Origin: Elusimicrobia bacterium CG1_02_37_114 | GTDB lineage: Bacteria; Elusimicrobiota; Endomicrobiia; CG1-02-37-114 | DNA: 64,000 nucleotides | NCBI GenBank assembly: GCA_001871125.1 | Contig: MNXB01000117.1 | Location: 5,654 to 69,653, forward strand | Direction of reading: 5' to 3' | In this document: positions 1 through 64,000 of the stretch, one piece after another | Layout of the letters: each line of letters starts with the position of its first letter | Position numbering within the stretch: the first letter of the stretch is position 1 | Notes under the pieces: generated by a model | Databases searched by the model: none | What the model was told of the DNA's origin: nothing | What the model saw: the letters and a program-made list of their open reading frames with translations, nothing else | Position numbers and translations under genes: made by a program

Positions 1-362
1 TGTCCACGATACGCGGGGAACGTCAGCCTAACATTTTTGGAAGAAGGGTCACTGCAGATATAATAATAAAATCTATAGCTGTATTTATCGGTGCGACGTT
101 TGTTATTACGTTTATTTCATTCCTGCTGGTACTGATTGAGAAAAAAGGTTTTATTAATATTATGTTTGAAACAATATCCGCATTTGGTACGGTGGGTCTT
201 TCAAGAGGGATTACGTCTGACCTTACTGGCGCGGGAAAGTTACTTATTATTATTACAATGTTAGTTGGCAGGGTGGGACCGCTTACTCTGGGTGCAGCGA
301 TATTATATAACGAAGAAAAAGATATGTTTCGCTATCCGGAGGAGAAAGTCCTTGTCGGGTAG
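1..362 (+). CDS. trkH: Trk/Ktr potassium uptake membrane subunit (TrkH/KtrB), C-terminal fragment; 5' end outside window
   Basis: Open frame from position 3 with no stop. Translation (..IFGRRVTADIIIKSIAVFIGATF..ISAFGTVGLSRGIT..LLIIITMLVGRVGPLT) matches the C-terminal TM/selectivity region of TrkH/KtrB. A TrkA-like gene follows. Confidence 0.7.
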   Translation, partial: STIRGERQPNIFGRRVTADIIIKSIAVFIGATFVITFISFLLVLIEKKGFINIMFETISAFGTVGLSRGITSDLTGAGKLLIIITMLVGRVGPLTLGAAILYNEEKDMFRYPEEKVLVG

Positions 363-386
363 CGGGGTTTACGGAGGAATTTTCAA

Positions 387-1073
387 GTGAAGAAATATCA
401 ATTTCTTGTAGTTGGTTTAGGAGTGTTCGGGACAAATGTTGCTAAAATTCTGTCCCAGAAAGGCGCAGAAGTGCTTGTTATAGATAACGATGAAAAGAAA
501 ATCCAGGAAATATCACCTTTTGTCACCCAGGCAATAGTTGCAGATGCTACTGACGAAAAAACCCTCAGGTCAATCGGTGCGGGTGATATAGATATTGCAA
601 TTGTTGCTATAGGCGAAAATATGGAAGCGAGTATTCTAACGACGCTTTTACTGCGGGAATTAGGCGTAAAACAAATCCTTGTGAAAAACATAAATCCCCT
701 GCATGCTAAAATTGCTGCTAAAGTAGGGGCTGACCGTATAGTTTATCCCGAGGTGGAAGTTGCACATAAAGTAGCCGAGAGTTTTCTTTCACCCAATATA
801 TTTGAAGTAATAAAATTATCACAGGAGTATAACGTTTCCGAAGTGGGGGTTCTAAAGAAGTTCTGGGGTAAAAATTTGAAGGAACTGGACATACGTGCCA
901 AATATGGCGTTAATGTCATTGCCATAAAACGAAAAGCGCCGTTTGTGACGGATTCCGGAGAGAGTGATTTTAAAGAAGAAGTGAACATAGCGCCTGGCCC
1001 GGAAGAAGAACTGAATGAAGGCGATAGAATTATTGTGATAGGCAAGGAAAACGATATAGAGAAGCTTAAATGA
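387..1073 (+). CDS. trkA: K+ uptake regulatory subunit TrkA/KtrA (TrkA-N NAD-binding + TrkA-C)
   Basis: GTG start. Rossmann motif VVGLGVFGTNVAKIL and a TrkA-C like C-terminus. Adjacent to trkH. Confidence 0.8.
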   Translation: MKKYQFLVVGLGVFGTNVAKILSQKGAEVLVIDNDEKKIQEISPFVTQAIVADATDEKTLRSIGAGDIDIAIVAIGENMEASILTTLLLRELGVKQILVKNINPLHAKIAAKVGADRIVYPEVEVAHKVAESFLSPNIFEVIKLSQEYNVSEVGVLKKFWGKNLKELDIRAKYGVNVIAIKRKAPFVTDSGESDFKEEVNIAPGPEEELNEGDRIIVIGKENDIEKLK

Positions 1074-1086
1074 AAGGTTTTGAAAG

Positions 1087-1371
1087 ATGAAAAAAGAGAA
1101 AGGCAGTAAGGATTCGGACAAACCGGAAGAAGCGTTGCTTGAAATGGGTAAATTCTATTTTGTCAATGGCAAATATGACCAGGCAATAGATGAACTGAAG
1201 AAAGCCATTGAAATAAACTCCGGCAATCCTGAAATCTATTACAATTTAGGGTTGGTATATGAAAGCAGGAACCAGCCCGAGGAAGCAAAAAAGATGTATA
1301 AAAAGGCAATTGCTATTTCTCCGAAATATAAATTAGCAAAAGAACATCTTGATAAATTGATCGGTCTATGA
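1087..1371 (+). CDS. small TPR-repeat protein
   Basis: TPR signature (YYNLGLVYESRNQPEEAKKMYKKAIAISP). Stop overlaps the pheS start. Confidence 0.6.
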   Translation: MKKEKGSKDSDKPEEALLEMGKFYFVNGKYDQAIDELKKAIEINSGNPEIYYNLGLVYESRNQPEEAKKMYKKAIAISPKYKLAKEHLDKLIGL

Positions 1372-2399
1372 CTGAGCAAACTATACACAAGGTATCAGAT
1401 GAAGTCAAAAATAAAATCCAGCAGGCAAATGGCGTTGAAGAGATTGAAGCCATCCGTGTAGAATATCTCGGAAGAAAAGGTACAATAACCAACCTGTTCA
1501 AAACACTGCCCTCCTTACCCTTAACAAAAAGAAAAAAAACCGGTGAATTACTGAATACAGTCCGTGACGAACTTCAAAAACTTCTGGACGAAAAATCAAA
1601 ACTCCTTAAAAACAAATCTTTAAATGAAAAACTAAAATCAGAAAAAATTGATATAACCCTTCCCTCCAGACCCCTTGAGTATCTGCATCGTCATCCTTTA
1701 ATGCAGGTTATTTCAGAAATAGTCTCTATATTTAACTCACTCGGATTCCAGACTGTAACAGGTCCTGAGATTGAAACTGACTATTATAATTTTGAAACAT
1801 TAAATTTTCCCAAAGACCATCCTGCCCGCGATAGTCAGGATACTTTTTACATAGAGGGTTCATCGGACAACCTGCTTCTCAGGACACATACTTCGCCTGT
1901 GCAGGTCAGGACTATGGAAAAATACAAACCTCCGTTATACGTGGTAGTGCCCGGGAAAGTCTATAGACGCGATGCGTCGGATGCTTCGCATTCAGCGGTA
2001 TTCCACCAGGTTGAAGGTCTTGCTGTTGACGAGAAAATAACCTTTGCCGAACTTAAAGGAATACTGACTGTTTTCGTACATAGAATGTTCGGTAAAGGGA
2101 CAAAGACGCGGTTCAGACCTTCATTTTTCCCGTTCACCGAACCGTCAGCCGAGATGGATATCGGATGTCCAATGTGCAGCGGCAATGGGTGCCGTGTATG
2201 TCAGAACAGCGGGTGGTTGGAAATGCTTGGCTGCGGGATGGTTCATCCCAAAGTATTTGATGCGGTCCAATATGACCGCGAAAAATGGACAGGGTTTGCC
2301 TTTGGAATGGGCGTTGAACGTTTTGCTATGTTGAAATTCCAGATTAATGAAATGAGATTGTTCTACGAGAATGATTTAAGGTTTTTAAAGCAATTTTAA
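1368..2399 (+). CDS. pheS: phenylalanine--tRNA ligase alpha subunit
   Basis: Class II aaRS motifs FPKDHPARDSQDTFY, LRTHTSPVQ, FRPSFFPFTEPSAE and GMGVERFAML. Confidence 0.95.
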   Translation: MTEQTIHKVSDEVKNKIQQANGVEEIEAIRVEYLGRKGTITNLFKTLPSLPLTKRKKTGELLNTVRDELQKLLDEKSKLLKNKSLNEKLKSEKIDITLPSRPLEYLHRHPLMQVISEIVSIFNSLGFQTVTGPEIETDYYNFETLNFPKDHPARDSQDTFYIEGSSDNLLLRTHTSPVQVRTMEKYKPPLYVVVPGKVYRRDASDASHSAVFHQVEGLAVDEKITFAELKGILTVFVHRMFGKGTKTRFRPSFFPFTEPSAEMDIGCPMCSGNGCRVCQNSGWLEMLGCGMVHPKVFDAVQYDREKWTGFAFGMGVERFAMLKFQINEMRLFYENDLRFLKQF

Positions 2400-2400
2400 T

Positions 2401-4428
2401 ATGAAAATAACTTATAACTGGCTTAATGAATTAATAAAGATAGATGCTTTTTCGGTGAAAGAGATAGCCGAAACTCTGGGACAGATAGGATTTGAAGTAT
2501 CTGCAATATCCAACCTGCCGGGAGACACTGTATTTGATATTGAAATACCGGCTAACCGTGGTGATTGCCTGGGACATTTAGGTATAGCCCGGGAACTTGC
2601 AGCAAAACTGAATCTTGTTTTAATATATCCTGAAACATATTCTTTCCCTGACCCCAGGAGTGTCAATAAGGTATTCAGTATAGACATTGAAGATACTAAT
2701 CTGTGTAAACGGTATATGGGTGTTGTTATTGAAGATATAAAAGTAGGTCCATCCCCTGACCTCATAGCAGAAAGACTGCAGAAATGTGGTTTAAGACCTA
2801 TAAATAACGTTGTTGACATAACAAACTATGTCATGCTTGAAACGGGTCACCCGTTACATGCTTTTGATATTGATAAACTTTCAGGTGAAAGGATTGTCGT
2901 CCGGAACGCAAATAAAGGCGAGAAAATCAATGCCCTTGATAATAATAACTATGTCCTTTCGCCCGATATGTTAGTCATTGCCGATAATGAAAAAGCACTT
3001 GCCCTGGCAGGTATAGTCGGCGGGACAGAGTCTTCCGTTATTGAATCAACTTCAAGAATTATTCTGGAAAGTGCAGTGTTTAAGTTAGAAAATATACGGC
3101 GCACACGACAGAAATTGAATGTAACAACAGAGTCATCATATAGATTTGAACGCGGCAGTTCATACAAAAATTGTGACTTCGCCAGCAGACGTGCAATATC
3201 CTTAATAACAAAATACGCTAACGGCAGGTTCGTTTCGCATAATGATATTTGTCTGCCATACGAGATTAAAAAAATAGTCCTGCAGATTGAAAAAGTAAAC
3301 AGGATTTTATCAACACAATACCAGGTGAAGGATATTGTTGATGCGCTCTCGCGGTTAGAAATGAAGACAGAGGTTAAAGAGGACAAAATAATTGTAGAAG
3401 TCCCCCCCTACAGGTTAGATATAAACGAGGAAATTGATTTAATTGAAGAAGTTGTGCGTATCCAGGGATACGATACTGTCCCGGTAGAGATAAAGACATA
3501 TAAGACCGAGCATATTATTGAAGAACCGTTACTGGAACTTGAGAGAAAAGCATCTGATTTTCTGCTCGCTCAGGGCATACAGGAAGTTATAAATTATAGT
3601 TTCTGTTCAAATAAAACTCTGAAAGACTGCAAAATAAACAGAGAACCTATCGGCCTCCAGAATCCGCTTTCTGAAGATTGGACTTTTCTTCGTTCTTCAA
3701 TGTTACCCGGACTTTTAAACAATGTAATGTCCAATTACAATAATACACAGGCAAGAGATATGAAGTTTTTTGAATTAGGTAAAATATTTTCCACTAAAGA
3801 AATCGGAGCACTGGGTATAATCTGCACAGGCAAGGAATCACCTGAACACTGGAAATATAAATCAGAAAAGATTGACTTTTACTACATTTCGGGTATTGTG
3901 CATAGTCTGTTAAAAGAGTTAGACTGCAATAAATGGACAGCTGACAAATCTATCAGTGAGTATTTTCATCCCGGCGTATCGGCAGTTATTAAAGACGCTT
4001 CCAGCAATACAATCGCCGAATATGGACTGCTCCAATCCACTCTCCATCCAAAGTTTCTGCAAGGGATATATTATGCAGAATTGTTTACTGAAAATATTCA
4101 AAAAACAGCGGGTAACGACACACCGGTATTCAAGGAATATTCCAGGTTACCCGGTTCAAAAAGAGATATTTCAATAATCGTGCCTGAAGATGTCCCGTAC
4201 AACAGGGTCGCTGATGAAATTCTTGCAGGGAAGGATGAATTTCTCATAGATATCAGTTTGTTTGATGTATATTTAGGTGATAAAATACCAAAAGGCAAAA
4301 AGAGTTACAGTATCAGATTTTATTTCACGCATTTTACACGAACGTTCACCGACAAAGAGATTAACGAAAAAGTTGAGCAGATAATAGACAGATTAAAAAA
4401 TTTAGGTATTTCCCTGCGAACCGCTTGA
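2401..4428 (+). CDS. pheT: phenylalanine--tRNA ligase beta subunit (short form, 675 aa)
   Basis: B1 N-terminus (MKITYNWLNELI), B3/B4 and B5 regions and a FDVY C-terminus. Sits immediately after pheS. Confidence 0.93.
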   Translation: MKITYNWLNELIKIDAFSVKEIAETLGQIGFEVSAISNLPGDTVFDIEIPANRGDCLGHLGIARELAAKLNLVLIYPETYSFPDPRSVNKVFSIDIEDTNLCKRYMGVVIEDIKVGPSPDLIAERLQKCGLRPINNVVDITNYVMLETGHPLHAFDIDKLSGERIVVRNANKGEKINALDNNNYVLSPDMLVIADNEKALALAGIVGGTESSVIESTSRIILESAVFKLENIRRTRQKLNVTTESSYRFERGSSYKNCDFASRRAISLITKYANGRFVSHNDICLPYEIKKIVLQIEKVNRILSTQYQVKDIVDALSRLEMKTEVKEDKIIVEVPPYRLDINEEIDLIEEVVRIQGYDTVPVEIKTYKTEHIIEEPLLELERKASDFLLAQGIQEVINYSFCSNKTLKDCKINREPIGLQNPLSEDWTFLRSSMLPGLLNNVMSNYNNTQARDMKFFELGKIFSTKEIGALGIICTGKESPEHWKYKSEKIDFYYISGIVHSLLKELDCNKWTADKSISEYFHPGVSAVIKDASSNTIAEYGLLQSTLHPKFLQGIYYAELFTENIQKTAGNDTPVFKEYSRLPGSKRDISIIVPEDVPYNRVADEILAGKDEFLIDISLFDVYLGDKIPKGKKSYSIRFYFTHFTRTFTDKEINEKVEQIIDRLKNLGISLRTA

Positions 4429-4467
4429 CTTGTTGGAATTAATTTTATAAGATGAAATTAACCCAAA

Positions 4468-4695
4468 ATGGAAAAGTTTGATGTTCTGGAAAAAGAAATT
4501 GACCAGCTGATTAACCAGAATAAGAAATTTAAAAGCGAAATCGAAAAAAACTTAAAGGAGTTGGAACATTTAAGAGCAGAAAATATCAGGGCAGGAAAAC
4601 TTATTCAGGAAAACGAGACTCTACATAAACAGAAGTTTACAGTTAAGACTAAACTAAATGAACTCCTGGATAAATTTAGCAAAGCAGGGGTTTAA
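4468..4695 (+). CDS. coiled-coil protein, ZapB-like
   Basis: 75 aa, entirely heptad-repeat coiled coil, directly upstream of zapA. Confidence 0.45.
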   Translation: MEKFDVLEKEIDQLINQNKKFKSEIEKNLKELEHLRAENIRAGKLIQENETLHKQKFTVKTKLNELLDKFSKAGV

Positions 4696-4697
4696 AA

Positions 4698-4979
4698 ATG
4701 CCCGAGAAAACTTTTGTGGATATTGGCGGTCAACAATATCCCATTGAATCCGAGATTGACCCGTTACAGGTCCAGTCAATAGCTAAATTTGTTAAGGAGA
4801 AATTAGACGAAGTTCGCACCAACACCGGAGAAGCATCAACTTCAAGAATGACAGTTTTGGCATGTCTCAACATTGCTGAAGAATTGTTTCGTTTAAGAGA
4901 TGAATATGAAAAATTTCGCACTAAAGTGAATAGAAAATCTGATGAGTTGATATCCGACATCAGCTCTGTGCTGAGTTAA
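4698..4979 (+). CDS. zapA: cell division protein ZapA
   Basis: ZapA-like fold signature (VDIGGQQYPI, SRMTVLACLNIAEELFRL). Position after pheT is as in Bacillus. Confidence 0.75.
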   Translation: MPEKTFVDIGGQQYPIESEIDPLQVQSIAKFVKEKLDEVRTNTGEASTSRMTVLACLNIAEELFRLRDEYEKFRTKVNRKSDELISDISSVLS

Positions 4980-4984
4980 AGTTT

Positions 4985-5170
4985 GAACTACGACAGTGAA
5001 TTTTAACATTAGCGTTCTTTGAGCATAAAAAAATAAATCTTTTGCAGAAAAATTATGCCCTGCGGTGTTGGTGAAAAATATAGGTTGAAGTGAGCTTACA
5101 GAAAAACTAAATCAATCAGGTTTGGTTCACAGTATCCCTATAGAACCACGGCACATGCGGGGCTTTTTTT
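4985..5170 (+). ncRNA. candidate small RNA, possibly 6S-like, in the zapA-rarA gap
   Basis: About 220 nt of non-coding sequence ending in GCGGGGCTTTTTTT. Synteny echoes E. coli zapA-ssrS-ygfA, with the 5-FCL gene 1.3 kb downstream. No covariance check was possible. Confidence 0.25.
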
Positions 5171-5200
5171 ATCTAATTTATCCGCAGGATTATCTTATTT

Positions 5201-6490
5201 ATGCAGAAATATCTTTTTGCCGGTGAAAACAAAGCGGGTAGTTTAGAACAGCCTCTGGCCGCAAAATTCGTTCCGGATAACCTTGACGGTTTCTATGGCC
5301 AGGAACACATTGTAGACAGGGACAGGTTATTGAACCGTGCAATTTTGTCTGACAGAGTCGGTTCTATAATATTTTTTGGACCTTCAGGGACAGGCAAAAC
5401 CGCACTGGCAAAGATTATTTCAAAGCACACTAAATCTTATTTCATTGAAACAAATGCCGTTATTATCGGTGTTGCTGATATAAAGAAAATTGTTGAACAG
5501 GCAGAGGTAAGACAGAAAGCATATAATCAGAGGACAATACTTCTGCTGGACGAAATCCATCACTTTAACCGCACCCAGCAGGATGCATTACTGCCCTATG
5601 TAGAGAAAGGCGTAATAAGCATGATTGGGATAACCACTGAAAATCCTTATTTCTATATAAACTCTGCACTTATTTCCAGGTCACTGGTGTTTGAATTCAA
5701 GCCACTGGCGGATGAATCTATTAGAAAAATAATAATTTCTGTATTAAACGATAAAGAAAGAGGGCTTGGTAAATACAGTGTAAAAATTACAGAAGATGCC
5801 GTAGAGCATATTATCAAATATTCAAACGGTGATGCCAGGAAAGCACTTAATGCAGTTGAAATAGGTGTGCTGACCACACCTCCTGACAGGGTCGGGAATA
5901 TAAATTTTGATTTGAAAACTGCAGAGGAATCAATACAGCATAAATCAGTCGTGTATGATAAATCCGGAGACGGGCATTACGACCATATATCTGCATTTAT
6001 AAAGTCAATCCGGGGCAGTGACCCCGACGCAGCGCTTTACTGGTTGACAAAAATGCTTGATGCGGGTGAAGACCCTAAATTTATTGCAAGACGTATCGTT
6101 ATTGCGGCAAGCGAGGATGTAGGGAATGCTGACCCCAATGCTCTCAACGTAGCCGTCTCAGCACTTCAATCAGTTGAATTTGTCGGTATGCCGGAAGCAA
6201 AAATTCCTTTAGCTCAGGCGTGCCTATACGTCTCCTGCGCACCAAAATCAAATGCTGTGTATAATGCTCTGTCTTCTGCTGAAGAAGAAGTGCAGAAGGG
6301 AAAGACACGGTCTGTGCCCGAGCATCTCAAGGATTCAAATGAGAGGTATTTATATCCTCATAATTACCCCGGACATTTCATTCCGCAGGAGTATATGCCG
6401 GAACATAAGATTTTCTACAAGCCGACTGAGCAGGGCTTTGAGGAAGAGATAAAAAAACGGTTAGAGCAATGGCGAAAGAAACAGGTTTAA
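5201..6490 (+). CDS. rarA: replication-associated recombination protein A (AAA+ ATPase RarA/MgsA)
   Basis: Walker A GPSGTGKT, Walker B LLLDEIHHFN, MgsA C-terminal domain. Confidence 0.9.
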   Translation: MQKYLFAGENKAGSLEQPLAAKFVPDNLDGFYGQEHIVDRDRLLNRAILSDRVGSIIFFGPSGTGKTALAKIISKHTKSYFIETNAVIIGVADIKKIVEQAEVRQKAYNQRTILLLDEIHHFNRTQQDALLPYVEKGVISMIGITTENPYFYINSALISRSLVFEFKPLADESIRKIIISVLNDKERGLGKYSVKITEDAVEHIIKYSNGDARKALNAVEIGVLTTPPDRVGNINFDLKTAEESIQHKSVVYDKSGDGHYDHISAFIKSIRGSDPDAALYWLTKMLDAGEDPKFIARRIVIAASEDVGNADPNALNVAVSALQSVEFVGMPEAKIPLAQACLYVSCAPKSNAVYNALSSAEEEVQKGKTRSVPEHLKDSNERYLYPHNYPGHFIPQEYMPEHKIFYKPTEQGFEEEIKKRLEQWRKKQV

Positions 6491-7065
6491 AAGAAACAAT
6501 CAGAAGAAAACTAAAATCTTTAAGAGACAGTATTACTGAAAAGGAAAGGAGACTTAAAAGCAGACTGATTAAAAAAAATCTATTCGGACTTAAAGAATTC
6601 AAAAACGCAAATACTGTAATGTTTTTTGTGTCTTTCGGTTCGGAAATAGAAACAATTAATATGATAAAAAAAGCATTGGGTAGTAAGAAAAAAGTTGTGG
6701 TCCCCTGTGTTATGAAAAACCCTAAAAGAATCATAGCAGTTGAAATCACTAATCCTGACACTGAGCTGGATGTTAGTACATACGGTATACTTGAACCAAA
6801 AAACAGGACAAAAGAGGTCCTGCCCGGGAAAATTGACCTTGTGCTTGTGCCGGGACTCGGGTTTGACAGTAGCGGGATGAGGGTCGGCTATGGCGGCGGT
6901 TATTACGATTTGTGGCTGAAAAATTTTTCAATAGAAAAACGTATCGGAGCAGGATTTGATTTTCAGGTTATTTCAAAAATACCTGCTGAAGAAAATGATT
7001 TGCGGTTAGGTAAAATCGTAACTGATAAAAGGGTTATTGATTGCAGTACGACTGAAAGGAGATAA
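6469..7065 (+). CDS. 5-formyltetrahydrofolate cyclo-ligase
   Basis: 5-FTHF cyclo-ligase family motifs ([18 protein letters not shown]). Confidence 0.85.
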
Positions 7066-8623
7066 TATGGAAATTGTATTGATGATAGTTTCAAGTATAG
7101 TTGCAGGACTTGTGGCAGGATACGGAGTAAGACTATTATATGGACGCAAGGAACTGAGTTCAGCAGAAGCTAAGGCAAAAAAGTTAATTGCTGAAGCAGA
7201 AAAAGAGGCGGAACTTAAGAAAAAAGAAGGTCTGTTTGAAATACGGGAAAAAATGGACAGGGAACGGAGAGATTTTGAGCGCGAAACACGCAATAAGAGA
7301 CAGGAGATATCGAATCTTGAACGAAGGTTAAGCCAGAAGGAAAGCGGTATAGATACTAAACTCAACATACTTGAGAAAAAGGAACAGGAATTGCGCGAAC
7401 GCGATAAACAGATGCAGGGTAAGGAACAGAGAATTGGGGATGAAATCAAGCAGATAGAAAAAACTCGTGAAGAACAGAGACAGTTGCTTGAAAAAATTGC
7501 CGGTGTCACACAGGAAGAGGCAAAAAAATTGTTATTGCAGAATTTAGAAGAAGAAGTTAGACGCGAATCAGCACTTATGGCACGCGGTATTGAACAGGAG
7601 GCAAGGGAATCGGCTGAGAAAAAAGCAAAGGAAATCCTTGCTATTGCAATTCAGAAAATTGCAGCAGAACATACTACAGATACAACCACCTCTACGATTA
7701 CAATACCGAATGATGAACTTAAAGGCAGGGTTATAGGTCGCGAAGGAAGAAATATCCGTGCCTTTGAGCAGGCTACGGGCGTAGATTTGATAATAGATGA
7801 TACACCGGAGACAATTATAATCTCAGCCTTTGACCCTGTACGCAGAGAAATAGCAAAGGTTGCTATGGAAAAACTCATTGCAGATGGCAGGATACATCCC
7901 GGAAGAATTGAAGAAGTTGTTGCCAGGACTAAAGAGGAAATGGAAAATATATTTAAAGAAACTGGCGAGAAAACAGCAATAGAAGTAGGTGTTGTAGGAC
8001 TGCACTTTGAAATACTTAAACTGCTCGGTAAACTTAAATACAGGACTTCATACGGACAAAGCCAGTTGCAGCATACACTGGAAGTAGCACATTTAGCAGG
8101 AGCCATGGCAGGTGAACTCGGCGCGGATATAAATTTTTGTAAACGTGCAGGGTTACTCCATGACATAGGTAAAGCAGTTGACCACAACATGGAAGGGACT
8201 CATCACCAGATATCTGCTGACATAGCAAAGAAATACGGTGAGTCGGAAAAGATGCTGAATGCAATAATATCCCATCACGAAGGCATTGAACAACCCAGGA
8301 GTGTTGAGGCATTCATTATTGCTGCCTGTGACGCAATATCTGCAGCAAGGCCCGGAGCGAGACGCGAATCTGTTGAACAGTATATAAAGAGATTGGAAAA
8401 ATTAGAAAAAGTCGCTACTTCGTTTCGCGGTGTTATTTCTGCATATGCAATCCAGGCTGGCAGAGAAATAAGAATTATGGTTGAACCCGAAGATGTTGAC
8501 GACCAAACTTCATATATTTTAGCAAAAGACATTGCAAAGAAGATAGAACAGGAACTTGAATATCCCGGACAGATAAAGGTCGTGGTGATACGGGAGGTGC
8601 GTGCCCAGGAAATCGCAAAATGA
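7037..8623 (+). CDS. rny: ribonuclease Y (N-terminal TM, coiled coil, KH, HD)
   Basis: KH motif [15 protein letters not shown] and HD motif [10 protein letters not shown]...LLHDIGK. The likely true start is the ATG at 7067 ([10 protein letters not shown] helix). Confidence 0.92.
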
Positions 8624-9393
8624 AAATATTGTTTATTGGTGACATCGTAGGGGAACCGGGCAGGGGAATAGTAAAGAGATACGTCCCTGAAATAATCAAG
8701 TCCGAGAATATTGACTTTACCATTGCTAACGCAGAGAATGCTGCCGGCGGGAAAGGTTTAACGCAGAGCGTCAGCGAAGAAATTTTTTCCTGCGGGATTA
8801 ATGCAATTACACTTGGCAACCACACGTTTGCAAGAAAAGAGATTGAACTCATTATAGGTGACCCAAGAATATTGCGTCCGCTGAATTATCCCGCAGTTGT
8901 TCCCGGCAGGGGATGGAATATTTTTGACGTGGGCGATATAAAAATTGCCGTTATAAACGCGATGGGCAGAGTGTATATGCCCCTGCTGGACTGTCCCTTC
9001 CATACAATTGACCCCATAATAGAACAAATATCACAGAAAACCAGAAATATTATTGTTGATTTCCATGCGGAGATAACATCCGAGAAACAATCTTTCGGAC
9101 AATATCTTAACGGTAAAGCGAGCGCAGTCATAGGCACACATACACATGTGCAGACAGCAGACGAACAGATACTGTCCGAAGGGACTGCATACATCACAGA
9201 CTGCGGTATGACGGGTCCTTCAGAAGGTATTATCGGTGTTGACAGGGAGATAATACTTAAAAAATATCTGACGAGTCTTCCGTATAAGTTTGTAGTTGCC
9301 AAAGGACCATCCATGCTCAATGGAGTTATAATTGAAATTGATGAAAATACCGGAAAGGCAAAGAATATTTCCCGAATAAAGAAACGTTCATGA
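8620..9393 (+). CDS. ymdB: YmdB-family metallophosphoesterase (2',3'-cNMP phosphodiesterase)
   Basis: [11 protein letters not shown]...NAENAAGG. Conserved rny-ymdB adjacency. Confidence 0.85.
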
Positions 9394-10613
9394 CTCAACA
9401 GTCACAGAGAAAGATATACAGTGTAACCGAAATTACAAATATCATAAAGCAAACCTTAGAAACACAAATTCAGGAATTATGGCTCACCGGAGAAATTTCA
9501 AACTATAAAACATATTCTTCAGGACACAGTTTCTTTTCATTAAAAGACGAGAATTCACAGATAAATGCAATAATGTGGAATCAGCAGGTAAAACTTATCA
9601 GGTTTCGCCCGGAAGACGGACTTAAGGTTATTGTATTTGGCAGGATATCTGTATATGCCAAGCGCGGTGAATACAGAATAATCGTTGATTATATTGAACC
9701 TGCAGGCAAGGGTGCGCTGCAACTTGCATTTGAACAACTCAAACAGAAATTATCTTCAGAAGGTTTGTTTGATGAGTCAAAGAAAAAACCCATACCTTTA
9801 TTATTGAAAAAGGTAGGGATTGTAACCTCTGAAGATGGTGCCGCATTACATGACATACTTACAATTCTGCAACAGGAGGATTTAGAAATTCTCATTTATC
9901 CTGCCCGGGTCCAGGGAGATGAAGCGAAATATGATATATCACAGGCAATAGAATATCTCAATGAACATTACAAGGATTTAGACGTCCTGCTTGTAGGACG
10001 CGGCGGAGGTTCTTTAGAAGACCTCTGGCCATTCAACGAAGAAATCGTAGCACGCGCTATTTTCTCATCAAAGATACCGGTAATATCCTGCGTGGGTCAT
10101 GAGGTTGATTATACAATAAGTGATTTTGTATCTGACATGCGAGCCCCGACTCCAACAGCTGCAGCAGAGTTTGTCGCCCGCCGGAGGCGGGAACTGAGGG
10201 AAGGATTGCAGGACATGGTAAAGAGACTGCGGAATCATCTGAATTATATTTCATCAAATTTAACACAGCGGATGAACAATATCCTGAACTCAAGGGTTTT
10301 TACCAGACCTTTCTCATTGATAGAAGAGAAGCTGCAGGAAGTGGACGACGTGTTTTTACAAATAATAAATTCAGTCAAACATTTAGCAGAGATGAAATCC
10401 TACGATTTGAAAATATTAGATGAAAAACTCAAAGCACTCTCGCCGTTAAACATACTCTCGCGGGGTTATTCAATAGTCTGGAAACTTCCCGAGAATGTGA
10501 TAATAAAAGATGCAGAGGATTTATCAATAAAGGATAAACTGAAAATAAGATTGCATAAGGGCGAAGTTTTATCTGAAGTAAAGGAGACAAAAAAATATGA
10601 AAAAAGAGATTAA
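9390..10613 (+). CDS. xseA: exodeoxyribonuclease VII large subunit
   Basis: OB-fold N-terminus and XseA catalytic core (VGIVTSEDGAALHDIL, VGRGGGSLEDLW). Confidence 0.92.
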   Translation: MTQQSQRKIYSVTEITNIIKQTLETQIQELWLTGEISNYKTYSSGHSFFSLKDENSQINAIMWNQQVKLIRFRPEDGLKVIVFGRISVYAKRGEYRIIVDYIEPAGKGALQLAFEQLKQKLSSEGLFDESKKKPIPLLLKKVGIVTSEDGAALHDILTILQQEDLEILIYPARVQGDEAKYDISQAIEYLNEHYKDLDVLLVGRGGGSLEDLWPFNEEIVARAIFSSKIPVISCVGHEVDYTISDFVSDMRAPTPTAAAEFVARRRRELREGLQDMVKRLRNHLNYISSNLTQRMNNILNSRVFTRPFSLIEEKLQEVDDVFLQIINSVKHLAEMKSYDLKILDEKLKALSPLNILSRGYSIVWKLPENVIIKDAEDLSIKDKLKIRLHKGEVLSEVKETKKYEKRD

Positions 10614-10812
10614 GTTTGAAACCGCGCTGGAAAGGTTAGAAGAGATTGTAGAACAACTTGAATCTGGAGAAACGGGTTTGGATGATTCGCTGAAACTCTT
10701 TGAAGAATCAATGGAACTTGTAAAAACCTGTGACGAAAAACTTAAGGAAGTAAAGAAAAAAATTGAAATACTCTCAAAGAAAGGTGAAAAACTGACACCC
10801 GAACCTCTGTAG
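10597..10812 (+). CDS. xseB: exodeoxyribonuclease VII small subunit
   Basis: 71-aa helical protein (FETALERLEEIVEQLESGE..LDDSLKLFEE), overlapping xseA. Confidence 0.9.
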   Translation: MKKEIKFETALERLEEIVEQLESGETGLDDSLKLFEESMELVKTCDEKLKEVKKKIEILSKKGEKLTPEPL

Positions 10813-10815
10813 CGT

Positions 10816-10861
10816 CCTCAACAAGTTGAGGATTCCCTTTGGAATCCCGAACTTGTTCGGG
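10816..10861. repeat. compound palindromic element (two hairpins CCTCAAC-AAG-TTGAGG and CCCGAAC-TTG-TTCGGG around GGATTCC..GGAATCC); likely terminator
   Basis: Perfect nested inverted repeats read directly. The same hairpin motifs form the ends of the 24.0 kb and 44.1 kb repeat elements. Confidence 0.6.
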
Positions 10862-10866
10862 TTTTC

Positions 10867-11727
10867 TTGATTATCACAATGGACAATTTAAATAAATATC
10901 TCAATTACTGGAAAAAAAGGATTGACTCTGCTTTAAAAAGATATCTGGCAAGCAGTGATAACCTGTCTGAAGTTATATATAAAGCAATAAGATATGCTGT
11001 ATTCCCCGGAGGCAAGAGGTTCAGGCCGATACTTACGGTCACCTCTGCGGAAATATGCGGTATTGACCCGAATAAGGTCTTACCAACTGCCTGTGCAGTT
11101 GAGTTAATCCACAGTTATTCACTTGTTCATGACGATTTACCTTCTATGGACAATGACGATTACCGTCGTGACAAACTGACTGTTCACAGGAAGTTCAACG
11201 AGGGTATGGCAATACTCACCGGCGATGCCCTGCTTACAAAAGCATTTGAACTTATTGCGGAAAATAGTAAGATTACCGGTATAAGCGAGAAGAAAATTGT
11301 TGAAGTCATAAAAATCGTATCCAACGCATCGGGTGCAGATGGAATGGTCGGAGGGCAGGTGGCAGATACATTCCTGGTTAGTAAAACCCATACAGATAAA
11401 CTTGTTAATTATATCCATTCACACAAAACTGCTGCATTGATAAAAGCAAGTGTCCTGGCAGGCGCTGTGCTTGCGGGTGGTTCAGAAAAAGAAATCAATG
11501 CACTGAAAAATTATGGTGAGAAAATCGGGTTCGCATTTCAGATTGCCGATGATATGTTTGATGTTAAAAAAGACAGGGTCAATTATTCAGATATCTATGG
11601 GACAAAAAAATCGGAAAGAGATACAAACAGACTCATAGATGAGGCGAAGAAATCTTTAGAAGTATTCGGCAGTAAAAAAGAAATACTTTCCCTCCTTGCA
11701 GATTATGTGGTTACCCGAAAAAATTAA
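10867..11727 (+). CDS. ispA: polyprenyl diphosphate synthase (farnesyl/geranylgeranyl diphosphate synthase)
   Basis: FARM LVHDDLPSMDNDDYRR and SARM FQIADD. Classic xseAB-ispA order. Confidence 0.85.
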   Translation: MIITMDNLNKYLNYWKKRIDSALKRYLASSDNLSEVIYKAIRYAVFPGGKRFRPILTVTSAEICGIDPNKVLPTACAVELIHSYSLVHDDLPSMDNDDYRRDKLTVHRKFNEGMAILTGDALLTKAFELIAENSKITGISEKKIVEVIKIVSNASGADGMVGGQVADTFLVSKTHTDKLVNYIHSHKTAALIKASVLAGAVLAGGSEKEINALKNYGEKIGFAFQIADDMFDVKKDRVNYSDIYGTKKSERDTNRLIDEAKKSLEVFGSKKEILSLLADYVVTRKN

Positions 11728-11745
11728 TTTTTGAGATAACAAATG

Positions 11746-11820
<75 letters not shown>

Positions 11821-11825
11821 AAATC

Positions 11826-11898
11826 AGGTGCGGGCCGGATTTGAACCGGCGAATAAAGGTTTTGCAGACCTCTCCCTTAGCCACTTGGGTACCGCACC
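11826..11898 (-). tRNA. tRNA-Cys (anticodon GCA)
   Basis: Manual fold: acceptor GGTGCGG/CCGCACC, loop CTGCAAA, T-arm GCCGG-TTCAAAT-CCGGC, discriminator U. Confidence 0.9.
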
Positions 11899-11935
11899 AG
11901 AACCACTATAATTAAACACAATTTTTGAGTTTTTG

Positions 11936-12382
11936 TCAAGATTTATGGGATTTCAGTTCGTTATATTTTTTTGACAATTCTTCACGCAGTTTAATTTCAG
12001 CATGCAATCTTTCCGCTAAGTGCCTTTTCTCAAAACATCTATTTATGGCTGCTGTTAAAACCTCCATGCTGAAAGGCTTAGTAACGTAATCATACGCACC
12101 TAATTTTGTTGTCTCAAGAGCATTATCTAAAGTAGAGGAATCTGTAATGATGATTACATCTGTATTGGGCGCGTTTGTTTTTACTTCCCAGAGTAATTCT
12201 TTACCACCTATTCCAGACATCTTTAATTCAGTAATTACTACATCAAATTTCTCATTCTTTATTTGTTTCATAGCCTCTTCACCATTTGTAGATATACTTA
12301 CTTCATAATCATTTTCAAGGCCACTTTTACAAATGTTTCTTATTGACACATCGTCTTCAACTATCAATATTTTCTCAGCCAT
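11936..12382 (-). CDS. single-domain response regulator (REC) with C-terminal coiled coil
   Basis: CheY-like D..D..K pattern (ILIVEDD...DVVITELKMSG). Confidence 0.8.
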   Translation of the reverse strand: MAEKILIVEDDVSIRNICKSGLENDYEVSISTNGEEAMKQIKNEKFDVVITELKMSGIGGKELLWEVKTNAPNTDVIIITDSSTLDNALETTKLGAYDYVTKPFSMEVLTAAINRCFEKRHLAERLHAEIKLREELSKKYNELKSHKS

Positions 12383-12385
12383 TTT

Positions 12386-13120
12386 TTATCCCCCAGGTTT
12401 TGTGGCGATTATCAGAACCGTCCCCATACTTTTAATGTCTCTGAAACTCATTGAACGAAGTTCTTTAAGTTCTATTCTCGGGATGAGGTATGGGTCAGTA
12501 TTTTCTGAAACAAGACATGATTTAGTTGTGCAGGCGCCGGAATAATATTTCTTTACAGTATCCACGATATTGCGGTCATATTCGCCATATGGATAACAGA
12601 ATGTATCAACGGGTTTCTTTGTAATTTTTTCTATGATAGTTTTTGAGGTTTTTATTTCTTCCAGCACTTCGTTAAATGAAATTTGTGTCAGTACCGGATG
12701 AGTAATACAGTGAGAACCAAAATCAATGAGTTCAGACATTTCGGTTATCTGTTCGGCAGAAAGATGCTTCTGTGCAGGACCTGAGCGGGGATATTCATAA
12801 TGTTTCCCGATTGCCCCTGCATTCAGAAAAATAGTTGCGGTAAAATTGTATTTTTTTAATATCGGGAAAGCATCGGTATAGTTGTTTTCATAGCCATCGT
12901 CAAACGTTAGGACAAAGACCTTTTTTGGAATTTTGCTTTTTGTTTTTAAAATTTCTACAAGCTGTTTGAATGGAATTGTGCGAAATCCTCTGGAGTAGAG
13001 ATATTTCATCTGTCTGTCAAAAGTTTTTGGACGGACACATATTCCCTTTAACCCTTCCTTATGTTCTTCTATTTTGTGATACATAATGACAAAAGTTTTG
13101 TTGCTATATAGATTGAACAT
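12386..13120 (-). CDS. polysaccharide deacetylase (NodB/CE4 family)
   Basis: LTFDDGYENNY and HCITHP motifs. Confidence 0.8.
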   Translation of the reverse strand: MFNLYSNKTFVIMYHKIEEHKEGLKGICVRPKTFDRQMKYLYSRGFRTIPFKQLVEILKTKSKIPKKVFVLTFDDGYENNYTDAFPILKKYNFTATIFLNAGAIGKHYEYPRSGPAQKHLSAEQITEMSELIDFGSHCITHPVLTQISFNEVLEEIKTSKTIIEKITKKPVDTFCYPYGEYDRNIVDTVKKYYSGACTTKSCLVSENTDPYLIPRIELKELRSMSFRDIKSMGTVLIIATKPGG

Positions 13121-14108
13121 ATTTTAGTACTCTTTCAGGTGTTATAGATTTCATGCATTTATTGTCCTTGCAGTATCTCATTTTTCTGTTAGTGCAGGGG
13201 GTACAATCCGCTTCACCACAAATAATGATATGTTGATTACCATAAGGTGCCCAGTATTTTTCATCACCCGGAACAAACAGGGCAATCACACGTGTATATA
13301 ATCCTGCAATGTGCATACCACCTGTTGAATTAGTGACATAAAGGTTAAGTTTTTTCATAAATGCGGTGAACTGGTTGAGTGTCGTTTGTCCTGTGAAGTT
13401 TATTATTTTCTTGTTAACTTTTTCCTCAATGTTTTTTCCAATGTGTTCATCTTCTTTACTTCCAAACAAAACAATCTTAATGTTGTCAGCTAACAGATTT
13501 ATCAATTCAACAAAATACTCTTCGGGCCATTTCCTGCTGGATTCGCCCTTGACACCCACTCCCATACCTATGACTTTTGTATTGGCAAGTCCGTAATCAA
13601 CCCAGATTTTTTCTGCATATTTTTCGTCTTCTCCGGATATCCATAATTCAGGTTTAACATCTTTGCTTACTTTAAATCCTGCTTTTGAAAGCAACTCTGT
13701 GAATAATTTATCGCCCGTATCAACTAAAGGATAATTTAAGAATAACCTCCTGCCATTACCGACATAACCCACTCTATTTTTTACTCCGGCAAAATAAGGT
13801 ATTAAGGCAGAATTTAAACTCCCGGGTAATACTATAGCCAAATCAAAATGTTTTTTCTTTAATTCTCTAATAAACCCGATATGATATGACAATGAAGCAC
13901 TCTTTGAATCGTAATTAATTATTTCATTTATATAAGAGCAGTTGTTCAATAATTCTTTAGACCATGACCGCACACAAACACTTATACGACTCTCGGGGAA
14001 GTTGTCTCTTATGACTTTTAATACCGGAGTAGCAAGGACAAATGTCCCTACCCAGTCCGGCATGCGTATAAAAATATTTTTTATGTTTTTTCCAATAATT
14101 TTCTGCAT
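13104..14108 (-). CDS. glycosyltransferase family 9 (LPS heptosyltransferase-like)
   Basis: GT9 C-terminal motif (TNSTGGMHIAG...C..C....C). Confidence 0.8.
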   Translation of the reverse strand: MQKIIGKNIKNIFIRMPDWVGTFVLATPVLKVIRDNFPESRISVCVRSWSKELLNNCSYINEIINYDSKSASLSYHIGFIRELKKKHFDLAIVLPGSLNSALIPYFAGVKNRVGYVGNGRRLFLNYPLVDTGDKLFTELLSKAGFKVSKDVKPELWISGEDEKYAEKIWVDYGLANTKVIGMGVGVKGESSRKWPEEYFVELINLLADNIKIVLFGSKEDEHIGKNIEEKVNKKIINFTGQTTLNQFTAFMKKLNLYVTNSTGGMHIAGLYTRVIALFVPGDEKYWAPYGNQHIIICGEADCTPCTNRKMRYCKDNKCMKSITPERVLKYVQSI

Positions 14109-15049
14109 ACATTGAGCACTTGATTAACTTTAATTTTAGATAGACACGGTGCAGGAAAGCCCTTCGGGCAATTTACTTTATAGCAGGGTCCGCATTCAGG
14201 TTTATCATACATAATTACTGTATTTTCCTTATAGGGACCATACAATGCCGGGTCAGTTGAACCGAATAACCCGATTGTCCTGGCACCGACAGCCACTGCA
14301 AGAAACAATGTCCCTGAATCAGGTGATATGACTAACTCTGCATTACTCAGGAGCGCTGCAAGCTGTTTAATGTTGGTTTTACCGACAATAGAAACAACAT
14401 TCGGAACTCTAATTATTTCTACCGGTTGAATTTCTCTTTTATTTCCAGTAATTATTATCCGGTAATCTCTTAATTCGTTAATTAGACTTGTGTAGTTTTC
14501 AACAGGCCACATTTTTGATTTCCTTGTAGTGCCCGGAGCAATCACTATATACTTTTCATCCGGCTTGATTCCACATTCTTTAAATAGGGCGCCTATATAC
14601 GATTTGTCGCTTTCATTGACGATAAATTCCAAATCATAAGAAACATTATTAACTGGTTTTAATAATTTCACGATTTCAACGTATTCTTTATAAAAAGGTC
14701 TTTTTTTATCATATTTAATATATTTATCCAGAAATAATTTGCTGAATTCTGTATCCACACCGACAATTTCCTTGATACCAACCATCCGGCAGATAAAAGC
14801 ATTAGCAAAAGTTGTCCTCAGCAGAACCGCAATATCGGGTTTTATGCTTTTGATTTCACTGACAAGTCCGAGCTTACCCTTTTTTATAATTGTGGTATTG
14901 ACATAACCTGAAACCGCTTCCTGATATTTCTCGTCTATCAATGCTATTATATCTGCATCTGTAAAACTTTTTCTTAAAAGTTTCAATGCAGGGGTGGTCA
15001 TCAAAATATCGCCAAGATAATTCGGTTCAAAAACCAATATCTTTTTCAT
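14081..15049 (-). CDS. glycosyltransferase family 9 (heptosyltransferase-like), second copy
   Basis: GT9 motifs (SPDSGTLFLAVAVG, CGPC). Overlaps the previous GT9. Confidence 0.8.
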   Translation of the reverse strand: MKKILVFEPNYLGDILMTTPALKLLRKSFTDADIIALIDEKYQEAVSGYVNTTIIKKGKLGLVSEIKSIKPDIAVLLRTTFANAFICRMVGIKEIVGVDTEFSKLFLDKYIKYDKKRPFYKEYVEIVKLLKPVNNVSYDLEFIVNESDKSYIGALFKECGIKPDEKYIVIAPGTTRKSKMWPVENYTSLINELRDYRIIITGNKREIQPVEIIRVPNVVSIVGKTNIKQLAALLSNAELVISPDSGTLFLAVAVGARTIGLFGSTDPALYGPYKENTVIMYDKPECGPCYKVNCPKGFPAPCLSKIKVNQVLNVCRKLLEKT

Positions 15050-15131
15050 AATTTAGCCCGATTTATTAATAAATATATTTTTCAATTAAATAATTTTCCC
15101 TATTCCCCTTCTTGATCACTTCAAGATATAC

Positions 15132-15611
15132 CTAAATATAAAGAGCAGGGAAAATAAAACAAAGATATTTTTCCCATTTTCTAGGGAAGAGGTTTGCAAA
15201 TGTGCTGATAAACATGAATTTGTAAAAATCAGAAAAGTGTAATAAGTGCTTTTTAATTTTGAAAAGTCCTGTTTCTTCAAGACTTATAAATGCACAGTAT
15301 CCGAAGCGGTTTTTATGCTCCATATCCCCGTATGAGAGATGTGAGGAGTAATGCGGAGTGATTATTCTTGCCGTAGCACCATCTTTGGAGATTCTGTATA
15401 CTTCATTCATAACAAGCAGGGGGTTATCAATATGTTCAATAATATTTGACATTTCAATCCAGTCGAATTCGTTGTCCGGGAGGGGGTACGGGAATACATT
15501 CAAATCATGAACCACATCCACATGCGGGGCAACCCTTTTATCTAAACCTATTGAATTTTTTATCTTCCCTTTAAGTCCGCATCCTAAATCAAGTCTTTTC
15601 ATTATAAACAT
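15132..15611 (-). CDS. class I SAM-dependent methyltransferase
   Basis: LDLGCG motif and Methyltransf_11-like core. Confidence 0.75.
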   Translation of the reverse strand: MFIMKRLDLGCGLKGKIKNSIGLDKRVAPHVDVVHDLNVFPYPLPDNEFDWIEMSNIIEHIDNPLLVMNEVYRISKDGATARIITPHYSSHLSYGDMEHKNRFGYCAFISLEETGLFKIKKHLLHFSDFYKFMFISTFANLFPRKWEKYLCFIFPALYI

Positions 15612-15659
15612 TATAAAAATTAATTAAATCTTTTGCAATACCTCCCGGCAAATTCTGGC

Positions 15660-15688
15660 TTGACAAATTATCTGTTGGGATATATAAT
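15660..15688 (+). promoter_or_regulatory. consensus sigma-70 promoter TTGACA-N17-TATAAT
   Basis: Exact hexamers with a 17-nt spacer read from the sequence. Sits 7 nt upstream of ATG 15696. Confidence 0.5.
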
Positions 15689-15695
15689 AATATGT

Positions 15696-16904
15696 ATGAA
15701 TAGTTTACGGAAATATTTCAGCCCTGAAAATTTAATAAAAACTGGCTTGATTGTTTATGTTGCTACGGCATCTGTTTCCATATCCGGCCAGGTGGCAGGT
15801 ATGCTGATTGCTCTGGTCGGCTGGATTATCGGGATAATAACAAAAAAGAAACTTATATGGACTGACATTTCAAAAGAAACCAAAAATTTCATAGGGCTGA
15901 TACTGATATTCCTTGCGGTATTTTTTGTCTCAAGCATATTTTCAAAAGTACCACTGAAAAGTTTTGACAGATTACGATTGATTTTGGGTGAAATGGCTTT
16001 CTTTTTTGTTGTTTTGAACGTCATTGACAGAAAGTTTCTAAAAAAATTAATCGTAATACTTGTTGTATCAACTACGATTGAGTCGGCTTACGGTATAGTT
16101 CAATATTTTACAGGACTGAATATTTTAAGAGACCCTGAAGTCATTCCTTTCTTCCGTGTAAAAGGCACACTGTCACACTGGAATAAACTCGGCAGTATGC
16201 TGGGTATGATTATTCCGTTAACTGTTGCGGTGATTTTTTATTCTGAAAAGAAATTAAGATACATTCTTGCGGTAATACTAATGTCTGTGTGCCTGTGTTT
16301 TACTTTCACAAGAGGCGGATGGATGGCGGCGGGATTTGCAGTCGTGCTTATAGCCCTGCTAAAGGAAAAAAAGTTGTTCTATATTCTCGGTATTGTTTTT
16401 ATACTACTTTTAGTATTCAAACCTTCCAGAAACAGAATAATAGATACGTTTAGTATAACTGAAGGTGATTACCGAAGAATCCTTATGTGGAAAACAAGTT
16501 TAAGAATGATAAAGGACAGGCCTTTCTTAGGTCAGGGACCAAATACATTTCAGGAACTATTTTACAGGGAATATCTTACCGAAGAGACAAAACCAATATT
16601 TTACAACGAAGAACACGGGTATTCCCATCCACATAACGTTTATCTTGGAATAACTGCGGATATGGGTATTACGGGTTTCCTGGCTTTTATGGCCCTACTT
16701 GTATATCTGTTTTATATGACTGCAAGGACTTTTTCAACTACAACGGATGTTTTTTTCAGAACGATTTCACTCGGGATACTCGGGAGTCTTTCTGCTTTGG
16801 CAGTAAATGGACTGGTTGATTATACATTTTCTGCAGAGCCGGTGTATCTTTTCTGGTTTCTTGCAGGCATAATCTTTTCTATAAGAAATAAAAAAATGTT
16901 ATGA
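15696..16904 (+). CDS. O-antigen ligase / Wzy_C family membrane protein
   Basis: Polytopic membrane protein with the Wzy_C loop (YSHPHNVYLGITADMG). The ORF-track start 15633 would include the promoter, so ATG 15696 is preferred (leaderless). Confidence 0.8.
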   Translation: MNSLRKYFSPENLIKTGLIVYVATASVSISGQVAGMLIALVGWIIGIITKKKLIWTDISKETKNFIGLILIFLAVFFVSSIFSKVPLKSFDRLRLILGEMAFFFVVLNVIDRKFLKKLIVILVVSTTIESAYGIVQYFTGLNILRDPEVIPFFRVKGTLSHWNKLGSMLGMIIPLTVAVIFYSEKKLRYILAVILMSVCLCFTFTRGGWMAAGFAVVLIALLKEKKLFYILGIVFILLLVFKPSRNRIIDTFSITEGDYRRILMWKTSLRMIKDRPFLGQGPNTFQELFYREYLTEETKPIFYNEEHGYSHPHNVYLGITADMGITGFLAFMALLVYLFYMTARTFSTTTDVFFRTISLGILGSLSALAVNGLVDYTFSAEPVYLFWFLAGIIFSIRNKKML

Positions 16905-17992
16905 ACATAGCATATCTTGATGCATCTCCGTGCTGGTCAGGCGGTTCTAAACAGGTTTATCTTCTTTCAAGAGAATTAACTAAAAGAGGACACAATGTGC
17001 TGACGGTTTGCCTCTCGCAGAACAAGGAACTGCTGTCACAATTGCAGAAAAATAATTTAAAGGCAATTCCCCTGTTTCCCGTATTTGAATTCAACCCGCT
17101 AAATTTCTTCCGGTTATCAAAAGTATTCAGGGAAAATAAGGTCCAGATTGTTGACATAAATTCCCCGAAATTTTTCTGGTCTGGAGTGTACTCTGCAAAA
17201 TGTTCGGGTATAAAAACCGTAATCACACGCATCGTTACTTACAGGAAAAAAGGGTTGAAGAAATTTATAAATAAAAGATTACTCTATGGGCTATGTGATA
17301 AGGTGGTTGCAATATCATCGGAAATAAAAGCATCATTGCTCGGGGATTTTGGTTTAAGTAACGTTGAACTTATTTATTGCGGTATTGACATAAACGAAAT
17401 TTCTTCAGAAGATAAAAATCGCACGGAATCAATCAGGAACCGTTATGGGTTAAAAGACAAAACAGTCGTAGGTATAACCGGCAGGATTGCTTATGGTAAG
17501 GGGCACACATATTTGATTGAAGCATTGCCTGAGATAAAAAAGAATATCCCGGATATTAAATTACTTGTAGGCGGGACAGGCGAGCAGAATTTTATAAATT
17601 TTTTGAGGCGGAAATCTTCAGAGCTCAAAATTGAGAGAGATGTCATTTTTACGGGTTTTCAGAAAGACGTTAAGGATTTTCTTTATGCAACCGATATAGT
17701 TACCGCACCAAGTCTTGATGAAGCGCTGGGGTTGAGTATAATAGAGGCAATGTCAGCAGGAAAACCCGTTGTGGCATCGGATGTCGGCGGAATACCTGAA
17801 ATTATAGACAATGGTATAGATGGTTTTCTTGTCCCCCCTTCTGATTCAAAAACTCTGGCCGCCTCAATAGTAAAACTCCTTAAATCAGATTATAAAAAGA
17901 TGGGTGAAACAGGGAAAAAGAAAGTCCTTGAAAAATTTTCCGTTGAACAGATGGTTAATAAATACGAGATGCTTTATCGCAGTATAGTTTAG
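16901..17992 (+). CDS. glycosyltransferase family 4
   Basis: GT4 motif EALGLSIIEAMSAGKPVVASDVGGIPEII. Confidence 0.85.
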   Translation: MNIAYLDASPCWSGGSKQVYLLSRELTKRGHNVLTVCLSQNKELLSQLQKNNLKAIPLFPVFEFNPLNFFRLSKVFRENKVQIVDINSPKFFWSGVYSAKCSGIKTVITRIVTYRKKGLKKFINKRLLYGLCDKVVAISSEIKASLLGDFGLSNVELIYCGIDINEISSEDKNRTESIRNRYGLKDKTVVGITGRIAYGKGHTYLIEALPEIKKNIPDIKLLVGGTGEQNFINFLRRKSSELKIERDVIFTGFQKDVKDFLYATDIVTAPSLDEALGLSIIEAMSAGKPVVASDVGGIPEIIDNGIDGFLVPPSDSKTLAASIVKLLKSDYKKMGETGKKKVLEKFSVEQMVNKYEMLYRSIV

Positions 17993-18050
17993 ATACTTAT
18001 TAAAGTGGGCTTTTATAATATTTTAAAGAATTGACTCACAGAAACTTAAT

Positions 18051-18383
18051 TTATCTAAAAGTGATTACTAATTGTTTATGAAAAATATCTGCTAGTTTAG
18101 AAAGTGTTTGTATTGTTAGATTAATTTTGTCTGATTGTTCTATCCTGGAGATATATTGCTGTTTTGTATGTAGTAATTTTGCTAACCCCTCCTGAGAAAT
18201 TCCTCTTTTTTCACGTAATTCAGAAATAGCATGATCTATCCTAACTTGCACCAATTCATTTTGATATCGTTTTTGTGAATCAAGAGTTTTATATTTTTCT
18301 TTTATCCATTTTTTAAATGAGACATGCCCTGTTTTACCAAATTTCTTTTCATCTATTTTCATAACCAACCTGGTAACCTCCAA
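18051..18383 (-). CDS. XRE-family helix-turn-helix protein
   Basis: HTH_XRE (ISQEGLAKLLHTKQQYISRIEQ). Confidence 0.7.
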   Translation of the reverse strand: MEVTRLVMKIDEKKFGKTGHVSFKKWIKEKYKTLDSQKRYQNELVQVRIDHAISELREKRGISQEGLAKLLHTKQQYISRIEQSDKINLTIQTLSKLADIFHKQLVITFR

Positions 18384-18446
18384 ATTTTGTTATTATTTCT
18401 TTCTTAAATGATATTCTTTTCTTAATTTTTTGGGGTAAGCGATTTA

Positions 18447-18830
18447 TTAGACAGTAGCTAAATCTAACGTTTTTATATAATCTTTGTGTTCTTTTTCGGG
18501 TAATGATATTTTTCCATCATCCCATTTAATATTTTGAATAACAATCCAAGCAGAATCCCCTGTCCCATATGCTATTGATCCTAATGTCCATAATGAGTTT
18601 TCAAAAGGTATTCCTTTTTCTTGCAGTAGTTTCTTAAATGGTTCATCTTTGGGAATAATGCAATGTTCTTTTATTAGTCGTTCCCATTCTTCAAAATTCT
18701 TTCCTTTTTCTGTACACGATTCGCGGATTAATTTTGACGCTTCTTCAGGGGACTTGTTTTCTATTTTTGGAATAGTTTTTTCTTTACCTGTTAAATAAGG
18801 TATAAAATTTAGTATAGATATTCTTATCAT
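18447..18830 (-). CDS. hypothetical protein (no recognisable domain) between HigA and the XRE gene
   Basis: ATG at 18830 is preceded by GGAGGA. The ORF-track TTG start at 18854 overlaps higA. Confidence 0.5.
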   Translation of the reverse strand: MIRISILNFIPYLTGKEKTIPKIENKSPEEASKLIRESCTEKGKNFEEWERLIKEHCIIPKDEPFKKLLQEKGIPFENSLWTLGSIAYGTGDSAWIVIQNIKWDDGKISLPEKEHKDYIKTLDLATV

Positions 18831-18831
18831 C

Positions 18832-19206
18832 TTATTTTCTCCTCCCGCAGGCAATGTTGTTAAAATATTGTTTTCCTTCCTGCGTTGTTTCCTTGCTTAT
18901 TAAATATGGAATCAATTCGAGGGGTACAAGCACCGGTCGTACTCCTAAAGACTGAGTAATCTTTTGCAGCGTTTTTATCCTCGGATTTGACTCTGACTTC
19001 TCAATACGCGCGACTTCCGGTTGTGATAGCCTTGATTTATGAGCTAACATAATTTGGGACAACCCCCGAAATTTGCGCATTAAAGCTATTTGTGTTGTAA
19101 GTGGTTGTTCATAAAAGAAATTAAAAAAATATGTCCTGCTTTCCGTGTCTTTACTGAGAGTTTCCATTAAATATTTTTCAAAACCGATTATTTTTTTTGT
19201 TCTCAT
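18832..19206 (-). CDS. higA: HigA-type antitoxin (HTH XRE)
   Basis: HTH_XRE (LMRKFRGLSQIMLAHKSRLSQPEVARIE), downstream of and overlapping the toxin gene. Confidence 0.8.
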   Translation of the reverse strand: MRTKKIIGFEKYLMETLSKDTESRTYFFNFFYEQPLTTQIALMRKFRGLSQIMLAHKSRLSQPEVARIEKSESNPRIKTLQKITQSLGVRPVLVPLELIPYLISKETTQEGKQYFNNIACGRRK

Positions 19207-19562
19207 AGATTTATTGCCTCCTTTGACCTTTTCTTCAATAGATTGGCGTCATTTTTCGGTATTGTTTGTGATTTTTTTTCTAAATAATGAATTAACCAAA
19301 ATATACCTTTATGAATTACAAAATAAATTCTATAATTTATTTTATCGAATTTACGCCTCAATTCCCATAATCCGCCGTGTATTCCGCCAAGAGGTTTAAT
19401 ATCAATTTGTCCTGAGCGCAAGCCTTCTGCTTGTAATATGGCTATGTCTTGGGCTAACCGGGACCAGACTGCTTTCCTTTGAGGATTTAATCTTAATTTC
19501 TCTAAGTGTTCTTTTACATATCCGTCAGTTTTATAGGGGTAAAAATAAATTGTTATATTCAT
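19203..19562 (-). CDS. higB: HigB-like toxin (RelE/ParE superfamily, Gp49-like)
   Basis: Gp49/HigB signature (IKPLGGIHGGLWELRRKFDKINYRIYFVIH). Toxin-first gene order. Confidence 0.8.
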   Translation of the reverse strand: MNITIYFYPYKTDGYVKEHLEKLRLNPQRKAVWSRLAQDIAILQAEGLRSGQIDIKPLGGIHGGLWELRRKFDKINYRIYFVIHKGIFWLIHYLEKKSQTIPKNDANLLKKRSKEAINL

Positions 19563-19654
19563 ATCATATAGCGTATCTGCTATATTTATAGCATATAAAA
19601 CATATTAAGTCAAGGGGAGTTTTTAAAAGGGTTTTTAATAAGCACCCGCAGAGG

Positions 19655-20745
19655 TCTGGACAAACCGCCACTTTTTCTGAAATATTTCAAAAATGTTTTG
19701 CAGGTTTTTTTTCTACGCAACAGTAGAGAAGCTGTATAAAAGCATCGGAGAATTGAAGGTAGAGAACGACTGGCTTAAAAAAAATTGGATCTTTTGCGTT
19801 GAAAGACAAAATATCGCTCATTGACAAGAAAGATGATGAATTCAGCCAGCGGAAACAGTGCCTGCTGCTTGGTGTCAATTGGTCGACAATGCATTATAAA
19901 CCCGTCGGGATAAGACCTATTGACAGGGAAATGATGAACCTGCTGGACGACAAGTATACGTTACACCCGTTTTACGGTGTCCGCAAGATGAAAAAGTTCT
20001 TGAGGGAGAAAGGGTATAAGGTCGGCAATGGGCACGTAAGGACACTGCTGAGGAAAATGGGACTGTTCGCAGTGTTTGCGAAGCCGAATTTGTCGAAACC
20101 GCACCCTGAACACAAGGTATATCCATATCTGTTGAGAGATGTGGATATAATACGGCCGAATCAGGTTTGGAGTACAGATATAACCTATATACGGCTTGGA
20201 CAAGGATTTGCGTACCTTACGGCGGTAATTGACTGGCACAGCAGATGTATTCTCAGCTGGCGGATATCGAATACACTGGAAAGCAGTTTCTGTGTGGAAG
20301 CTCTGGAGGAAGCTATCAGGAACTATGGCTGTCCGGAGATATTCAATACGGACCATGGTAGCCAGTTTACGAGCGAGGATTTCATCGGGGCATTGACGGT
20401 GACGGGAAGGAACATCTCAATCAGCATGGACGGCAGAGGGAGAGCCCACGACAATATATTTGTAGAGAGGTTATGGCGTTCAGTGAAATACGAATGCATT
20501 TACTTGAATGGATACCAGAGCATTCCGGAGGCCAGAGAAGGGTTACGGACCTATTTTGAGTTTTACAACCGGGAACGGTATCATCAATCACTGGATTACG
20601 CCACTCCGTGGCAGATATATTCGGGGGTGTGTAATACCCTTGACGCAGTGACGAACGCGGCTTAAAACGAAAATGAGTGCGGGTTTTTCAGGCAGGGAAA
20701 AGAAGGAAACAGAAATTTCACGGTTCTTTCAAAAAACGGCGGCTT
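19655..20745 (+). mobile_element. IS3-family insertion sequence, 5'-truncated (orfA remnant + orfB)
   Basis: OrfA C-terminal leucine-zipper remnant (..ELKVENDWLKK), A8 slippery run at 19777-19784, orfB in the -1 frame. Candidate imperfect terminal inverted repeats TCTGGACAAACCGCCACTTTT (19655) and AAAACGGCGGCTTACGACAGA (20725). Confidence 0.5.
19799..20665 (+). CDS. IS3-family transposase OrfB (DDE integrase core)
   Basis: rve-domain motifs (WSTDITYIRL, VIDWHSRCIL, HTDHGSQFTS, YNRERYHQSL). Confidence 0.9.
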   Translation: MKDKISLIDKKDDEFSQRKQCLLLGVNWSTMHYKPVGIRPIDREMMNLLDDKYTLHPFYGVRKMKKFLREKGYKVGNGHVRTLLRKMGLFAVFAKPNLSKPHPEHKVYPYLLRDVDIIRPNQVWSTDITYIRLGQGFAYLTAVIDWHSRCILSWRISNTLESSFCVEALEEAIRNYGCPEIFNTDHGSQFTSEDFIGALTVTGRNISISMDGRGRAHDNIFVERLWRSVKYECIYLNGYQSIPEAREGLRTYFEFYNRERYHQSLDYATPWQIYSGVCNTLDAVTNAA

Positions 20746-20854
20746 ACGACAGAAAAACATTTACACCTTAACAAAGACTAAAAACTGGTCTTGACAAACC
20801 CGACCACTTTAATTTTTTACCCCTACCATTTACTTGTGAACTCCCGGCAGATTA

Positions 20855-21457
20855 TCAAGGGGTTTTTAAAAAATTTGCCAAAGGGGATCTACTGCCGGGT
20901 TTGACCATGGGTATGTTTTTTCTGCAGAGGGGACATTCCTGCTGCGGGTAAGTTTTTATATCCATTACCAATAACGAAACTTTGGGAACATTAAATTCCG
21001 CTTTACCACCGCTGCGGTCAACCAAACTGCATACAGCAATAACCTTACCACCGTAAGATTTCACGGATTCCATTACTTCCTTGGTTGAACCGCCAGTAGT
21101 TATTACATCTTCTACGACAATACATTTCTCGCCTTTTTTTATTTCAAAGCCCCGTCGTAATACCATACTGCCCTGCTCTCTTTCAGTAAACATTGCCCTG
21201 CATCCCAATGCTCGTGCAACCTCCTGACCTATAACTATACCGCCAATTGCCGGTGATACTACGACATCTATTTTACCCACAGAGCGCCTGAGTTCGCCGG
21301 ATAGTATTTTTGCAAGTTTCCCTGCGATATCCGGGTGTTGTAAGACGAGCGCACACTGGATATATTTATCGCTGTGCAGGCCTGAAGATAAAAGGAAATG
21401 TCCGGTCAGCAATGCTTTGGTTTTTTTGAAAATGCTCAGTATTTTTTTATTGTCCAT
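20855..21457 (-). CDS. pyrE: orotate phosphoribosyltransferase
   Basis: PRPP-binding motif VVEDVITTGGS and OPRTase N-terminus. Confidence 0.92.
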   Translation of the reverse strand: MDNKKILSIFKKTKALLTGHFLLSSGLHSDKYIQCALVLQHPDIAGKLAKILSGELRRSVGKIDVVVSPAIGGIVIGQEVARALGCRAMFTEREQGSMVLRRGFEIKKGEKCIVVEDVITTGGSTKEVMESVKSYGGKVIAVCSLVDRSGGKAEFNVPKVSLLVMDIKTYPQQECPLCRKNIPMVKPGSRSPLANFLKTP

Positions 21458-22137
21458 ATTTTTTCTACGACTTTAACAGGGTTTTCTGACTGTGTTATGT
21501 GTCTGCCAATAACCACATAGTCAGCACCATATCTGACAGCCTCTCCAATATGAATGGTGCGTTTCTGGTCTTTGCGTTTCATATTTTCCTCAATTGATAC
21601 TCCGGGCACAAGCGTAAGAAATTTTCTGCCACAGTTTTTCTTCACTGTTTTGAGTTCATTACCGGAACATACAATACCGTCAAGACCGTATTTTTTTGCA
21701 AACAATGCCATTTTTTTTACCTGTCCGTCAATATTCATTCCGCGCATTCCATATAATATACTAAAATCCTCAGTATTAAGACTTGTAAGCACTGTTACAC
21801 CGAATAATATCGGACGGATTGATTTGGGTAATTTGTCCTTCGCATTTACTGATTCCTCAAGCATACTCCTTCCGCCTGAGATATGCAGGGTCAGGGCAAA
21901 CGGTTTGTATTTTCTGCTTATTTCTTCAATGGCAAATCCGACAACAGACGGTATATCGTGATACTTAAGGTCTAAAATGACTTTTTTATTGTGCCTGTTG
22001 AGGAAATTTATTATTTCAGGTGACCCGGTAAAAAGCTTATGACCTATTTTGTAATATTTAACTTTAGATGAAAGTTTATTGATTAAACTTATTGCTTTTT
22101 GCTTATCTACATCAAGCGCAACTACGAGTTTTGCCAT
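21436..22137 (-). CDS. pyrF: orotidine 5'-phosphate decarboxylase
   Basis: OMPdecase motifs (LDLKYHDIP, VALDV). Confidence 0.9.
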   Translation of the reverse strand: MAKLVVALDVDKQKAISLINKLSSKVKYYKIGHKLFTGSPEIINFLNRHNKKVILDLKYHDIPSVVGFAIEEISRKYKPFALTLHISGGRSMLEESVNAKDKLPKSIRPILFGVTVLTSLNTEDFSILYGMRGMNIDGQVKKMALFAKKYGLDGIVCSGNELKTVKKNCGRKFLTLVPGVSIEENMKRKDQKRTIHIGEAVRYGADYVVIGRHITQSENPVKVVEKIWTIKKY

Positions 22138-23020
22138 ATTTTTCCTGTCCCCTCTTCTTTGATAATTTGTCTTTCTTTCCTTGCTTCAATAAACCAGCTT
22201 GCCTGAGTTCACGCTGGACTTTTCGGTAAACTTCACCAAATTCTGGAAGTATTGACACCTGTGAAGAAAGACGAATGTTCCAAAGTTTGTTTAAACGAGG
22301 TTCTTTACGCAAAAACTCTTCCCGGACATCAGTCAGTTTCTTACCCCGGAATTTCCACTTTTCTTCTACGGCACTAACCAACCCCTCTATGTTCACGTGC
22401 TGATTGGTAGCCAGATACCATAAATCATAAAGGTCTCGTGGTTCGTTCCGTGCAATGTCTAAAAGAGCAACTATTTTTTCAGCAGCTATCTCGTCAAGAG
22501 AGTAAGCGTGAATTAGATTATTCTCAGGCAAATCAACATATTCATCATATCCTTTAAGAACTGGTTTTTTTTTAACAGGAAAAACAACTTTCTCTTTTAT
22601 AGTAATATCTACCTTAACATTTTTACCAGTAGCACCGGGCAACGGTCCCTCGTACCCAAGGAAAAAAGTATAACTGTTTTCATGAGTGTAACGGTCATAA
22701 CGGGCAAAACTCATTCTAATACCAGAATCCTGATAAATCCGTTTAAAAACAATGTCAAGATTCTTCTGGATATTTTCAAAATGGCTCTCTTTTGCCAGAG
22801 TCCAATCAAGGTCTTCTGAAAAACGGTAATCAGGAATGTAGCATTTCTTAATACACGTGCCACCCTTGAATAAAAGAATGTCTTTAAGCGGGCTGTAAGA
22901 CAATCCGATTAAAAACCATGATAAACAATAATCACGTTCAAGAATTCCTTCTGGAATACGACGACCACTTTTGCGGACAAGACGATTAGAAAGTAACGAG
23001 AGATTTCGTTGCGGTATCAT
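22112..23020 (-). CDS. AbiEii-family nucleotidyltransferase toxin (type IV TA / abortive infection)
   Basis: DUF1814 signature (LFKGGTCIKKCYIPDYRFSEDLD). Confidence 0.8.
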   Translation of the reverse strand: MIPQRNLSLLSNRLVRKSGRRIPEGILERDYCLSWFLIGLSYSPLKDILLFKGGTCIKKCYIPDYRFSEDLDWTLAKESHFENIQKNLDIVFKRIYQDSGIRMSFARYDRYTHENSYTFFLGYEGPLPGATGKNVKVDITIKEKVVFPVKKKPVLKGYDEYVDLPENNLIHAYSLDEIAAEKIVALLDIARNEPRDLYDLWYLATNQHVNIEGLVSAVEEKWKFRGKKLTDVREEFLRKEPRLNKLWNIRLSSQVSILPEFGEVYRKVQRELRQAGLLKQGKKDKLSKKRGQEKYGKTRSCA

Positions 23021-23023
23021 TTG

Positions 23024-23857
23024 TTATGTCCTTACTACGGATAAAAGTTCTTCAGAAGATACGTTCAATTGGAGTCTCCATTTTCGCAAATACTTTCCTT
23101 CAGAAGGTAAAAGCGGATCCAACCGCACATAAGTTTCACTCAACTGTGAGCGAAGAATTTCCCGGTCCTCAACTGTGCCAATTTTATAAAGTTCAAACAA
23201 AAATCCAAGCCGTCTTATTACTGCACCAATACCGGTTTGGACTGCATACCGGATAAGCCTGGTCTTGTTTATATCATGATGACGTATCCAGAGTCCCTTG
23301 GCTACTTCTGTGAGTCCACCACAATATTCCGGGTTCTTTAGTCCGTCAACAATTGTTCGTTCAGGGTCGCTGACTTTTACTTTTTCCTGTTTTGTTACCC
23401 AGTGGTCAATCAAACCAAAGAAAAGATATTTCCGGGTATGGATAAATTGGAACTCCATCCCCTTCGTTTTAACAGGTCTATGTGATTTTAAGGCTGTTAC
23501 ATAGACAACCAATTGTGGCTGGGTCACCATTCCGTGAATCTCCAGGGCAGTAGCATGTGAGAGATAATAATCCGTTCCATTCATGATTTCTCGGGCAACA
23601 ATTAATGGGTTTCCGGTATATTCAGATTCTTTTCCCATTTCTAATGGAACAAGTATAAAAAGCCCGGGTTTTAATCGTGTAACAATTCCTCTTTCTACAA
23701 GCTTTTTAACAAAGTTGCTTGATGCTACATGGTCTAATTGAAGAATTTGTCGCACTTCTTTTAAGCGAAATAGAGGCTTATTCTGTTCATGAAGCGTCGT
23801 TACTAAACGAGCAGACTGAGGTCCCATGGTTTTTAATTTGGTATCGCTATTACGCAT
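23024..23857 (-). CDS. AbiEi-family antitoxin / transcriptional regulator
   Basis: N-terminal wHTH and AbiEi C-terminal domain, immediately upstream of AbiEii. Confidence 0.8.
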   Translation of the reverse strand: MRNSDTKLKTMGPQSARLVTTLHEQNKPLFRLKEVRQILQLDHVASSNFVKKLVERGIVTRLKPGLFILVPLEMGKESEYTGNPLIVAREIMNGTDYYLSHATALEIHGMVTQPQLVVYVTALKSHRPVKTKGMEFQFIHTRKYLFFGLIDHWVTKQEKVKVSDPERTIVDGLKNPEYCGGLTEVAKGLWIRHHDINKTRLIRYAVQTGIGAVIRRLGFLFELYKIGTVEDREILRSQLSETYVRLDPLLPSEGKYLRKWRLQLNVSSEELLSVVRT

Positions 23858-24003
23858 TTTTCATCTCTCTGGAATATATATTACCATATAAATATCATAA
23901 AGTCAAGGTAATATTATATTTATAATGCAAAGTATATCCCTTCAGGGTGAAATTAACATTATAAATATAATAGAAATTTAACAAGTGTTTGACTCCTAGC
24001 CGG

Positions 24004-24203
24004 TGGTTCTTCTGGTTTTATTGTAGAACAATATTTATGTTAATTTATTTATTGTTAACGGATTCTTATCCAAGCAAGTCTGAGTGCACAGACTTTGTCG
24101 CAACCGGATCCCCCAACTTGTTGGGGCTAAAAAATAACAAAATAAATCAAAACATGACAAACCTTGATAGTACTACCCGAACAAGTTCGGGATTCCAATG
24201 GTC
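24004..24203. repeat. about 200-bp intergenic repeat element, copy 1 (module A plus hairpin-ended module B)
   Basis: About 90 bp are near-identical to 44059-44150. The remaining about 110 bp are the reverse complement of 44151-44253. Confidence 0.6.
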
Positions 24204-24395
24204 AAGCATTGTGTGTAATTTCATTTTTAATTTTTAAAGGCTTATACTCCCAAGACTTATTTAATTTGTAAAATATAGCATAAACAATATGTTGTGGGAA
24301 ATAATGGGAAATTTTGAGGAATTTATAAAAACTATTTCCGGCATGATTTCATACAACAGTAAAAATTTTATGTTTGATAAATCAGAAATAAAAAA

Positions 24396-24482
24396 CGGAG
24401 AGGGAGGGATTCGAACCCCCGGTAGCCGTGAAGCCACACTGGTTTTCAAGACCAGCACCATAAACCACTCGGTCACCTCTCC
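24396..24482 (-). tRNA. tRNA-Ser (anticodon TGA)
   Basis: Manual fold: acceptor GGAGAGG/CCTCTCC, anticodon stem CTGGT/ACCAG, loop CTTGAAA, long variable arm, T-loop TTCGAAT. Confidence 0.9.
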
Positions 24483-24803
24483 GATTTGCCTTGCAAATCG
24501 CCCCCGAGTATTGTTTTGTACGCCTTAGGCGGATAAAACATCGTGGGGCTAAAATCCATCACTTTATAATACAATAATTCGGGTTTATTTTCAAGAATCG
24601 GAAAATGGAATATGGTCTCTTTTTAGAAAAATGTTAAATATCAAGAAAATTTGACTGGAATATTCTCTATACCCAAAACTTTACATATCTTTAAAAGAGT
24701 TCCTATATCCTGAAGCACCTTTGAATATTCTTCTTTGGGAAGCCGTTCTTTTATCAAATGTTCATATATCGTATCCCACTGTGTTTTGCAAAATGCAGTG
24801 TCA

Positions 24804-25151
24804 CTAAAGTTTTTGTTTATCTTGTTTTACTGTGCCTATTCTTTTCATGCTGTTTATTGCTTTGACCATGATAAAAACACAAAATGCTACAATAAGAAAG
24901 TCAATCAAATTGTTGATAAATAGCCCATATTTCAATAAAACCGCGGGTTCGGTAGCTGTTGCCTTTTTAAGCACTATTGCAAAATCACTGAAATTAACCC
25001 CGCCCAATAAAATTCCGATTGGTGGCATAACAACATCGTTAACAATAGAATTGACGATTTTTCCAAAGGAAGCGCCGATTATTATACCAACCGCCATATC
25101 TACAGCGTTACCTTTTACTGCAAATTCCTTAAACTCCTTCATTATGGACAT
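24804..25151 (-). CDS. mscL: large-conductance mechanosensitive channel
   Basis: [33 protein letters not shown]... aligns with canonical MscL. Confidence 0.92.
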
Positions 25152-25205
25152 ATAGTATCCCTTACTTCATAATGATACAATAATTTTGACTTGTTTTCAA
25201 GAGAA

Positions 25206-26570
25206 TTAAAAAATCCATTCAGAAGGAGAAGATTTATCTTTGAGTGTGTTTTTAATTTTCTCTCTATATTTCGGTACTAACGATAATTCGTTGTTATCAA
25301 TTTTGTCTTTCAATGATATAAGAGACTTTATCACTTCACGGGTTACTCTTTCATCGCTGTCACCGGCGAGGTTAAAAAGTATATCAAGGGTTTCCGGTTT
25401 GGCAATTTTTTCCAGTGCACGGACTACATTTGCTCTTATACCGACGTTTGGGTTATTAATCATTTCATTGAGAAAATTTAATGCAGTTTCTGGTGAATGT
25501 TTATATATATTATAGGCATGTGTGGCAATGCGGTCTCTTGCCTGTTCCAGAGTCGGTTGTAGGCCATAGACGCTCTTATCCGGCTCGGACTTTTCAGCTA
25601 ACCGCTGTAATTTTTCTTTTTGCTGTTCAGTAAGTAGTTTTTCTGTGCCTCTCTCAAATTCAAGTTCCTTTTTCAGTTTTTCATGTCCTTTGGAAAGATT
25701 TATCCTCAAAGTCTTTTCAAAATCAGCTCTCTGGTTGGCAAAGGAGATTTCGCTGATAATGCGAGTTTTTTCAAGTTCGTCCTGATGTATTTTTTTTGAC
25801 AAGTCCATCAATTCGGTTTCTTTTTTCTTAATTATATTTTTTAACCTTTTTGTGGTCATTAACAAACCTGATATGAGCAGAATAGAAAAGGCGGATACTA
25901 TTGTTACAAAAGTTTTGTATTTATTTAGTTTGTCTTTAACTCCCTGAATTTCAATCAGTATTTTCTCATTTTCCTGTTTTTGGGCCGATGTTTCCCTCAC
26001 TCTAATTGTCTTTACTTTTTGAGTTTCATCTGTTTTTTGGGATTTTTCTATAGTGCTCTGTTCAATGTGGGTATCCAGTTTTTTTGCTGGAGGATCAGGT
26101 TCCCTATCTATTTTAAATTTATCGGGTATTTCAAGCCTTTGCCTGGTGTCTGATTTTGTATCCTTCTTGCGCTCGGGATTAAGGATTTCATTGGTTATGC
26201 GGTATAATTCTTTCACCTCGTAATTGTTGGGCGCAATTTTCAGAGATTTGTTGATAAATTTCATTGATTCGAGATATTCATGTTTGGCATTATAATATTT
26301 CCCCGCCTCAATAAGTATTTTCAGTAAAAACTGTTTTGCCTGTGCGTTTTCCGGCTGTATTTCCAGCGCCTTTTCAAGGTTTTCTGTTGATTTTGCGTAA
26401 TCACCCTGAAGATATTTTTCTGTGGCGGCATTGAAATACATATCAAACTGTTCGGACGGTTCTGCAGAATATAAATAAGATAATCCTACGGATAAACAGG
26501 GATTTAAAAGCGATAAGGTAACCAGAAGCAATACAATAATAAACGGACTGTCCCGATGTCCTTTAATCAT
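25206..26570 (-). CDS. membrane-anchored TPR / HEAT-repeat protein
   Basis: Signal peptide, N-terminal TPR, one TM helix, coiled coil, C-terminal HEAT/PBS-lyase-like repeats. Confidence 0.6.
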   Translation of the reverse strand: MIKGHRDSPFIIVLLLVTLSLLNPCLSVGLSYLYSAEPSEQFDMYFNAATEKYLQGDYAKSTENLEKALEIQPENAQAKQFLLKILIEAGKYYNAKHEYLESMKFINKSLKIAPNNYEVKELYRITNEILNPERKKDTKSDTRQRLEIPDKFKIDREPDPPAKKLDTHIEQSTIEKSQKTDETQKVKTIRVRETSAQKQENEKILIEIQGVKDKLNKYKTFVTIVSAFSILLISGLLMTTKRLKNIIKKKETELMDLSKKIHQDELEKTRIISEISFANQRADFEKTLRINLSKGHEKLKKELEFERGTEKLLTEQQKEKLQRLAEKSEPDKSVYGLQPTLEQARDRIATHAYNIYKHSPETALNFLNEMINNPNVGIRANVVRALEKIAKPETLDILFNLAGDSDERVTREVIKSLISLKDKIDNNELSLVPKYREKIKNTLKDKSSPSEWIF

Positions 26571-28048
26571 TTTTCTTCACCCATAACATCAAGTATTGTC
26601 TGAACGCGTTTTAATAACTCCATTGTTTCCTTACGTTCAGGGTCAAGTTTGATAGATTCCATCAGTTTTTCTTTTGAGGTTTTATAATCTTTTTTTTGAA
26701 TCAAGAACTGCGTTTCTATGAGAAATAGTAAAGATTGTGCTTTTTTATATTCAGGCATTATGGATAGAGTAACCCTTATTGATTCTAAGGCAGACGGATA
26801 ATTGTTCTCCAGATAACTTTTTTCAGATTCTCTATATTTTTTTATGGCAAAGTCTTTTGTCGTTATTTTTTTAACTTCGTCAAATAACATTTTTGCGTCA
26901 TAAGAATCGGGCCTGCGTTCAAGAATTCTGCCCAGGACTTCTTCTGCCTTCTTGTATTCACTACCTTCAAAACATTTTCTTGCTATTGCCAATTGTGTGT
27001 TAATCCAGGACTCTGATTTGAGTTTCTCCCGTTCTTCCTTTATTTCTTTTTTGGTAATCCCTCTCTTTTCTTCTAATTGTTTTTCGGCTTCGTTTAGTCT
27101 GGAAATTCTTTCTTCTATAACTTCTTTTTCAATTTCAGGTATAAAACCAAACCTGGTAGATATGCTGAATTTATTTATGAAATCTATCTGATGGATACCC
27201 AGGGCATAATCAAAATCTATTGCCCTTGATGTAATACCGAACCCTGCCGTTATTTCTCTCTGATTAATTCCCACCCGGACAGGAAATTGATTGAAGAGTT
27301 TATATTCCATTCCCATGCCGTACTTAATTACATTCCTGGCAGAGGCGTTCAGCAAATAAAGGTCAACCATTATTTTTATCTCGGGTTGAAAAAATTCCCG
27401 GGTAAATCCCATTTTGATATTTGTGCCGGAATTATCGGGTCCGAGCTGTAGCGGAAGAACGTTCTGTAAATTTAATCCATACGTGGCATATCTTGAAATG
27501 TGATATATAATGCCTATATCAACACCGTAGGCCTGAACATTATAAGCGTCTATTTGCTGCTGGACAAACCGGACGTTAGTGCCTATATCTAATTTATTGG
27601 ATTTTCTAAATGCATAAGTTAAAACATATTGAGACAATATTTCTTCAAATTTATAGCCCAGATTTTTTCCTGCTGAATTTGTCCGTTCAGCAGTTCCGGA
27701 ATTTAACCGGACAATGCTCAGACCGAATACCCCTCTCTTGTTTAATGGATATGCAAAATTTGTTGCGGTAAACCGTGTTTCATAAAATAATGGGACACTC
27801 AGAACGTTCATTTCTGAAAAATATATACCGGATAAGCCGGCAGGATTCCAGTAAGGAGAGCTGACATCCCCGCTGCATGCAGTATATGCATTACCGAATC
27901 CTCCTGCCCGTGCATTTGCAGTGAACAACGACAGTGTTTCAAAAGGCAATCCCCCTCCCGGGCAGTAAACTACCGGGATTAATATAAACAGCACCGTCAC
28001 TGAAACCGACAGTGTCAAAAAATGACTTATATTCTTTATTTTCCCCAT
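26567..28048 (-). CDS. outer-membrane beta-barrel (FadL/PorV-like) fused to a C-terminal TPR domain
   Basis: Signal peptide, N-terminal SPYWNPAGL motif, alternating beta-strand pattern to about residue 320, then coiled coil plus TPR. Confidence 0.5.
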   Translation of the reverse strand: MGKIKNISHFLTLSVSVTVLFILIPVVYCPGGGLPFETLSLFTANARAGGFGNAYTACSGDVSSPYWNPAGLSGIYFSEMNVLSVPLFYETRFTATNFAYPLNKRGVFGLSIVRLNSGTAERTNSAGKNLGYKFEEILSQYVLTYAFRKSNKLDIGTNVRFVQQQIDAYNVQAYGVDIGIIYHISRYATYGLNLQNVLPLQLGPDNSGTNIKMGFTREFFQPEIKIMVDLYLLNASARNVIKYGMGMEYKLFNQFPVRVGINQREITAGFGITSRAIDFDYALGIHQIDFINKFSISTRFGFIPEIEKEVIEERISRLNEAEKQLEEKRGITKKEIKEEREKLKSESWINTQLAIARKCFEGSEYKKAEEVLGRILERRPDSYDAKMLFDEVKKITTKDFAIKKYRESEKSYLENNYPSALESIRVTLSIMPEYKKAQSLLFLIETQFLIQKKDYKTSKEKLMESIKLDPERKETMELLKRVQTILDVMGEEK

Positions 28049-28419
28049 AATAAATTTTCAATTTTTTCCTTTAGTAACCTTATCGGAAAAGGTTTCTCAA
28101 GATATGCCGAAATATTGACATTTTCTTTTAATTGCAGTAAATCCTTTAATCCTCCTCTGCCAGTCATAACAACAACGGGGATATTTGCAGTTTCCGGGTT
28201 TTTCTTAAGCTGAATGTTCAAAGAATGCCCGTCAAGTTTCGGCAACATTATGTCTAAAACAATAAGGTCAGGTTTTTCTTCATTTATTTTATCCAGAGCC
28301 TCCATCCCATCAAATGCAGCAGTTACTGTCCACCCGTCTCTTTCCAGAGCTATTTTTAAAGTTTCAACTATGTCCCTTTCGTCTTCAACGATTAAAATTT
28401 TACTCACGCTACCTCCCAT
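28036..28419 (-). CDS. single-domain response regulator (REC)
   Basis: ILIVEDERD...DLIVLDIMLPKLDG...K. Confidence 0.85.
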   Translation of the reverse strand: MGGSVSKILIVEDERDIVETLKIALERDGWTVTAAFDGMEALDKINEEKPDLIVLDIMLPKLDGHSLNIQLKKNPETANIPVVVMTGRGGLKDLLQLKENVNISAYLEKPFPIRLLKEKIENLLWGK

Positions 28420-28423
28420 TAAT

Positions 28424-28466
28424 CCCCCTTGCTTCCCCCTTTGTTAAAGGGGGATTGAGGAGGATT
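28424..28466. repeat. palindromic mini-repeat (CCCCCTTTGTTAAAGGGGG core)
   Basis: Hairpin between the Kelch gene stop and the REC gene start. A near-identical copy lies inside the HK gene at 36035-36075. Confidence 0.5.
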
Positions 28467-28474
28467 TTTAAAAT

Positions 28475-37895: not shown

Positions 37896-40800
37896 TTATT
37901 TTTCTCTTCGGACAAGGAACCTTAATTTTGCTCCAAACTTTTGGCTCCAGTCGTCAATGATTATGTATATAACAGGCAGGACTATGAGCGTGAGGACTGT
38001 TCCGATAAATAATCCACCCATAATTGAGACAGATACTACAGAGCGCATTTCAGCGCCTTCAGAACGGCTTATTGCCATGGGTATCATACCCAAAATTGTA
38101 GTCAACGCTGTCATAAGGACAGGCCTTAGCCTTGTGTTTCCGGCTTCAATTATAGCTTCTATTTTTTCTTTACCTCTGCGGATGAGCTGGTTAATATAAT
38201 CAACCAGCACAATACCGTTGTTGACAATCGTCCCGCTGAGGATAAGCCCGCCCATACCCGCAGGCAGACTGATTGGTTTTCCTGTAAAAAAAAGTGCAAG
38301 TATTACTCCGACAAAGGCAAACGGCACGGTAAACATTATAACAAACGGATGCACCAGCGACTCAAATTCTGCTGCCATTACCATGTAAATCAGAACAAGT
38401 GCCAGGAGAAGTATTAAACCCAGGTCCCTGAAGGTTTCAAACATCTGTTGGGCTTCTCCTGAATACTGGACAAAATATCCTTCGGGTAAAACAATCTTTC
38501 CGATTACTTTTTTTGCGTCTCCTATGACGCCCGCCAGGTCTCTTCCGACAATGTCCGCCGTAACAGAAACGACTCTCTTCTGGTTCTCCCTTTTTATGTT
38601 TACATAACCCGCACCATATTCAATTCTGGCAAGTTCCTTCAGCGGGACACTGCCCCTTGCCATAGGTGAAAAACCTTGTGCCATGACGCCTATTTTACCT
38701 ATATCCTCAATAGAATTTCTGTCTTCTTTTCTAAACCTTACCTTCACGTCAAACTCGTCTCCGCCAGACCTGTATTTTGTTGCAACTTTCCCCTGAAAAG
38801 CAGTTTTGATTGTCTGTGCCACCAGTCCGACCGTAAGACCGCTCCTAATTGCTTTCTCGCGGTCAATACTGATTTTAAGTTCCGGTTTACCGGTTTCAGC
38901 CGAATTTGATATGTTTGTTATCCCTTTTACTCCTTCAAGTTTGACTGAAATCTGGTTTGCAATTTCTGTGAGCATGTTGAGGTCTTTACCGAATATTTTT
39001 ATGTCAACGGGTTTCTGGTTCTGTCCCCCCAGCATCATAGCGCTGCCCATACTCCTAAATTCTATTTTAACTCCGTCAAACTCAGGTGTTTTTCTTTTTA
39101 TTTCTTTAAAAATCTGCACACTGCTCTTTTTGCGGTACTTTTTGTCAACCAGTTTGATAAATAATTGCGCTTCATGAACACCCGTAGCACCGGTGCCCAT
39201 TGAAGCATCTATTTCCTGTCCTTCACCAACACCAACAATACCACCTACAACCTCTATCCCTTCCTGATTCATAAGAATATTCTCTACAAGATTAGTTATT
39301 CTGTTTGTTTCTTCAACCGAAGTACCGACAGGCAGCTTGATGCTTCCCATAGACATGTTGTTATCCATTTCAGGGAAAAATTCTTTGCCCGTAAAAAAAA
39401 CTGCTACCAATGCGCATACCACTACACTACCAAAAACAATCATCAGGGTTTTCTTTTTGTTATGCAATGCCTTTCTTAAAATACCTGTATAAACATTCTT
39501 TATAGGGTTAATCACTCTTGCTTCCCATTTGGACGACTTCCCGTGGTCAAGTGTCCTGCCACTTCTTGTAAGAATCTTTGAAACCATCACGGGTATAATC
39601 GTAAGTGAAACAAGCAGTGATGCTATCAGGCTGACCGAAACCGTGATGCCTAACCCTTCAAAAATCTTTCCTGTTATTCCTTTTGCAAAAAACAATGGCA
39701 GAAATACTACAACCGTTGTAAGTGTTGATGCGGTTATTGCCATCCCGACTTCCGATGCACCGTCTATTGAGGCGTTTATCCTGTCCTTCCCCTCCTTGAA
39801 ATGCCTGTATATATTTTCAATGACAACGATTGAATTATCAACAAGCATACCCACACCTAAGGCAAGTCCCGCCATAGTGATGAAATTCAACGTCTGCCCG
39901 GCAAAATAAAGAAAAATGAAAGTCCCGAGTATTGAAAGCGGTATATTGAGCGCAATCGCCAGCGTAGGTCTCCAGTTCCAGAGGAAAAAGTATAAAACTA
40001 TTACAGCAAGTATACCTCCCACTACCGCATTTGAAGTGGTGGCGCTTATCATTCTGTTAATGAAAGTCGCCTGGTCAAAAATTTCCATTACTTTTATGTC
40101 TTCCGGTAAGAGTTTTTTAATGTTCTTCATTTCTTTCTTTATTTTATTGCTTACAAGGACAGTATTTGCTCCGGATTCCTTTGAAACAATCAACAGGACC
40201 GAATTTTTTGTATTGGTTCTGACAAAGGACCTGGCTTCTTTTGCCGTCTTTTGAACATCAGCAACATCCTTCACGTATATTGGGACCTTTGATTTAACCG
40301 TTATGGGTATGTTTTTTATCTCCTCAATATCCCTGAATTCGGCAAGCGTCCTTAAAATGTATTCCCTGTGTCCGTCCTCAACATATCCTCCGGGGACATT
40401 TATATTCTCGGAGGCAAGTCTCATTATAATATCGTCCATTGAAATACCTAACGAATCAAGTTTCTGCCTGTCAATCTCTATCAGTACTTCTTCCTCTTCA
40501 CCGCCATATACCAGGACACTCGCCACGCCGTCAACCTGTTCAAGTTTGTTCTTCAGGACATCTTTTGAAACCCGCAGAAGACTTTTAAGAGACCTGTCTT
40601 CTCCCCCTATTACACCCCATTCAAGCAACGGTATCATAGAGATGTCAAACTTATATACAATCGGCTTACTGATATCCGCAGGAAGGGCATAACTCTTCAT
40701 AAAATCTATGCTGTCCCTTATATCCTGGGCAGCCATATCAATGTTTGTCCCCCATTCAAATTCTACCGATATCACTGAAAACCCTTCAAGAGAAACCGAG

Positions 40801-41042
40801 TTCACCTTCTTTACATTTTTCACGGTTGAGATAACCTCTTCAAGCGGTTTTGTCAGGACATTCTCAATATCTTCAGGCGTAACTCCGGGATATCCTACTG
40901 CAACAGAGATTATGGGATATGTTATATCAGGCATTAAATCAAGTCCTAACCTGGTATAAGAGACAAAACCCAGGACAACTATAAGCAATATTACCATAGT
41001 AGCGGTTACTGAATGATGTACGGAAAATTTCGGGATATTCAT
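37896..41042 (-). CDS. RND efflux transporter, AcrB/CzcA family
   Basis: 1048 aa, 12-TM RND topology with AcrB-like periplasmic loops. Confidence 0.92.
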   Translation of the reverse strand: MNIPKFSVHHSVTATMVILLIVVLGFVSYTRLGLDLMPDITYPIISVAVGYPGVTPEDIENVLTKPLEEVISTVKNVKKVNSVSLEGFSVISVEFEWGTNIDMAAQDIRDSIDFMKSYALPADISKPIVYKFDISMIPLLEWGVIGGEDRSLKSLLRVSKDVLKNKLEQVDGVASVLVYGGEEEEVLIEIDRQKLDSLGISMDDIIMRLASENINVPGGYVEDGHREYILRTLAEFRDIEEIKNIPITVKSKVPIYVKDVADVQKTAKEARSFVRTNTKNSVLLIVSKESGANTVLVSNKIKKEMKNIKKLLPEDIKVMEIFDQATFINRMISATTSNAVVGGILAVIVLYFFLWNWRPTLAIALNIPLSILGTFIFLYFAGQTLNFITMAGLALGVGMLVDNSIVVIENIYRHFKEGKDRINASIDGASEVGMAITASTLTTVVVFLPLFFAKGITGKIFEGLGITVSVSLIASLLVSLTIIPVMVSKILTRSGRTLDHGKSSKWEARVINPIKNVYTGILRKALHNKKKTLMIVFGSVVVCALVAVFFTGKEFFPEMDNNMSMGSIKLPVGTSVEETNRITNLVENILMNQEGIEVVGGIVGVGEGQEIDASMGTGATGVHEAQLFIKLVDKKYRKKSSVQIFKEIKRKTPEFDGVKIEFRSMGSAMMLGGQNQKPVDIKIFGKDLNMLTEIANQISVKLEGVKGITNISNSAETGKPELKISIDREKAIRSGLTVGLVAQTIKTAFQGKVATKYRSGGDEFDVKVRFRKEDRNSIEDIGKIGVMAQGFSPMARGSVPLKELARIEYGAGYVNIKRENQKRVVSVTADIVGRDLAGVIGDAKKVIGKIVLPEGYFVQYSGEAQQMFETFRDLGLILLLALVLIYMVMAAEFESLVHPFVIMFTVPFAFVGVILALFFTGKPISLPAGMGGLILSGTIVNNGIVLVDYINQLIRRGKEKIEAIIEAGNTRLRPVLMTALTTILGMIPMAISRSEGAEMRSVVSVSIMGGLFIGTVLTLIVLPVIYIIIDDWSQKFGAKLRFLVRREK

Positions 41043-41932
41043 TTTTTCATCTCCACTTTTGTACCGTCAAGGAGTCCAAAATTACCCTCGTATATTACCC
41101 GTTGATTGATTTTCAGTCCGTTCTTAATTTCAGTTTTCTCGCCGTCAGTTGTGCCGGTTACCACTGTCATTTCCTTTGCCCTGTCGTCTTCAATAACGAA
41201 AACCGATTCTTTATCTAATTTTTTAACGATTGCACTGCTCGGCACAAGAAGGACACCGTTGCGTCCCCCCACTATGATTTCTGCCCTGACAAACATGCCT
41301 GATTTGAGATAATGCTCCTTATTGGGCACCGATATTTTGATTTTTGTTTTTCTCGTTGATGGGTCAGCGGCAGTATCAACTTCTGCCACTTTGCCCCGGA
41401 AACCCCTGTCGCCATAGACATCTGCTGTAACCTTTGAGGACTGACCTTTTCTGATTCTTCCCATATCTTTCTCGGATGCATATACTTCCACTATGACATT
41501 GTCTGTATTTGATACCATAGCAATTGGTTTCGTCGACATAGATTGAGAAGGGAAGACATATTCACCCAGCCCGACAAAATACTGTGTTACAATACCGTCT
41601 ATCGGAGACCTGACCTCTGCGGAAGCAAATTCCATCGCCTCCTCATCCCTCTCAACAAGGGCAATCGTCTCGCCTTCTTTAACAAGGTCGCCTTCACTCT
41701 TTAATTTCTTAAGTAACTTACCGGGGACTTTTGAATAAATATTCGTTTCCTCCTGACCGTATGCATCGCCTGCAAGCGATATTGTTTCATATATATTTCC
41801 TGTTTTTGCTTGTGTAACCTTTACGGGAACAGCCGCCTCAATTTTTTCTTCTTTTGATTTGTCTTTCTTCCCGCATCCGTAAACTATTAATAGTACACTG
41901 AACAACAATAATAATTTTTGTTTAATCGTCAT
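41039..41932 (-). CDS. RND periplasmic adaptor (membrane fusion protein, HlyD family) lipoprotein
   Basis: Lipobox LIVYGC. Biotinyl-lipoyl and beta-barrel MFP domains. Overlaps the RND gene. Confidence 0.88.
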   Translation of the reverse strand: MTIKQKLLLLFSVLLIVYGCGKKDKSKEEKIEAAVPVKVTQAKTGNIYETISLAGDAYGQEETNIYSKVPGKLLKKLKSEGDLVKEGETIALVERDEEAMEFASAEVRSPIDGIVTQYFVGLGEYVFPSQSMSTKPIAMVSNTDNVIVEVYASEKDMGRIRKGQSSKVTADVYGDRGFRGKVAEVDTAADPSTRKTKIKISVPNKEHYLKSGMFVRAEIIVGGRNGVLLVPSSAIVKKLDKESVFVIEDDRAKEMTVVTGTTDGEKTEIKNGLKINQRVIYEGNFGLLDGTKVEMKK

Positions 41933-42055
41933 AATTGGTCTCTCCTCTTATTGGTAACTATTCAGTCAACCATTAGGAATTAAGGCTTTAGCCTTTTAAT
42001 AAAAGCCTAAAGGCTAAATTCCTCAACTTAAGACATACTTCAGTAGTTACTCTTA

Positions 42056-43942
42056 TTATTTACCCATTGCCCTATCTAAACCTGCAACTGCTGTATTATA
42101 ATCGTAAAGTGATTGCTGATAATTTAATTCTGCCTGTGTTAATGCCAACTGGACATCCCTGACTTCAAGGGACGACATAAGTCCCAGCGCATATCTCTTT
42201 TCTGCTATTTCAAGGTTATCTTTTGCAGTATCAACATTTTCTTTCTGCGCCTCAATACTCTTTTTTGCCTGTTCATAGTCATAATATGTCTTTTCCAGTT
42301 CTAATTCTATCATTTGTCTGACCTGAACAGATGAGAATTCAGTCTGTTTAAGGTTTGCCTTTGCCTGTCTCACTTTGCTGTAAGTGGAAAAACCGTTAAA
42401 AATAGAAATCTGGAAAACGAGTGATGCAGACCACCTATCGTCCCAGGTGGACCAGTCAGACGACCATTCCGCATTCTGTAAATCACGACTCCCGCTGACC
42501 AGTAATGACGGGCCGTATTCTGCCTTTGACATTTTTACCATACCTGACATAATTTTCTTTTGAAATTCTAATTGTCTTATCTCAGGACGATTCTTTAACC
42601 CGCTGTCTAACAAATCTTTGTAATTATAGTCCAGCGGTATATATTCTAATTCGCCTTTAAATTCCATGGACTTATCTTCAGAATTTATGACATTTAATAA
42701 TAACTGCTTTGCTAATTTTAATCCATTTTCCACCCTGAGTAAGTTCACTTTAGCATTTGAAACAGCAACCCTTGCCCTTGAAACATCGTAACCGGATGCC
42801 TTGCCTTCATTGTAAAGTGCCTGGGTAACCTTAAAATGGTTTTCACTGACAGCAAAACCTTCATCTGCAATCTCCAGCGTTTTCTCCGTAAGTAAATACC
42901 TGTAAAAACTTTCTTGAACATTATATATTAGGTCATTTTTTGTCTTTCTGTATTCTTCCTGTGTTACTTCGTAACCAAAATATGCCTGCCTGTTAACCTG
43001 GTAAAGTCTGCCTGACATAAACAACGGCTGTTGAAGTGCTAATTTGCCTCCATAAATTTCTGTTGAAGTCATAGCGGGACTGATATCAAAAGGCAATACC
43101 ATACCCGGGGGTAATTCAAAAGTAGGTTTGCTCAATTTAGTATAGGTTCCGCTGAGTGAAAGTTTCGGTAAAAGAGTTGAAAACGCTTCTAATTTTTTTG
43201 CCCTGGCTGATTTAATCTTCTGCTCGGCAACTTTTATCTGCGGGTTATTTTCCAGTGCTGACTTTATACAATCTTCTAAAGTAAATATACTCTGTGCAAA
43301 TAATGTCTGTGACAGCAAAAACAATGCAAGAATACAGATTGCAACAGTCCTTTTTGCGACACCATATAGAAATATATCCAGTAACTTCTTTTTATTAATA
43401 TTTTTACCCGTGGGAACGGACATTTCCTTAAATCCTTCAAATAAACTGCCGTGCACAAGAGATGTAAATACTATTGCATAAAACATGGGGTTGTCTTCTC
43501 TGAAAATACTTTCTTTTATACCCCTTTTCATTATCAATACTATTTCTGAAATCATAACTTCCATTTTCTTATGAAGTTCAATCTGCACGTCTTTTTCCAG
43601 GATTAAAGGTCCCTCGCGGTGCATAACAGAAAAAATTGAATTGTTACTATTTAGAAAAGATATAACCTCTTCTAACAGAAAAACCATCTGCTTTTTAAAA
43701 TCCACCTTCTTTGCCCGCACCCCCCTTATCTTATCAGCAAGTTCATCTAATAATTTATACAGAATTTGTGCCAGAAGATCTTTCTTGTCTTTGAAATAAA
43801 GATAGAACGTGCCCTTGCCAATACCTGCCTTCCGCGCAATATCTTCAATCAGGCACTGGTGATAGTCTTTAGTGCTGAATAGTTCCTTGGCAGATTCAAG
43901 AATTTTTAAACGGTGATTCTCCATAATTTCTTTTTTCTTCAA
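42056..43942 (-). CDS. in-frame ORF combining a TetR-family regulator (residues 1-173) and a TolC-like outer membrane factor (from ATG 43423)
   Basis: TetR HTH (ESAKELFSTKDYHQCLIEDIARKAGIGKGTFYLYF), then signal-like stretch VAKRTVAICILALFLLSQTLFAQ, then two TolC repeats. No stop separates the two parts. Confidence 0.75.
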   Translation of the reverse strand: MKKKEIMENHRLKILESAKELFSTKDYHQCLIEDIARKAGIGKGTFYLYFKDKKDLLAQILYKLLDELADKIRGVRAKKVDFKKQMVFLLEEVISFLNSNNSIFSVMHREGPLILEKDVQIELHKKMEVMISEIVLIMKRGIKESIFREDNPMFYAIVFTSLVHGSLFEGFKEMSVPTGKNINKKKLLDIFLYGVAKRTVAICILALFLLSQTLFAQSIFTLEDCIKSALENNPQIKVAEQKIKSARAKKLEAFSTLLPKLSLSGTYTKLSKPTFELPPGMVLPFDISPAMTSTEIYGGKLALQQPLFMSGRLYQVNRQAYFGYEVTQEEYRKTKNDLIYNVQESFYRYLLTEKTLEIADEGFAVSENHFKVTQALYNEGKASGYDVSRARVAVSNAKVNLLRVENGLKLAKQLLLNVINSEDKSMEFKGELEYIPLDYNYKDLLDSGLKNRPEIRQLEFQKKIMSGMVKMSKAEYGPSLLVSGSRDLQNAEWSSDWSTWDDRWSASLVFQISIFNGFSTYSKVRQAKANLKQTEFSSVQVRQMIELELEKTYYDYEQAKKSIEAQKENVDTAKDNLEIAEKRYALGLMSSLEVRDVQLALTQAELNYQQSLYDYNTAVAGLDRAMGK

Positions 43943-43968
43943 TTTATCAGGCCCCTCTACTCCTATAT

Positions 43969-43988
43969 ATGACTGACCAGTCAGTCAT
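43969..43988. promoter_or_regulatory. 20-bp palindrome ATGACTGAC-CA-GTCAGTCAT upstream of the tetR start; candidate TetR operator
   Basis: 9-bp perfect arms. Further palindromes GTCAACC-TCTC-GGTTGAC and TTGACC-TACTC-GGTCAA at 44013-44042. Confidence 0.45.
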
Positions 43989-44058
43989 TATTATAACAAC
44001 AAAACTACATTTTGTCAACCTCTCGGTTGACCTACTCGGTCAATGGTTTTTTGGTTCT

Positions 44059-44253
44059 TGGTTCTTCAGGTTTTATTGTAGAACAATATTTATGTTAATT
44101 TATTGTTAACGGATTCTTATCCAAGCAAGTCTGAGTACACAGACTGTGTCATAATCCCATTGGAATCCCGAACTTGTTCGGGTAGTACTATCAAGTTTTG
44201 TCATGTTTTGATTTATTTTGTTATTTTTTAGCCCCAACAAGTTGGGGAATCCG
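44059..44253. repeat. about 200-bp intergenic repeat element, copy 2 (module A direct, module B inverted relative to copy 1)
   Basis: See 24004-24203. Internal inverted repeats TGTGTCAT...ATGACACA flank module B. Confidence 0.6.
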
Positions 44254-44398
44254 TCAGAATGACACAATCCTTGCAAATGTTAAGATTATGTAAAATTATC
44301 TATTCTTCTAAATATCTTAAACAAATGCATTCTAATGCATCTCTACAATAAAACCCGAAGAACCAGAATTTCTCAAAGAAATACCCGCATATTTTGCA

Positions 44399-45565
44399 TT
44401 AAAATTTGCCGGCAAGGAAATCGTTTGCGGATTTTACTTCTATATTGTGTGAAAGAGAATAATTGTCTCTTCCCGAATATATCACAATACCCCCGGAAAC
44501 GCCAAGTTGTTCAATGCATCTTTGAAAACCGGACAGGTCAGATTTCGTTACAGTTGTTGAGGTTTTAATTTCGTAAGCAGTTAGATCATTACTTTCTTTT
44601 ACCAGTAAATCTATTTCATCGCCCTGGGCAGTACGATAGAAATAGAACTCAGGTGATGATTTTTTTGACGCATGCATGCCCTTGATGATATTTTCAATTA
44701 TTAACCCCTCAAAACTAAAACCTCTATGGGGAGACGTCCTGAGTTCTTCCTTTGAATTTATTCCAAGAAGATAATGGAGAATACCCGTATCCCGATAATA
44801 AAGTTTAGGATGTTTTACAAGCCGTTTGCCGACATTGGTAAAATAGGGATACAACCGCCTTACCAGAAAATATTTTTCCAGTATATCTACATAGCTGTTT
44901 ACCGTATGATAGCTGATTCCAAAAGCAGATGCTATTTCCGAAGCGTTCCAGTGTTTGCCGTGTACATGAGCAACCATGGTCATTAATTGTATTTGCTTTT
45001 GCGCGGAGAGAGTTACCTGATGATAGCGTAAAATATCTCTTTCAACAAGTGATTTTATATATTGTTCTACCCAGATAACGTGATTATTTAGCGTCCACTT
45101 TAAAGGTTCGGGATACCCGCCCTTTAACCAGAAATCCTCTAAGTTCATTTTCACATTATTATGAATCTCGGAATACGTCAGTGTACTAAGTTCAATTAAA
45201 CCAATTCTACCTGTCAGAGATTCTGAGATTTCTTTTAAGAGCAATGGATTAACGGAGCCAAGCAAAACGATTTGTCCTTTTTTCCTTCGGTTACTGTCTA
45301 TGAAACTTCTCAAGTATGAAAAAATAGCCGGAATCTCCTGCACCTCGTCTACAATGCAGTGTTTGCCGTACTCTTGAAAAAAATACTCAACATCAGGCCG
45401 GAGCTTATTGTAATCAGATGGTTTTTCAAGGTCAAAATATCGCCATTGCCTTAATTCGTTTTTAACAAAGGTCGTTTTGCCCGCCTGTCTCGGCCCTACT
45501 ACGGCAACAACGGGGAAGAGTTTAAGAAACGCAGCCAGTTTTGTTGAAAGCAGCCTTTTTATCAT
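44399..45565 (-). CDS. AAA+ ATPase, AAA_14/DUF4143 family
   Basis: Walker A GPRQAGKTT and the DUF4143 C-terminal region. Confidence 0.75.
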   Translation of the reverse strand: MIKRLLSTKLAAFLKLFPVVAVVGPRQAGKTTFVKNELRQWRYFDLEKPSDYNKLRPDVEYFFQEYGKHCIVDEVQEIPAIFSYLRSFIDSNRRKKGQIVLLGSVNPLLLKEISESLTGRIGLIELSTLTYSEIHNNVKMNLEDFWLKGGYPEPLKWTLNNHVIWVEQYIKSLVERDILRYHQVTLSAQKQIQLMTMVAHVHGKHWNASEIASAFGISYHTVNSYVDILEKYFLVRRLYPYFTNVGKRLVKHPKLYYRDTGILHYLLGINSKEELRTSPHRGFSFEGLIIENIIKGMHASKKSSPEFYFYRTAQGDEIDLLVKESNDLTAYEIKTSTTVTKSDLSGFQRCIEQLGVSGGIVIYSGRDNYSLSHNIEVKSANDFLAGKF

Positions 45566-45652
45566 GTATGCATTATAGCAATTATATTTCTATTTTGCAA
45601 ACCTACCTTCCAGACAGGTATAGTATATAATTTTAAACTTAATTTCTCAAAT

Positions 45653-46285
45653 TCAGGTCTGCGATAAGATAATCCGGAGCAGGGGGGACCAGAGGAGAAC
45701 TCCGATTATAAAAATTAACCAGGGGAAATCGGAAGCGGTGGGTTGCCTTGTAACTAAATTTGTATTCCATGTATTCCATACAAATGATACAAAAATAACA
45801 ACTGCACCTGAAATGAACAAAATCCAGTTGAATTTAACAGGACATTCTGTTTTAGTCTGGATATATAAAATAGAAATTGCCATAATTATCATTACTATTG
45901 ATACAAGGGCTGGCGCCAGGACAGGTGCAACCCATGTCACCGGAATCAGAAAAAGTATATCCCAGGTAAATAAATTCTGCGGCCAGTTGAGTAACGTCTT
46001 TAACCATACATAATAAAATATATCCCATACACCAAAAATAAATAGAAATGTAGCGAATTTTGTGATTCTGTTTTTTCCATTTGCCAGACTCACTGCAGTA
46101 ATCACAACAATAGTAGCAATTTCCCGGAGAATCTCTGTCAATAAAATTTTTGGCGGTATTAACTTCAAAGGAAAATAAAAACCTTCCGGGTAATATAATT
46201 CTCTAAGGTAAACCACTACAACAGCTTCAATAAAAGCCAGGGAAATGGCAAAAAATGTGATAGGCGATAATTTTTTTACAGGCAA
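45653..46285 (-). CDS. polytopic membrane protein, unknown function
   Basis: About 6 predicted TM helices, no recognisable motif. Terminal gene of the GNAT-Spt-SDR operon. Confidence 0.5.
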   Translation of the reverse strand: MPVKKLSPITFFAISLAFIEAVVVVYLRELYYPEGFYFPLKLIPPKILLTEILREIATIVVITAVSLANGKNRITKFATFLFIFGVWDIFYYVWLKTLLNWPQNLFTWDILFLIPVTWVAPVLAPALVSIVMIIMAISILYIQTKTECPVKFNWILFISGAVVIFVSFVWNTWNTNLVTRQPTASDFPWLIFIIGVLLWSPLLRIILSQT

Positions 46286-46290
46286 GAGAA

Positions 46291-46476
46291 TTATTTATAT
46301 TCTTCCGTATCAATTCCAGAATAGGCTTTTCTTATATTTTCTATTTTGAGATGATTTTTTTTCCCGGAAAGCGTTATTAACCCTGCCAGGATTAATAAAG
46401 CCGCGGAAGTTAGAAACACCAGTCCCAAAATAGAACCATTTTCTGTCTCTTCAATTTTTTCCTTCTGTTCTGTCAT
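46291..46476 (-). CDS. small single-TM protein
   Basis: 61 aa with one hydrophobic helix. Confidence 0.4.
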   Translation of the reverse strand: MTEQKEKIEETENGSILGLVFLTSAALLILAGLITLSGKKNHLKIENIRKAYSGIDTEEYK

Positions 46477-46519
46477 TTTCTGCTCCTAATTTAATATATG
46501 GGTGTCATAAATGCCACCA

Positions 46520-47632
46520 CTACAGCGTTTTTTCATAGACACGATATTTTTTATATATTTTCCCGCCCATCATTTCAGCCGCCCTGCACATCGCTATATT
46601 GTCTTCAAGGACCCAGGACATTTCTGCGGTTTTATACCCGAGTTTAATTCCCCTCTCTACTATTTCATAGAACATTATTCCTTCAATACCCCGGTTACGA
46701 TATTGTTTTTTTACACCCATAATCATTATACGAAGAGTTTTTATTCTATTCTTATACCATAAAAATTTTATTAATTCAACAGGACCCATTTTACCATTTA
46801 ATTTTTTTAATACTTCAAAATAATTCGGTACTCCTACTAACATACCGACCGGCTCTGTCCCTATATAGATAAAGAAAACCAATTCCGGGACAACTAATGG
46901 TTTAAGATTTGCACATTGATAATAAAACTCTTCCTCTGTCCAGGGCACAAACCCCCAGTTTTTTCCCCAGGCATTGTTATAAATTTCTCTTATTCGTTTT
47001 ATTTCATTGTCATAGTCCTTCAGATTTACCTGTCTTATGGTGAGTTTTGGTTCACGTCTTTTTATTTTTTCGTTCAGCCGATTAAGCCTTTCCATCGGAA
47101 CGGTTTTTTCTGTAATCTGATATGCATATAAATCTTTATCTTTTTTCAAACCATACTTTTCCGCCAACCCGTGATAGTACTCAGGATTGTAAGGCATCAT
47201 CAGAACAGGCGGTGAATCAAACCCTTCCAGTAAAAAACCGAGTTCATCATTTGTGGAAGGTGCAGTCGGGCCCATCATTTTTTTCATACCTTTTTCCTTC
47301 AGCCAGTTTTCAACAGCAGATAACAATAATTCAGCAACGGAATAATCGTTCATGGCTTCAAAAAATGCAAAGAACCCTGTCTGTTCATTGTGAAATTCAA
47401 GATAGTTTCTGTCAATTACACCTGCTATGCGTCCGACAATTTCGCCGTTATTTTCCGCAAGGAACAATCTCTGTTCCGAGTGCTTCCAGAAAGGGTTTTT
47501 GTTTTTATTTAACAGTTTTTTTATGTCTGAAATAAGCTGCGGTACCCAGTAGGGGTCATTTTTATAAACTTTCCACTGAAATTTTATAAATTTCATCAAA
47601 TCTTTTTCGGTTTCAACAGTTCTTATCTGCAT
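46520..47632 (-). CDS. double-GNAT-fold N-acyltransferase (candidate bacterial ceramide-synthase-like / aminolipid N-acyltransferase)
   Basis: C-terminal GNAT motif A (GVKKQYRNRGIEGIMFYEI). N-terminal degenerate GNAT. Context with Spt-like and SDR genes. Confidence 0.6.
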   Translation of the reverse strand: MQIRTVETEKDLMKFIKFQWKVYKNDPYWVPQLISDIKKLLNKNKNPFWKHSEQRLFLAENNGEIVGRIAGVIDRNYLEFHNEQTGFFAFFEAMNDYSVAELLLSAVENWLKEKGMKKMMGPTAPSTNDELGFLLEGFDSPPVLMMPYNPEYYHGLAEKYGLKKDKDLYAYQITEKTVPMERLNRLNEKIKRREPKLTIRQVNLKDYDNEIKRIREIYNNAWGKNWGFVPWTEEEFYYQCANLKPLVVPELVFFIYIGTEPVGMLVGVPNYFEVLKKLNGKMGPVELIKFLWYKNRIKTLRIMIMGVKKQYRNRGIEGIMFYEIVERGIKLGYKTAEMSWVLEDNIAMCRAAEMMGGKIYKKYRVYEKTL

Positions 47633-47638
47633 ATGCGG

Positions 47639-48946
47639 TCATTTTCCGAAACGCCAGAAAAGGTCCTTGAACCATTTTTGCAATTCTATGCGGAACCTCT
47701 GCGTCCCTATCCTTAACTGCCTGAATATTTTCCTCTGTTTCCTGAATTTATCAGGTCTATATGCTCCCGGGATAACACCGAGTTGTTTACCGACTTTTTC
47801 AAATGCGTTAAGAACACGGTCAAGATGTTTATCTGTATGTATAGCCATATAACTCGTCCTTATGAGTGCCTCTCCCTCGGGTACCGCAGGACTCACAACA
47901 GGACTGGCAAACACCCCTTCATCAAATAACATCTGACACATCTGGAATGCTTTCATATCATCACCTACGGTAATCGGTATAATCGGGGTTTCGCTATCGC
48001 GCGTATTGAAACCTAACGATTTGAAGCCACTAAGCATCTTTCTTGTGTTTTTCCACAATCTCTGTCTCAATTCGGGTTCCTGCTCAATTATATCTAATGA
48101 AACATCAATGGCGGCAACCTGTGCAGGCGGCAGACTCGCAGTAAATATTAGTGCTCTGGCAAAATGTTTAATGTAGTGTATGACTTCTTCGTGCCCAGCA
48201 ATAAATCCGCCGATGGATGCAAGCGATTTACTCGCTGTAACCATTATTATATCCACTTCTGCGGAAAGCCCGAAATGCTCGGCAGTGCCTCGGCCGTTTC
48301 TACCCAGAACTCCGAGTGAATGTGCATCGTCCACCATTACCCTTGCATTGTATATCTTTGCAAGTTTAACAATTTCGGGCAAATTTGCAATATCGCCTTC
48401 CATGCTGAATACACCGTCAACAACAATAAGTTTGGGGACATCGCGATTCTTTGACAGGACTCTTTCCAAATCTTCCATATTATTGTGCCTGTATCTCAGC
48501 ATCTCGCCAAACGAAAGCATGCAGCCGTCAATAATTGATGCATGGTCAAGTTTATCGGTTATAACAAGTTCATTTTTGCCGACAAGAGTTGATATCGCGC
48601 CTAAATTGGAGTGATGTCCCGTAGTGAACAATAACGCTGATTCTTTACCGATGAACCGGGCAAATTTTCGTTCAACTTTTTCATGCAGGTCAAGTGAACC
48701 GCTCAAAAACCTTGAGCCGGTGCAACTGGTACCGTATTTCTTTATTGCCTCAATTGCAGCACGTTTTACTTTAGGATGCAGCGAAAGTCCTAAATAATTA
48801 TTAGAACAACATACGATTTTCTTTTCACCGTCAATTATTACTTCGGGACCCTGTGCTGTCTCTATTCTCCGGAAATACGGGTAATATCCCGCAGCCATTA
48901 CTTCCCTTGCAGTTGTAAATTTCTGACATTTAGAAAACAGGTCCAT
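47639..48946 (-). CDS. PLP-dependent alpha-oxoamine synthase (serine palmitoyltransferase / KBL / BioF family)
   Basis: Class-II aminotransferase fold with PLP-lysine region (TASKSLASIGG), GHHSN, DDAHSLG. Confidence 0.8.
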   Translation of the reverse strand: MDLFSKCQKFTTAREVMAAGYYPYFRRIETAQGPEVIIDGEKKIVCCSNNYLGLSLHPKVKRAAIEAIKKYGTSCTGSRFLSGSLDLHEKVERKFARFIGKESALLFTTGHHSNLGAISTLVGKNELVITDKLDHASIIDGCMLSFGEMLRYRHNNMEDLERVLSKNRDVPKLIVVDGVFSMEGDIANLPEIVKLAKIYNARVMVDDAHSLGVLGRNGRGTAEHFGLSAEVDIIMVTASKSLASIGGFIAGHEEVIHYIKHFARALIFTASLPPAQVAAIDVSLDIIEQEPELRQRLWKNTRKMLSGFKSLGFNTRDSETPIIPITVGDDMKAFQMCQMLFDEGVFASPVVSPAVPEGEALIRTSYMAIHTDKHLDRVLNAFEKVGKQLGVIPGAYRPDKFRKQRKIFRQLRIGTQRFRIELQKWFKDLFWRFGK

Positions 48947-48959
48947 GGAATGCTCCTTT

Positions 48960-49943
48960 TTACAGCCAGTGATTTTCTTTATACCAATTATAAGTAATTT
49001 TTGCCCCTATTTCAAGTTGCGTGAATTTAAGCTCAAAATCCTTTTCAAAAACAGACGTATCTGCTGTCCAGTATTTCTGACAGAACTCTTTAACTTTATC
49101 CCTGTTCAGTTTTGCCGGCATATTTTTAAAACTCGCGAAAAATTCTGATATCACCGCAAAAATATTCACAAGATATAGAGGGAAAGTAATGATTTTTACA
49201 TTCCTGCCTGAAACACAGCCGAGTATTCTGCCGATTTCCTCCCAGGTGTATATCCTGTTTTCAGCCAGAAAATATATGTCATTCCCTGTCTCTTTTGCTT
49301 CTGCAATAAGACAGCATATTTCTGCCAGGTCTTTTATAAACAAAAGCTGGATTTTACAGTTTCTGTCACCGCTCATAATCGTAAAAAAACCCTGTGCAGC
49401 AACTTTAAAAAATGGAAACAAATCTTTATCTCTCGGACCATAAACTGCGGCAGGACGCAAAACTGTCACCGGTAATTTATCTCTGTATTTAAGCACCTCT
49501 GCCTCACCGAGTAGTTTACTTTTACCATAGTGTGAAACAGGAATGCAACTTTCATTCAATCCTTTACACATATCTGCCTGTGAGGGTCCCATTACAGATT
49601 GAGTCGATATATAAACAAACCTTTTTATATCTGGATTAAACTTATAAACCGCTTCAATAAGATTTTTTGTACCTATATGGTTGACTTTATAATAAGTTTC
49701 TGTTTTTGATACCCGGACAACTCCTGCTGAATGAAAAATTATGTCAATATCTTTCACTGCCTGTTCTAAAGCTTCGGGTTCTGTTATATCTCCGTAACAA
49801 AATTCCAAAGGCAGATTTTTTACCCATTTTAAATCACTCGTTTTCCTGACAAGACATCTTACGGAATAATTTTTACTTACAAGTCTCTCTGCGATGTGAC
49901 TCCCGACAAAACCGTTTGCTCCTGTAATTAATATTTTTTGCAT
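48960..49943 (-). CDS. NAD(P)-dependent epimerase/dehydratase-family SDR (candidate 3-keto reductase)
   Basis: Rossmann motif ITGANGFVGSHI and YGKSK catalytic motif. Confidence 0.8.
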   Translation of the reverse strand: MQKILITGANGFVGSHIAERLVSKNYSVRCLVRKTSDLKWVKNLPLEFCYGDITEPEALEQAVKDIDIIFHSAGVVRVSKTETYYKVNHIGTKNLIEAVYKFNPDIKRFVYISTQSVMGPSQADMCKGLNESCIPVSHYGKSKLLGEAEVLKYRDKLPVTVLRPAAVYGPRDKDLFPFFKVAAQGFFTIMSGDRNCKIQLLFIKDLAEICCLIAEAKETGNDIYFLAENRIYTWEEIGRILGCVSGRNVKIITFPLYLVNIFAVISEFFASFKNMPAKLNRDKVKEFCQKYWTADTSVFEKDFELKFTQLEIGAKITYNWYKENHWL

Positions 49944-49971
49944 ATGTTAAGTTTTTTGTTTACCGAAATTT

Positions 49972-50268
49972 CTATAAATCTAATTTTAATTCGAGTTGTG
50001 GATTCTGTAACTCTATCTCTTTTAATATACTTTGCACCAGAGAAATGGCATCAGATAATGCCTTTTGTGAATCAGAAATTGACATCAATACACCTGATTC
50101 GTAGGTCAAATCATTTCTTTTTCTTCGCATAGATTCAAATTTCCTTACAAGATTTGAATATTTATCACCCAAAATTGCTTCAGTCATTTCTACTACTGTC
50201 CTATGTTGACCACCATCATCAGGGATATAACCCGACAATAACAATAAAGCTCTACCTGCCTTTAACAT
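49972..50268 (-). CDS. HEPN-like domain protein, probably N-terminally truncated
   Basis: Begins at the ALKALL-equivalent helix (MLKAGRALLLL) with an RKRNDLTYE region. The upstream frame is open but has no start codon. Confidence 0.4.
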   Translation of the reverse strand: MLKAGRALLLLSGYIPDDGGQHRTVVEMTEAILGDKYSNLVRKFESMRRKRNDLTYESGVLMSISDSQKALSDAISLVQSILKEIELQNPQLELKLDL

Positions 50269-50462
50269 TGCTGTATAAGCTAATAAAATAGTGACAGCTA
50301 TTTTTTAATAATTGCAGATTTATTCGTGTTTTTTTTCTTTCACTACTAGTAAATTACCGAATTATTGAGCAACTACAAACGTCCCCGTTACATGTTTTCA
50401 ATAATTCAATCATTTAAACACCGTCCCGTAACACTTTTAATCCAACAATACCTATTATGCAT

Positions 50463-51581
50463 TTAATTTATTGTTTTTAAAAAATATATTGTTTCTGTAA
50501 CCTTATCGTTGGAAACCTTATAGTGCCGTTTTGCATGATCTCGCTCTGTCCTAAATCGTCTGTATATTTGCTTATAAACCTTGGCTTTACCTCTTTTACA
50601 TAGTGTTTCACGAATAAGTTCATCTGACATAATTCCTTCGTTGTTATAACTTAATAGTATGTATTTTGCGTCTGCATTTTTTATTAAATCTGCAAATTTC
50701 TCTCCACATTTTTCTTTTAGATTATAATCTGATTTTTGTTTATCGTAAGGACGAAGTCCTGTTTTACCATAAATATTAGGATTATCCCATCTAGCAATTG
50801 TTTCAAGAATATGAAAATTTGGTGCATATTGACGACTATTATATGGGGGGTCTATATATAATATGTCGCATTTAATATTTCTTACTAATTTATTTGCATC
50901 TTCCAAATGGATCTCATGTTTTGAATTGCTTTCTATTAATTTGGGTGGTAAAAGTGTTAAATGCTTTAATGCCATGGACCTCCATATTTTCAAAAAAGCT
51001 CCATATGTACCCGATATGTTAGCAACAAAATCTGCAGCATCAATTAAAGATGCTAAGAGAATAAAATATTCCTCTTTTGTTATCCAATCATTATTTTTCC
51101 ATATCTGAATGAGATTTCTAATGGCATCCACTTTTTTCGCATTTTCATCTTTAAAATATTGTCTTTGATATTTACTATTGGAAGTACCTCCCGGAGCATA
51201 GTTTAAGTATACAAACCCTTTTTCTTCTGGTAGATTATTTAGATAATTTAGTACAGCTTTCAAATTTTCCTTATTTGTATCCTCTTTAAAAAACAAGGAT
51301 GACTGAACTTTATTTTTTGCTTTTAAAATATCTTTTTCATGCTGTAATACTTTTGTGAAGGAAGGATTTATGTTGTTCTTTATGTATGCATATTGAAAAA
51401 CATAGGAATAATACATAATGTCACAAGTAATCAATTTATATCCCTTTTTCTTATAAAATTGTGCAACATTAGTTGTGCCACTAAAAATATCACAAAAAGT
51501 TCCTTTCGTTGGCAATTTTTCTTGTGTAATTACCTTATCAATGAACGGCAATAATCTAAACTTATTTCCTATATACTTCAT
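50463..51581 (-). CDS. N6-adenine DNA methyltransferase, D12 (Dam-like) class
   Basis: N-terminal KYIGNKFRLL and catalytic DPPY (ILYIDPPYN). Confidence 0.8.
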   Translation of the reverse strand: MKYIGNKFRLLPFIDKVITQEKLPTKGTFCDIFSGTTNVAQFYKKKGYKLITCDIMYYSYVFQYAYIKNNINPSFTKVLQHEKDILKAKNKVQSSLFFKEDTNKENLKAVLNYLNNLPEEKGFVYLNYAPGGTSNSKYQRQYFKDENAKKVDAIRNLIQIWKNNDWITKEEYFILLASLIDAADFVANISGTYGAFLKIWRSMALKHLTLLPPKLIESNSKHEIHLEDANKLVRNIKCDILYIDPPYNSRQYAPNFHILETIARWDNPNIYGKTGLRPYDKQKSDYNLKEKCGEKFADLIKNADAKYILLSYNNEGIMSDELIRETLCKRGKAKVYKQIYRRFRTERDHAKRHYKVSNDKVTETIYFLKTIN

Positions 51582-51591
51582 TTGTATTGTT

Positions 51592-52254
51592 TTATCTTGC
51601 CCTATGAAAATTCAAAAATATTGATTCAAAATATTTTTTCAAATTTGGGTCAAAATTATCTGAAAAATTTAAAATAAACTTGGTTTTTGTTTCATCAATA
51701 TATGATATAATTGCTAAACGGTCTGAATCAGAAGGCTCTAAGTCGTTTATCGTTTCCTTAATAAGCTCGCTTTCTTTTGACAAAACTCTTTCAGCAAACT
51801 TACCAAAAATTTTCGTGTCTATTCCTGCAATAAAAGCAAATATTGGCTTGAATTTACCGTTCTTAAATGGTTTCTTACCTTCTATTTCTACATCACTTAT
51901 AAACTTTAAAACATCCAACATACATCTCTTTATTTTCTTCCTATCTGATAAAATCTTCTTATAATCATCCTTCGCCTCTCCTATGAAAAATAAAACTTTC
52001 GGCGTGTCACTTTTTTGCAAAACTAAGTCAACGCGTTCAACTTCTTTTCCAACATAAAACTTGTGGGTTTTATTGTTATATTCTAGAAATAATTCCTGCC
52101 ATGCGCCTCCTGGTGGACTTATATATGCCCTGAACCATTTGTCATAAATAGTTGTTAATGAAAAATCCACAGACATCAAAGAAGCTTCTTCACCATATTT
52201 CTTAGCATTAAATTTTATTAACTCTTTAATTGTCATATGGTTTCTGCACCTCAT
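51592..52254 (-). CDS. PD-(D/E)XK nuclease-fold protein, candidate restriction endonuclease (small subunit)
   Basis: D...EAK motif (RVDLVLQKSDTPKVLFFIGEAKDD). Confidence 0.5.
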   Translation of the reverse strand: MRCRNHMTIKELIKFNAKKYGEEASLMSVDFSLTTIYDKWFRAYISPPGGAWQELFLEYNNKTHKFYVGKEVERVDLVLQKSDTPKVLFFIGEAKDDYKKILSDRKKIKRCMLDVLKFISDVEIEGKKPFKNGKFKPIFAFIAGIDTKIFGKFAERVLSKESELIKETINDLEPSDSDRLAIISYIDETKTKFILNFSDNFDPNLKKYFESIFLNFHRAR

Positions 52255-53716
52255 TATTAATTATAATCAAATCAGAATTGTATTTAAAAGATCGTGTTAA
52301 TTTAGTATTTTTTGTGACAAATTTATCATATTTAAATCCCTCTGGAGGGTCAACAAAAATATATAGCAATAGGTTCATTGTTTTTTCCCCATCTAAATCC
52401 AAGGCAAACAATTCTCTAAAAGCATAGAGTTCTCCAGATTCCGGGTCTCCGGACTCTATTTTATTTTCTCCTTTCCAGATTCTTCCCGGAAATATTAGTG
52501 TTGGTAACGAAGTATTTAACGATGTGAGCGTAATATTATTATGGTTGTAATTTGATTCTATAATTTGCTTCAACTTTGAGGTATCCAAACATATGCCAAC
52601 TTTTGATATACCTTTTTTATAAGAAAGTAACTTTATCTTATGATTTATGAGATCTTTAATTAATGGTTTATCTTCAATATTGCCGGGAACCCAATTAACA
52701 AAATTTTTAAAATTCCAATCTAAAATATTACAACTAGATTCAACTTTTGCTGATTTATCATATATTCGCTTAATAATAAAATCTTCTAAAAACGAATCTT
52801 TTAAAAGTAAGGAACGTTGTTTTTCGGTTAAAACAGAGAAGTCATTATCAAGCCTTACATGGGATCTGCCGTGTTTTATAACTGAATTATTTAAATAAAC
52901 CCTCATGTGGTTCAAGATAATTCTTTCAAATTTTATTTTTTCTTCTTTATGTGTACCAAAAGCACTATTAAGAAGTATTAAAGAAAGACAATTTCCTATT
53001 AAACTTCTTCCTTCAGGTTGAGAATGACTAAATCCAAGTCTACTATCAATCTTCGGATTATCAAAATATATTACAAAAGAAGGACACCTATATCTAATTG
53101 TATAAATAATATGATTTATTACCTGTAACGATGTCGGTTCTCTTGGTTGACCTTCGTCTACTTCCTGCGATCTATCAGTCCCCGAATAAAAGGTTTGGTA
53201 AAGAACAGGTGTATTAGAAATGACTGCACCTAATTTTCTGCCTTCACGTTGCCATTGTGAATTCCCAACATTTGCAGTACCTGTTGTTTCTATAACAACA
53301 ACGGGGTTAAAATTCTTATCAAATCTACAAATAACAATATCAGGGATATCTGCAAATTGGATAATTTTCCCAACTGTTTCTGGTATATCCCATGCTGAGT
53401 ATTGTCCGCATATTTTTATGTTAATGTATTTATTATCTGAGGAGACAAAACAATAAATCGGTTGACTTATTGGTTCATATACTACGCCAACCAGTTTTAG
53501 AAAATTACTGAATTGAACTATTAAATCAAAAACATATACACTTTCTAATGTGTTATCTGAAAAAGAAACCAGATTGATATGCTCTGCGTTCTTACAGATC
53601 TCTTCAAGTTCTTCTGAAGTAAGAACTCTTATTTTTCTTTGTTTGCCATAAAGATCATCTTGGGGTTCTTTAATGAACAAAGGTCTTTGTTTAGAAATAT
53701 TATATTCCTCTGGCAT
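52226..53716 (-). CDS. hypothetical 496-aa protein, candidate restriction endonuclease large subunit
   Basis: Nuclease-like IPDIVICRFD...VVIETTG region. Sits between the two MTases and overlaps both neighbours. Confidence 0.4.
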   Translation of the reverse strand: MPEEYNISKQRPLFIKEPQDDLYGKQRKIRVLTSEELEEICKNAEHINLVSFSDNTLESVYVFDLIVQFSNFLKLVGVVYEPISQPIYCFVSSDNKYINIKICGQYSAWDIPETVGKIIQFADIPDIVICRFDKNFNPVVVIETTGTANVGNSQWQREGRKLGAVISNTPVLYQTFYSGTDRSQEVDEGQPREPTSLQVINHIIYTIRYRCPSFVIYFDNPKIDSRLGFSHSQPEGRSLIGNCLSLILLNSAFGTHKEEKIKFERIILNHMRVYLNNSVIKHGRSHVRLDNDFSVLTEKQRSLLLKDSFLEDFIIKRIYDKSAKVESSCNILDWNFKNFVNWVPGNIEDKPLIKDLINHKIKLLSYKKGISKVGICLDTSKLKQIIESNYNHNNITLTSLNTSLPTLIFPGRIWKGENKIESGDPESGELYAFRELFALDLDGEKTMNLLLYIFVDPPEGFKYDKFVTKNTKLTRSFKYNSDLIIINNEVQKPYDN

Positions 53717-53717
53717 A

Positions 53718-54686
53718 TTATCCTTCCTTTCTAAAAATCAGTATGTTTTGATGAATCATTGAAGGAATAAAAGTGGAAGGATACCCATAAACATGGAGTG
53801 ATTTGCTTACATCATACCAAATAAGATTTGCTTTTAGTACTAAGTTAGGATTTTTTATTATATTTGATAATTCCGCACCTAACAAATGATATTCATTTCC
53901 TCTATACATATCACCAATAAAAATTGCTAAATATTTTTTATTTTTGAGAACCCTTTGGCATTCTTCAAATATTTTTTTCATCTCTTCAAGCCATTCTTCT
54001 TTTGTTTGAATATGGGAACCATTAAATTGTGATAAATTAGATTGCTTTATTCGTTTACTTCTCGTCTGTTCCAACTTATCCATATGCCAGTATGGAATAT
54101 CCGTTAGAATGAAATCAAAGAAATTATCTTGAAATTTATTTATTTCTGTTTTACAATCTCCCTCGATTATTTCCTGTTCCTGTATTTTTTCTAACTTACA
54201 TACTTCTTTATAGATTTTTATCCATTTAGGATTAATATCAATCCCAATTGCTTTTCTGTTACATAGTGATGCTCCGAGTAAAGTTCCACCAACCCCCATT
54301 AGAGGATCAAAGACAATTGCATTTTCTTTAGTAAAAGTTTTTATTAGGTCAGCGCAGAGTTCGGGAGGTTTTTGTCCACCATGTTGCTTACGAAGACCAT
54401 GTTGCAGGTTAAGAGAATAAACTTTGTTAATCACTGATTTTGTTGCAAATTTCCATTCTCTTCCCGTTAGATCATTCAATTTATTATTTTTAGTATATAA
54501 TCCGCGTGCTCCCAAATCAATAGTTTTAAATTTTCTGTCTTTATTAATATTTATATCTTTTTTAGTTGAGTTTAAAAATAAATTAGGGAATAAATATTCG
54601 TTAGAACTTTCTCTGATTAAATATTTTTTATCAGCGTTTTGTAGTCTATTTGATTTTAAATGATTTTTTAATGTACTTTTTCTCAT
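53718..54686 (-). CDS. DNA methyltransferase, beta class (N4-C/N6-A, PF01555-like)
   Basis: AdoMet motif FDPLMGVGGT. Catalytic motif unusually DIPYW (FILTDIPYWHM). Confidence 0.8.
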   Translation of the reverse strand: MRKSTLKNHLKSNRLQNADKKYLIRESSNEYLFPNLFLNSTKKDININKDRKFKTIDLGARGLYTKNNKLNDLTGREWKFATKSVINKVYSLNLQHGLRKQHGGQKPPELCADLIKTFTKENAIVFDPLMGVGGTLLGASLCNRKAIGIDINPKWIKIYKEVCKLEKIQEQEIIEGDCKTEINKFQDNFFDFILTDIPYWHMDKLEQTRSKRIKQSNLSQFNGSHIQTKEEWLEEMKKIFEECQRVLKNKKYLAIFIGDMYRGNEYHLLGAELSNIIKNPNLVLKANLIWYDVSKSLHVYGYPSTFIPSMIHQNILIFRKEG

Positions 54687-54900
54687 TTTGTTTTATATTA
54701 CTATTTTTTCGTTGAAAATAGTGACATCTTTCTGCTAAATCGGATATTTTTTTAGCTTCCTTTAGATTTAAAATAGATTCTTTCAATAAAGATTCAACCT
54801 GAACGAAACCGACCTTCTTTTCTCTTAATTTACCATCATTTATTAGTTTTTTAATTAAATTAGATAATCCTGCGGATAAATTACTCAGGTTTTCCTGCAT
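54646..54900 (-). CDS. small basic/helical protein, partner of the HTH-nucleotidyltransferase
   Basis: 84 aa, overlaps both flanking genes. No canonical HEPN Rx4-6H motif. Confidence 0.35.
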   Translation of the reverse strand: MQENLSNLSAGLSNLIKKLINDGKLREKKVGFVQVESLLKESILNLKEAKKISDLAERCHYFQRKNSNIKQNEKKYIKKSFKIK

Positions 54901-55453
54901 TCAGTTGTCCTTTCAATAATAAGATTTTATCTTTAATTATCATATCTAAAAATCCACCTGATTTCTTTCTTTCGTTTTCAAATTCTTTTTCGGTGTAAGT
55001 AGTAAAATTAATTTCTCTATTCAATTCTTTTTCTAAATTATTGATTTTCTCTAAGAATTTATCCTGATTAATATTTCCAATTACTATTAAGTCAATATCA
55101 GAAGTTCTCTTCTCTTTGTTTTTTGTATAGGAACCGTAGATAAAAGCTAATACAATATCTTTGAACTGATTAAGCATTTCTTTCAATTGCCCCCCCACTC
55201 CTTCTGTTTTGAATATTATTATCTTTATTTCCTTATAAAGAGGATATTTTTTGTTTAAGGAATAAAATTTTAAATCACCTCTTCTATGCGAAACATAGAT
55301 TCCTTCTTTCTCAAATTTTTTTAATTCTCTTGAAAGATTGCCTGCATCCATGCCTATAAGGTTCGCAAGTTCCCTTACATAATAACTTTCATCCGGGTGC
55401 GTAAATGAATAAGTTAAAAGCTTTTTTCTAAGCTTATTTTCTAATAAAATCAT
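54881..55453 (-). CDS. wHTH + minimal nucleotidyltransferase (MNT-like) protein
   Basis: wHTH (VRELANLIGMDAGNLSRELKKFEKEG) and NTase motif FIYGSYTKNKEKRTSDIDLIV. Confidence 0.7.
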   Translation of the reverse strand: MILLENKLRKKLLTYSFTHPDESYYVRELANLIGMDAGNLSRELKKFEKEGIYVSHRRGDLKFYSLNKKYPLYKEIKIIIFKTEGVGGQLKEMLNQFKDIVLAFIYGSYTKNKEKRTSDIDLIVIGNINQDKFLEKINNLEKELNREINFTTYTEKEFENERKKSGGFLDMIIKDKILLLKGQLNAGKPE

Positions 55454-55541
55454 ATTTGATATGCCGTTGTAAATATTACATCAATTGTTGTAAATTATAC
55501 AACATTAATAATAAAATTTCAAGCTCGCCCTTATTAAAATA

Positions 55542-56330
55542 TTATTTTCTTCTGTAAGCATCAAGGAAAGAATCGCAATAAATGTTTTTGCCAAGTAAAA
55601 GTTCGGCGGTTATCATAGCATCTACCAGGTCCTTATCAAGCGGGTTAACTATGGCAGCATCAAGACCGCTTGCAAGTGCCATTACAAGGAAAGTCCGGTC
55701 TATAAGTGAACGGTAGTTTGTTCCCTGTGATACGTTTGATAACCCGAGTATGGTTTTTGGCGGCGGGTCACACAGAAGTGGACACTGTTTCAGAGCCTCA
55801 AGAACTGCGGCTGAATGCTCCATAGCAACATTGACGGGCAGTATTACCGGGTCTATGTATAAACCAGAAGTATCTATCCCGTGTTCCATTACTTTTGCTA
55901 CAATATTTGCCGCTATTTCAACCCTGCCTTCCGGAGTTATCGGTATACCTGTTTTGTTTATCGTAAGAGCAATTATTTTTGTATTATATTTCTTTGCTAA
56001 CGGCAGAAATTTGTCCATTTTTTCTTCTTCACCGTTTATTGAATTCAGGAATGCCCCTTCTCCTGAAAGTTCAAGTCCTTTGTCCATAACGTCTAATTTT
56101 GTTGTGTCTATCGCAAGCGGTACGTTTGTGACTTCACGGATTGTTTCTATCATCCACTGCATATCCTTCAGCGGTTCAGATGAGGCGGGTCCCACATTTA
56201 CGTCCAGGACACCCGCGCTTGCCTCAAGTTGTTTTTTTGCAATGTCCTGCAGGATTGATTTATTTTTTGTCTGGATTGCTTCACGGACATTTTTAAACAT
56301 TCCATTAATCTTTTCTCCAATGATAAGCAT
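55542..56330 (-). CDS. acsE: methyltetrahydrofolate:corrinoid Fe-S protein methyltransferase (pterin-binding, AcsE/MtrH-like)
   Basis: Pterin-binding TIM barrel (IIGEKINGMFKNV...GVLDVNVG, GLSNVSQG). Confidence 0.8.
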   Translation of the reverse strand: MLIIGEKINGMFKNVREAIQTKNKSILQDIAKKQLEASAGVLDVNVGPASSEPLKDMQWMIETIREVTNVPLAIDTTKLDVMDKGLELSGEGAFLNSINGEEEKMDKFLPLAKKYNTKIIALTINKTGIPITPEGRVEIAANIVAKVMEHGIDTSGLYIDPVILPVNVAMEHSAAVLEALKQCPLLCDPPPKTILGLSNVSQGTNYRSLIDRTFLVMALASGLDAAIVNPLDKDLVDAMITAELLLGKNIYCDSFLDAYRRK

Positions 56331-56343
56331 GCTGCCTCCTTTT

Positions 56344-56428
56344 CGTCCTGATGAATCAGGACGCTACATTTTATGATAAATCAAGACGCTACATTTTATG
56401 ATAAATCAAGACGCTACATTTTAAACTC
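56344..56428. repeat. hairpin CGTCCTGAT-GAA-TCAGGACG followed by a 3x tandem 25-bp repeat (CARGACGCTACATTTTATGATAAAT) in the acsE leader
   Basis: Read directly. On the minus strand the hairpin is followed by AAAAGGAGG-N6-ATG(acsE). Confidence 0.5.
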
Positions 56429-56433
56429 TAATG

Positions 56434-57396
56434 TCAAGGCCTGACCCCCGTCATTAATTGTTTTATTGTCTGTTTTATAATCTTTATAGATTCGGGATGT
56501 ACTAAAACCAGAATATCCGAGCCTGCCTGGAGGTATCCCGCGGCACAGGTTACTTCCCATCCGACAGCACGGCTATGAAGTTCTCCCCATGTAGGTTGTT
56601 CGTCTTTTGAAGCTTTTGCTTCTTTTATTTTCCATGTTTCTTCAGCAATCATATTTATTATCGGTGTTGCTACAACTTTATCACCCGTCAAACCCGCCAG
56701 CCTGCATCTTTCCATTATTGAATAACAATATTCAAATCCATAGCCCAGCCCGCCTGTAGTATGATGCATAACTATCCGTTCAACCGGCAATCCCATATCA
56801 GAAATCAATATGTTGAGTTGTTTTGCTAAATTTATGTCCAGTGGAGTTTCTGCAATGACACTGTGGTCATTTGCAAGTGCCGCTGCAGTAATTGTTTTAT
56901 AATTATCTTTAGTAGCCATGCCTAAAAGAATTTTCTCTCCTTTGGTCATCTCAGCCACTTTTGGAAGTATCTCCTGGTCTTTTTCAGGATGATTGCATCC
57001 TATAACAATCAGCGGGAGGCTGACAGTTTTCAAAACTTTACTGACTAATTCCCCGGCATATTCCACTGAATTATTTTTACCGTCAGGATGACAGGAGTCA
57101 AGTTTCAGACAGAGCAAATCAGCGCCCCATTCTTCACACTTTTTTGCCCATCTAAGGGTATCGTTGATAAAGTTCTTAAATTCCTCAATAATAAAAGGCC
57201 AGTGTTCGGGAGGCGTATCACACACTTCTGCAGCAACTAGCGGAGGATTAGGCATCTGCCCTTCAAAATGCAGGAATGGTAATGTAGTTTCACCACCGAT
57301 TTTTATAACCTTGCTTCTGCTACCACCCTCAGAACTTACCGACCCTATTGATAATTCAGCTATTTTACCCGTCCATTTCTCAATTACTTTTTCCAT
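56434..57396 (-). CDS. acsD: corrinoid iron-sulfur protein small subunit (CdhD/AcsD)
   Basis: AcsD TIM-barrel family (DLLCLKLDSCHPDG, IVIGCNHPEKD). Confidence 0.8.
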   Translation of the reverse strand: MEKVIEKWTGKIAELSIGSVSSEGGSRSKVIKIGGETTLPFLHFEGQMPNPPLVAAEVCDTPPEHWPFIIEEFKNFINDTLRWAKKCEEWGADLLCLKLDSCHPDGKNNSVEYAGELVSKVLKTVSLPLIVIGCNHPEKDQEILPKVAEMTKGEKILLGMATKDNYKTITAAALANDHSVIAETPLDINLAKQLNILISDMGLPVERIVMHHTTGGLGYGFEYCYSIMERCRLAGLTGDKVVATPIINMIAEETWKIKEAKASKDEQPTWGELHSRAVGWEVTCAAGYLQAGSDILVLVHPESIKIIKQTIKQLMTGVRP

Positions 57397-57410
57397 AAAG
57401 TCCAGTCCTT

Positions 57411-59228
57411 TTAAATCCCCAATTTTCTCTTTACCGTGGGAAATAGTTCAATGTCCGTATGCGGTAAAAACAATGTTGACGTATATTCATTCATAAATTT
57501 CGGATTCGTGGACAAGTCTATATAAGTCATTTTACCTACAATCTCTTTTGCCTTCTCTCTTGCGGATTTTGAAAGGAGACATATTTTTGCACCTGCTACT
57601 GAAGAATTACCAATGAAACTGAATTTCTCATCGGGTAAGTCAGGCAACAGTCCAATCAGAATCGCCTTTCCGATATCAAGGGCAGTGCCGAAACCACCTG
57701 AAATGTATATCCTGTCAATATCTTCAAATTTTAGTTTCATTTCCTGTAATAAAACCTGCATGCCCAGAAAGACAGCTCCTTTTGAACGTAATAGTGTTGC
57801 AATATCAGATTCTGTTATTACTATGTGGCTATCTTTATCAGAAACAATTACAAATTCATATTCGTCATCTTCATTTTTTCTTAAACGGTTACTCTTAACT
57901 GATTCTTTCCTGAATTTACCTGAACGGTCAATTATGGAATTTCTCAGCAGTTCAGCAGGTATATCTATCAGCCCGGAACCGCATATACCTTTTGGCTTTT
58001 TGTTATTGATAGTAGAAACAGTAACTTCACCGTTGTCAATCTTAATACTTTGTATTGCACCGTCTATTGCACTTATTCCGCACTTTATTCCCACTCCTTC
58101 AAAGGCAGGCCCCGCAGAGCAGGAACACCCTACAAGCCAGTCACTGTTGCCGAGAACAATTTCTCCGTTTGTGCCCAGGTCAACAAGTAAAGATGCTTTT
58201 TCTACCCTATCCATACCGCTTGCCAGGACACCGGCTGTTATGTCACCGCCTAAATAAGATGCTACCCCGGGCAGGCAGGAAATTGTCCCTCTCGGGTTAA
58301 TTTTTATATTGAGTTCTTCTGCATTTATCACTGGCGGAAAATTAACCACAGGTATGTAGGGTTCTTTTCTTATATATTCAGGATTTATACCCAAGAACAA
58401 ATGTATCATTGTAGTATTACCTGCAGACTGAACAGCAAGAATATCGTTTTGTGAAATACCGCTTTTTTCAACTAATGCGGCAATCAGGTCATTAATGGTA
58501 TTACATATCATCTGGCTAAGTTTCTTCAATCCTTTTTTCTCTGTGGAATACATTATCCGGGTTATAACATCCTGGCCCAGGGAGATTTGCTGATTATAGG
58601 TCGCTTCTGCACAATGGACTTTACCGCTGTCTAAATTCACCAGGTATGCAACGACCGTGGTAGTCCCTATATCAAGTGCAATCCCGTAAATATCCTTTGA
58701 CCTGTCACCCGGTTCAAATTGTACGAATTCGTATCCACCGTCAGATTCCACTAAGCTTGCGGTAAAGTCCCATTCAACCTTTCTCAAAAAATGAGGCAGC
58801 GCTTTTAACAACGACAGGCCGATTTTCAGGTTTGATATGGATAATTTTTCTTCAAGTTTACTCTTTAGACGTTCGTAATCAGGTATGTTATTTTCAAGTG
58901 AAGGTTGGACAAGCTTTAAGTGAACTTTTTTTGCGAGTGGCTGGTATGCAAAAACACTTTCCTGCGTTTGCTCCGCAGTATCTATGAGTGCGTGTATTTC
59001 TTCTATTCTTGAACTATACGGTATTTCAATTACTAAGTCATCCGTAACATTTGTCTGACAACTCAATACATAACCGTTTTTGATAATAACTTTACATTTT
59101 CCACAGGTTCCATTGCCACCACAATCTGAATTAATATATATACCAGCGTCGGTTATGGCAGACAATAGGTCAGTATTATCTTTAACTTTAATTTCTATGT
59201 CATCAGGAAGTATTTTTACGGTATGCAT
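57411..59228 (-). CDS. acsV: corrinoid activation/regeneration protein (RACo/AcsV): 2Fe-2S ferredoxin + ASKHA ATPase
   Basis: N-terminal CGGNGTCGKC...C plant-type ferredoxin and a DUF4445 ASKHA core. Confidence 0.8.
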   Translation of the reverse strand: MHTVKILPDDIEIKVKDNTDLLSAITDAGIYINSDCGGNGTCGKCKVIIKNGYVLSCQTNVTDDLVIEIPYSSRIEEIHALIDTAEQTQESVFAYQPLAKKVHLKLVQPSLENNIPDYERLKSKLEEKLSISNLKIGLSLLKALPHFLRKVEWDFTASLVESDGGYEFVQFEPGDRSKDIYGIALDIGTTTVVAYLVNLDSGKVHCAEATYNQQISLGQDVITRIMYSTEKKGLKKLSQMICNTINDLIAALVEKSGISQNDILAVQSAGNTTMIHLFLGINPEYIRKEPYIPVVNFPPVINAEELNIKINPRGTISCLPGVASYLGGDITAGVLASGMDRVEKASLLVDLGTNGEIVLGNSDWLVGCSCSAGPAFEGVGIKCGISAIDGAIQSIKIDNGEVTVSTINNKKPKGICGSGLIDIPAELLRNSIIDRSGKFRKESVKSNRLRKNEDDEYEFVIVSDKDSHIVITESDIATLLRSKGAVFLGMQVLLQEMKLKFEDIDRIYISGGFGTALDIGKAILIGLLPDLPDEKFSFIGNSSVAGAKICLLSKSAREKAKEIVGKMTYIDLSTNPKFMNEYTSTLFLPHTDIELFPTVKRKLGI

Positions 59229-59319
59229 AAAATAACGAGGCTAAAGCCTCTACTCCAGGACAAGGTCTACTGCCCCACGATGATTCCGTTATATATTCTA
59301 CGAAATCATTACTCGGGGG

Positions 59320-60678
59320 CTACAACCATATTGAGCGCAGAAATTTAGGTATTCCCGATGCTTCTCTGGAACCCACAAGGACTTCCCATCCGGAAAGTTC
59401 ATTGAGTTTGCCACTCATAACAGCAACATAGCCGGGAATTATAAGTTTCCTGTGTTCTACAATATTCTCAATGTTTGCTTTTTTCATTGCATCAACAATT
59501 TTTTCCGGTGTAAATTTCTCTGCTGCCCAGGCAGTGAGTACTGAAAGACCGTCGGTATCAACAACCACAAGCCAGGAAGGTATTTTTGAATTGATTATTT
59601 CAGGTTCTATAGTAAAATAGGTGAGAGAAAAATTTGTTGTTATGAGAACCGGCGATTTATTATCGGGAGTACCGCCTATAGAGTAGAGTTTTGGTTGGAC
59701 GGTGACGGGTTTTTGTGGGTCGGCATAGATATTCTGCCTCAGGGTTACCATTGCCAGAAATTGCCAGTCAACCGGCTCCGGCACAATAACTATGCTTGCA
59801 TACTTGGCTATAAAAGTAGCCCCGCAGGTTAGAGCGTCGCAGTTATTCTCACCCTGCTTAGCAGAGCAGAAAACAATTGTCGGGTAACCTAATGGACGAT
59901 AATTTTTTCTTAATGCCAGTCGCCGCACCTGAGTGAGATTTTCCAGACAGCTGTTTATGTCAGGATTGGATAAATCCAGTACAATCTCACGAAACCCCAT
60001 GTCAGTAATTTTTTGTGTGACCGCAGCAATTTCATCCAGGTCTTTCCCGGTAACAAGCAGTCCCGCGTTATTTGTCCTGGCAAGATTGGTCATTGACTCA
60101 TAGTTTCCGGTGTTAGCGGGTCCCACTACGGGTCGCCTGTCCTTTAGAGTACTCAATGCTTTTTCAAGAGTTGTTATATTATTGCTCAGTAGAATCAGTA
60201 AAGAATCACTACTTAATGTATTTATTTCATTTAATGCATCTATAAATTTTGTCTCACTATCAGAATCGTTTTTAAGCGCAATAAATTCTGCTCTGACTTT
60301 CTGGCCGACACGGTCAAAAACAAGTTTATTAAATAAACTAACTTTATTTTTAATTTCCCCTCCTGGCACTGACAGATTATCACTTAAAAGTATTCCTGTC
60401 CCGCACTTATGATAAAAAGTTTTTTCATGCCGGAACAAAACAGTTTCTCCGCCGATAGAAATTTTGTTTTCACCGGAGCCGATTGTAACTGTCCTTATTG
60501 GTGGCTCGCTTGCACTTTCAAGTATTTGTTTTGTTTCCTCTGTTACATCCGGGCATTTATCAAGAGAGACTTTTTTTGTAGCCAAGGCCATTGCAAACGC
60601 CAGACAGGTAGGGAACCCGCACTTTTTACAATTTGTTTTTGGTAGAAGTTTGTAAATATCAAGTCCTGTAAGAGCCAT
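59320..60678 (-). CDS. acsC: corrinoid iron-sulfur protein large subunit (CdhE/AcsC)
   Basis: N-terminal [4Fe-4S] motif CKKCGFPTCLAFAMALA..CP. TIM barrel and B12-binding C-terminus. Confidence 0.85.
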   Translation of the reverse strand: MALTGLDIYKLLPKTNCKKCGFPTCLAFAMALATKKVSLDKCPDVTEETKQILESASEPPIRTVTIGSGENKISIGGETVLFRHEKTFYHKCGTGILLSDNLSVPGGEIKNKVSLFNKLVFDRVGQKVRAEFIALKNDSDSETKFIDALNEINTLSSDSLLILLSNNITTLEKALSTLKDRRPVVGPANTGNYESMTNLARTNNAGLLVTGKDLDEIAAVTQKITDMGFREIVLDLSNPDINSCLENLTQVRRLALRKNYRPLGYPTIVFCSAKQGENNCDALTCGATFIAKYASIVIVPEPVDWQFLAMVTLRQNIYADPQKPVTVQPKLYSIGGTPDNKSPVLITTNFSLTYFTIEPEIINSKIPSWLVVVDTDGLSVLTAWAAEKFTPEKIVDAMKKANIENIVEHRKLIIPGYVAVMSGKLNELSGWEVLVGSREASGIPKFLRSIWL

Positions 60679-60691
60679 AATTTATCCTTAT

Positions 60692-61813
60692 TTATATTAC
60701 TACAACCTTGTTTTTTCCGGCATCTTTAGCCATGTAGAGTGCCCTGTCAGCCTGATTTACCAGAGTGTAAACATCTTTGGCATCTGTTGGAAATGTAGCA
60801 ATACCAATACTTAGCGTCACTCTGCCTAAAGGTTGCTTTTCACCGTATGCAACCGGTGCCGTTTCAACTGCACTGCGAATTTTTTCACATGGAATCAGCG
60901 CATCGTTCTTATCGGTAGCAGGCAATATTATGACGAATTCTTCACCGCCATAACGAGCGACCACATCACCACTGCGAATTGAGTTGCCCATAATAGCAGC
61001 AATTCTTTTAAGACATTCATCACCTGCCTGATGTCCGTTCTTGTCATTATAATATTTAAAGTCGTCAATGTCTGCCATCCCGAATGAAAGACGACTTTTA
61101 TATCTTTTTGCAAGTTCTAATTCCTCCGGTAATCTGCTATCAAAATATCGCCTGTTATAAACCTGGGTAAGTTCGTCTATTATAGTTAACTCCTGGGTTT
61201 TTTTATATAACTGTGCATTTTCTATTGCAAAACCTGACTGATTGGCAAATATTGTAAGTGGCAATAAATCTTGGTCTTCGCCAATTTTCTTGGTGATTAA
61301 TAGGCCTATGATTCTGTCACTGGCAACAATAGGTAATATTGATGCTTCTGGTAGTTTTATTATTTTTTTTATCTTTTCGGACTCAAAGGCCTTTACGGGT
61401 TCCCTGTTTTCAATTATCGGATAGATGGGGTCTTCTTTGCCATCTATCGGGATATCGTAGATTTCTATACCGCTGAGTGAAACAGCGCCCGGGCATGCAA
61501 TACATCTCAAAAAATAATTAGCATCCGGGAATCTCTCTACTAAATATACAAATATCGGAGTAAACCCAAAATTATTTGATAGGATGTTAAGGATTTCTAT
61601 AAAAACTTTTTCAAGTTCAAGTGTACCGCGGAGGGATTCAGTAATTTCGTTTAAGTATCTGAGCTTGTTATGGTAAGCAATTGTCAGGTTGTTTCTTTCT
61701 TTAACAATGGTCCGGTGTGAATATATATAAAGAAGAACTACTATAACGACAGAGAGTATTAATAGAGATGAGAGTAAATAAATAATAGAGTGGACATCAT
61801 ATATTATTTTCAT
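60692..61813 (-). CDS. diguanylate cyclase (TM + GAF-like + GGDEF)
   Basis: RYGGEEFVIILP active-site motif, N-terminal TM helix. Confidence 0.85.
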   Translation of the reverse strand: MKIIYDVHSIIYLLSSLLILSVVIVVLLYIYSHRTIVKERNNLTIAYHNKLRYLNEITESLRGTLELEKVFIEILNILSNNFGFTPIFVYLVERFPDANYFLRCIACPGAVSLSGIEIYDIPIDGKEDPIYPIIENREPVKAFESEKIKKIIKLPEASILPIVASDRIIGLLITKKIGEDQDLLPLTIFANQSGFAIENAQLYKKTQELTIIDELTQVYNRRYFDSRLPEELELAKRYKSRLSFGMADIDDFKYYNDKNGHQAGDECLKRIAAIMGNSIRSGDVVARYGGEEFVIILPATDKNDALIPCEKIRSAVETAPVAYGEKQPLGRVTLSIGIATFPTDAKDVYTLVNQADRALYMAKDAGKNKVVVI

Positions 61814-61852
61814 TCATACACAAGTAAAATCCTGAAGGATTAACTCCGGGAA

Positions 61853-62218
61853 TTAACCAAGTATCTCCTTTATTTTCCCACGCAGTTTATCCAACAATAT
61901 TGGTTTTTGCGCAAAATCTGAAACCTGGGATGCCCAGATTTCATAATCTGTTTTGAAACCATCGTATGCGGTACACATCATTACAGGCAGACTCTTGGAT
62001 TTCTTTCTTATTTCTTCAAGCACTTTTAAACCGCTTGTGTCCGGAAGTTTTACATCAAGTATTACTAAATCAATCTTCTCTGAATCAAGATATTTAAAAG
62101 CTGTGGCACCATCTTTTGCAACAAGCACATTGTATCCCGATTTTCCAAGAGTATCTTCATAAACTTTTGCCAATAATTCTTCATCTTCTACTACTAAAAC
62201 AGTTTTTTTCTCATCCAT
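61853..62218 (-). CDS. single-domain response regulator (REC)
   Basis: VLVVEDEE..DLVILDVKLPDTSG..K. Confidence 0.85.
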   Translation of the reverse strand: MDEKKTVLVVEDEELLAKVYEDTLGKSGYNVLVAKDGATAFKYLDSEKIDLVILDVKLPDTSGLKVLEEIRKKSKSLPVMMCTAYDGFKTDYEIWASQVSDFAQKPILLDKLRGKIKEILG

Positions 62219-62229
62219 ATTTGTAGCTC

Positions 62230-63816
62230 CTATCCCATTGATGGTGTTGTCAAAGGCAATGAGATAATAAAGGTTGTTCCTATACCAATCTGGCTTCTAA
62301 CATCCAATTTACCGCCATGGGTTTCAACAATATTTCTTGATACTGCAAGACCGAGGCCAGTTCCTCTTGTTCTTGTTGTAAAGAATGGTTCAAATATTTT
62401 GTTAAAATTTTCTGGCGGGATACCCGGACCTGTATCGGATATTTCAACTTCAACGTTTTCATTATTTTTCTTCGTCACAACAGTCAGCTGTTTTACTCCA
62501 CGATTTACCATAAAATGACATGCATTCTGAATAATATTAAGTGTTACCTGCTTAATACGGTCAACATCAAAATCAAAAGGAGGCAATGTTTTATCAAGTT
62601 CCTTTATACATTTGACACCCACCTTTACAAAATCAGTTAATTCAAGAAATGAAACAAGTTCATCAATCACCTGGTTAATATCCGATTTTTTCAACGTTAG
62701 CTGGGGTTTATGGCTAAAGGATAGTATATCACCTACAACTTTGTTTAGCCTGTCGACTTCTTTTAATATAAAATCTATATATTTTTGGCTCGGGTCATTT
62801 TTATTTATCATCTCCTGCATCAGTTCAGCTGACCCGCGAATCGTTGATAGTGGGTTTCTTACTTCATGTGTCACTATTGCTGCCATTTCTCCCAGCGCTG
62901 AAAGTTTCTCTGCCTGAATTAGCTGATCCTGTGCCTTTTCAAGTTTTTTCACTGCCATATCAACTTCTTCCTGAAGTTTTTCCTTGAATCTTCTCTCTGT
63001 CTCATATAGCCGTGCATTTTCTATTGCCAGGCCTGCCTGGTTAGCAAAAGTAAGTAATGCTCTTAAGTCCTTTTCTTCTATTTGACGTTTACTCTTTACA
63101 TTATCTACAATCAGTATGCCGATAACTCTACCTTTTGCCTCCAGAGGACAACAGGCAAGGATAGCTTTTTGGTCAATTTCCTTGAATATATCAAAATCAA
63201 TTAACGGATTATCTCTATAATTAAAAAGCACTTTTGGCTGTTTTTCCAGCAGAGAGGTTACCGCAAAATTGGTTTTATCGCTTATTTGTATTTTTAAATT
63301 TTTTAATTTTTCAATATCAATCCCAAGCCCTTCAATACCCTCAAGAGCACCTGCTTCCTCATTCATCAGAAGCACACTGACGCGGTCATATTGTAAATAT
63401 ATACTTATACTCTCCAGAATTATCTTCAAAATCTTGTTCAGGTCCATTGTCTGCGCCATTTCACGAATAATACGTTGTAGATTTGATATCTCGTCAATTT
63501 TTCTCTGAAGTAAAACATTCCGTCTATCCGATTCCCCGCTTGCCTGTTTTAATAAATTGCCCATCTCTTCAAATTCTTCCTGTTTATGTTTCAATTTAGC
63601 CATTTGTGTGGCAACCAGCTCAAATGCTATTTGAAGTATTATGATGAGGGATACCGCTCCAAGAATCATCTCCAGCACTAAACCAAACCATGGCAGAGCC
63701 CAGGACGACTCCTTTATACCGATAAGATGCTTTAGTTCGAGATATACAACAAAAACAAGACATATCCCGATTATAGTAACCAACTTTATTCGTCGAAACA
63801 TTTCAAGTGGATTCAT
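62230..63816 (-). CDS. sensor histidine kinase (TM, coiled coil, GAF, HisKA, HATPase)
   Basis: H-box VTHEVRNPLSTI, G-boxes DTGPGI / GTGLGLAVS. Confidence 0.85.
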   Translation of the reverse strand: MNPLEMFRRIKLVTIIGICLVFVVYLELKHLIGIKESSWALPWFGLVLEMILGAVSLIIILQIAFELVATQMAKLKHKQEEFEEMGNLLKQASGESDRRNVLLQRKIDEISNLQRIIREMAQTMDLNKILKIILESISIYLQYDRVSVLLMNEEAGALEGIEGLGIDIEKLKNLKIQISDKTNFAVTSLLEKQPKVLFNYRDNPLIDFDIFKEIDQKAILACCPLEAKGRVIGILIVDNVKSKRQIEEKDLRALLTFANQAGLAIENARLYETERRFKEKLQEEVDMAVKKLEKAQDQLIQAEKLSALGEMAAIVTHEVRNPLSTIRGSAELMQEMINKNDPSQKYIDFILKEVDRLNKVVGDILSFSHKPQLTLKKSDINQVIDELVSFLELTDFVKVGVKCIKELDKTLPPFDFDVDRIKQVTLNIIQNACHFMVNRGVKQLTVVTKKNNENVEVEISDTGPGIPPENFNKIFEPFFTTRTRGTGLGLAVSRNIVETHGGKLDVRSQIGIGTTFIISLPLTTPSMG

Positions 63817-63820
63817 TGTT

Positions 63821-64000
63821 TTAAATGATTGCCTGCTCGGTTTCTTTATTAAATATGTGCATTTTGCTCATATCAAATACTATTTCAATATTTTGACCCG
63901 GTTCTGCCTGATTAAATGGGTTTACTCTTGCAGTAAATCTACTTTTTTGTGTAACAAGGTCCAACAATTTTTCACTGCCCAATGGCTCTACTACATCTAC
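63821..64000 (-). CDS. ABC transporter ATP-binding protein, MalK/UgpC-type C-terminal (TOBE) domain; 5' part outside window
   Basis: Translation VDVVEPLGSEKLLDLV...ARVNPFNQAEPGQNIEIVFDMSKMHIFNKETEQAI matches the MalK C-terminal regulatory domain. Confidence 0.6.
   Translation of the reverse strand, partial: VDVVEPLGSEKLLDLVTQKSRFTARVNPFNQAEPGQNIEIVFDMSKMHIFNKETEQAII

What the first reader, a model, noticed from the sequence alone, without database searches (positions are those of the whole stretch)
18051..19562. HigB/HigA followed by an uncharacterised 127-aa protein plus XRE regulator, a possible second TA-like pair
The toxin-first HigBA pair is followed, with 1-bp spacing and a strong SD (GGAGGA-N9-ATG), by a 127-aa protein with no recognisable domain. 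A 110-aa XRE-HTH protein comes next. Together this is a four-gene minus-strand operon next to an IS element. The unknown protein is a candidate novel toxin or effector with the XRE protein as its antitoxin/regulator.
Basis: inference. Interest (0 to 1): 0.5.

Follow-up and report, generated by a model that had tools for sequence, protein, structure and literature searches.

The report
Three-gene HigBA module, novel third protein
The unknown 127-residue protein is not paired with the regulator gene after it: it is the conserved third gene of a HigB/HigA-type toxin-antitoxin module, whose antitoxin always carries an extra tail, which makes it look like a new, non-SecB version of the known toxin-antitoxin-chaperone systems.

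Summary
Four minus-strand genes lie at 19562-18051. A is a Gp49/HigB-type toxin. B is an Xre-HTH HigA-type antitoxin with a 33-residue C-terminal tail. C is a 127-aa protein with no match in any family library. D is an Xre-HTH protein.

The proposed C+D toxin/antitoxin pair is not supported. C is a real, rare gene family: dN/dS is 0.10, the AF2 model has pLDDT 93.6, and no neighbour was found in PDB or BFVD. In 17 distinct related loci (36-85% identity to C), C directly follows a tail-bearing B homologue, with spacing from an 8-nt overlap to a 12-nt gap. The Gp49 gene A precedes B wherever the contig reaches that far. The gene after C varies: serine recombinase, unrelated ORFs, or convergent genes. 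A D-like gene follows C only in the window's own lineage. D is a tail-less paralogue of B, and tail-less B paralogues have no C.

The best reading is a TAC-like tripartite toxin-antitoxin module. C would be a dedicated partner (chaperone or adaptor) of the antitoxin tail, analogous to SecB-like HigC but unrelated in sequence and predicted fold. Binding to the tail is inferred, not shown. I rate it a new variant of a known kind, of moderate interest.

The parts
19579..19613 (-). Putative operon promoter with operator: TTGACT (19613-19608), 17-nt spacer, TATAAA (19590-19585), overlapped by the perfect 14-bp palindrome GCTATAAATATAGC (19592-19579).
   Evidence: Read from the sequence. The palindrome is unique in the window, with 0.01 expected by chance. 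An inverted repeat is also reported. Related loci L027 and L013 have TTGAC(A/T)-N17-TATAAT-like sites with palindromic spacers at the same place. The consensus scan did not list this site because the second hexamer lacks T at position 6. Function is inferred.
19203..19562 (-). Gene A: Gp49/DUF891 (HigB/Tad-type, RelE/ParE superfamily) toxin, 119 aa.
   Evidence: Pfam PF05973, E 6.6e-9, above the gathering score. The closest solved chain is named HigB toxin, 6af3_A. A is conserved upstream of B-C in 13 loci, where complete copies are 43-63% identical to the window's A.
18832..19206 (-). Gene B: Xre-HTH HigA/Ata-type antitoxin, 124 aa. HTH at residues 42-91. It overlaps A by 4 nt.
   Evidence: Pfam HTH_3, E 2.2e-10. 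The closest solved chain is named HigA antitoxin, 6af3_B, which is 97 aa and has no tail. The B family search returned only 4 clusters.
18835..18933 (-). C-terminal extension of B (residues 92-124, VLVPLELIPYLISKETTQEGKQYFNNIACGRRK). This is the proposed docking element for C, analogous to a ChAD.
   Evidence: A tail of 30-33 residues is present in every C-linked B homologue. All 15 distinct tails retain the motif G-[EDK]-x-[YF]-[FL]-x-x-[IVL]-[AVT]. It is the fastest-evolving part of B, at 18-30% identity against 37-62% for the HTH core. It is absent from tail-less paralogues, which have no C. AF2 of B alone predicts two helices here at low confidence.
18447..18830 (-). Gene C: 127-aa protein of an uncharacterised family, the conserved third gene of the module. 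Proposed tail-binding chaperone or adaptor.
18051..18383 (-). Gene D: Xre-HTH protein, 110 aa from TTG or 103 aa from the ATG at 18362. It is a tail-less paralogue of B and a lineage-specific addition, not part of the conserved module.
   Evidence: HTH_3, E 8e-13. 30% identical to B over 79 aa, E 6e-7. Found downstream of C only in L001-L010.
19693..20665 (+). Neighbouring IS3-family element remnant: a 43-aa orfA fragment plus a 288-aa rve transposase, divergent from the module.
   Evidence: Pfam rve, rve_3 and HTH_21. GC is 43-48% here, against 27-34% for the cassette and 35-39% for the flanks.

Best explanation
A, B and C form one tripartite toxin-antitoxin module on a horizontally acquired cassette.

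- A is a Gp49/HigB-type toxin. Members of this family cut ribosome-bound mRNA, which is family knowledge (PMC11980606).
- B is its Xre-HTH antitoxin and probably the repressor acting at the palindrome over the promoter.
- B carries a 33-residue C-terminal extension that ordinary two-gene HigA/Ata antitoxins lack.
- C is translated immediately after B. It is most likely a dedicated protein partner of that extension, holding or stabilising B (chaperone or adaptor) so that A stays neutralised. Loss or titration of C would then free the toxin.

This is the logic of toxin-antitoxin-chaperone (TAC) systems, but C is unrelated to SecB in sequence and predicted fold. D is an extra, tail-less antitoxin-like regulator acquired only in this lineage.

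Shown here: gene identities, the conserved A-B(tail)-C architecture, tight coupling, purifying selection, and the absence of a match in the family and structure libraries searched. Inferred: that C binds the tail, and whether it stabilises or antagonises B.
For: 1. B-C adjacency with tight coupling occurs in 17 distinct loci. A is upstream in 13 of them; the other 4 are cut by contig ends.
2. An independent search starting from B reached the same triads: L027, L028 and L030, with C at 51-52% identity.
3. The gene after C varies. It is a serine recombinase in L020, L022, L038, L023 and L042. Elsewhere it is an unrelated ORF or a convergent gene.
4. Tail and C go together. Every C-linked B has a 30-33-residue tail with a retained aromatic motif. 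Tail-less relatives have no C: the second Gp49/HTH pair in L023, D in the window, and the 97-aa chain named HigA antitoxin in 6af3.
5. The tail and C are the faster-diverging parts, as expected of a specificity interface. In L027 the identities are A 63%, B core 62-74%, C 48% and tail 27%. In TACs the ChAD regions likewise show no significant similarity to each other and chaperones are largely specific to their cognate system (PMC5105189).
6. C homologues also close other tightly overlapping three-gene sets. One is DUF6932 + a different HTH protein whose tail ends GDIFFAQLAGG, compared with GDIFFSKIVFGK in L027. Another is two small TM proteins + C. This resembles SecB-like chaperones combining with HigBA, MqsRA, HicAB and CmdTA (PMC5105189; bioRxiv 10.1101/2024.02.24.581848).
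7. Columns conserved across the C family are hydrophobic or aromatic plus Gly and one near-invariant Asp, and the pI is near neutral.
8. The M. tuberculosis TAC toxin HigB1 is classed in the same Gp49 Pfam family (PMC11980606).
Against:
- The model of B alone is low confidence (pLDDT 68.5) and does not show a disordered or aggregation-prone tail.
- An HMM built from the tails did not significantly detect the tails of the non-Gp49 partners (best relevant hit E 2.6). The cross-architecture motif therefore rests on one strict regex match (L025) plus visual resemblance.
- C is not SecB-like, so the chaperone label is by analogy only.
- About 8 distinct C homologues lie in non-TA-looking contexts, for example next to giant Big_1 surface proteins.
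- The AlphaFold database could not be searched, so "no known fold" is limited to PDB and BFVD.
Confidence: 0.45

Rival explanations
1. C belongs to the tripartite module but does not act through the B tail. It could be a second antitoxin or modulator that binds toxin A directly, a co-repressor of the operon, or an anti-antitoxin or trigger that releases A in response to a signal.
For: The same conserved A-B-C architecture and coupling apply. Nothing computed here shows which protein C contacts. In L024/L041 the A gene is frameshifted while B and C remain intact. This fits C working with B, or having a role independent of A.
Against: The strict co-occurrence of C with the B tail, and the absence of C next to tail-less B paralogues that still have a Gp49 partner, point to the tail. 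C also occurs without any Gp49 toxin, in L025, L026 and L046. C has no DNA-binding signature, and its pI is about 6.
Confidence: 0.2
2. C is independent cargo of the mobile element that happens to sit after the TA pair. Examples would be an anti-defence protein or an accessory or directionality factor for the adjacent recombinase.
Against: Translational coupling to B persists down to 36% identity across different flanking contexts. Many loci have no recombinase nearby: the window, L011, L021, L027, L040 and L043. There are no homologues in IMG/VR viral contigs, INPHARED phages or PLSDB plasmids. C is not acidic like DNA-mimic Acr proteins.
Confidence: 0.12
3. C is itself a toxin or effector and B, through its tail, is its antitoxin. 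One antitoxin would then control two toxins.
For: Antitoxin-then-toxin order with overlapping genes is common in type II systems. C follows small proteins in other architectures.
Against: The family has few conserved polar residues, apart from one near-invariant Asp. There is no similarity to any toxin family or fold. In the TM1-TM2-C sets the upstream small membrane proteins look more toxin-like than C does.
Confidence: 0.1
4. One reading: C is a novel toxin or effector and D, the XRE protein, is its antitoxin or regulator, forming a second TA-like pair after HigBA.
For: D is antitoxin-like: an Xre HTH protein and a paralogue of B. It lies downstream on the same strand with no terminator-like site between.
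Against: The C-D pairing exists only in the window's own lineage, and none of the other C loci has a D-like gene after C. The C-D spacer is 63-84 nt, whereas the other junctions range from an 8-nt overlap to a 12-nt gap. C is always coupled to the upstream gene.
Confidence: 0.06

Closest known systems
Toxin-antitoxin-chaperone (TAC) systems: M. tuberculosis HigB1-HigA1-SecB(TA) (Rv1955-57) and E. coli HigBAC/CmdTAC (PMC5105189; PMC6377645; bioRxiv 10.1101/2024.02.24.581848)
   Same: The gene order is toxin, antitoxin, third gene. The toxin belongs to the Gp49/HigB group, in which Mtb HigB1 is also classed (PMC11980606). The antitoxin is an Xre-HTH protein with a short C-terminal extension that two-gene relatives lack. 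That extension is poorly conserved between systems but contains aromatic residues. The third gene recombines with different upstream gene pairs.
Two-gene Gp49/Tad-Ata and HigBA modules, e.g. the HigBA entry 6af3 and P. aminophilus Tad-Ata (PMC2701414)
   Same: A and B are homologous to these families. The order is toxin first, the genes overlap, and a palindrome lies at the promoter.
   Different: Those antitoxins are about 95-100 aa with no tail, and no third gene follows. Here a 33-residue tail and gene C are added and co-inherited.
Other three-gene TA systems in which the extra gene is a regulator or protease, e.g. PaaR2-PaaA2-ParE2 (own knowledge) and the predicted COG2856-Xre-toxin systems (PMC2701414)
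   Same: These are three-component TA logic on mobile DNA.
   Different: In those systems the extra component is a DNA-binding regulator or a metalloprotease. C has neither signature.
Anti-CRISPR/Aca operons (small novel protein plus HTH regulator)

Membership tests
Gp49/HigB-HigA (Tad-Ata) type II toxin-antitoxin pair (genes A and B) | The toxin matches the Gp49/DUF891 (PF05973) profile above the curated threshold. | tested here: met
   36.1 bits against a cut-off of 23.9, E 6.6e-9. The closest solved chain is named HigB toxin, 6af3_A, E 2e-4.
Gp49/HigB-HigA (Tad-Ata) type II toxin-antitoxin pair (genes A and B) | An Xre/Cro-type HTH antitoxin is encoded immediately downstream (toxin-first order), overlapping or tightly spaced. 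| tested here: met
   HTH_3, E 2.2e-10. 4-nt ATGA overlap. The closest solved chain is named HigA antitoxin, 6af3_B, E 1.7e-6.
Gp49/HigB-HigA (Tad-Ata) type II toxin-antitoxin pair (genes A and B) | Autoregulated promoter with a palindromic operator. | tested here: inconclusive
   A TTGACT-N17-TATAAA site with a unique 14-bp palindrome lies over the -10. Similar layouts occur in L027 and L013. Binding was not tested, and the consensus scan did not list the site.
Gp49/HigB-HigA (Tad-Ata) type II toxin-antitoxin pair (genes A and B) | The toxin arrests growth and the antitoxin neutralises it. | not testable with these tools
   This needs expression experiments.
TAC (toxin-antitoxin-chaperone) system | Three co-oriented, tightly linked genes in the order toxin, antitoxin, third gene, conserved across relatives. 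| tested here: met
   Thirteen loci show the full A-B-C set and 4 more show B-C cut by contig ends. Junctions range from an 8-nt overlap to a 12-nt gap.
TAC (toxin-antitoxin-chaperone) system | The third gene encodes a SecB-like chaperone. | tested here: not met
TAC (toxin-antitoxin-chaperone) system | The antitoxin carries a C-terminal extension (ChAD) that is absent from two-gene relatives. | tested here: met
   B has 33 residues beyond the HTH, and all C-linked B homologues have a tail. Tail-less paralogues (D, and the second pair in L023) and the 97-aa chain 6af3_B named HigA antitoxin have no C.
TAC (toxin-antitoxin-chaperone) system | The extension makes the antitoxin dependent on the third protein, which binds it. 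| not testable with these tools
The model of B alone is low confidence.
TAC (toxin-antitoxin-chaperone) system | The third gene is modular: it is found with different toxin-antitoxin families. | tested here: inconclusive
   L025 has DUF6932 + a different HTH protein with a similar tail + C. TM1-TM2-C sets also exist. However, L025 is a single locus, the toxin status of DUF6932 is unknown, and the tail HMM was not significant.
Second type II TA pair made of C (toxin) and D (antitoxin) | The two genes are co-inherited as a pair in relatives. | tested here: not met
   A D-like gene follows C only in L001-L010, which are the same lineage. It is absent after C in all other loci.
Anti-CRISPR/Aca-type anti-defence operon | A small protein with a conserved adjacent HTH (Aca) gene, on phage, plasmid or prophage DNA. 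| tested here: not met
   The downstream HTH gene is not conserved. There are no homologues in IMG/VR, INPHARED or PLSDB. Structural similarity to Acr proteins is not significant.

The most novel reading that the evidence does not exclude
C founds a new, non-SecB class of tail-recognition partner proteins with a fold not matched in PDB. These proteins plug into different two-gene 'warheads' (Gp49-HTH, DUF6932-HTH, paired small membrane proteins) by reading a short aromatic C-terminal motif on the protein encoded just upstream. Like HigC in E. coli HigBAC, they may act as the sensor that releases the toxin when a phage or stress protein competes for them.
Probability: 0.3. Interest if true: 0.75.

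Novelty: new variant of a known kind. Interest (0 to 1): 0.55.

Why it matters
All TAC-type systems described in the papers consulted use SecB-like chaperones. A second, unrelated protein family occupying the same genetic slot would matter for three reasons.

- It would show that "antitoxin addiction to a dedicated partner" evolved more than once.
- It would give a new small fold to characterise.
- It would offer a new candidate sensor module for abortive-infection-type defence in poorly studied groundwater lineages such as Elusimicrobiota.

It also corrects the annotation logic for this locus. The module is three genes plus a stray regulator, not two TA pairs.

Tried and rejected
- **Family assignment for C.** Pfam, NCBIfam, PADLOC and PHROGs gave nothing for C. 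Scanning 23 family members gave only scattered single weak hits.
- **Profile search of C against PDB sequences.** It hit only designed armadillo repeats over a 16-residue stretch. I judged these spurious.
- **AF2 of B alone.** pLDDT was 68.5, which is uninformative about the tail.
- **HMM of Gp49-class tails searched against loci lacking A/B.** The result was not significant, so I do not claim a shared motif across all architectures.
- **Related-loci scan with the full 23-sequence alignment.** It failed because no conserved stretch was found. I redid it with 8 closer sequences.
- **Searches for C elsewhere.** Viral contigs, phage records and plasmid records contain no C homologue.
- **Literature search for DUF6932.** No papers were found.
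- **Readings considered and rejected.** The Acr/Aca reading, the C-D TA pair and a recombination directionality factor were each rejected for the reasons given under the rival explanations.

Full report
**1. Observation**

The minus strand between 19562 and 18051 carries four consecutive ORFs.
- A, 19562-19203, 119 aa.
- B, 19206-18832, 124 aa, overlapping A by ATGA.
- C, 18830-18447, 127 aa. The B stop TAA is at 18834-18832, then one base, then ATG. GGAGGA lies 9 nt upstream of that ATG.
- D, 18383 or 18362 to 18051, 110 or 103 aa, after a 63-84-nt spacer.

Family matches:
- A matches Pfam Gp49/DUF891 above the gathering score (E 6.6e-9).
- B has an Xre-type HTH_3 domain at residues 42-91.
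- D has HTH_3 at residues 46-96.
- C matches nothing in Pfam, NCBIfam, PADLOC or PHROGs.

The closest solved relatives of A and B are chains named HigB toxin and HigA antitoxin in entry 6af3. An IS3-family transposase lies divergently at 19799-20665. Every factual element of the finding is therefore confirmed.

**2. C is a real gene of a small, uncharacterised family**

- The word-indexed search of 5.8 billion proteins found only two near-identical clusters.
- The exhaustive phmmer search of 1.84 billion representatives found 14 proteins.
- A profile search added a few more.
- Against an 85%-identical homologue, dN/dS is 0.10.

An AF2 model built on 23 sequences is confident (pLDDT 93.6, pTM 0.87). 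It is a compact alpha/beta protein with three strands and six helices.

Columns conserved across the family are hydrophobic or aromatic plus Gly, and one near-invariant Asp (L80, A87, G89, W95, I96, I101, W103, D105). The pI is about 6.

**3. Genomic context decides the interpretation**

Contigs carrying the 98%-identical protein (L001-L010) are the same lineage and show the same four genes.

All other relatives tell a different story. I gathered loci in four ways:
- look-ups of the encoding contigs;
- a scan of GTDB genomes;
- a scan of JGI metagenomes;
- an independent search starting from B.

I then scored every stop-to-stop segment with HMMs of A, B and C.

Seventeen distinct loci (C 36-85% identical to the window) have C directly after a B homologue. 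The junctions range from an 8-nt overlap to a 12-nt gap. Thirteen of these also show the Gp49 gene A in front. The other four are cut by a contig end.

The gene after C is not conserved:
- a large serine recombinase in L020, L022, L038, L023 and L042;
- a 158-aa ORF in L011;
- a TM protein and then an integrase in L013;
- convergent or unrelated genes elsewhere.

A D-like gene follows C only in the window's lineage. D itself is a paralogue of B (30% identity over 79 aa, E 6e-7) that stops right after the HTH.

**4. The tail**

B extends 33 residues beyond its HTH, whereas the related solved chain named HigA antitoxin (6af3_B) is only 97 aa.

Every C-linked B homologue has such a tail of 30-33 residues. 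All 15 distinct tails retain the short motif G-[EDK]-x-[YF]-[FL]-x-x-[IVL]-[AVT] near the C-terminus.

The tail is the fastest-diverging part of B, at 18-30% identity against 37-62% for the HTH core. In close comparisons C diverges faster than A and the B core. In L027 the figures are A 63%, B core 62-74%, C 48% and tail 27%.

Natural controls point the same way. The second Gp49/HTH pair in L023 (7125-7787) and D in the window both lack the tail, and neither is followed by C.

**5. Other architectures**

About eight distinct C homologues are not next to A/B.
- In L025 (an Elusimicrobiota MAG) the set is DUF6932 + an HTH protein not detected by the B HMM + C, with ATGTTTAA and ATGCTTAA overlaps. 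That HTH protein ends ...TGDIFFAQLAGGIHA, close to L027's ...EGDIFFSKIVFGK.
- In L026/L047, L044 and L046, C follows two small membrane proteins, again with overlapping start and stop codons.
- In L014-L016 and L018, C sits between a 64-79-aa protein and a giant Big_1 surface protein.

An HMM built from the Gp49-class tails did not significantly detect these other partners' C-termini. A shared docking motif across all architectures is therefore only suggestive. The L025 match to the strict regex is the one solid case.

**6. Mechanism**

The best-supported reading is a tripartite module built like a TAC system.

In TACs, a SecB-like chaperone binds a short, poorly conserved, aromatic C-terminal extension (ChAD) of the antitoxin and keeps it soluble and stable. 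Chaperones are largely specific to their cognate ChAD, and the arrangement occurs with several TA families (PMC5105189). In E. coli HigBAC a phage protein competes with the ChAD for the chaperone and thereby triggers the toxin (bioRxiv 10.1101/2024.02.24.581848). The M. tuberculosis TAC toxin HigB1 belongs to the same Gp49 Pfam family as A (PMC11980606).

Here the order toxin, antitoxin plus tail, third gene is met, as is the link between tail and third gene. But the third protein is not SecB-like. The locus therefore fails TAC membership on that defining feature, while plausibly working like a TAC.

Other details:
- A promoter-like TTGACT-N17-TATAAA lies upstream of A, with a unique 14-bp palindrome over the -10 (19579-19592). 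Similar layouts occur in L027 and L013. This fits autorepression by B.
- No terminator-like site occurs in the region, so D may be co-transcribed.
- The cassette has a lower GC (27-34%) than its flanks. It sits beside an IS remnant between pyrE and LPS glycosyltransferase genes, so it was probably acquired horizontally.

What is not shown: that C binds B, and whether it stabilises or antagonises B.

**7. Rivals**

- C acts in the module but not through the tail (second antitoxin, co-repressor or trigger): 0.2.
- C is unrelated mobile-element cargo, such as an anti-defence protein or a recombinase accessory factor: 0.12.
- C is a toxin controlled by B: 0.1.

The reasons are given in the structured fields.

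**8. Novelty and score**

The A/B pair is ordinary. The conserved third gene is not described in the libraries or papers searched, and it has no PDB fold neighbour.

I rate it a new variant of a known kind: a TAC-like tripartite TA with a non-SecB third component. Interest is 0.55. A TA or defence specialist would want to test it, but the function is inferred from context only and the family is rare.

Noticed in passing
window 22112-23857 (-): An AbiEi antitoxin (277 aa) and an AbiEii nucleotidyltransferase toxin (302 aa) form a pair directly upstream of pyrF. The AbiEii 3' end overlaps the pyrF start by 26 nt. This puts a second TA/abortive-infection module within 3 kb of the finding.
   Followed up: partly
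window 19693-20665 (+): The IS3-family element appears 5'-truncated: only a 43-aa remnant of orfA precedes the 288-aa rve transposase. Its GC is 43-48%, against 35-39% for the flanks and 27-34% for the A-D cassette.
   Followed up: partly
L025 4042-5378: In an Elusimicrobiota MAG, DUF6932 (147 aa, E 3.5e-24), an HTH protein with a C-terminal tail, and a C homologue (44% identity) are linked by 7-8-nt start/stop overlaps. This is a possible second 'warhead' for the C family. No paper in the library mentions DUF6932.
   Followed up: partly
L046 1-675; L026 4592-5378; L047; L044 423-1168: C homologues are encoded right after small single-pass membrane proteins. In L026 and L046 there are two of these, joined by overlapping stop and start codons. 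The protein just before C ends in ...F-x-x-x-M-A-L-G-G or similar. The function is unknown.
   Followed up: partly
L014 295-3941; L016 133-3098; L018 154-3377: More distant C homologues (28-31% identity) sit between a 64-79-aa protein and very large Big_1-domain surface proteins. This context does not look like a TA system.
   Followed up: no
L020 706-1548; L022 5348-7015; L023 5342-7156; L042 3151-4023: A large serine recombinase gene starts at or within about 30 nt of the C stop in several triads. L013 instead has TrbI upstream and a tyrosine integrase downstream. The module therefore sits at the edge of integrative elements.
   Followed up: partly
L024 1053-1401 and L041 614-962: The Gp49 toxin gene is split into two frames (apparently frameshifted) while B and C remain intact. 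This could be toxin decay with the antitoxin and partner retained.
   Followed up: no
L023 7125-7787 (-): A second Gp49 + HTH pair lies 1.8 kb from the triad. Its HTH protein lacks the tail (96 aa) and no C gene follows it. I used it as a natural control.
   Followed up: yes
window 12386-17992: The cassette is inserted next to an LPS/O-antigen-type cluster with GT9 heptosyltransferase-like genes, a Wzy_C ligase or polymerase, GT4 and a methyltransferase-like gene. These are Pfam labels from the identical contigs L001-L010.
   Followed up: no

What the first reader, a model, noticed from the sequence alone, without database searches (positions are those of the whole stretch)
24004..24203. About 200-bp composite intergenic repeat, one copy next to tRNA-Ser, with a module inverted between copies
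Positions 24004-24095 are near-identical to 44059-44150 in direct orientation. This is module A, GGTTCTTC.GGTTTTATTGTAGAACAATATTTATGTTAATTTATT..GTTAACGGATTCTTATCCAAGCAAGTCTGAGT.CACAGAC. The following module B of about 110 bp ends in the hairpins CCCCAAC-TTG-TTGGGG and CCCGAAC-AAG-TTCGGG. In the second copy module B is the exact reverse complement of this one. Module B therefore has its own hairpin-containing terminal inverted repeats and behaves like an invertible or independently mobile MITE-like unit. The two copies lie 20 kb apart and bracket the whole envelope supercluster. No integrase is present, so an island boundary is unlikely. An invertible switch or miniature transposable element is the more likely reading.
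Basis: seen in the sequence. Interest (0 to 1): 0.6.

Follow-up and report, generated by a model that had tools for sequence, protein, structure and literature searches.

The report
ISL3-type MITE with flipped hairpin core
The repeat is two copies, one complete and one truncated, of a small non-coding transposon relic whose ends match an ISL3-family insertion sequence and whose hairpin-bounded centre sits in opposite orientations in the two copies; it is ordinary genomic junk DNA, not a working genetic switch.

Summary
Module A (24004-24099 and 44059-44150) is a direct repeat of about 93% identity. Module B (24105-24201 and 44157-44253) is inverted, with 95 of 97 bases matching, so it is not an exact reverse complement.

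This repeat recurs inverted at 44342-44365. Copy 2 is therefore a complete element of about 305 bp with no ORF, and it folds as a nested hairpin.

The same 24 nt are the ends of a 1.56-kb ISL3-family insertion sequence. That IS occurs in metagenomes that also hold this organism. Copy 1 is the left arm plus B only.

B ends in two inverted GGAAT-headed hairpins. The same hairpins occur as doublets after xseB and after thrS. Related hairpins flank a RayT transposase gene in another genome, so they are REP-like.

In a related strain, B and its linkers lie between inverted copies of the arm motif CAGNCTGTGTC. That accounts for both A-B junction types.

Orientation is fixed at each locus in every contig that spans B (10 at locus 1, 7 at locus 2). 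No invertase lies nearby, and both neighbouring genes have their own promoter-like sites. This is a MITE with a REPIN-like core that flipped once, not a switch. Genome-wide copy number could not be measured.

The parts
44060..44364 (+). Complete non-autonomous element (copy 2), about 305 bp: left arm A, centre B (inverted relative to copy 1), right arm C.
   Evidence: It is bounded by 24-nt terminal inverted repeats and holds no ORF of 80 aa or more. As single-stranded DNA it folds into a nested hairpin: -48.3 kcal/mol, z = -7.2.
44059..44082 (+). Left terminal inverted repeat of copy 2, TGGTTCTTCAGGTTTTATTGTAGA.
   Evidence: It is identical to the ends of ISL3-family IS copies.
44342..44365 (-). 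Right terminal inverted repeat of copy 2, TGGTTCTTCGGGTTTTATTGTAGA on the minus strand.
   Evidence: The bases after the leading T (GGTTCTTCGGGTTTTATTGTAGA) are identical to both ends of the IS in L131/L161-L163.
44059..44150 (+). Module A, copy 2: the left arm. Its inner end is the motif CAGACTGTGTC at 44140-44150.
44157..44253 (-). Module B, copy 2 (reverse complement of copy 1). Hairpin CCCGAACTTGTTCGGG is at 44167-44182 and CCCCAACAAGTTGGGG at 44232-44247.
44254..44341 (+). Right arm C of copy 2. ATGACACA at 44259-44266 pairs with TGTGTCAT at 44146-44153. A 21-nt stretch that the related strain L130 keeps is absent here.
24004..24099 (+). Module A, copy 1: the left arm, with the terminal repeat at 24004-24027 and the inner motif CAGACTTTGTC at 24089-24099.
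24100..24104 (+). Linker GCAAC, which travels with B's CCCCAAC end. It is also next to that end in L130.
24105..24201 (+). Module B, copy 1: two inverted REP-like hairpins (24111-24126 and 24176-24191) around a 49-nt AT-rich spacer. Copy 1 stops here, with no right arm and no right terminal repeat.
10816..10861 (+). REP-like hairpin doublet CCTCAACAAGTTGAGG-ATTCCCTTTGGAAT-CCCGAACTTGTTCGGG, lying between the xseB stop codon and the ispA start.
   Evidence: A second doublet lies after thrS at L132:4403-4448.

Best explanation
The composite repeat is two copies of a miniature, non-coding derivative (MITE) of an ISL3-family insertion sequence.

Copy 2 (44060-44364) is complete. It has 24-nt terminal inverted repeats, two arms that are related at their outer and inner ends, and a centre, module B. 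Copy 1 (24004-24201) is a one-ended remnant: the left arm plus B.

Such an element would be moved in trans by an ISL3 DDE transposase that binds the terminal repeats. That step is inferred.

Module B is a pair of inverted, GGAAT-headed REP-type hairpins, which is the architecture of a REPIN. It sits in the loop of the element's long hairpin. With its short linkers, B lies between inverted copies of the arm-inner motif CAGNCTGTGTC.

B was turned round once on an evolutionary time scale. This happened either by recombination or template switching between those short inverted repeats, or by re-insertion of the REPIN. These two routes are inferred and were not resolved.

The element is now fixed in one orientation at each locus. 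It most likely has no programmed function. Its visible effects are structural: it offers a substrate for rearrangement and marks a spot where metagenome assemblies break.
For: Shown:
- The 24-nt end of A recurs inverted at 44342-44365. There are 3 matches in the window against 0 expected.
- An exact-pattern scan of metagenomes with this end gave five stretches. Three are ends of IS copies. Two of these (L127 3685-5196 and L131 127-1688) carry a 408-aa transposase with Zn_ribbon_ISL3, HTH_Tnp_ISL3 and DDE_Tnp_ISL3 domains, at E 6e-70 to 6e-72. L128 shows only a left end that matches L131. Twelve more IS copies have the same ends.
- L127 has an 8-9 bp target duplication, TCATTTTA(T).
- The IS with ends identical to copy 2's right end (protein P0001) occurs in sample 3300025021, which also holds this organism. 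It also occurs in ENA analysis ERZ27293347, whose accession number falls in the same range as those that hold the organism.
- L129 is a separate 302-bp element with the same ends and a different hairpin-rich core.
- Copy 2 folds as a nested hairpin with z = -7.2.
- The hairpins form a dispersed family: 8 hairpins at 4 intergenic sites in about 76 kb. Their stems vary only by compensatory changes (CCCC/GGGG, CCCG/CGGG, CCTC/GAGG), and each has a GGAAT-type head.
- In L085, hairpins with the same GAAC-AAG-TTC apex and TTCC tail flank a 179-aa Y1_Tnp protein on both sides (E 1.4e-11). JGI names several of that protein's homologues RayT.
- In L130, a strain about 2% diverged at locus 2, the linker and arm motif CAGTCTGTGTCGCAAC sit next to B's CCCCAAC end. 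Copy 1's A-B junction has the same sequence (14 of 16 bases). The other side of B carries the inverted arm motif (10 of 11). A flip between these repeats gives both observed junction types.
- Orientation is invariant in every contig that spans B.
- No Rfam family matches either region with E below 0.07.
Against: - No target-site duplication flanks copy 2 (TGGTTCTT against AGAATTTC) or L129.
- No empty site and no third copy of A was found. A genome-wide census was impossible, because both large DNA scans were uninformative for this organism.
- Neither the ISL3 transposase nor a RayT was shown to be in this organism's genome.
- Copy 1's right junction does not show the sequence a simple flip predicts (GATTAT plus the inverted arm motif). 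An extra truncation has to be assumed.
- The arm motif is itself palindromic. Its two copies in L130 read equally well as a 10/10 direct repeat, which could be a target duplication of an inserted B.
Confidence: 0.6

Rival explanations
1. Module B is an independently mobile REPIN, a RayT-mobilised pair of inverted REPs. It inserted separately, or excised and re-inserted, into the palindromic centre of two copies of the ISL3-type element, once in each orientation.
For: - B has REPIN architecture and folds as one long hairpin, with z = -2.9 and -4.4 on the two strands.
- The same hairpins occur away from A at two other sites.
- Related hairpins flank a RayT-type gene in L085.
- In L130, B plus its linkers is flanked by a 10/10 direct repeat, CAGTCTGTGT.
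- B is slightly more conserved between the copies than A is (98% against 93%).
Against: - B's 49-nt interior was seen only next to A.
- Two insertions at the same nucleotide of two A copies would be needed.
- From general knowledge, HUH/Y1 transposases do not make target duplications.
- No RayT was found for this organism.
Confidence: 0.25
2. Module B is a programmed invertible DNA switch. It would carry a promoter that is ON toward AbiEi/AbiEii at locus 1 and OFF for the TetR/TolC efflux operon at locus 2, and would be flipped by a recombinase acting on the flanking inverted repeats.
For: - Short inverted repeats flank B: TGTGTCAT/ATGACACA in the window and 10 of 11 bases in L130.
- B contains a TTGTCA-18-TATTTT promoter-like site that points at AbiEi in copy 1 and away from TetR in copy 2.
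- 19 of the 21 HlyD-carrying contigs accounted for (10 shown plus 11 listed as similar) end inside copy 2.
Against: - No contig spanning B has the alternative orientation at either locus, and one of these contigs is a diverged strain.
- No invertase or integrase gene was seen in the window, in the 8-10 kb read to its left or in the 2.7 kb read to its right.
- The promoter match is 9 of 12, and such sites are as common in shuffled sequence (4 found against 2.5-2.9 expected).
- Both genes have their own promoter-like sites outside the element. The TetR one is a 12/12 match next to an operator-like palindrome.
- The contig ends match the window exactly and are better explained by strain variants such as L130.
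Confidence: 0.05
3. The two copies are attachment-site or boundary repeats of a 20-kb integrated island, or simply an old segmental duplication unrelated to any mobile element.
For: - The A modules are direct repeats 20 kb apart.
- Copy 1 is next to a tRNA-Ser that serves as an integration hot spot in variant L010.
Against: - The 20 kb between the copies holds signalling and envelope genes (MscL, TPR and Kelch-repeat proteins, response regulators and histidine kinases, an RND efflux system) and no integrase.
- The L010 island lies on the other side of the tRNA and leaves A and B untouched.
- A's end is a transposon terminal repeat that is also found on IS copies and on another MITE in unrelated contigs. 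A plain duplication would not explain that.
Confidence: 0.04
4. The element encodes a small RNA or a cis-regulatory leader for the downstream genes.
For: In both copies A has the same orientation relative to the downstream minus-strand gene. The element is rich in hairpins.
Against: - No Rfam match reaches gathering score, and the best E-value is 0.075.
- Inversion of B would destroy any transcript that spans A and B.
- A on its own does not fold better than shuffled sequence (z = -0.9 and -1.1).
- Neither hairpin is followed by a run of T on either strand.
- The downstream genes differ in kind (a toxin-antitoxin pair and an efflux operon), and their promoter-like sites lie between the element and the gene.
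Confidence: 0.04

Closest known systems
Prokaryotic MITEs derived from insertion sequences (here from an ISL3-family IS)
   Same: It is small (about 305 bp) and has no ORF. Its 24-nt terminal inverted repeats are identical to those of a full IS that carries an ISL3 transposase. It is intergenic, its core is unrelated to the IS interior, and it folds into a strong hairpin. The definition used is that of the review PMC10969869.
   Different: No target-site duplication is detectable. Only one complete and one truncated copy were seen in this organism. Mobility is not demonstrated: no empty site was found. The parent IS was not shown to be in the same genome.
REP sequences and REPINs mobilised by RayT (HUH/Y1) transposases; BIME-type mosaics of E. 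coli (from general knowledge)
   Same: The hairpins are short, GC-rich and extragenic, with a conserved head (GGAAT) and compensatory stem changes. They occur as inverted pairs that form a larger hairpin, and they are arranged as a mosaic with other motifs. Related hairpins flank a RayT-type gene in L085.
   Different: The head is GGAAT rather than the GTAG of enterobacterial REPs. Copy number and a cognate RayT in this genome are unknown. Here the pair sits inside a DDE-transposon MITE.
Small hairpin-associated inversions, in which the loop between short inverted repeats flips (described for chloroplast non-coding DNA; from general knowledge)
   Same: A segment of about 108 nt between inverted repeats of 8-11 bp differs in orientation between copies. 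The stems stay in place, and both junction types are those a flip between the repeats predicts.
   Different: The event is inferred from two paralogous copies and one strain variant, not from orthologous loci. One junction of copy 1 does not fit the prediction.
Correia repeat-enclosed elements of Neisseria and BOX elements of pneumococcus: modular intergenic repeats (from general knowledge)
   Same: These are modular, hairpin-forming intergenic repeats bounded by inverted repeats. Their variants differ in which modules they carry and how the modules are arranged.
   Different: There is no sequence similarity, the parent transposase family is different, and no regulatory effect has been shown here.

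Membership tests
MITE (miniature inverted-repeat transposable element) | Small size (50-500 bp) with no transposase ORF | tested here: met
   Copy 2 is about 305 bp (44060-44364) and has no ORF of 80 aa or more inside it. The size criterion comes from PMC10969869.
MITE (miniature inverted-repeat transposable element) | Terminal inverted repeats | tested here: met
   The 24-nt ends at 44059-44082 and 44342-44365 agree at 23 of 24 positions. Copy 1 has only the left one.
MITE (miniature inverted-repeat transposable element) | Terminal repeats shared with an autonomous IS that could mobilise it | tested here: met
   The ends are identical to those of ISL3-family IS copies L127, L131 and L152-L163. 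The IS is present in a sample that also holds this organism. Presence in the same genome was not shown.
MITE (miniature inverted-repeat transposable element) | Target-site duplication flanking the element | tested here: not met
   The flanks of copy 2 are TGGTTCTT and AGAATTTC. L129 also lacks a duplication.
MITE (miniature inverted-repeat transposable element) | Multiple copies, or presence/absence polymorphism showing mobility | tested here: inconclusive
   About 76 kb of this genome holds one complete and one truncated copy, and one unrelated contig (L129) holds another element with the same ends. No empty site was seen in about 40 contigs. The genome and metagenome scans gave no census for this organism.
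ISL3-family insertion sequence (parent element, outside the window) | DDE_Tnp_ISL3 transposase between the terminal repeats | tested here: met
   L131 and L127 encode a 408-aa protein with PF14690, PF13542 and PF01610 domains, at E 6e-70 to 6e-72. No such gene is in the window.
ISL3-family insertion sequence (parent element, outside the window) | 8-bp AT-rich target duplication (family trait, from general knowledge) | tested here: inconclusive
   L127 has TCATTTTA(T) on both sides, and L156 has a 6-bp repeat. The other metagenomic IS contigs show none, and their flanks may be chimeric.
REP / REPIN (RayT-associated) | Short GC-rich extragenic palindromes with a conserved head and compensatory stem variation | tested here: met
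   Eight hairpins lie at 4 intergenic sites. The stems are CCCC/GGGG, CCCG/CGGG and CCTC/GAGG, and the head is GGAAT, GGATT or GGATC.
REP / REPIN (RayT-associated) | Inverted pair of REPs that folds into one long hairpin (REPIN) | tested here: met
   In the predicted fold, B's two ends pair with each other: -26.6 and -37 kcal/mol, z = -2.9 and -4.4. The doublet at 10816-10861 folds the same way.
REP / REPIN (RayT-associated) | Tens to hundreds of copies per genome | not testable with these tools
   Only about 76 kb of this genome could be read, and it holds 4 sites.
REP / REPIN (RayT-associated) | Cognate RayT (Y1/HUH transposase) gene in the same genome, flanked by the REPs | not testable with these tools
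   There is none in the window or in the flanks that were read. In another genome (L085) related hairpins flank a Y1_Tnp gene.
Invertible promoter switch (inverton) | Both orientations present at one locus in a population | tested here: not met
   Locus 1 has one orientation in 10 of 10 contigs. Locus 2 has one orientation in all 7 contigs that span B, including the diverged strain L130. Only assembled consensus sequences were compared, not reads.
Invertible promoter switch (inverton) | Site-specific recombinase gene nearby | tested here: not met
   The gene tables for the window, the 8-10 kb read to its left and the 2.7 kb read to its right list no serine or tyrosine recombinase. There is only an IS3-type rve remnant at 19799-20665.
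Invertible promoter switch (inverton) | Inverted repeats flanking a promoter-bearing segment | tested here: inconclusive
   Inverted repeats of 8-11 bp are present. The internal promoter-like site is a 9/12 match and not enriched over shuffled sequence.

The most novel reading that the evidence does not exclude
The GGAAT-headed hairpins with an AAC-TTG-TT apex could belong to a single REP/RayT lineage shared across phyla: this diderm groundwater MAG, several Chloroflexota and Campylobacterota. Its REPINs would then home into the palindromic centre of ISL3-type MITEs in either orientation, so that one class of non-autonomous element parasitises another. A rarer variant of this reading is that B still flips at low frequency and redirects a weak outward promoter.
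Probability: 0.12. Interest if true: 0.5.

Novelty: new member of a known kind. Interest (0 to 1): 0.25.

Why it matters
The main value is for annotation and assembly. The element explains a striking repeat without invoking a switch or an island boundary. It also marks the position where most metagenome assemblies of this organism break.

It documents an ISL3-derived MITE and a REP-like hairpin family in an uncultivated lineage. It gives a clear example of how a nested palindrome can present its centre in either orientation.

The cross-phylum recurrence of the same hairpin types, with a RayT-flanked example, is a modest lead for anyone studying how REP/RayT systems spread.

Tried and rejected
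- The genome-contig scan used GGAWYCCNNAACTTGTTNNGG. Its hits were reused later.
- The metagenome scan with the 24-nt end gave only 5 stretches. The collection evidently lacks most samples that hold this organism, so the absence of further copies means nothing.
- Viral-contig scans with the terminal repeat and with the hairpin gave 0 hits.
- Rfam gave only tRNAs at gathering score, and nothing credible in the two regions at E up to 1.
- The IS3-type remnant at 19.6-20.8 kb is not the parent of the element, because its ends are unrelated.
- A search for a right arm or right terminal repeat of copy 1 found nothing above shuffled sequence. No terminal repeat appears even with 5 mismatches allowed.
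- Target-site duplications were looked for at copy 2 and L129 and not found.
- The ends of about 20 contigs that stop in copy 2 were checked for the alternative orientation. All are 100% identical to the window.
- An E. coli RayT sequence recalled from memory was used only as a probe in tblastn. The one useful hit was then confirmed independently with Pfam.
- A protein search seeded with the L085 RayT returned only Campylobacterota-type relatives. None could be assigned to this organism.
- Literature searches for the hairpin sequences and for the assembly accession found nothing.
- The organism's taxonomy could not be established with the tools. That the samples come from the Crystal Geyser aquifer is my recollection and was not tested.

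Full report
**1. Observation**

- Module A (24004-24099 and 44059-44150) is a direct repeat with three substitutions and one 4-nt indel, 92.7% identity.
- Module B (24105-24201 and 44157-44253) is inverted. It is 97 nt long with 95 of 97 bases matching, so it is close to an exact reverse complement but not exact.
- B's ends are the hairpins CCCCAAC-TTG-TTGGGG and CCCGAAC-AAG-TTCGGG.
- Chance does not explain any of this. The hairpin pattern gives 6 matches against 0.47 expected, and the A core gives 2 against 0.

**2. Surroundings**

All flanking genes are on the minus strand.
- Copy 1 lies about 190 nt downstream of tRNA-Ser(UGA) (24395-24483) and about 146 nt upstream of an AbiEi/AbiEii toxin-antitoxin pair.
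- Copy 2 lies 34 nt downstream of the stop codon of a DUF4143/AAA ATPase gene. It is upstream of a TetR/TolC-HlyD-AcrB efflux operon.
- Both downstream genes have their own promoter-like sites between the element and the start codon.
- The TetR site is a 12/12 TTGACA-17-TATAAT match at 44018-43990. An operator-like palindrome, ATGACTGAC-CA-GTCAGTCAT, sits next to it.
- The element is therefore an intergenic insertion, not the native control region.

**3. What module A is**

A begins with TGGTTCTTCNGGTTTTATTGTAGA. This 24-mer recurs a third time, inverted, at 44342-44365. That makes 3 matches in the window against 0 expected.

Copy 2 is therefore a complete unit of about 305 bp (44060-44364) with no ORF, bounded by terminal inverted repeats. 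As single-stranded DNA it folds into one nested hairpin: -48.3 kcal/mol against -23.4 for shuffled sequence, z = -7.2.

An exact scan of metagenome contigs with this 24-mer returned five stretches.
- L131 (127-1688) and L127 (3685-5196) are 1.5-kb insertion sequences with this repeat at both ends.
- Each carries a 408-aa transposase with Zn_ribbon_ISL3, HTH_Tnp_ISL3 and DDE_Tnp_ISL3 domains, at E 6e-70 and 6e-72.
- L127 has an 8-9 bp target duplication.
- L128 is another IS left end.
- L129 is a different 302-bp element with the same ends and no ORF, and with another hairpin-rich core.
- L130 is locus 2 of a related strain.

Twelve further IS copies, fetched through transposase homologues, have the same ends. 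The IS whose ends are identical to copy 2's right end is in sample 3300025021, which also holds this organism. It is also in ERZ27293347, whose accession number falls in the same range as the ENA analyses that hold the organism.

Only the ends are shared between the IS and modules A and C. I conclude that A is the left arm of an ISL3-type MITE.

Copy 1 has no right arm and no right terminal repeat. It is a truncated, one-ended remnant.

**4. What module B is**

Each end of B is a 16-nt hairpin preceded by a GGAAT-type head, and the two face outward.

The same units occur at two other intergenic places as tail-to-tail doublets.
- One is at 10816-10861, between xseB and ispA.
- The other is at L132:4403-4448, after thrS and just left of the window.

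That makes eight hairpins at four sites in about 76 kb. The stems differ only by compensatory changes. B's two ends pair with each other in the predicted fold. This is the anatomy of REP sequences and of REPINs.

The otherwise wasted genome scan supplied two pieces of support.
- 72 of its 116 matches have complementary variable positions, against 1 in 16 expected by chance. The same three hairpin types are multi-copy in several Chloroflexota MAGs. Thermoflexus L054 has the same doublet as 10816-10861.
- In a Campylobacterales MAG (L085), hairpins with the same GAAC-AAG-TTC apex and TTCC tail flank a 179-aa Y1_Tnp protein on both sides. The protein has an HIH motif, and JGI calls several of its homologues 'REP element-mobilizing transposase RayT'.

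Whether the window's organism has such a gene could not be tested.

**5. Why B is inverted**

I aligned the three available junction sets with B in the forward orientation.

The related strain L130 keeps 21 nt that the window's copy 2 has lost. In L130, B's CCCCAAC end is preceded by CAGTCTGTGTC-GCAAC. Copy 1's A-B junction has the same motif and linker, CAGACTTTGTC-GCAAC, with 14 of 16 bases matching. B's other end in L130 is followed by GATTAT-GACACAGTCTG, which is the inverted arm motif.

So B plus its linkers sits between inverted copies of the inner end of the element's arms: 10 of 11 bases, or 17 of 23 if extended. A flip between these repeats converts the copy-2 junction (A-ATAATC-P2 end) into the copy-1 junction (A-GCAAC-P1 end).

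Two things prevent a firm choice of mechanism.
- The arm motif ACACAGNCTGTGT is itself palindromic. The same two copies therefore also read as a 10/10 direct repeat, which is what a target duplication of an inserted B would look like.
- Copy 1 ends exactly at B, so its right junction cannot be checked.

I therefore treat 'flip between short inverted repeats' and 're-insertion of a REPIN' as two versions of a single past event.

**6. Is it a switch?**

I found no evidence that it is.
- Locus 1 has the window's orientation in 10 of 10 contigs, which come from nine samples plus an NCBI MAG.
- Locus 2 has its own orientation in all seven contigs that span B, including L130. The other contigs end inside copy 2 and are 100% identical to the window up to their ends.
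- No serine or tyrosine recombinase gene is in the window, in the 8-10 kb read to its left or in the 2.7 kb read to its right.
- The promoter-like site in B is a 9/12 match, and such sites are not enriched over shuffled sequence.

Of the 21 HlyD-carrying contigs accounted for (10 shown plus 11 listed as similar), 19 end inside copy 2. Their ends are identical to the window, and several fall next to the indels that distinguish L130. Strain heterogeneity is thus the simplest cause. Only read mapping could exclude a minority orientation.

**7. Other readings rejected**

- No Rfam family fits either region.
- A alone does not fold better than shuffled sequence.
- The 20 kb between the copies has no integrase and holds signalling and envelope genes.
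- The integrase island seen in variant L010 lies on the far side of the tRNA-Ser and leaves the element untouched.

**8. Weak points**

- No target duplication flanks copy 2 or L129.
- No empty site was found.
- No genome-wide count was possible.
- Neither the ISL3 transposase nor a RayT was placed in this genome.

The MITE assignment rests on the terminal repeats, size, lack of coding capacity, fold and the matching IS. The REP assignment rests on anatomy, dispersal and the RayT-flanked relatives elsewhere.

**9. Verdict**

This is a real and well-defined repeat. It is a new member of known kinds, an ISL3-derived MITE with a REPIN-like core, and its centre has been turned round once. It is of low to moderate interest.

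Noticed in passing
window 42056-43942 (minus strand): A TetR_N regulator domain and a complete TolC-type outer-membrane factor (OEP) lie in one uninterrupted ORF of 622-628 aa. The TolC signal peptide (AKRTVAICILALFLLSQTLFAQS) follows the TetR C-terminus in frame with no stop codon, and a possible internal GTG start precedes it. The same fused ORF is called in more than 10 assemblies.
   Followed up: partly
L010:1-2923 (corresponds to window just above 24483): In one assembly (ERZ27293349), an island with a tyrosine integrase, an N6/N4 DNA methyltransferase and a ParB-like gene abuts the 5' end of an intact tRNA-Ser. It replaces the MscL side of the window. The A+B element and AbiE are unchanged.
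   Followed up: partly
L016-L126 (genome contigs), e.g. L054:664-705, L039:4143-4186, L085:88-895: Hairpins of the same type as in module B are multi-copy in several Chloroflexota MAGs and in Campylobacterota. They share the GGAAT head and AAC-TTG-TT apex and have complementary variable stems. Thermoflexus L054 has the same two-hairpin doublet as window 10816-10861. In L085 such hairpins flank a RayT-type Y1 transposase gene.
   Followed up: partly
L129:63-363: A 302-bp element from an unrelated metagenome contig has the same ISL3-type ends. Its core is built from four copies of a different REP-like unit: TGTAGCGGT followed by a variable-stem hairpin with an ATTTAT loop.
   Followed up: no
window 5174-5201 (+), 26471-26496 (-), 54856-54883 (-): A 26-28 nt motif, TAATTTATCCGCAGGATTATCTTATTTA, occurs three times at 96% identity. 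At 5201 it runs straight into the ATG of an MgsA/RarA-type ATPase gene. It may be a shared promoter or leader.
   Followed up: no
window 56349-56423: Three tandem 25-nt repeats, TGATRAATCARGACGCTACATTTTA, lie in an intergenic stretch.
   Followed up: no
window 28417-28469 and 36018-36070: A 53-nt repeat (75% identity) is centred on the hairpin CCCCCTTTNTTAAAGGGGG. Both copies are next to response-regulator or histidine-kinase genes.
   Followed up: no
window 19600-20830: This is an IS3-family remnant. It has an rve-type integrase-core ORF (19799-20665) with no intact upstream orfA. Its ends are unrelated to the element studied.
   Followed up: partly
L136-L139, about 2.7 kb beyond the right end of the window: All four contigs shown on the right side (19 more are listed as similar) stop within 40 nt of one another. 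This suggests another repeat or a strain-variable junction there. Neither the terminal repeat nor the hairpin of the studied element is at that end.
   Followed up: no

Follow-up and report, generated by a model that had tools for sequence, protein, structure and literature searches.

A stretch of DNA from Elusimicrobia bacterium CG1_02_37_114 (64 kb, hereafter the window) carries, at positions 45653-49943, an operon of five genes, three of which very probably encode the enzymes of a bacterial ceramide-backbone pathway, as judged from sequence homology, conserved active-site residues, synteny and fused genes. The pathway itself is already known; what is new here is the host, together with two minor additions specific to the lineage. 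Surveys predict sphingolipid synthesis in about 40 (38-40) bacterial phyla (PMC11334938), so that its appearance in Elusimicrobia comes as only a small surprise, even if Elusimicrobiota are not named in the main text or the accessible supplements of that study. The earlier note on this DNA had described the lineage as one without known lipids of this kind, which holds for the searchable literature, where no lipid data were found for any member of the Elusimicrobiota.

In agreement with the earlier note, the locus comprises five co-directional ORFs, all on the minus strand and arranged in the order SDR-AOS-GNAT-61-aa-210-aa, with intergenic gaps of 13, 6, 43 and 5 bp; public gene calls on near-identical contigs delineate the same five genes. 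The SDR, a CerR-type reductase candidate (48960-49943; 327 aa), matches the Pfam families Epimerase (9.6e-41) and 3Beta_HSD. The alpha-oxoamine synthase (AOS), which resembles serine palmitoyltransferase (Spt), spans 47639-48946 (435 aa) and matches Aminotran_1_2; its catalytic domain covers residues 1-392, with Lys240 as the PLP-binding lysine, and is followed by a strongly basic C-terminal extension (residues 393-435; 47639-47770) that ends in the Trp/Phe-rich motif QKWFKDLFWRFGK. The putative bCerS-type N-acyltransferase (46520-47632; 370 aa) is a tandem GNAT of the YghO family and matches Acetyltransf_1. The enzyme classes named in the earlier note are borne out for all three proteins. Two membrane proteins complete the set, namely a small single-pass protein with the C-terminal motif IRKAYSGI (46291-46476; 61 aa) and a multi-pass protein with a TTG start that belongs to a large uncharacterised family (45653-46285; 210 aa). 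In public annotation, the operon enzymes appear as a biotin enzyme and a hypothetical protein.

Sequence comparisons support the assignment of the AOS to Spt of the Bacteroidota/delta-proteobacterial subgroup rather than to BioF or KBL. The best-scoring NCBIfam model was NF047600 (Spt, CFB type; 530.6 bits), with the next-best, non-Spt model, gly_Cac_T_rel, more than 100 bits lower (425.7 bits). Similarly, the top PDB match was the Spt of Sphingobacterium multivorum (SmSPT; 418 bits), compared with 310 bits for Thermus BioF/KBL, 282 for E. coli KBL and 212 for BioF; overall, characterised Spt is the nearest relative of the AOS, ahead of BioF, KBL, ALAS, CqsA and SulA, with no non-Spt structure exceeding 310 bits. 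Phylogenetic placement, proposed in the earlier note as a check, put the window sequence on the Spt side of a neighbour-joining tree, grouped with S. multivorum Spt (79% bootstrap), and in 87% of 300 bootstraps the tree kept BioF, Kbl and Thermus KBL apart from every Spt-like sequence. The PLP and catalytic set of the AOS fold is present, including the Schiff-base Lys, the PLP-stacking His, the Asp/His pair and the carboxylate-binding Arg: in the alignment, Lys240, His135, Asp206, His209, Thr237, Ser181 and Arg363 correspond to SmSPT Lys244, His138, Asp210, His213, Thr241, Ser185 and Arg367. Among the 15 active-site residues of SmSPT, as placed by PMC10196870, 14 are identical, the exception being Met271, where the AOS has Ile, a difference shared with two other Spt enzymes.

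The AOS nevertheless scores below the equivalog cut-off of NF047600 (640 bits), a model built for Bacteroidota (CFB) Spt and applied here to a host from another phylum, and a score below this cut-off would be compatible with a substrate amino acid other than serine (alanine, glycine) or with another chain length. Use of alanine or glycine instead of serine, which would lead to 1-deoxy- or 1-desoxymethyl-ceramide-like N-acyl amino-alcohol lipids, is the alternative that fares best, although we consider it unlikely. S. multivorum Spt accepts alanine and glycine at low efficiency (PMC10196870), and 1-deoxyceramides dominate anoxic Black Sea water, where they have been attributed to anaerobic bacteria with Spt-like genes (PMC11334938); the source organism of the window is itself an anaerobe, with Wood-Ljungdahl genes. 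However, all residues that contact the serine hydroxyl network of SmSPT (Asn52, Gly80, Ser81, Ser243 and Thr241) are identical in the AOS, and no residue change suggests another substrate.

The other two enzymes were tied to the assayed Caulobacter and Bacteroides proteins through the E. coli orthologues named in PMC9386255, where yghO (ECD_02850) is the counterpart of CC_1154 (bCerS) and ECD_02852 that of CC_1164 (CerR). The window GNAT aligns with E. coli YghO end to end (residues 1-370 versus 8-380; 34% identity, E 2e-77), shows the GNAT-superfamily acyl-CoA N-acyltransferase fold and likely carries its acyl-CoA loop, 312-RNRGIEG-318, in the C-terminal GNAT half. In E. coli, yghO lies among genes for spt, an acyl carrier protein, an epimerase and a fatty acyl-AMP ligase, as well as lptF/lptG paralogues. 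A bCerS-type N-acyltransferase is thus the supported prediction for this protein, and a CerR-type reductase the supported prediction for the SDR. The latter possesses the Rossmann motif GANGFVG (residues 8-14) and the catalytic Tyr/Lys motif YGKSK (139-143), and aligns over nearly its full length (residues 2-303, E 2e-37) with the epimerase of the E. coli spt-acpR-aasR cluster, at a low identity of 26%. NCBIfam holds no CerR-specific curated model, and the top curated model for the SDR, HpnA, scores far below its cut-off (126.7 versus 367.65 bits). Caulobacter CerR has been reported to be periplasmic (PMC11087976), a location not indicated for the window SDR, which has no signal peptide and starts straight at the Rossmann strand (MQKILITGANG). 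The E. coli homologue has the same kind of start, suggesting that periplasmic location may not be general to the CerR family. The combination of these three enzyme types, which the earlier note had linked to ceramide synthesis, is therefore upheld by the grouping of the AOS with Spt, of the GNAT with YghO and of the SDR with the CerR orthologue.

Gene neighbourhoods point in the same direction. Searches with the GNAT recovered 80 genomes from over 15 phyla. Among them, the AOS gene is located directly upstream of the GNAT gene, on the same strand, at 46 of the 78 loci with a called GNAT ORF, an SDR homologue occurs no more than 5 kb from the GNAT in 34 genomes, and all three occur together in 32. 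Side-by-side AOS and GNAT genes, in many cases accompanied by the SDR, are seen across more than 15 phyla, and AOS-GNAT fusion proteins were also identified (P0408, P0410 and P0495). In Elusimicrobiota, the triad is carried on the chromosome and has been conserved vertically; loci with the co-localised triad also turned up in Thermodesulfobacteriota, Nitrospirota, Zixibacteria, Ignavibacteria and other groups. A PAP2_3/PAP2_C protein ranks fourth among the neighbours by frequency (13 of 85 loci) and belongs to a family that includes sphingomyelin and inositol-phosphorylceramide synthases. What the earlier note had presented as a five-gene set is conserved as a module of the three enzymes, and neither membrane protein belongs to the widely conserved module.

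The same neighbourhoods bear on the possibility, which we regard as very improbable, that the same enzyme types make some other N-acylated amino-ketone or amino-alcohol (a signal molecule, for instance, or a membrane lipid of another kind) rather than a sphingolipid. CqsA-type AOS enzymes do produce signal molecules, and on a plasmid of Rubrobacter radiotolerans, to our knowledge not an organism known for sphingolipids, AOS-GNAT-SDR adjoins an LTA-synthase-family gene. Nonetheless, CqsA is the weakest AOS-family structure match of the window AOS (157 bits), and both the vertical conservation of the chromosomal triad in Elusimicrobiota and its frequent linkage to PAP2_3-type lipid head-group transferases argue against such a product.

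An even smaller chance is given to the sulfonolipid (capnine) pathway, in which the AOS would act as a cysteate acyltransferase like SulA or CapB, with reduction and N-acylation as the later steps. SulA and CapB are AOS enzymes of the same fold, the later steps of that pathway also use a reductase and an N-acyltransferase, and the window AOS matches their structures with 248-263 bits; yet these scores are ~155 bits below that of Spt, and no cysteate synthase gene was found among the window ORFs scanned. Moreover, Lys281, which comes from the opposite protomer and is diagnostic of cysteate acyltransferases, being Ala in Spt (PMC9304779), corresponds to Ala270 in the window AOS, and on this residue the aminolipid and sulfonolipid alternatives raised in the earlier note find no support. 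Least probable of all, and close to refuted, is a housekeeping BioF (biotin) or KBL (threonine catabolism) with unrelated neighbours: although public records label the AOS 8-amino-7-oxononanoate synthase and the NCBIfam bioF and Kbl models still give it ~404 bits (404.8 and 403.6), neither score reaches the cut-off of its model (426.45 and 460), the Spt model scores ~125 bits higher, the tree sets it apart from both families, the diagnostic residue is Ala rather than Thr (BioF) or Asn (Kbl), the AOS is fused or adjacent to a YghO-type GNAT in many phyla, and no bioA/B/C/D or tdh gene, the neighbours that the earlier note had named as a refuting sign, is present among the ORFs of at least 150 aa scanned in the 64 kb window.

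In the ceramide pathway that we favour, Spt would join L-serine and a long-chain acyl thioester in a condensation that yields 3-ketosphinganine, the acyl donor most likely being acyl-CoA, because the operon includes no gene for a dedicated acyl carrier protein (AcpR) or acyl-ACP synthetase (AasR). The YghO-family tandem GNAT (bCerS) would then attach a second acyl chain to the amine, and the CerR-type extended SDR would reduce the 3-keto group to give dihydroceramide. The acylation-then-reduction order is adopted from work on Caulobacter, and the lack of a signal peptide in the SDR would place all three steps on the cytoplasmic side of the membrane. The 64 kb window holds no gene for adding a head group. 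We infer the substrates, the product and the order of the steps, as well as the roles proposed below for the Spt tail and the membrane proteins.

The Spt tail consists of 43 residues, 14 of them K/R and 3 D/E, and recurs among Elusimicrobiota relatives. Of the 120 closest homologues, 96 have tails of at least 30 aa, which average a net charge of +11 and share the ending SKKW[IV]KNLFWRF, whereas tail-less homologues of ~392-408 aa include proteins from Nitrospirota and some from Elusimicrobiota/Endomicrobium. Of the basic amphipathic tail described in the earlier note, the basic character stands; amphipathicity is not demonstrated, since 11% of the shuffled controls reach the observed helical hydrophobic moment. 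Bacterial Spt forms soluble homodimers rather than a heterodimer in the membrane, and the basic Trp-rich tail probably tethers this otherwise soluble enzyme to the membrane.

The two membrane proteins of the earlier note were recognised as such, with one hydrophobic span (residues 12-39) in the 61-aa protein and ~6 spans in the 210-aa protein. The 61-aa gene, preceded by an AGGAG ribosome-binding site 8 nt upstream of its ATG, encodes a protein with no match in Pfam or NCBIfam. Alignable relatives are located directly downstream of the GNAT at three loci (L009, L016 and L017), and a model built from these independently matches two more, L099 (E 2e-4) and L098 (E 1.4e-3); it is an accessory gene that recurs only within Elusimicrobiota. 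The 210-aa gene probably shares a transcript with the rest of the operon, yet its tie to the pathway is weak, and it was found beside the operon in only one close relative. The small single-pass protein may be a membrane partner of Spt in Elusimicrobiota. One could go further and imagine a membrane-tethered Spt in which the conserved tail and a co-encoded single-pass protein of 60-80 aa ([IL]RKAYxG[IL]) act as one unit that anchors or regulates the enzyme and the 210-aa protein is a further lipid-handling component, a scheme that we consider doubtful; if true, the tail and the small protein would play a part comparable to that of the small SPT subunits of eukaryotes (ssSPT/Tsc3). We know of no small partner described for a bacterial Spt. 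In eukaryotes, ssSPTa/b and Tsc3 are single-pass membrane proteins of ~60-80 residues associated with serine palmitoyltransferase. No sequence similarity between them and the 61-aa protein was detected, so that the likeness is by analogy only, a single-pass protein of comparable size being tied to Spt, here by the operon.

Among known systems, the window operon combines in one locus the same three families as Spt/bCerS/CerR of Caulobacter crescentus (CC_1162/CC_1154/CC_1164) and spt/yghO/epi of E. coli B, with full-length identities to the E. coli proteins of 37% (AOS), 34% (GNAT) and 26% (SDR). Unlike those clusters, it contains no AcpR, AasR or LptF2/G2 paralogue, its Spt belongs to the other, Bacteroidota/delta-type subgroup and bears the basic tail, and its genes follow the order SDR-AOS-GNAT in a single operon. 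The closer counterpart of the enzyme itself is S. multivorum Spt (PDB 3A2B/8GUH), ~50% identical over 386 residues and likewise stand-alone, with no ACP partner gene, although its C terminus lacks the basic extension. Bacteroidota reportedly have the three pathway genes scattered instead of gathered in an operon (PMC11334938). The clusters predicted in 38-40 phyla from metagenomes of the Black Sea, for which PMC11334938 describes neither an Spt tail nor a small membrane protein, contain the same co-localised triad, which that study used to recognise sphingolipid producers from their genomes; the relatives recovered here in Thermodesulfobacteriota and the other groups named above are of this type.

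The five co-directional genes proposed in the earlier note were confirmed, because the coordinates of the open reading frames (ORFs), the short intergenic gaps (13, 6, 43 and 5 bp), the Pfam domains and the calling of the same five genes on near-identical public contigs all agree. Lying on the minus strand, they encode an SDR (48960-49943, 327 aa; Pfam Epimerase/3Beta_HSD), an alpha-oxoamine synthase (AOS; 47639-48946, 435 aa; Aminotran_1_2), a tandem-GNAT protein (46520-47632, 370 aa; Acetyltransf_1) and two membrane proteins of 61 aa (46291-46476) and 210 aa (45653-46285), neither with a Pfam match. The AOS and GNAT proteins were 100% identical to those in the record of the MAG 'Elusimicrobia bacterium CG1_02_37_114'. 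Promoter and terminator scans returned no more sites than in shuffled sequence, and the transcript ends were not defined by them.

Judged from sequence, the best-supported reading of the SDR, AOS and GNAT genes is a three-step route to a ceramide backbone. The AOS, acting as a serine palmitoyltransferase (Spt), would condense serine and fatty acyl-CoA to 3-ketosphinganine, which the YghO-type tandem GNAT would N-acylate, and the SDR would then reduce the 3-keto group to yield dihydroceramide, the order of acylation before reduction being that of the Caulobacter literature. Which amino acid and chain lengths this scheme would use, which head group is finally added and what the AOS tail and small membrane protein do are inferences; the main rival is that the same chemistry would proceed with alanine or glycine, giving deoxy-type lipids.

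The Spt-like identity of the AOS was upheld by profile scores, structure matches, active-site residues and its placement relative to BioF and Kbl, the biotin and threonine-catabolism relatives. The top curated NCBIfam model was NF047600, a Bacteroidota-type serine palmitoyltransferase (530.6 bits), followed by a BioF/Kbl-related subfamily (425.7), bioF (404.8) and Kbl (403.6), with the AOS falling below the own cut-off of every one of these models, NF047600 included. The top solved structure was Sphingobacterium multivorum Spt (SmSPT; 418 bits), followed by Thermus BioF/KBL (310), Sphingomonas Spt (287) and E. coli KBL (282), with weaker matches to cysteate acyltransferases (248-263), E. coli BioF (212) and CqsA (157). 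Fourteen of the fifteen SmSPT active-site residues (PMC10196870) are identical in the window AOS, the exception being Met271, replaced by Ile as it is in Sphingomonas and E. coli Spt. The sole active-site difference between cysteate acyltransferases and Spt is reported to be Lys281, which is Ala in Spt (PMC9304779); the equivalent column holds Ala270 in the window AOS, Asn in Kbl and Thr in BioF. In a neighbour-joining tree of 24 sequences (300 bootstraps), comprising E. coli BioF, Kbl and Spt from annotated genomes, three PDB sequences and GNAT-linked AOS proteins from 17 loci, BioF, Kbl and Thermus KBL stood apart from all Spt-like sequences (87% bootstrap), and the window AOS grouped with S. 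multivorum Spt (79%).

A BioF or KBL identity was rejected, as the profile scores, the tree and the diagnostic residue speak against it and no bio/tdh genes adjoin the AOS: among the window's non-overlapping ORFs of at least 150 aa (overlapping shadow ORFs were skipped), there was no biotin-synthesis or threonine-dehydrogenase gene. Thus the combination that the earlier note had named as counter-evidence, an AOS clustering with BioF/KBL near such genes, was found neither in the tree nor in the ORF scan. The sulfonolipid alternative raised there fails at the SulA Lys281 position, occupied by Ala270. The aminolipid alternative (ornithine or glycine lipid) was dropped, as the pathways for those lipids involve, to our knowledge, no AOS.

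The GNAT protein fell into no curated family, and its full length matched annotated YghO (tblastn, plasmid records). In E. coli, yghO adjoins genes for spt, an acyl carrier protein, an NAD-dependent epimerase and a fatty acyl-AMP ligase, as well as lptF/lptG paralogues. In the legend to Fig. 9 of PMC9386255, Caulobacter CC_1154 corresponds to yghO (ECD_02850) and CC_1164 to ECD_02852; these Caulobacter genes are bCerS and CerR, respectively, both needed for dihydroceramide synthesis. The YghO-bCerS connection was drawn from this paper, the literature on 'YghO' by name being mostly unrelated, and through it the window GNAT is assigned to the bCerS family. The deposited name of the AOS, '8-amino-7-oxononanoate synthase', is corrected from a biotin enzyme to an Spt-like AOS, and that of the GNAT, 'hypothetical protein', to a bCerS-family GNAT.

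A GNAT-family scan with one genome per species recovered at least 80 loci (individual loci are given L numbers below) from Zixibacteria, Thermodesulfobacteriota, Nitrospirota, Latescibacterota, Ignavibacteria, Gemmatimonadota, Calditrichia, Aminicenantes, Spirochaetes, Bacteroidota, Planctomycetota and others, and an exhaustive HMMER search with the GNAT yielded 1,544 representative clusters at E <= 1e-30. Among these at least 80 loci, the AOS gene lies immediately upstream of GNAT on the same strand in at least 46, in at least 34 an SDR homologue is encoded no more than 5 kb from GNAT, and all three genes are present in at least 32. In three proteins of about 780 aa among the HMMER clusters (P0408, P0410 and P0495), an Spt-like AOS domain is fused to a YghO-type GNAT. 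Synteny and fusions thus place AOS and GNAT in one pathway, independently of annotation. The family member P0443 has a PilZ domain at its N-terminus, a hint of c-di-GMP control in some lineages. A plasmid of the actinobacterium Rubrobacter radiotolerans (L091; NZ_CP007515, record 14230-19822) bears a cluster of AOS, YghO-like GNAT (38% identity to the window GNAT), NAD(P) oxidoreductase and LTA-synthase-family genes.

Clustering of neighbours at 85 loci returned GNAT (82), AOS (54) and SDR (39), followed by a PAP2_3/PAP2_C membrane protein (13), from a family that we take to include sphingomyelin and inositol-phosphorylceramide synthases. The latter gene, a candidate head-group transferase, lies within 2.5 kb downstream of GNAT, mostly on the opposite strand, in L001, L002, L011-L013, L015, L018-L020, L023, L027, L045 and L083, mainly Thermodesulfobacteriota/deltaproteobacterial and Nitrospirota loci, with L023 from Latescibacterota and L045 and L083 from unclassified records. 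No PAP2_3/PAP2_C domain was detected among the scanned window ORFs.

The 43-residue C-terminal extension of the Spt, described earlier as basic and amphipathic, is indeed basic (14 K/R versus 3 D/E), but its hydrophobic moment was not above that of shuffled controls. Of the 120 closest homologues, 96 carry a tail that is 30 aa or longer (mean net charge +11), the named ones with a tail being all Elusimicrobiota or Endomicrobiia, and its ending, SKKW[IV]KNLFWRF, is conserved; Nitrospirota AOS homologues of 392 aa have no tail. Both membrane proteins adjoin the lipid genes as previously proposed. Relatives of the smaller, sharing a C-terminal [IL]RKAYxG[IL] motif, lie directly downstream of GNAT in five other Elusimicrobiota loci, the matches in L098 and L099 being independent of the model that found the relatives. 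Five of the six loci bearing the 61-aa protein have an Spt tail of at least 30 aa (in L016 it measured < 30 aa), a pattern confounded by phylogeny. The 210-aa protein is one of a very large family for which neither a known domain nor an informative structural match emerged, and whose members are not linked to spt in Ignavibacterium, Bacteroidetes and Actinomycetota genomes. It occurs near the operon in L099 only, one close relative; the gene is probably co-transcribed with the operon, but its place in the pathway is not established. In other Elusimicrobiota, a gene for a Lys/Ala-rich protein of 130-160 aa closely follows GNAT, namely in L009 (9185-9610), L016 (6171-6653), L017 (6149-6586) and L031 (4431-4820), in the first three between GNAT and the small membrane protein gene; the L031 contig stops short of any such gene, and the window contains no Lys/Ala-rich gene of this size.

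Adjoining the lipid operon, 55542-60678 carries Wood-Ljungdahl/acetyl-CoA synthase-related genes (pterin-binding protein, CdhD-family proteins and RACo reductive activator), and in relatives acetate kinase and Wood-Ljungdahl-type genes directly precede the SDR gene. The intervening low-GC island (49972-55453; GC 0.295 versus 0.383 in the operon) encodes a D12 adenine methyltransferase, an N6/N4 methyltransferase, a nucleotidyltransferase-type gene and two large ORFs without Pfam match, probably restriction components. In the relatives L098 and L099 the pterin-binding gene lies immediately upstream of the SDR gene, which makes the island look inserted in this strain. A 628-aa ORF (42056-43942, minus strand) combines a TetR-type HTH (residues 14-59) and a TolC-like OEP domain separated by a signal-peptide-like stretch, and represents an unusual in-frame fusion or else a pair of genes lacking an intervening stop codon. 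An IS-type integrase (rve) gene and an AbiEii/AbiEi toxin-antitoxin pair were found at 19799-20665 and 22112-23857. An LPS core/O-antigen locus (12386-17992) encodes two GT9 heptosyltransferases, an O-antigen ligase, a GT4 glycosyltransferase and a polysaccharide deacetylase; apparently, then, the organism has genes for LPS as well as for a ceramide pathway, and its envelope may contain LPS together with sphingolipids.

Elusimicrobiota include termite-gut and groundwater bacteria. From their gene content, Elusimicrobiota/Endomicrobiia would join the lineages whose gene set for a ceramide backbone is complete, and for environmental lipidomics they become a further candidate origin of the (deoxy)ceramides of anoxic habitats. 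The number of phyla with Spt-like genes was raised from 9 to about 40, and the triad has already been published as a genomic signature of sphingolipid producers (PMC11334938). Elusimicrobiota do not occur in the text or the searched supplements of that study, and the searchable literature contained no report of sphingolipids in the phylum and no paper linking it to Spt or ceramide synthesis, in keeping with the earlier remark that this lineage is not known for such lipids. Since the pathway has been described before, as has its broad predicted distribution, the operon adds incrementally to what is known, unless the tail and small membrane protein prove to work together with Spt.

Compared with known systems, the operon lacks genes for an acyl carrier protein and an acyl-ACP synthetase, which agrees with the Bacteroidota/delta-proteobacterial subgroup of Spt and not with that of the alpha/beta/gamma-proteobacteria, a distinction drawn in PMC9386255. 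The SDR, whose Rossmann motif spans residues 8-14 and which has YGKSK at 139-143, aligns over residues 2-303 with the epimerase of the E. coli cluster (26% identity, E 2e-37) and is assigned to the CerR type; however, it has no signal peptide, whereas Caulobacter CerR is reported to be periplasmic (PMC11087976).

Follow-up and report, generated by a model that had tools for sequence, protein, structure and literature searches.

In E. coli, REP stem-loops (REP, repetitive extragenic palindrome) stabilise the mRNA of operons, malE-malF being an example. A large superfamily of REPs is tagged by the tetranucleotide GTAG; in the accessible text of the survey that describes it (Di Nocera, De Gregorio and Rocco 2013, PMC3733652), its members, which include SMAG of Stenotrophomonas maltophilia, have stems of 6-13 bp, very short loops that are often TY and complementary changes between sub-families. 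The same text places these elements predominantly in the spaces that separate unidirectional or convergent ORFs. It adds that their GTAG end often serves as a TAG stop codon, that tandem reiteration is frequent, and that the genes of the REP-associated tyrosine transposase (RAYT) are flanked by repeats. Group 3 REPs are short perfect palindromes, and in this group the Marinomonas REP-Mb has a TTTA loop of which the outer bases pair (PMC8266576). Cleavage takes place at a C-T junction beside the hairpin on single-stranded DNA (Corneloup et al., PMC8266576), and the biochemistry of REP binding and cleavage has been done for the systems of E. coli, Stenotrophomonas and Marinomonas (PMC8266576).

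The window, that is the whole stretch of 64,000 nucleotides analysed here, carries inside an acs operon a hairpin and a tandem array that, with a probability of about 0.8, are a GTAG-type REP, a small selfish palindromic repeat, that has been amplified locally at acsE. Every structural point that the accessible text of PMC3733652 gives for the superfamily is found here. Like the REPs of that text, the copies in the window lie between unidirectional ORFs, supply a TAG stop codon (for xseB) and are reiterated in tandem; unlike them, the tandem units are truncated half-copies and not whole REPs or dimers, and the stem, CGTCCYGAT, has no counterpart among the families which that portion of the text describes. 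The host also sets the element apart, since the Elusimicrobiota are mentioned neither in the accessible text of PMC3733652 nor in PMC8266576, and a literature search returned no paper pairing this phylum with repetitive extragenic palindromes. A GTAG-type REP family, together with a candidate cognate RAYT subfamily, is thus documented for Elusimicrobiota and further uncultured lineages, from which repeats of this sort seem to be new.

In common with the group 3 REPtrons (Stenotrophomonas REP-Sm and Marinomonas REP-Mb), there is a short perfect palindrome beside GTAG, with a TTTA loop as in REP-Mb, and in relatives a predicted 157-aa HUH/Y1 protein whose gene is flanked by inverted GTAG hairpins. 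The REP-Mb stem has 5 bp and is separated from GTAG by 2 nt, whereas the stem in the window has 9 bp and is directly adjacent. As for the malE-malF REPs, the hairpins of the window are positioned between the genes of operons and are predicted to be transcribed with them. In other genomes the hairpin is paired with a second one ending in CGCTAC(A), as in REPINs (Bertels and Rainey 2011, PMC3116915), but the copies in the window are singletons or a head-to-tail truncated array and not inverted doublets.

The genes and repeat units at the acsE site are the following.

55542-56330, minus strand: acsE, methyltetrahydrofolate:corrinoid/Fe-S protein methyltransferase (Pfam Pterin_bind, 2.9e-21).
56331-56433, minus strand: the acsD-acsE gap of 103 nt that holds the array, between the acsD stop codon TGA (56436-56434) and the acsE ATG (56330-56328).
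56434-57396, minus strand: acsD, small subunit of the corrinoid Fe-S protein (Pfam CdhD, 1.3e-39).
57411-59228, minus strand: RACo, corrinoid activator (Pfam).
59320-60678, minus strand: acsC (Pfam).
56344-56368, minus strand: complete copy of the element taken to be a REP, TGTAG + CGTCCTGAT-TC-ATCAGGACG (sequence, perfect 9-bp inverted repeat, RNA fold).
56364-56367 and 56344-56363, minus strand: the GTAG head (56367-56364) and the hairpin (56363-56344) of this complete copy.
56374-56423, minus strand: two identical truncated 25-nt units TAAAATGTAGCGTCTTGATTTATCA (56423-56399 and 56398-56374; tandem array, no fold).

The homologues of AcsE are annotated as 5-methyltetrahydrofolate corrinoid/iron sulfur protein methyltransferase. 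The array fills the gap between two genes of one operon, and it is therefore not a promoter leader, although the first-pass annotation had presented it as the leader of acsE. Read on the minus strand from the acsD stop codon, the gap has the sequence cattagagtt-[TAAAATGTAGCGTCTTGATTTATCA]x2-[TAAAATGTAGCGTCCTGATTCATCA]-GGACGAAAAGGAGGcagcATG. The period-25 array at 56349-56423 (3.0 copies, 96% matches, score 136) is the top-scoring tandem array that Tandem Repeats Finder reports for the whole 64-kb window, and a repeat search of the site gives three 25-nt copies with identities of 100/92/92%. The three tandem units reported earlier are thus present as 3 x 25 nt in the register TAAAATGTAGCGTCYTGATTYATCA, but in the register in which they had been written there are two full units and a 17/25 partial one. 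In the 3 x 25 register, the repeated segment begins 6 nt ahead of GTAG, and its last base is base 4 of the 3' arm. Each truncated unit TAAAATGTAGCGTCTTGATTTATCA has the 5' flank, the GTAG head, the 5' arm, the loop and just 4 nt of the 3' arm. The units abut, with a period equal to the unit length and no unique spacers, unlike a CRISPR array.

The end of the array that is distal to the promoter overlaps the hairpin at 56344-56363, where CGTCCTGAT and ATCAGGACG form a perfect inverted repeat of 9 bp (100% complementary), as had been noted earlier. The palindrome is completed solely in this acsE-proximal unit. As RNA, the complete element is predicted to fold with -12.7 kcal/mol (z -4.7; 0/200 shuffles as stable), whereas an upstream 25-nt unit folded alone gives 0 kcal/mol, the other upstream unit being identical in sequence. 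Relative to the complete unit (56373-56349), the truncated units carry two C-to-T changes, of which one is in the loop and the other at a stem position left without a partner in these distal units. The complete copy stops 2 nt short of the acsE Shine-Dalgarno sequence AAGGAGG (56341-56335); the strong GGAGG of the earlier description is there, and its spacer to the ATG is 4 nt (CAGC) and not N6.

The exact AcsE protein is present on many metagenomic contigs. When five of these contigs are compared, the acsD-acsE gap is identical to that of the window in three, and in two (L001 and L005) it is one 25-nt unit shorter, all other bases of the aligned 160 nt being identical, so that the copy number is polymorphic (2 or 3) among near-identical strains, with the limit that both 2-unit alleles come from one set of assemblies and an assembly artefact is possible. 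The 2-unit allele consists of one T-type and one C-type unit. For annotation, the array could be used as a strain-variable marker within the acs operon. The closest AcsE homologues are from metagenome-assembled genomes of Elusimicrobiota (79-66% identity). Four of these relatives (AcsE 71-79% identical) have ackA between acsD and acsE, and what precedes acsE in them bears no relation to the sequence of the window. Such a lack of conservation in orthologous leaders had been named earlier as grounds for refuting the regulatory element. One relative (L053) has a different, independent GTAG hairpin in its ackA-acsE gap, and another (L054) has GTAG-ATCCCGATTTATCGGGAT elsewhere. Judged by this comparison of sequences, the element at the acsE site is not a conserved leader.

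The surroundings differ as well. Unlike in the four Elusimicrobiota relatives, the acs cluster of the window has no acetate kinase gene between acsD and acsE, and after acsE there are a nucleotidyltransferase/HTH gene, a small ORF and an N6/N4 DNA methylase gene (53718-55453), none of which is found downstream of acsE in the relatives. Gene order indicates that the acs neighbourhood (53718-55453 and 56331-56433) is rearranged relative to these four genomes.

Two further copies of the element are found in the window.

37146-37170, minus strand: second complete copy, TGTAG + CGTCCCGAT-TT-ATCGGGACG (sequence, stem search, RNA fold).
10808-10832, plus strand: weaker, probable third copy, TGTAGCG + TCCTCAAC-AA-GTTGAGGA (hairpin -9.2 kcal/mol, z -2.7).

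The hairpin CGTCCCGATAAATCGGGACGCTACAT at 37146-37171 is near-identical to the acsE copy, and a compensatory change in the stem, from C:G to T:A, separates the two. The transcribed strand reads TGTAG-CGTCCYGAT-TY-ATCRGGACG-A at both sites. A 26-nt consensus of both sites matches exactly these two places (0 expected, 100 shuffles), and GGACGCTACAT, with at most one mismatch, has 6 matches in the window versus 0.45 expected. The second copy occupies a 70-nt gap, with a response regulator gene at 37202-37786 on one side and a histidine kinase gene, starting from ATG 37131, on the other; its RNA hairpin has a predicted stability of -14.2 kcal/mol (z -4.4; 0/200 shuffles as stable). It ends 14 nt before this ATG, instead of the 13 nt given in the first-pass annotation for what is otherwise correctly described as the same type of hairpin, and 5 nt before the TTG start that is implied by a 447-aa database protein. 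The regulator-kinase gap is of equal length in 5 strain contigs, by comparison of lengths. The search for orthologues of the kinase, aimed at the conservation of this second site, finds, besides an identical protein, only matches to the kinase core with 55-65% coverage.

The TAG in the head of the third copy (10810-10812) doubles as the xseB stop codon. Since one exact 9-mer match could well arise by chance, this copy is rated no higher than probable. TGTAG precedes the hairpin at each of the three sites (56368-56364, 37170-37166 and 10808-10812), and the related copies outside the window all share this head. Each of the three is oriented in the direction of transcription and is flanked by co-directional genes, with a start codon a short way downstream. 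The 64-kb window thus has two complete copies, one variant and two truncated units, all of which are intergenic. For the gap between xseB and ispA (10795-10885), the minimum-energy RNA fold that is predicted (z -2.3) joins AACAAGUU, from the first hairpin, to AACUUGUU, from the third, around a central GGAUUCC hairpin and with a UUUU end; the local and the long-range folds are alternatives.

The window also contains six copies of a second palindromic family, CCCSAAYWWRTTSGGG, most often tagged on one flank by GGAWT/AWTCC.

10846-10861, 24111-24126, 24176-24191, 37177-37192, 44167-44182 and 44232-44247: copies of the CCCSAAYWWRTTSGGG family.

One of these lies 6 nt from the REP of the kinase site and another adjoins the REP-like hairpin of xseB, so that both of these gaps are almost wholly made up of small palindromes.

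The general anatomy of the element is recognised well beyond the window: a TGTAG head, immediately after it a perfect palindrome of 9 bp centred on TTYA, and then a CGA tail. The stem can be described as 9 bp with a 2-nt loop, or as 8 bp and TTYA. When one genome per species is scanned with the pattern TGTAGCGTCCYGAT-N2-6-ATCRGGA, the 23-25-mer turns up at 45 loci, which belong to some 30 metagenome-assembled genomes from many phyla, compared with approximately 5 by chance (an estimate for equal base frequencies). In most of the matches, the variable pair is complementary and the stem is extended by CG, and many, such as the loci of Dehalococcoidia and Acidobacteriota, are followed by another hairpin with the inverted head CGCTAC(A) at its end. 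Three alphaproteobacterial matches share long flanks, which suggests that they are probably a conserved gene instead.

The element is repeated in two genomes of Elusimicrobiota, CG06_land and JAZDKR01, the G+C content being 37% in CG06_land and 37.6% in the window. Two contigs of Elusimicrobia CG06, each of about 7 kb, have 15 and 16 GTAGCG heads; the window is far sparser. In a survey of the window and five Elusimicrobiota loci (CG06_land, JAZDKR01), 42 GTAGCGT heads were chosen regardless of the sequence downstream, and for 27 of the 42 the bases that come next form 8 or more of 9 pairs, in a fixed 9+2+9 geometry. These 27 complete copies have 10 different, fully compensated arms, and their centre is TTTA in 23 and TTCA in 3. 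The family format (TGTAG, 9-bp stem, TTYA centre) is unusually uniform. A constant head and a constant geometry combined with freely varying but compensated stems are the properties of a repeat that is recognised by its structure and not of a sequence-specific operator. Within the related genomes, copies of the element point either way, are densely clustered and adjoin unrelated genes. The element is very probably recognised by a protein, for which a RAYT transposase that works on single-stranded DNA is a more plausible candidate than a transcription factor.

In seven cases, at the loci L017, L020, L026 and L039, a complete copy is immediately preceded on its 5' side by a truncated head of 12-14 nt, which consists of GTAG and the 5' arm and stops within the loop or at its edge, and for several of these the arm is unlike that of the adjoining complete copy. 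Arrays of such heads (GTAGCGTCC + 3-5 nt) are located at 2032-2058 of L026, 6949-6961 of L017, 2112-2138 and 5606-5620 of L020, and 2035-2049 of L039. Orphan GGACGA tails are present a few bases downstream of some of these arrays.

A candidate for the cognate transposase is found by a motif screen (HUH and Y..NP) over the ORFs of the first 50 loci, which matches one ORF only, at L015 in JAZDKR01, a genome that also has three of the REP loci. When trimmed to its ATG, the encoded protein has 157 residues; it matches Pfam Y1_Tnp (1.2e-7) and passes narrowly, with 81 bits at a cut-off of 80, the NCBIfam model of the REP-associated tyrosine transposase. One of its homologues is named RayT by JGI, and aligning the protein with its homologues shows no variation at the two histidines of the HUH motif or at the tyrosine. 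The gene is flanked, in inverted orientation, by GTAG-TGAAGGGTC-TTTA-GACCCTTCA and GTAG-C-ACGGGGTC-TTTA-GACCCCGT, and the same inverted GTAG hairpin flanks are preserved at its closer relatives, L135 and L136 (37.5% G+C). These two loci also have a second, larger Y1_Tnp gene (219 aa; 394-1053 in L135 and 544-1203 in L136), at about 3 kb from the 157-aa RAYT.

When metagenomes are scanned with the RAYT alignment, 80 loci are obtained, 73 of which have GTAG and a perfect stem of 6-13 bp in the fetched DNA. The stems at these 73 loci are mostly of 8-10 bp, with CTTTAG or CTTCAG as the usual centre, and the distance between hairpin and gene is in general no more than a few hundred bases; in many cases inverted hairpins flank the gene on either side. 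One of the loci, L127, carries GTAGCGTCCGCCTTCAGGCGGACG, which has the head, the first stem bases, the loop type and the tail in common with the element of the window; it is the only RAYT locus with the CGTCC...GGACG type of stem, the other RAYTs being flanked by different stem subtypes.

With the profile of the 157-aa subfamily, no RAYT is found in the 64-kb window, as is to be expected when there is one RAYT per genome; the profile recovers just L015 and a 95-aa fragment at 3537-3821 of L039 (E 2e-9), which is from the same genome as L015 and is possibly a decayed second copy of RAYT. No transposase is found with Pfam among the nine ORFs beside the dense REP clusters of L017 and L020. It is proposed from the sequence relationships, with less confidence than the assignment to the REPs itself, that the element of the window would have been mobilised by a RAYT in its own organism.

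The following sequence of events could have generated the observed arrangement. As a REP, the element would be non-autonomous, and its hairpin and GTAG would be recognised and cut on single-stranded DNA by an HUH/Y1 transposase (RAYT, TnpA-REP), the putative single-stranded target here being TGTAGCGTCCYGATTYATCRGGACG. RAYT would spread the copies into short intergenic spaces, and two complete copies would have landed in the window, one between acsD and acsE and one between the regulator and the kinase. Next to acsE, the 25-nt segment would then have been duplicated locally, in two duplications. The first would have copied everything from the 5' flank through the head, the 5' arm and the loop, plus 4 nt of the 3' arm. 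The two C-to-T substitutions would have occurred in the copy freed from pairing, and a second, recent duplication of the substituted copy would still be segregating among strains. Slipped-strand mispairing at the hairpin would be sufficient for the acsE array. Simple slippage cannot produce those truncated heads of several loci of the relatives where the truncated arm differs from that of the complete copy. It has been considered that truncated heads are footprints of the spread of REPs, left by RAYT-mediated insertion into the loop or arm of a resident REP or by abortive strand transfer, which is a quite doubtful proposal. If it were true, the arrays would be a natural record of the mechanism of REP dissemination, and the polymorphic acsE array would be a currently active site. 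The recurrence of truncated-head arrays could inform how REPs multiply.

It is possible, although unlikely, that the hairpin, having originated from a REP, now acts at the RNA level, which is compatible with the REP origin. The stem-loop would then shield the message of the upstream genes (acsC-RACo-acsD, or the regulator) from 3'-exonucleases, or set the translation of acsE or of the kinase, and the outcome would be a tuned stoichiometry within the operon. Such a role is in agreement with the predicted stability of both hairpins (-12.7 and -14.2 kcal/mol) and with the placement of the three copies in the window, which are sense-oriented in co-directional gaps at 2-14 nt from the next ribosome-binding site or start. 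This shared orientation and position before a start codon is also a pattern that a purely selfish REP need not show, on a sample of three copies; in the related genomes, both orientations occur. The equal length of the regulator-kinase gap in the 5 strain contigs fits an RNA-level role too, but at the acsE site the element is unconserved across relatives, even though L053 has its independent GTAG hairpin in the ackA-acsE gap. Many GTAG REPs are argued, in the accessible text of PMC3733652, to be transcribed and maybe functional as RNA. No Rfam family is matched, as the whole window gives three tRNA genes only at the gathering score and the region 56200-56550 gives no match at E <= 1, and the fold of the whole 121-nt gap is no better than that of shuffles (z -1.5), for which reason no larger leader structure is proposed. 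What is plausible from the predicted folds, given that the transcribed hairpins would be at 2 nt from the acsE ribosome-binding site and at 14 nt from the kinase start, is an incidental effect: as REPs co-transcribed with the operons, they may block 3'-exonucleases or affect the translation of the next gene. Nothing points to a dedicated regulatory role for acsE or the kinase.

A cis-regulatory role common to the two sites, through which the C1 and kinase operons would be co-regulated by an operator of iterated 25-bp sites or by a leader RNA, is very improbable. This interpretation was put forward in the first-pass annotation on the grounds that one motif is found upstream of two genes and that the tandem array resembles iterated sites. 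It is right that the same non-random element is present at both, in the same orientation and with a compensatory stem change, but a shared regulatory leader is not supported, as both sites are gaps between co-directional genes and not promoter regions, and the motif belongs to a family with many stem variants that are found beside unrelated genes. The suggestion of iterated binding sites is not supported either, because the extra units are truncated and unstructured and the total of 25-nt units is 2 or 3 between contigs with 100% identical flanks; this polymorphism, together with the lack of conservation at orthologous loci and the lack of an Rfam match, argues against both the operator and the leader RNA. 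A weak sigma-70-like match (9/12) does lie within the array on the sense strand, but it is one of 12 promoter-like matches to this stretch, against 5.8 +/- 2.4 in shuffles, all of them weak matches to the consensus. A false lead is hereby removed, as the motif does not tie C1 metabolism to signalling via a common regulator. Even less credible is an intrinsic terminator or attenuator between acsD and acsE. The hairpin is G+C-rich, and a scan calls the plus strand, which is antisense to the genes, terminator-like, but on the sense strand the hairpin is followed by AAAAGGAGG, which has no U tract. The T run is confined to the antisense strand, where there is no convergent gene upstream, and the terminator was rejected for this confinement. 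The interpretation as a GTAG-type REP is preferred over these alternatives.

Other repeats are also seen in the window. The regions 24004-24201 and 44059-44253, 20 kb apart, form a two-part repeat. Its first part, of about 96 nt, is in direct orientation with 95-98% identity, whereas the second, 97 nt between two inverted hairpins of the CCCSAAYWWRTTSGGG family, is reverse-complemented between the copies (98% complementary). From this arrangement, it looks like a REPIN/MITE-like doublet inserted either way, or an invertible segment. A dispersed repeat of 26-28 nt, TTTATCCGCAGGATTATCTTATTTA, is present at 5174-5201, 26471-26496 and 54856-54883 with about 96% identity; one copy ends at the ATG of the ORF that starts from 5201, and the others overlap the starts or ends of minus-strand ORFs. 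A 53-nt repeat of 75% identity, centred on the hairpin TCCCCCTTTRTTAAAGGGGGA, is located at 28417-28469 and 36018-36070, at the ends of two minus-strand genes.
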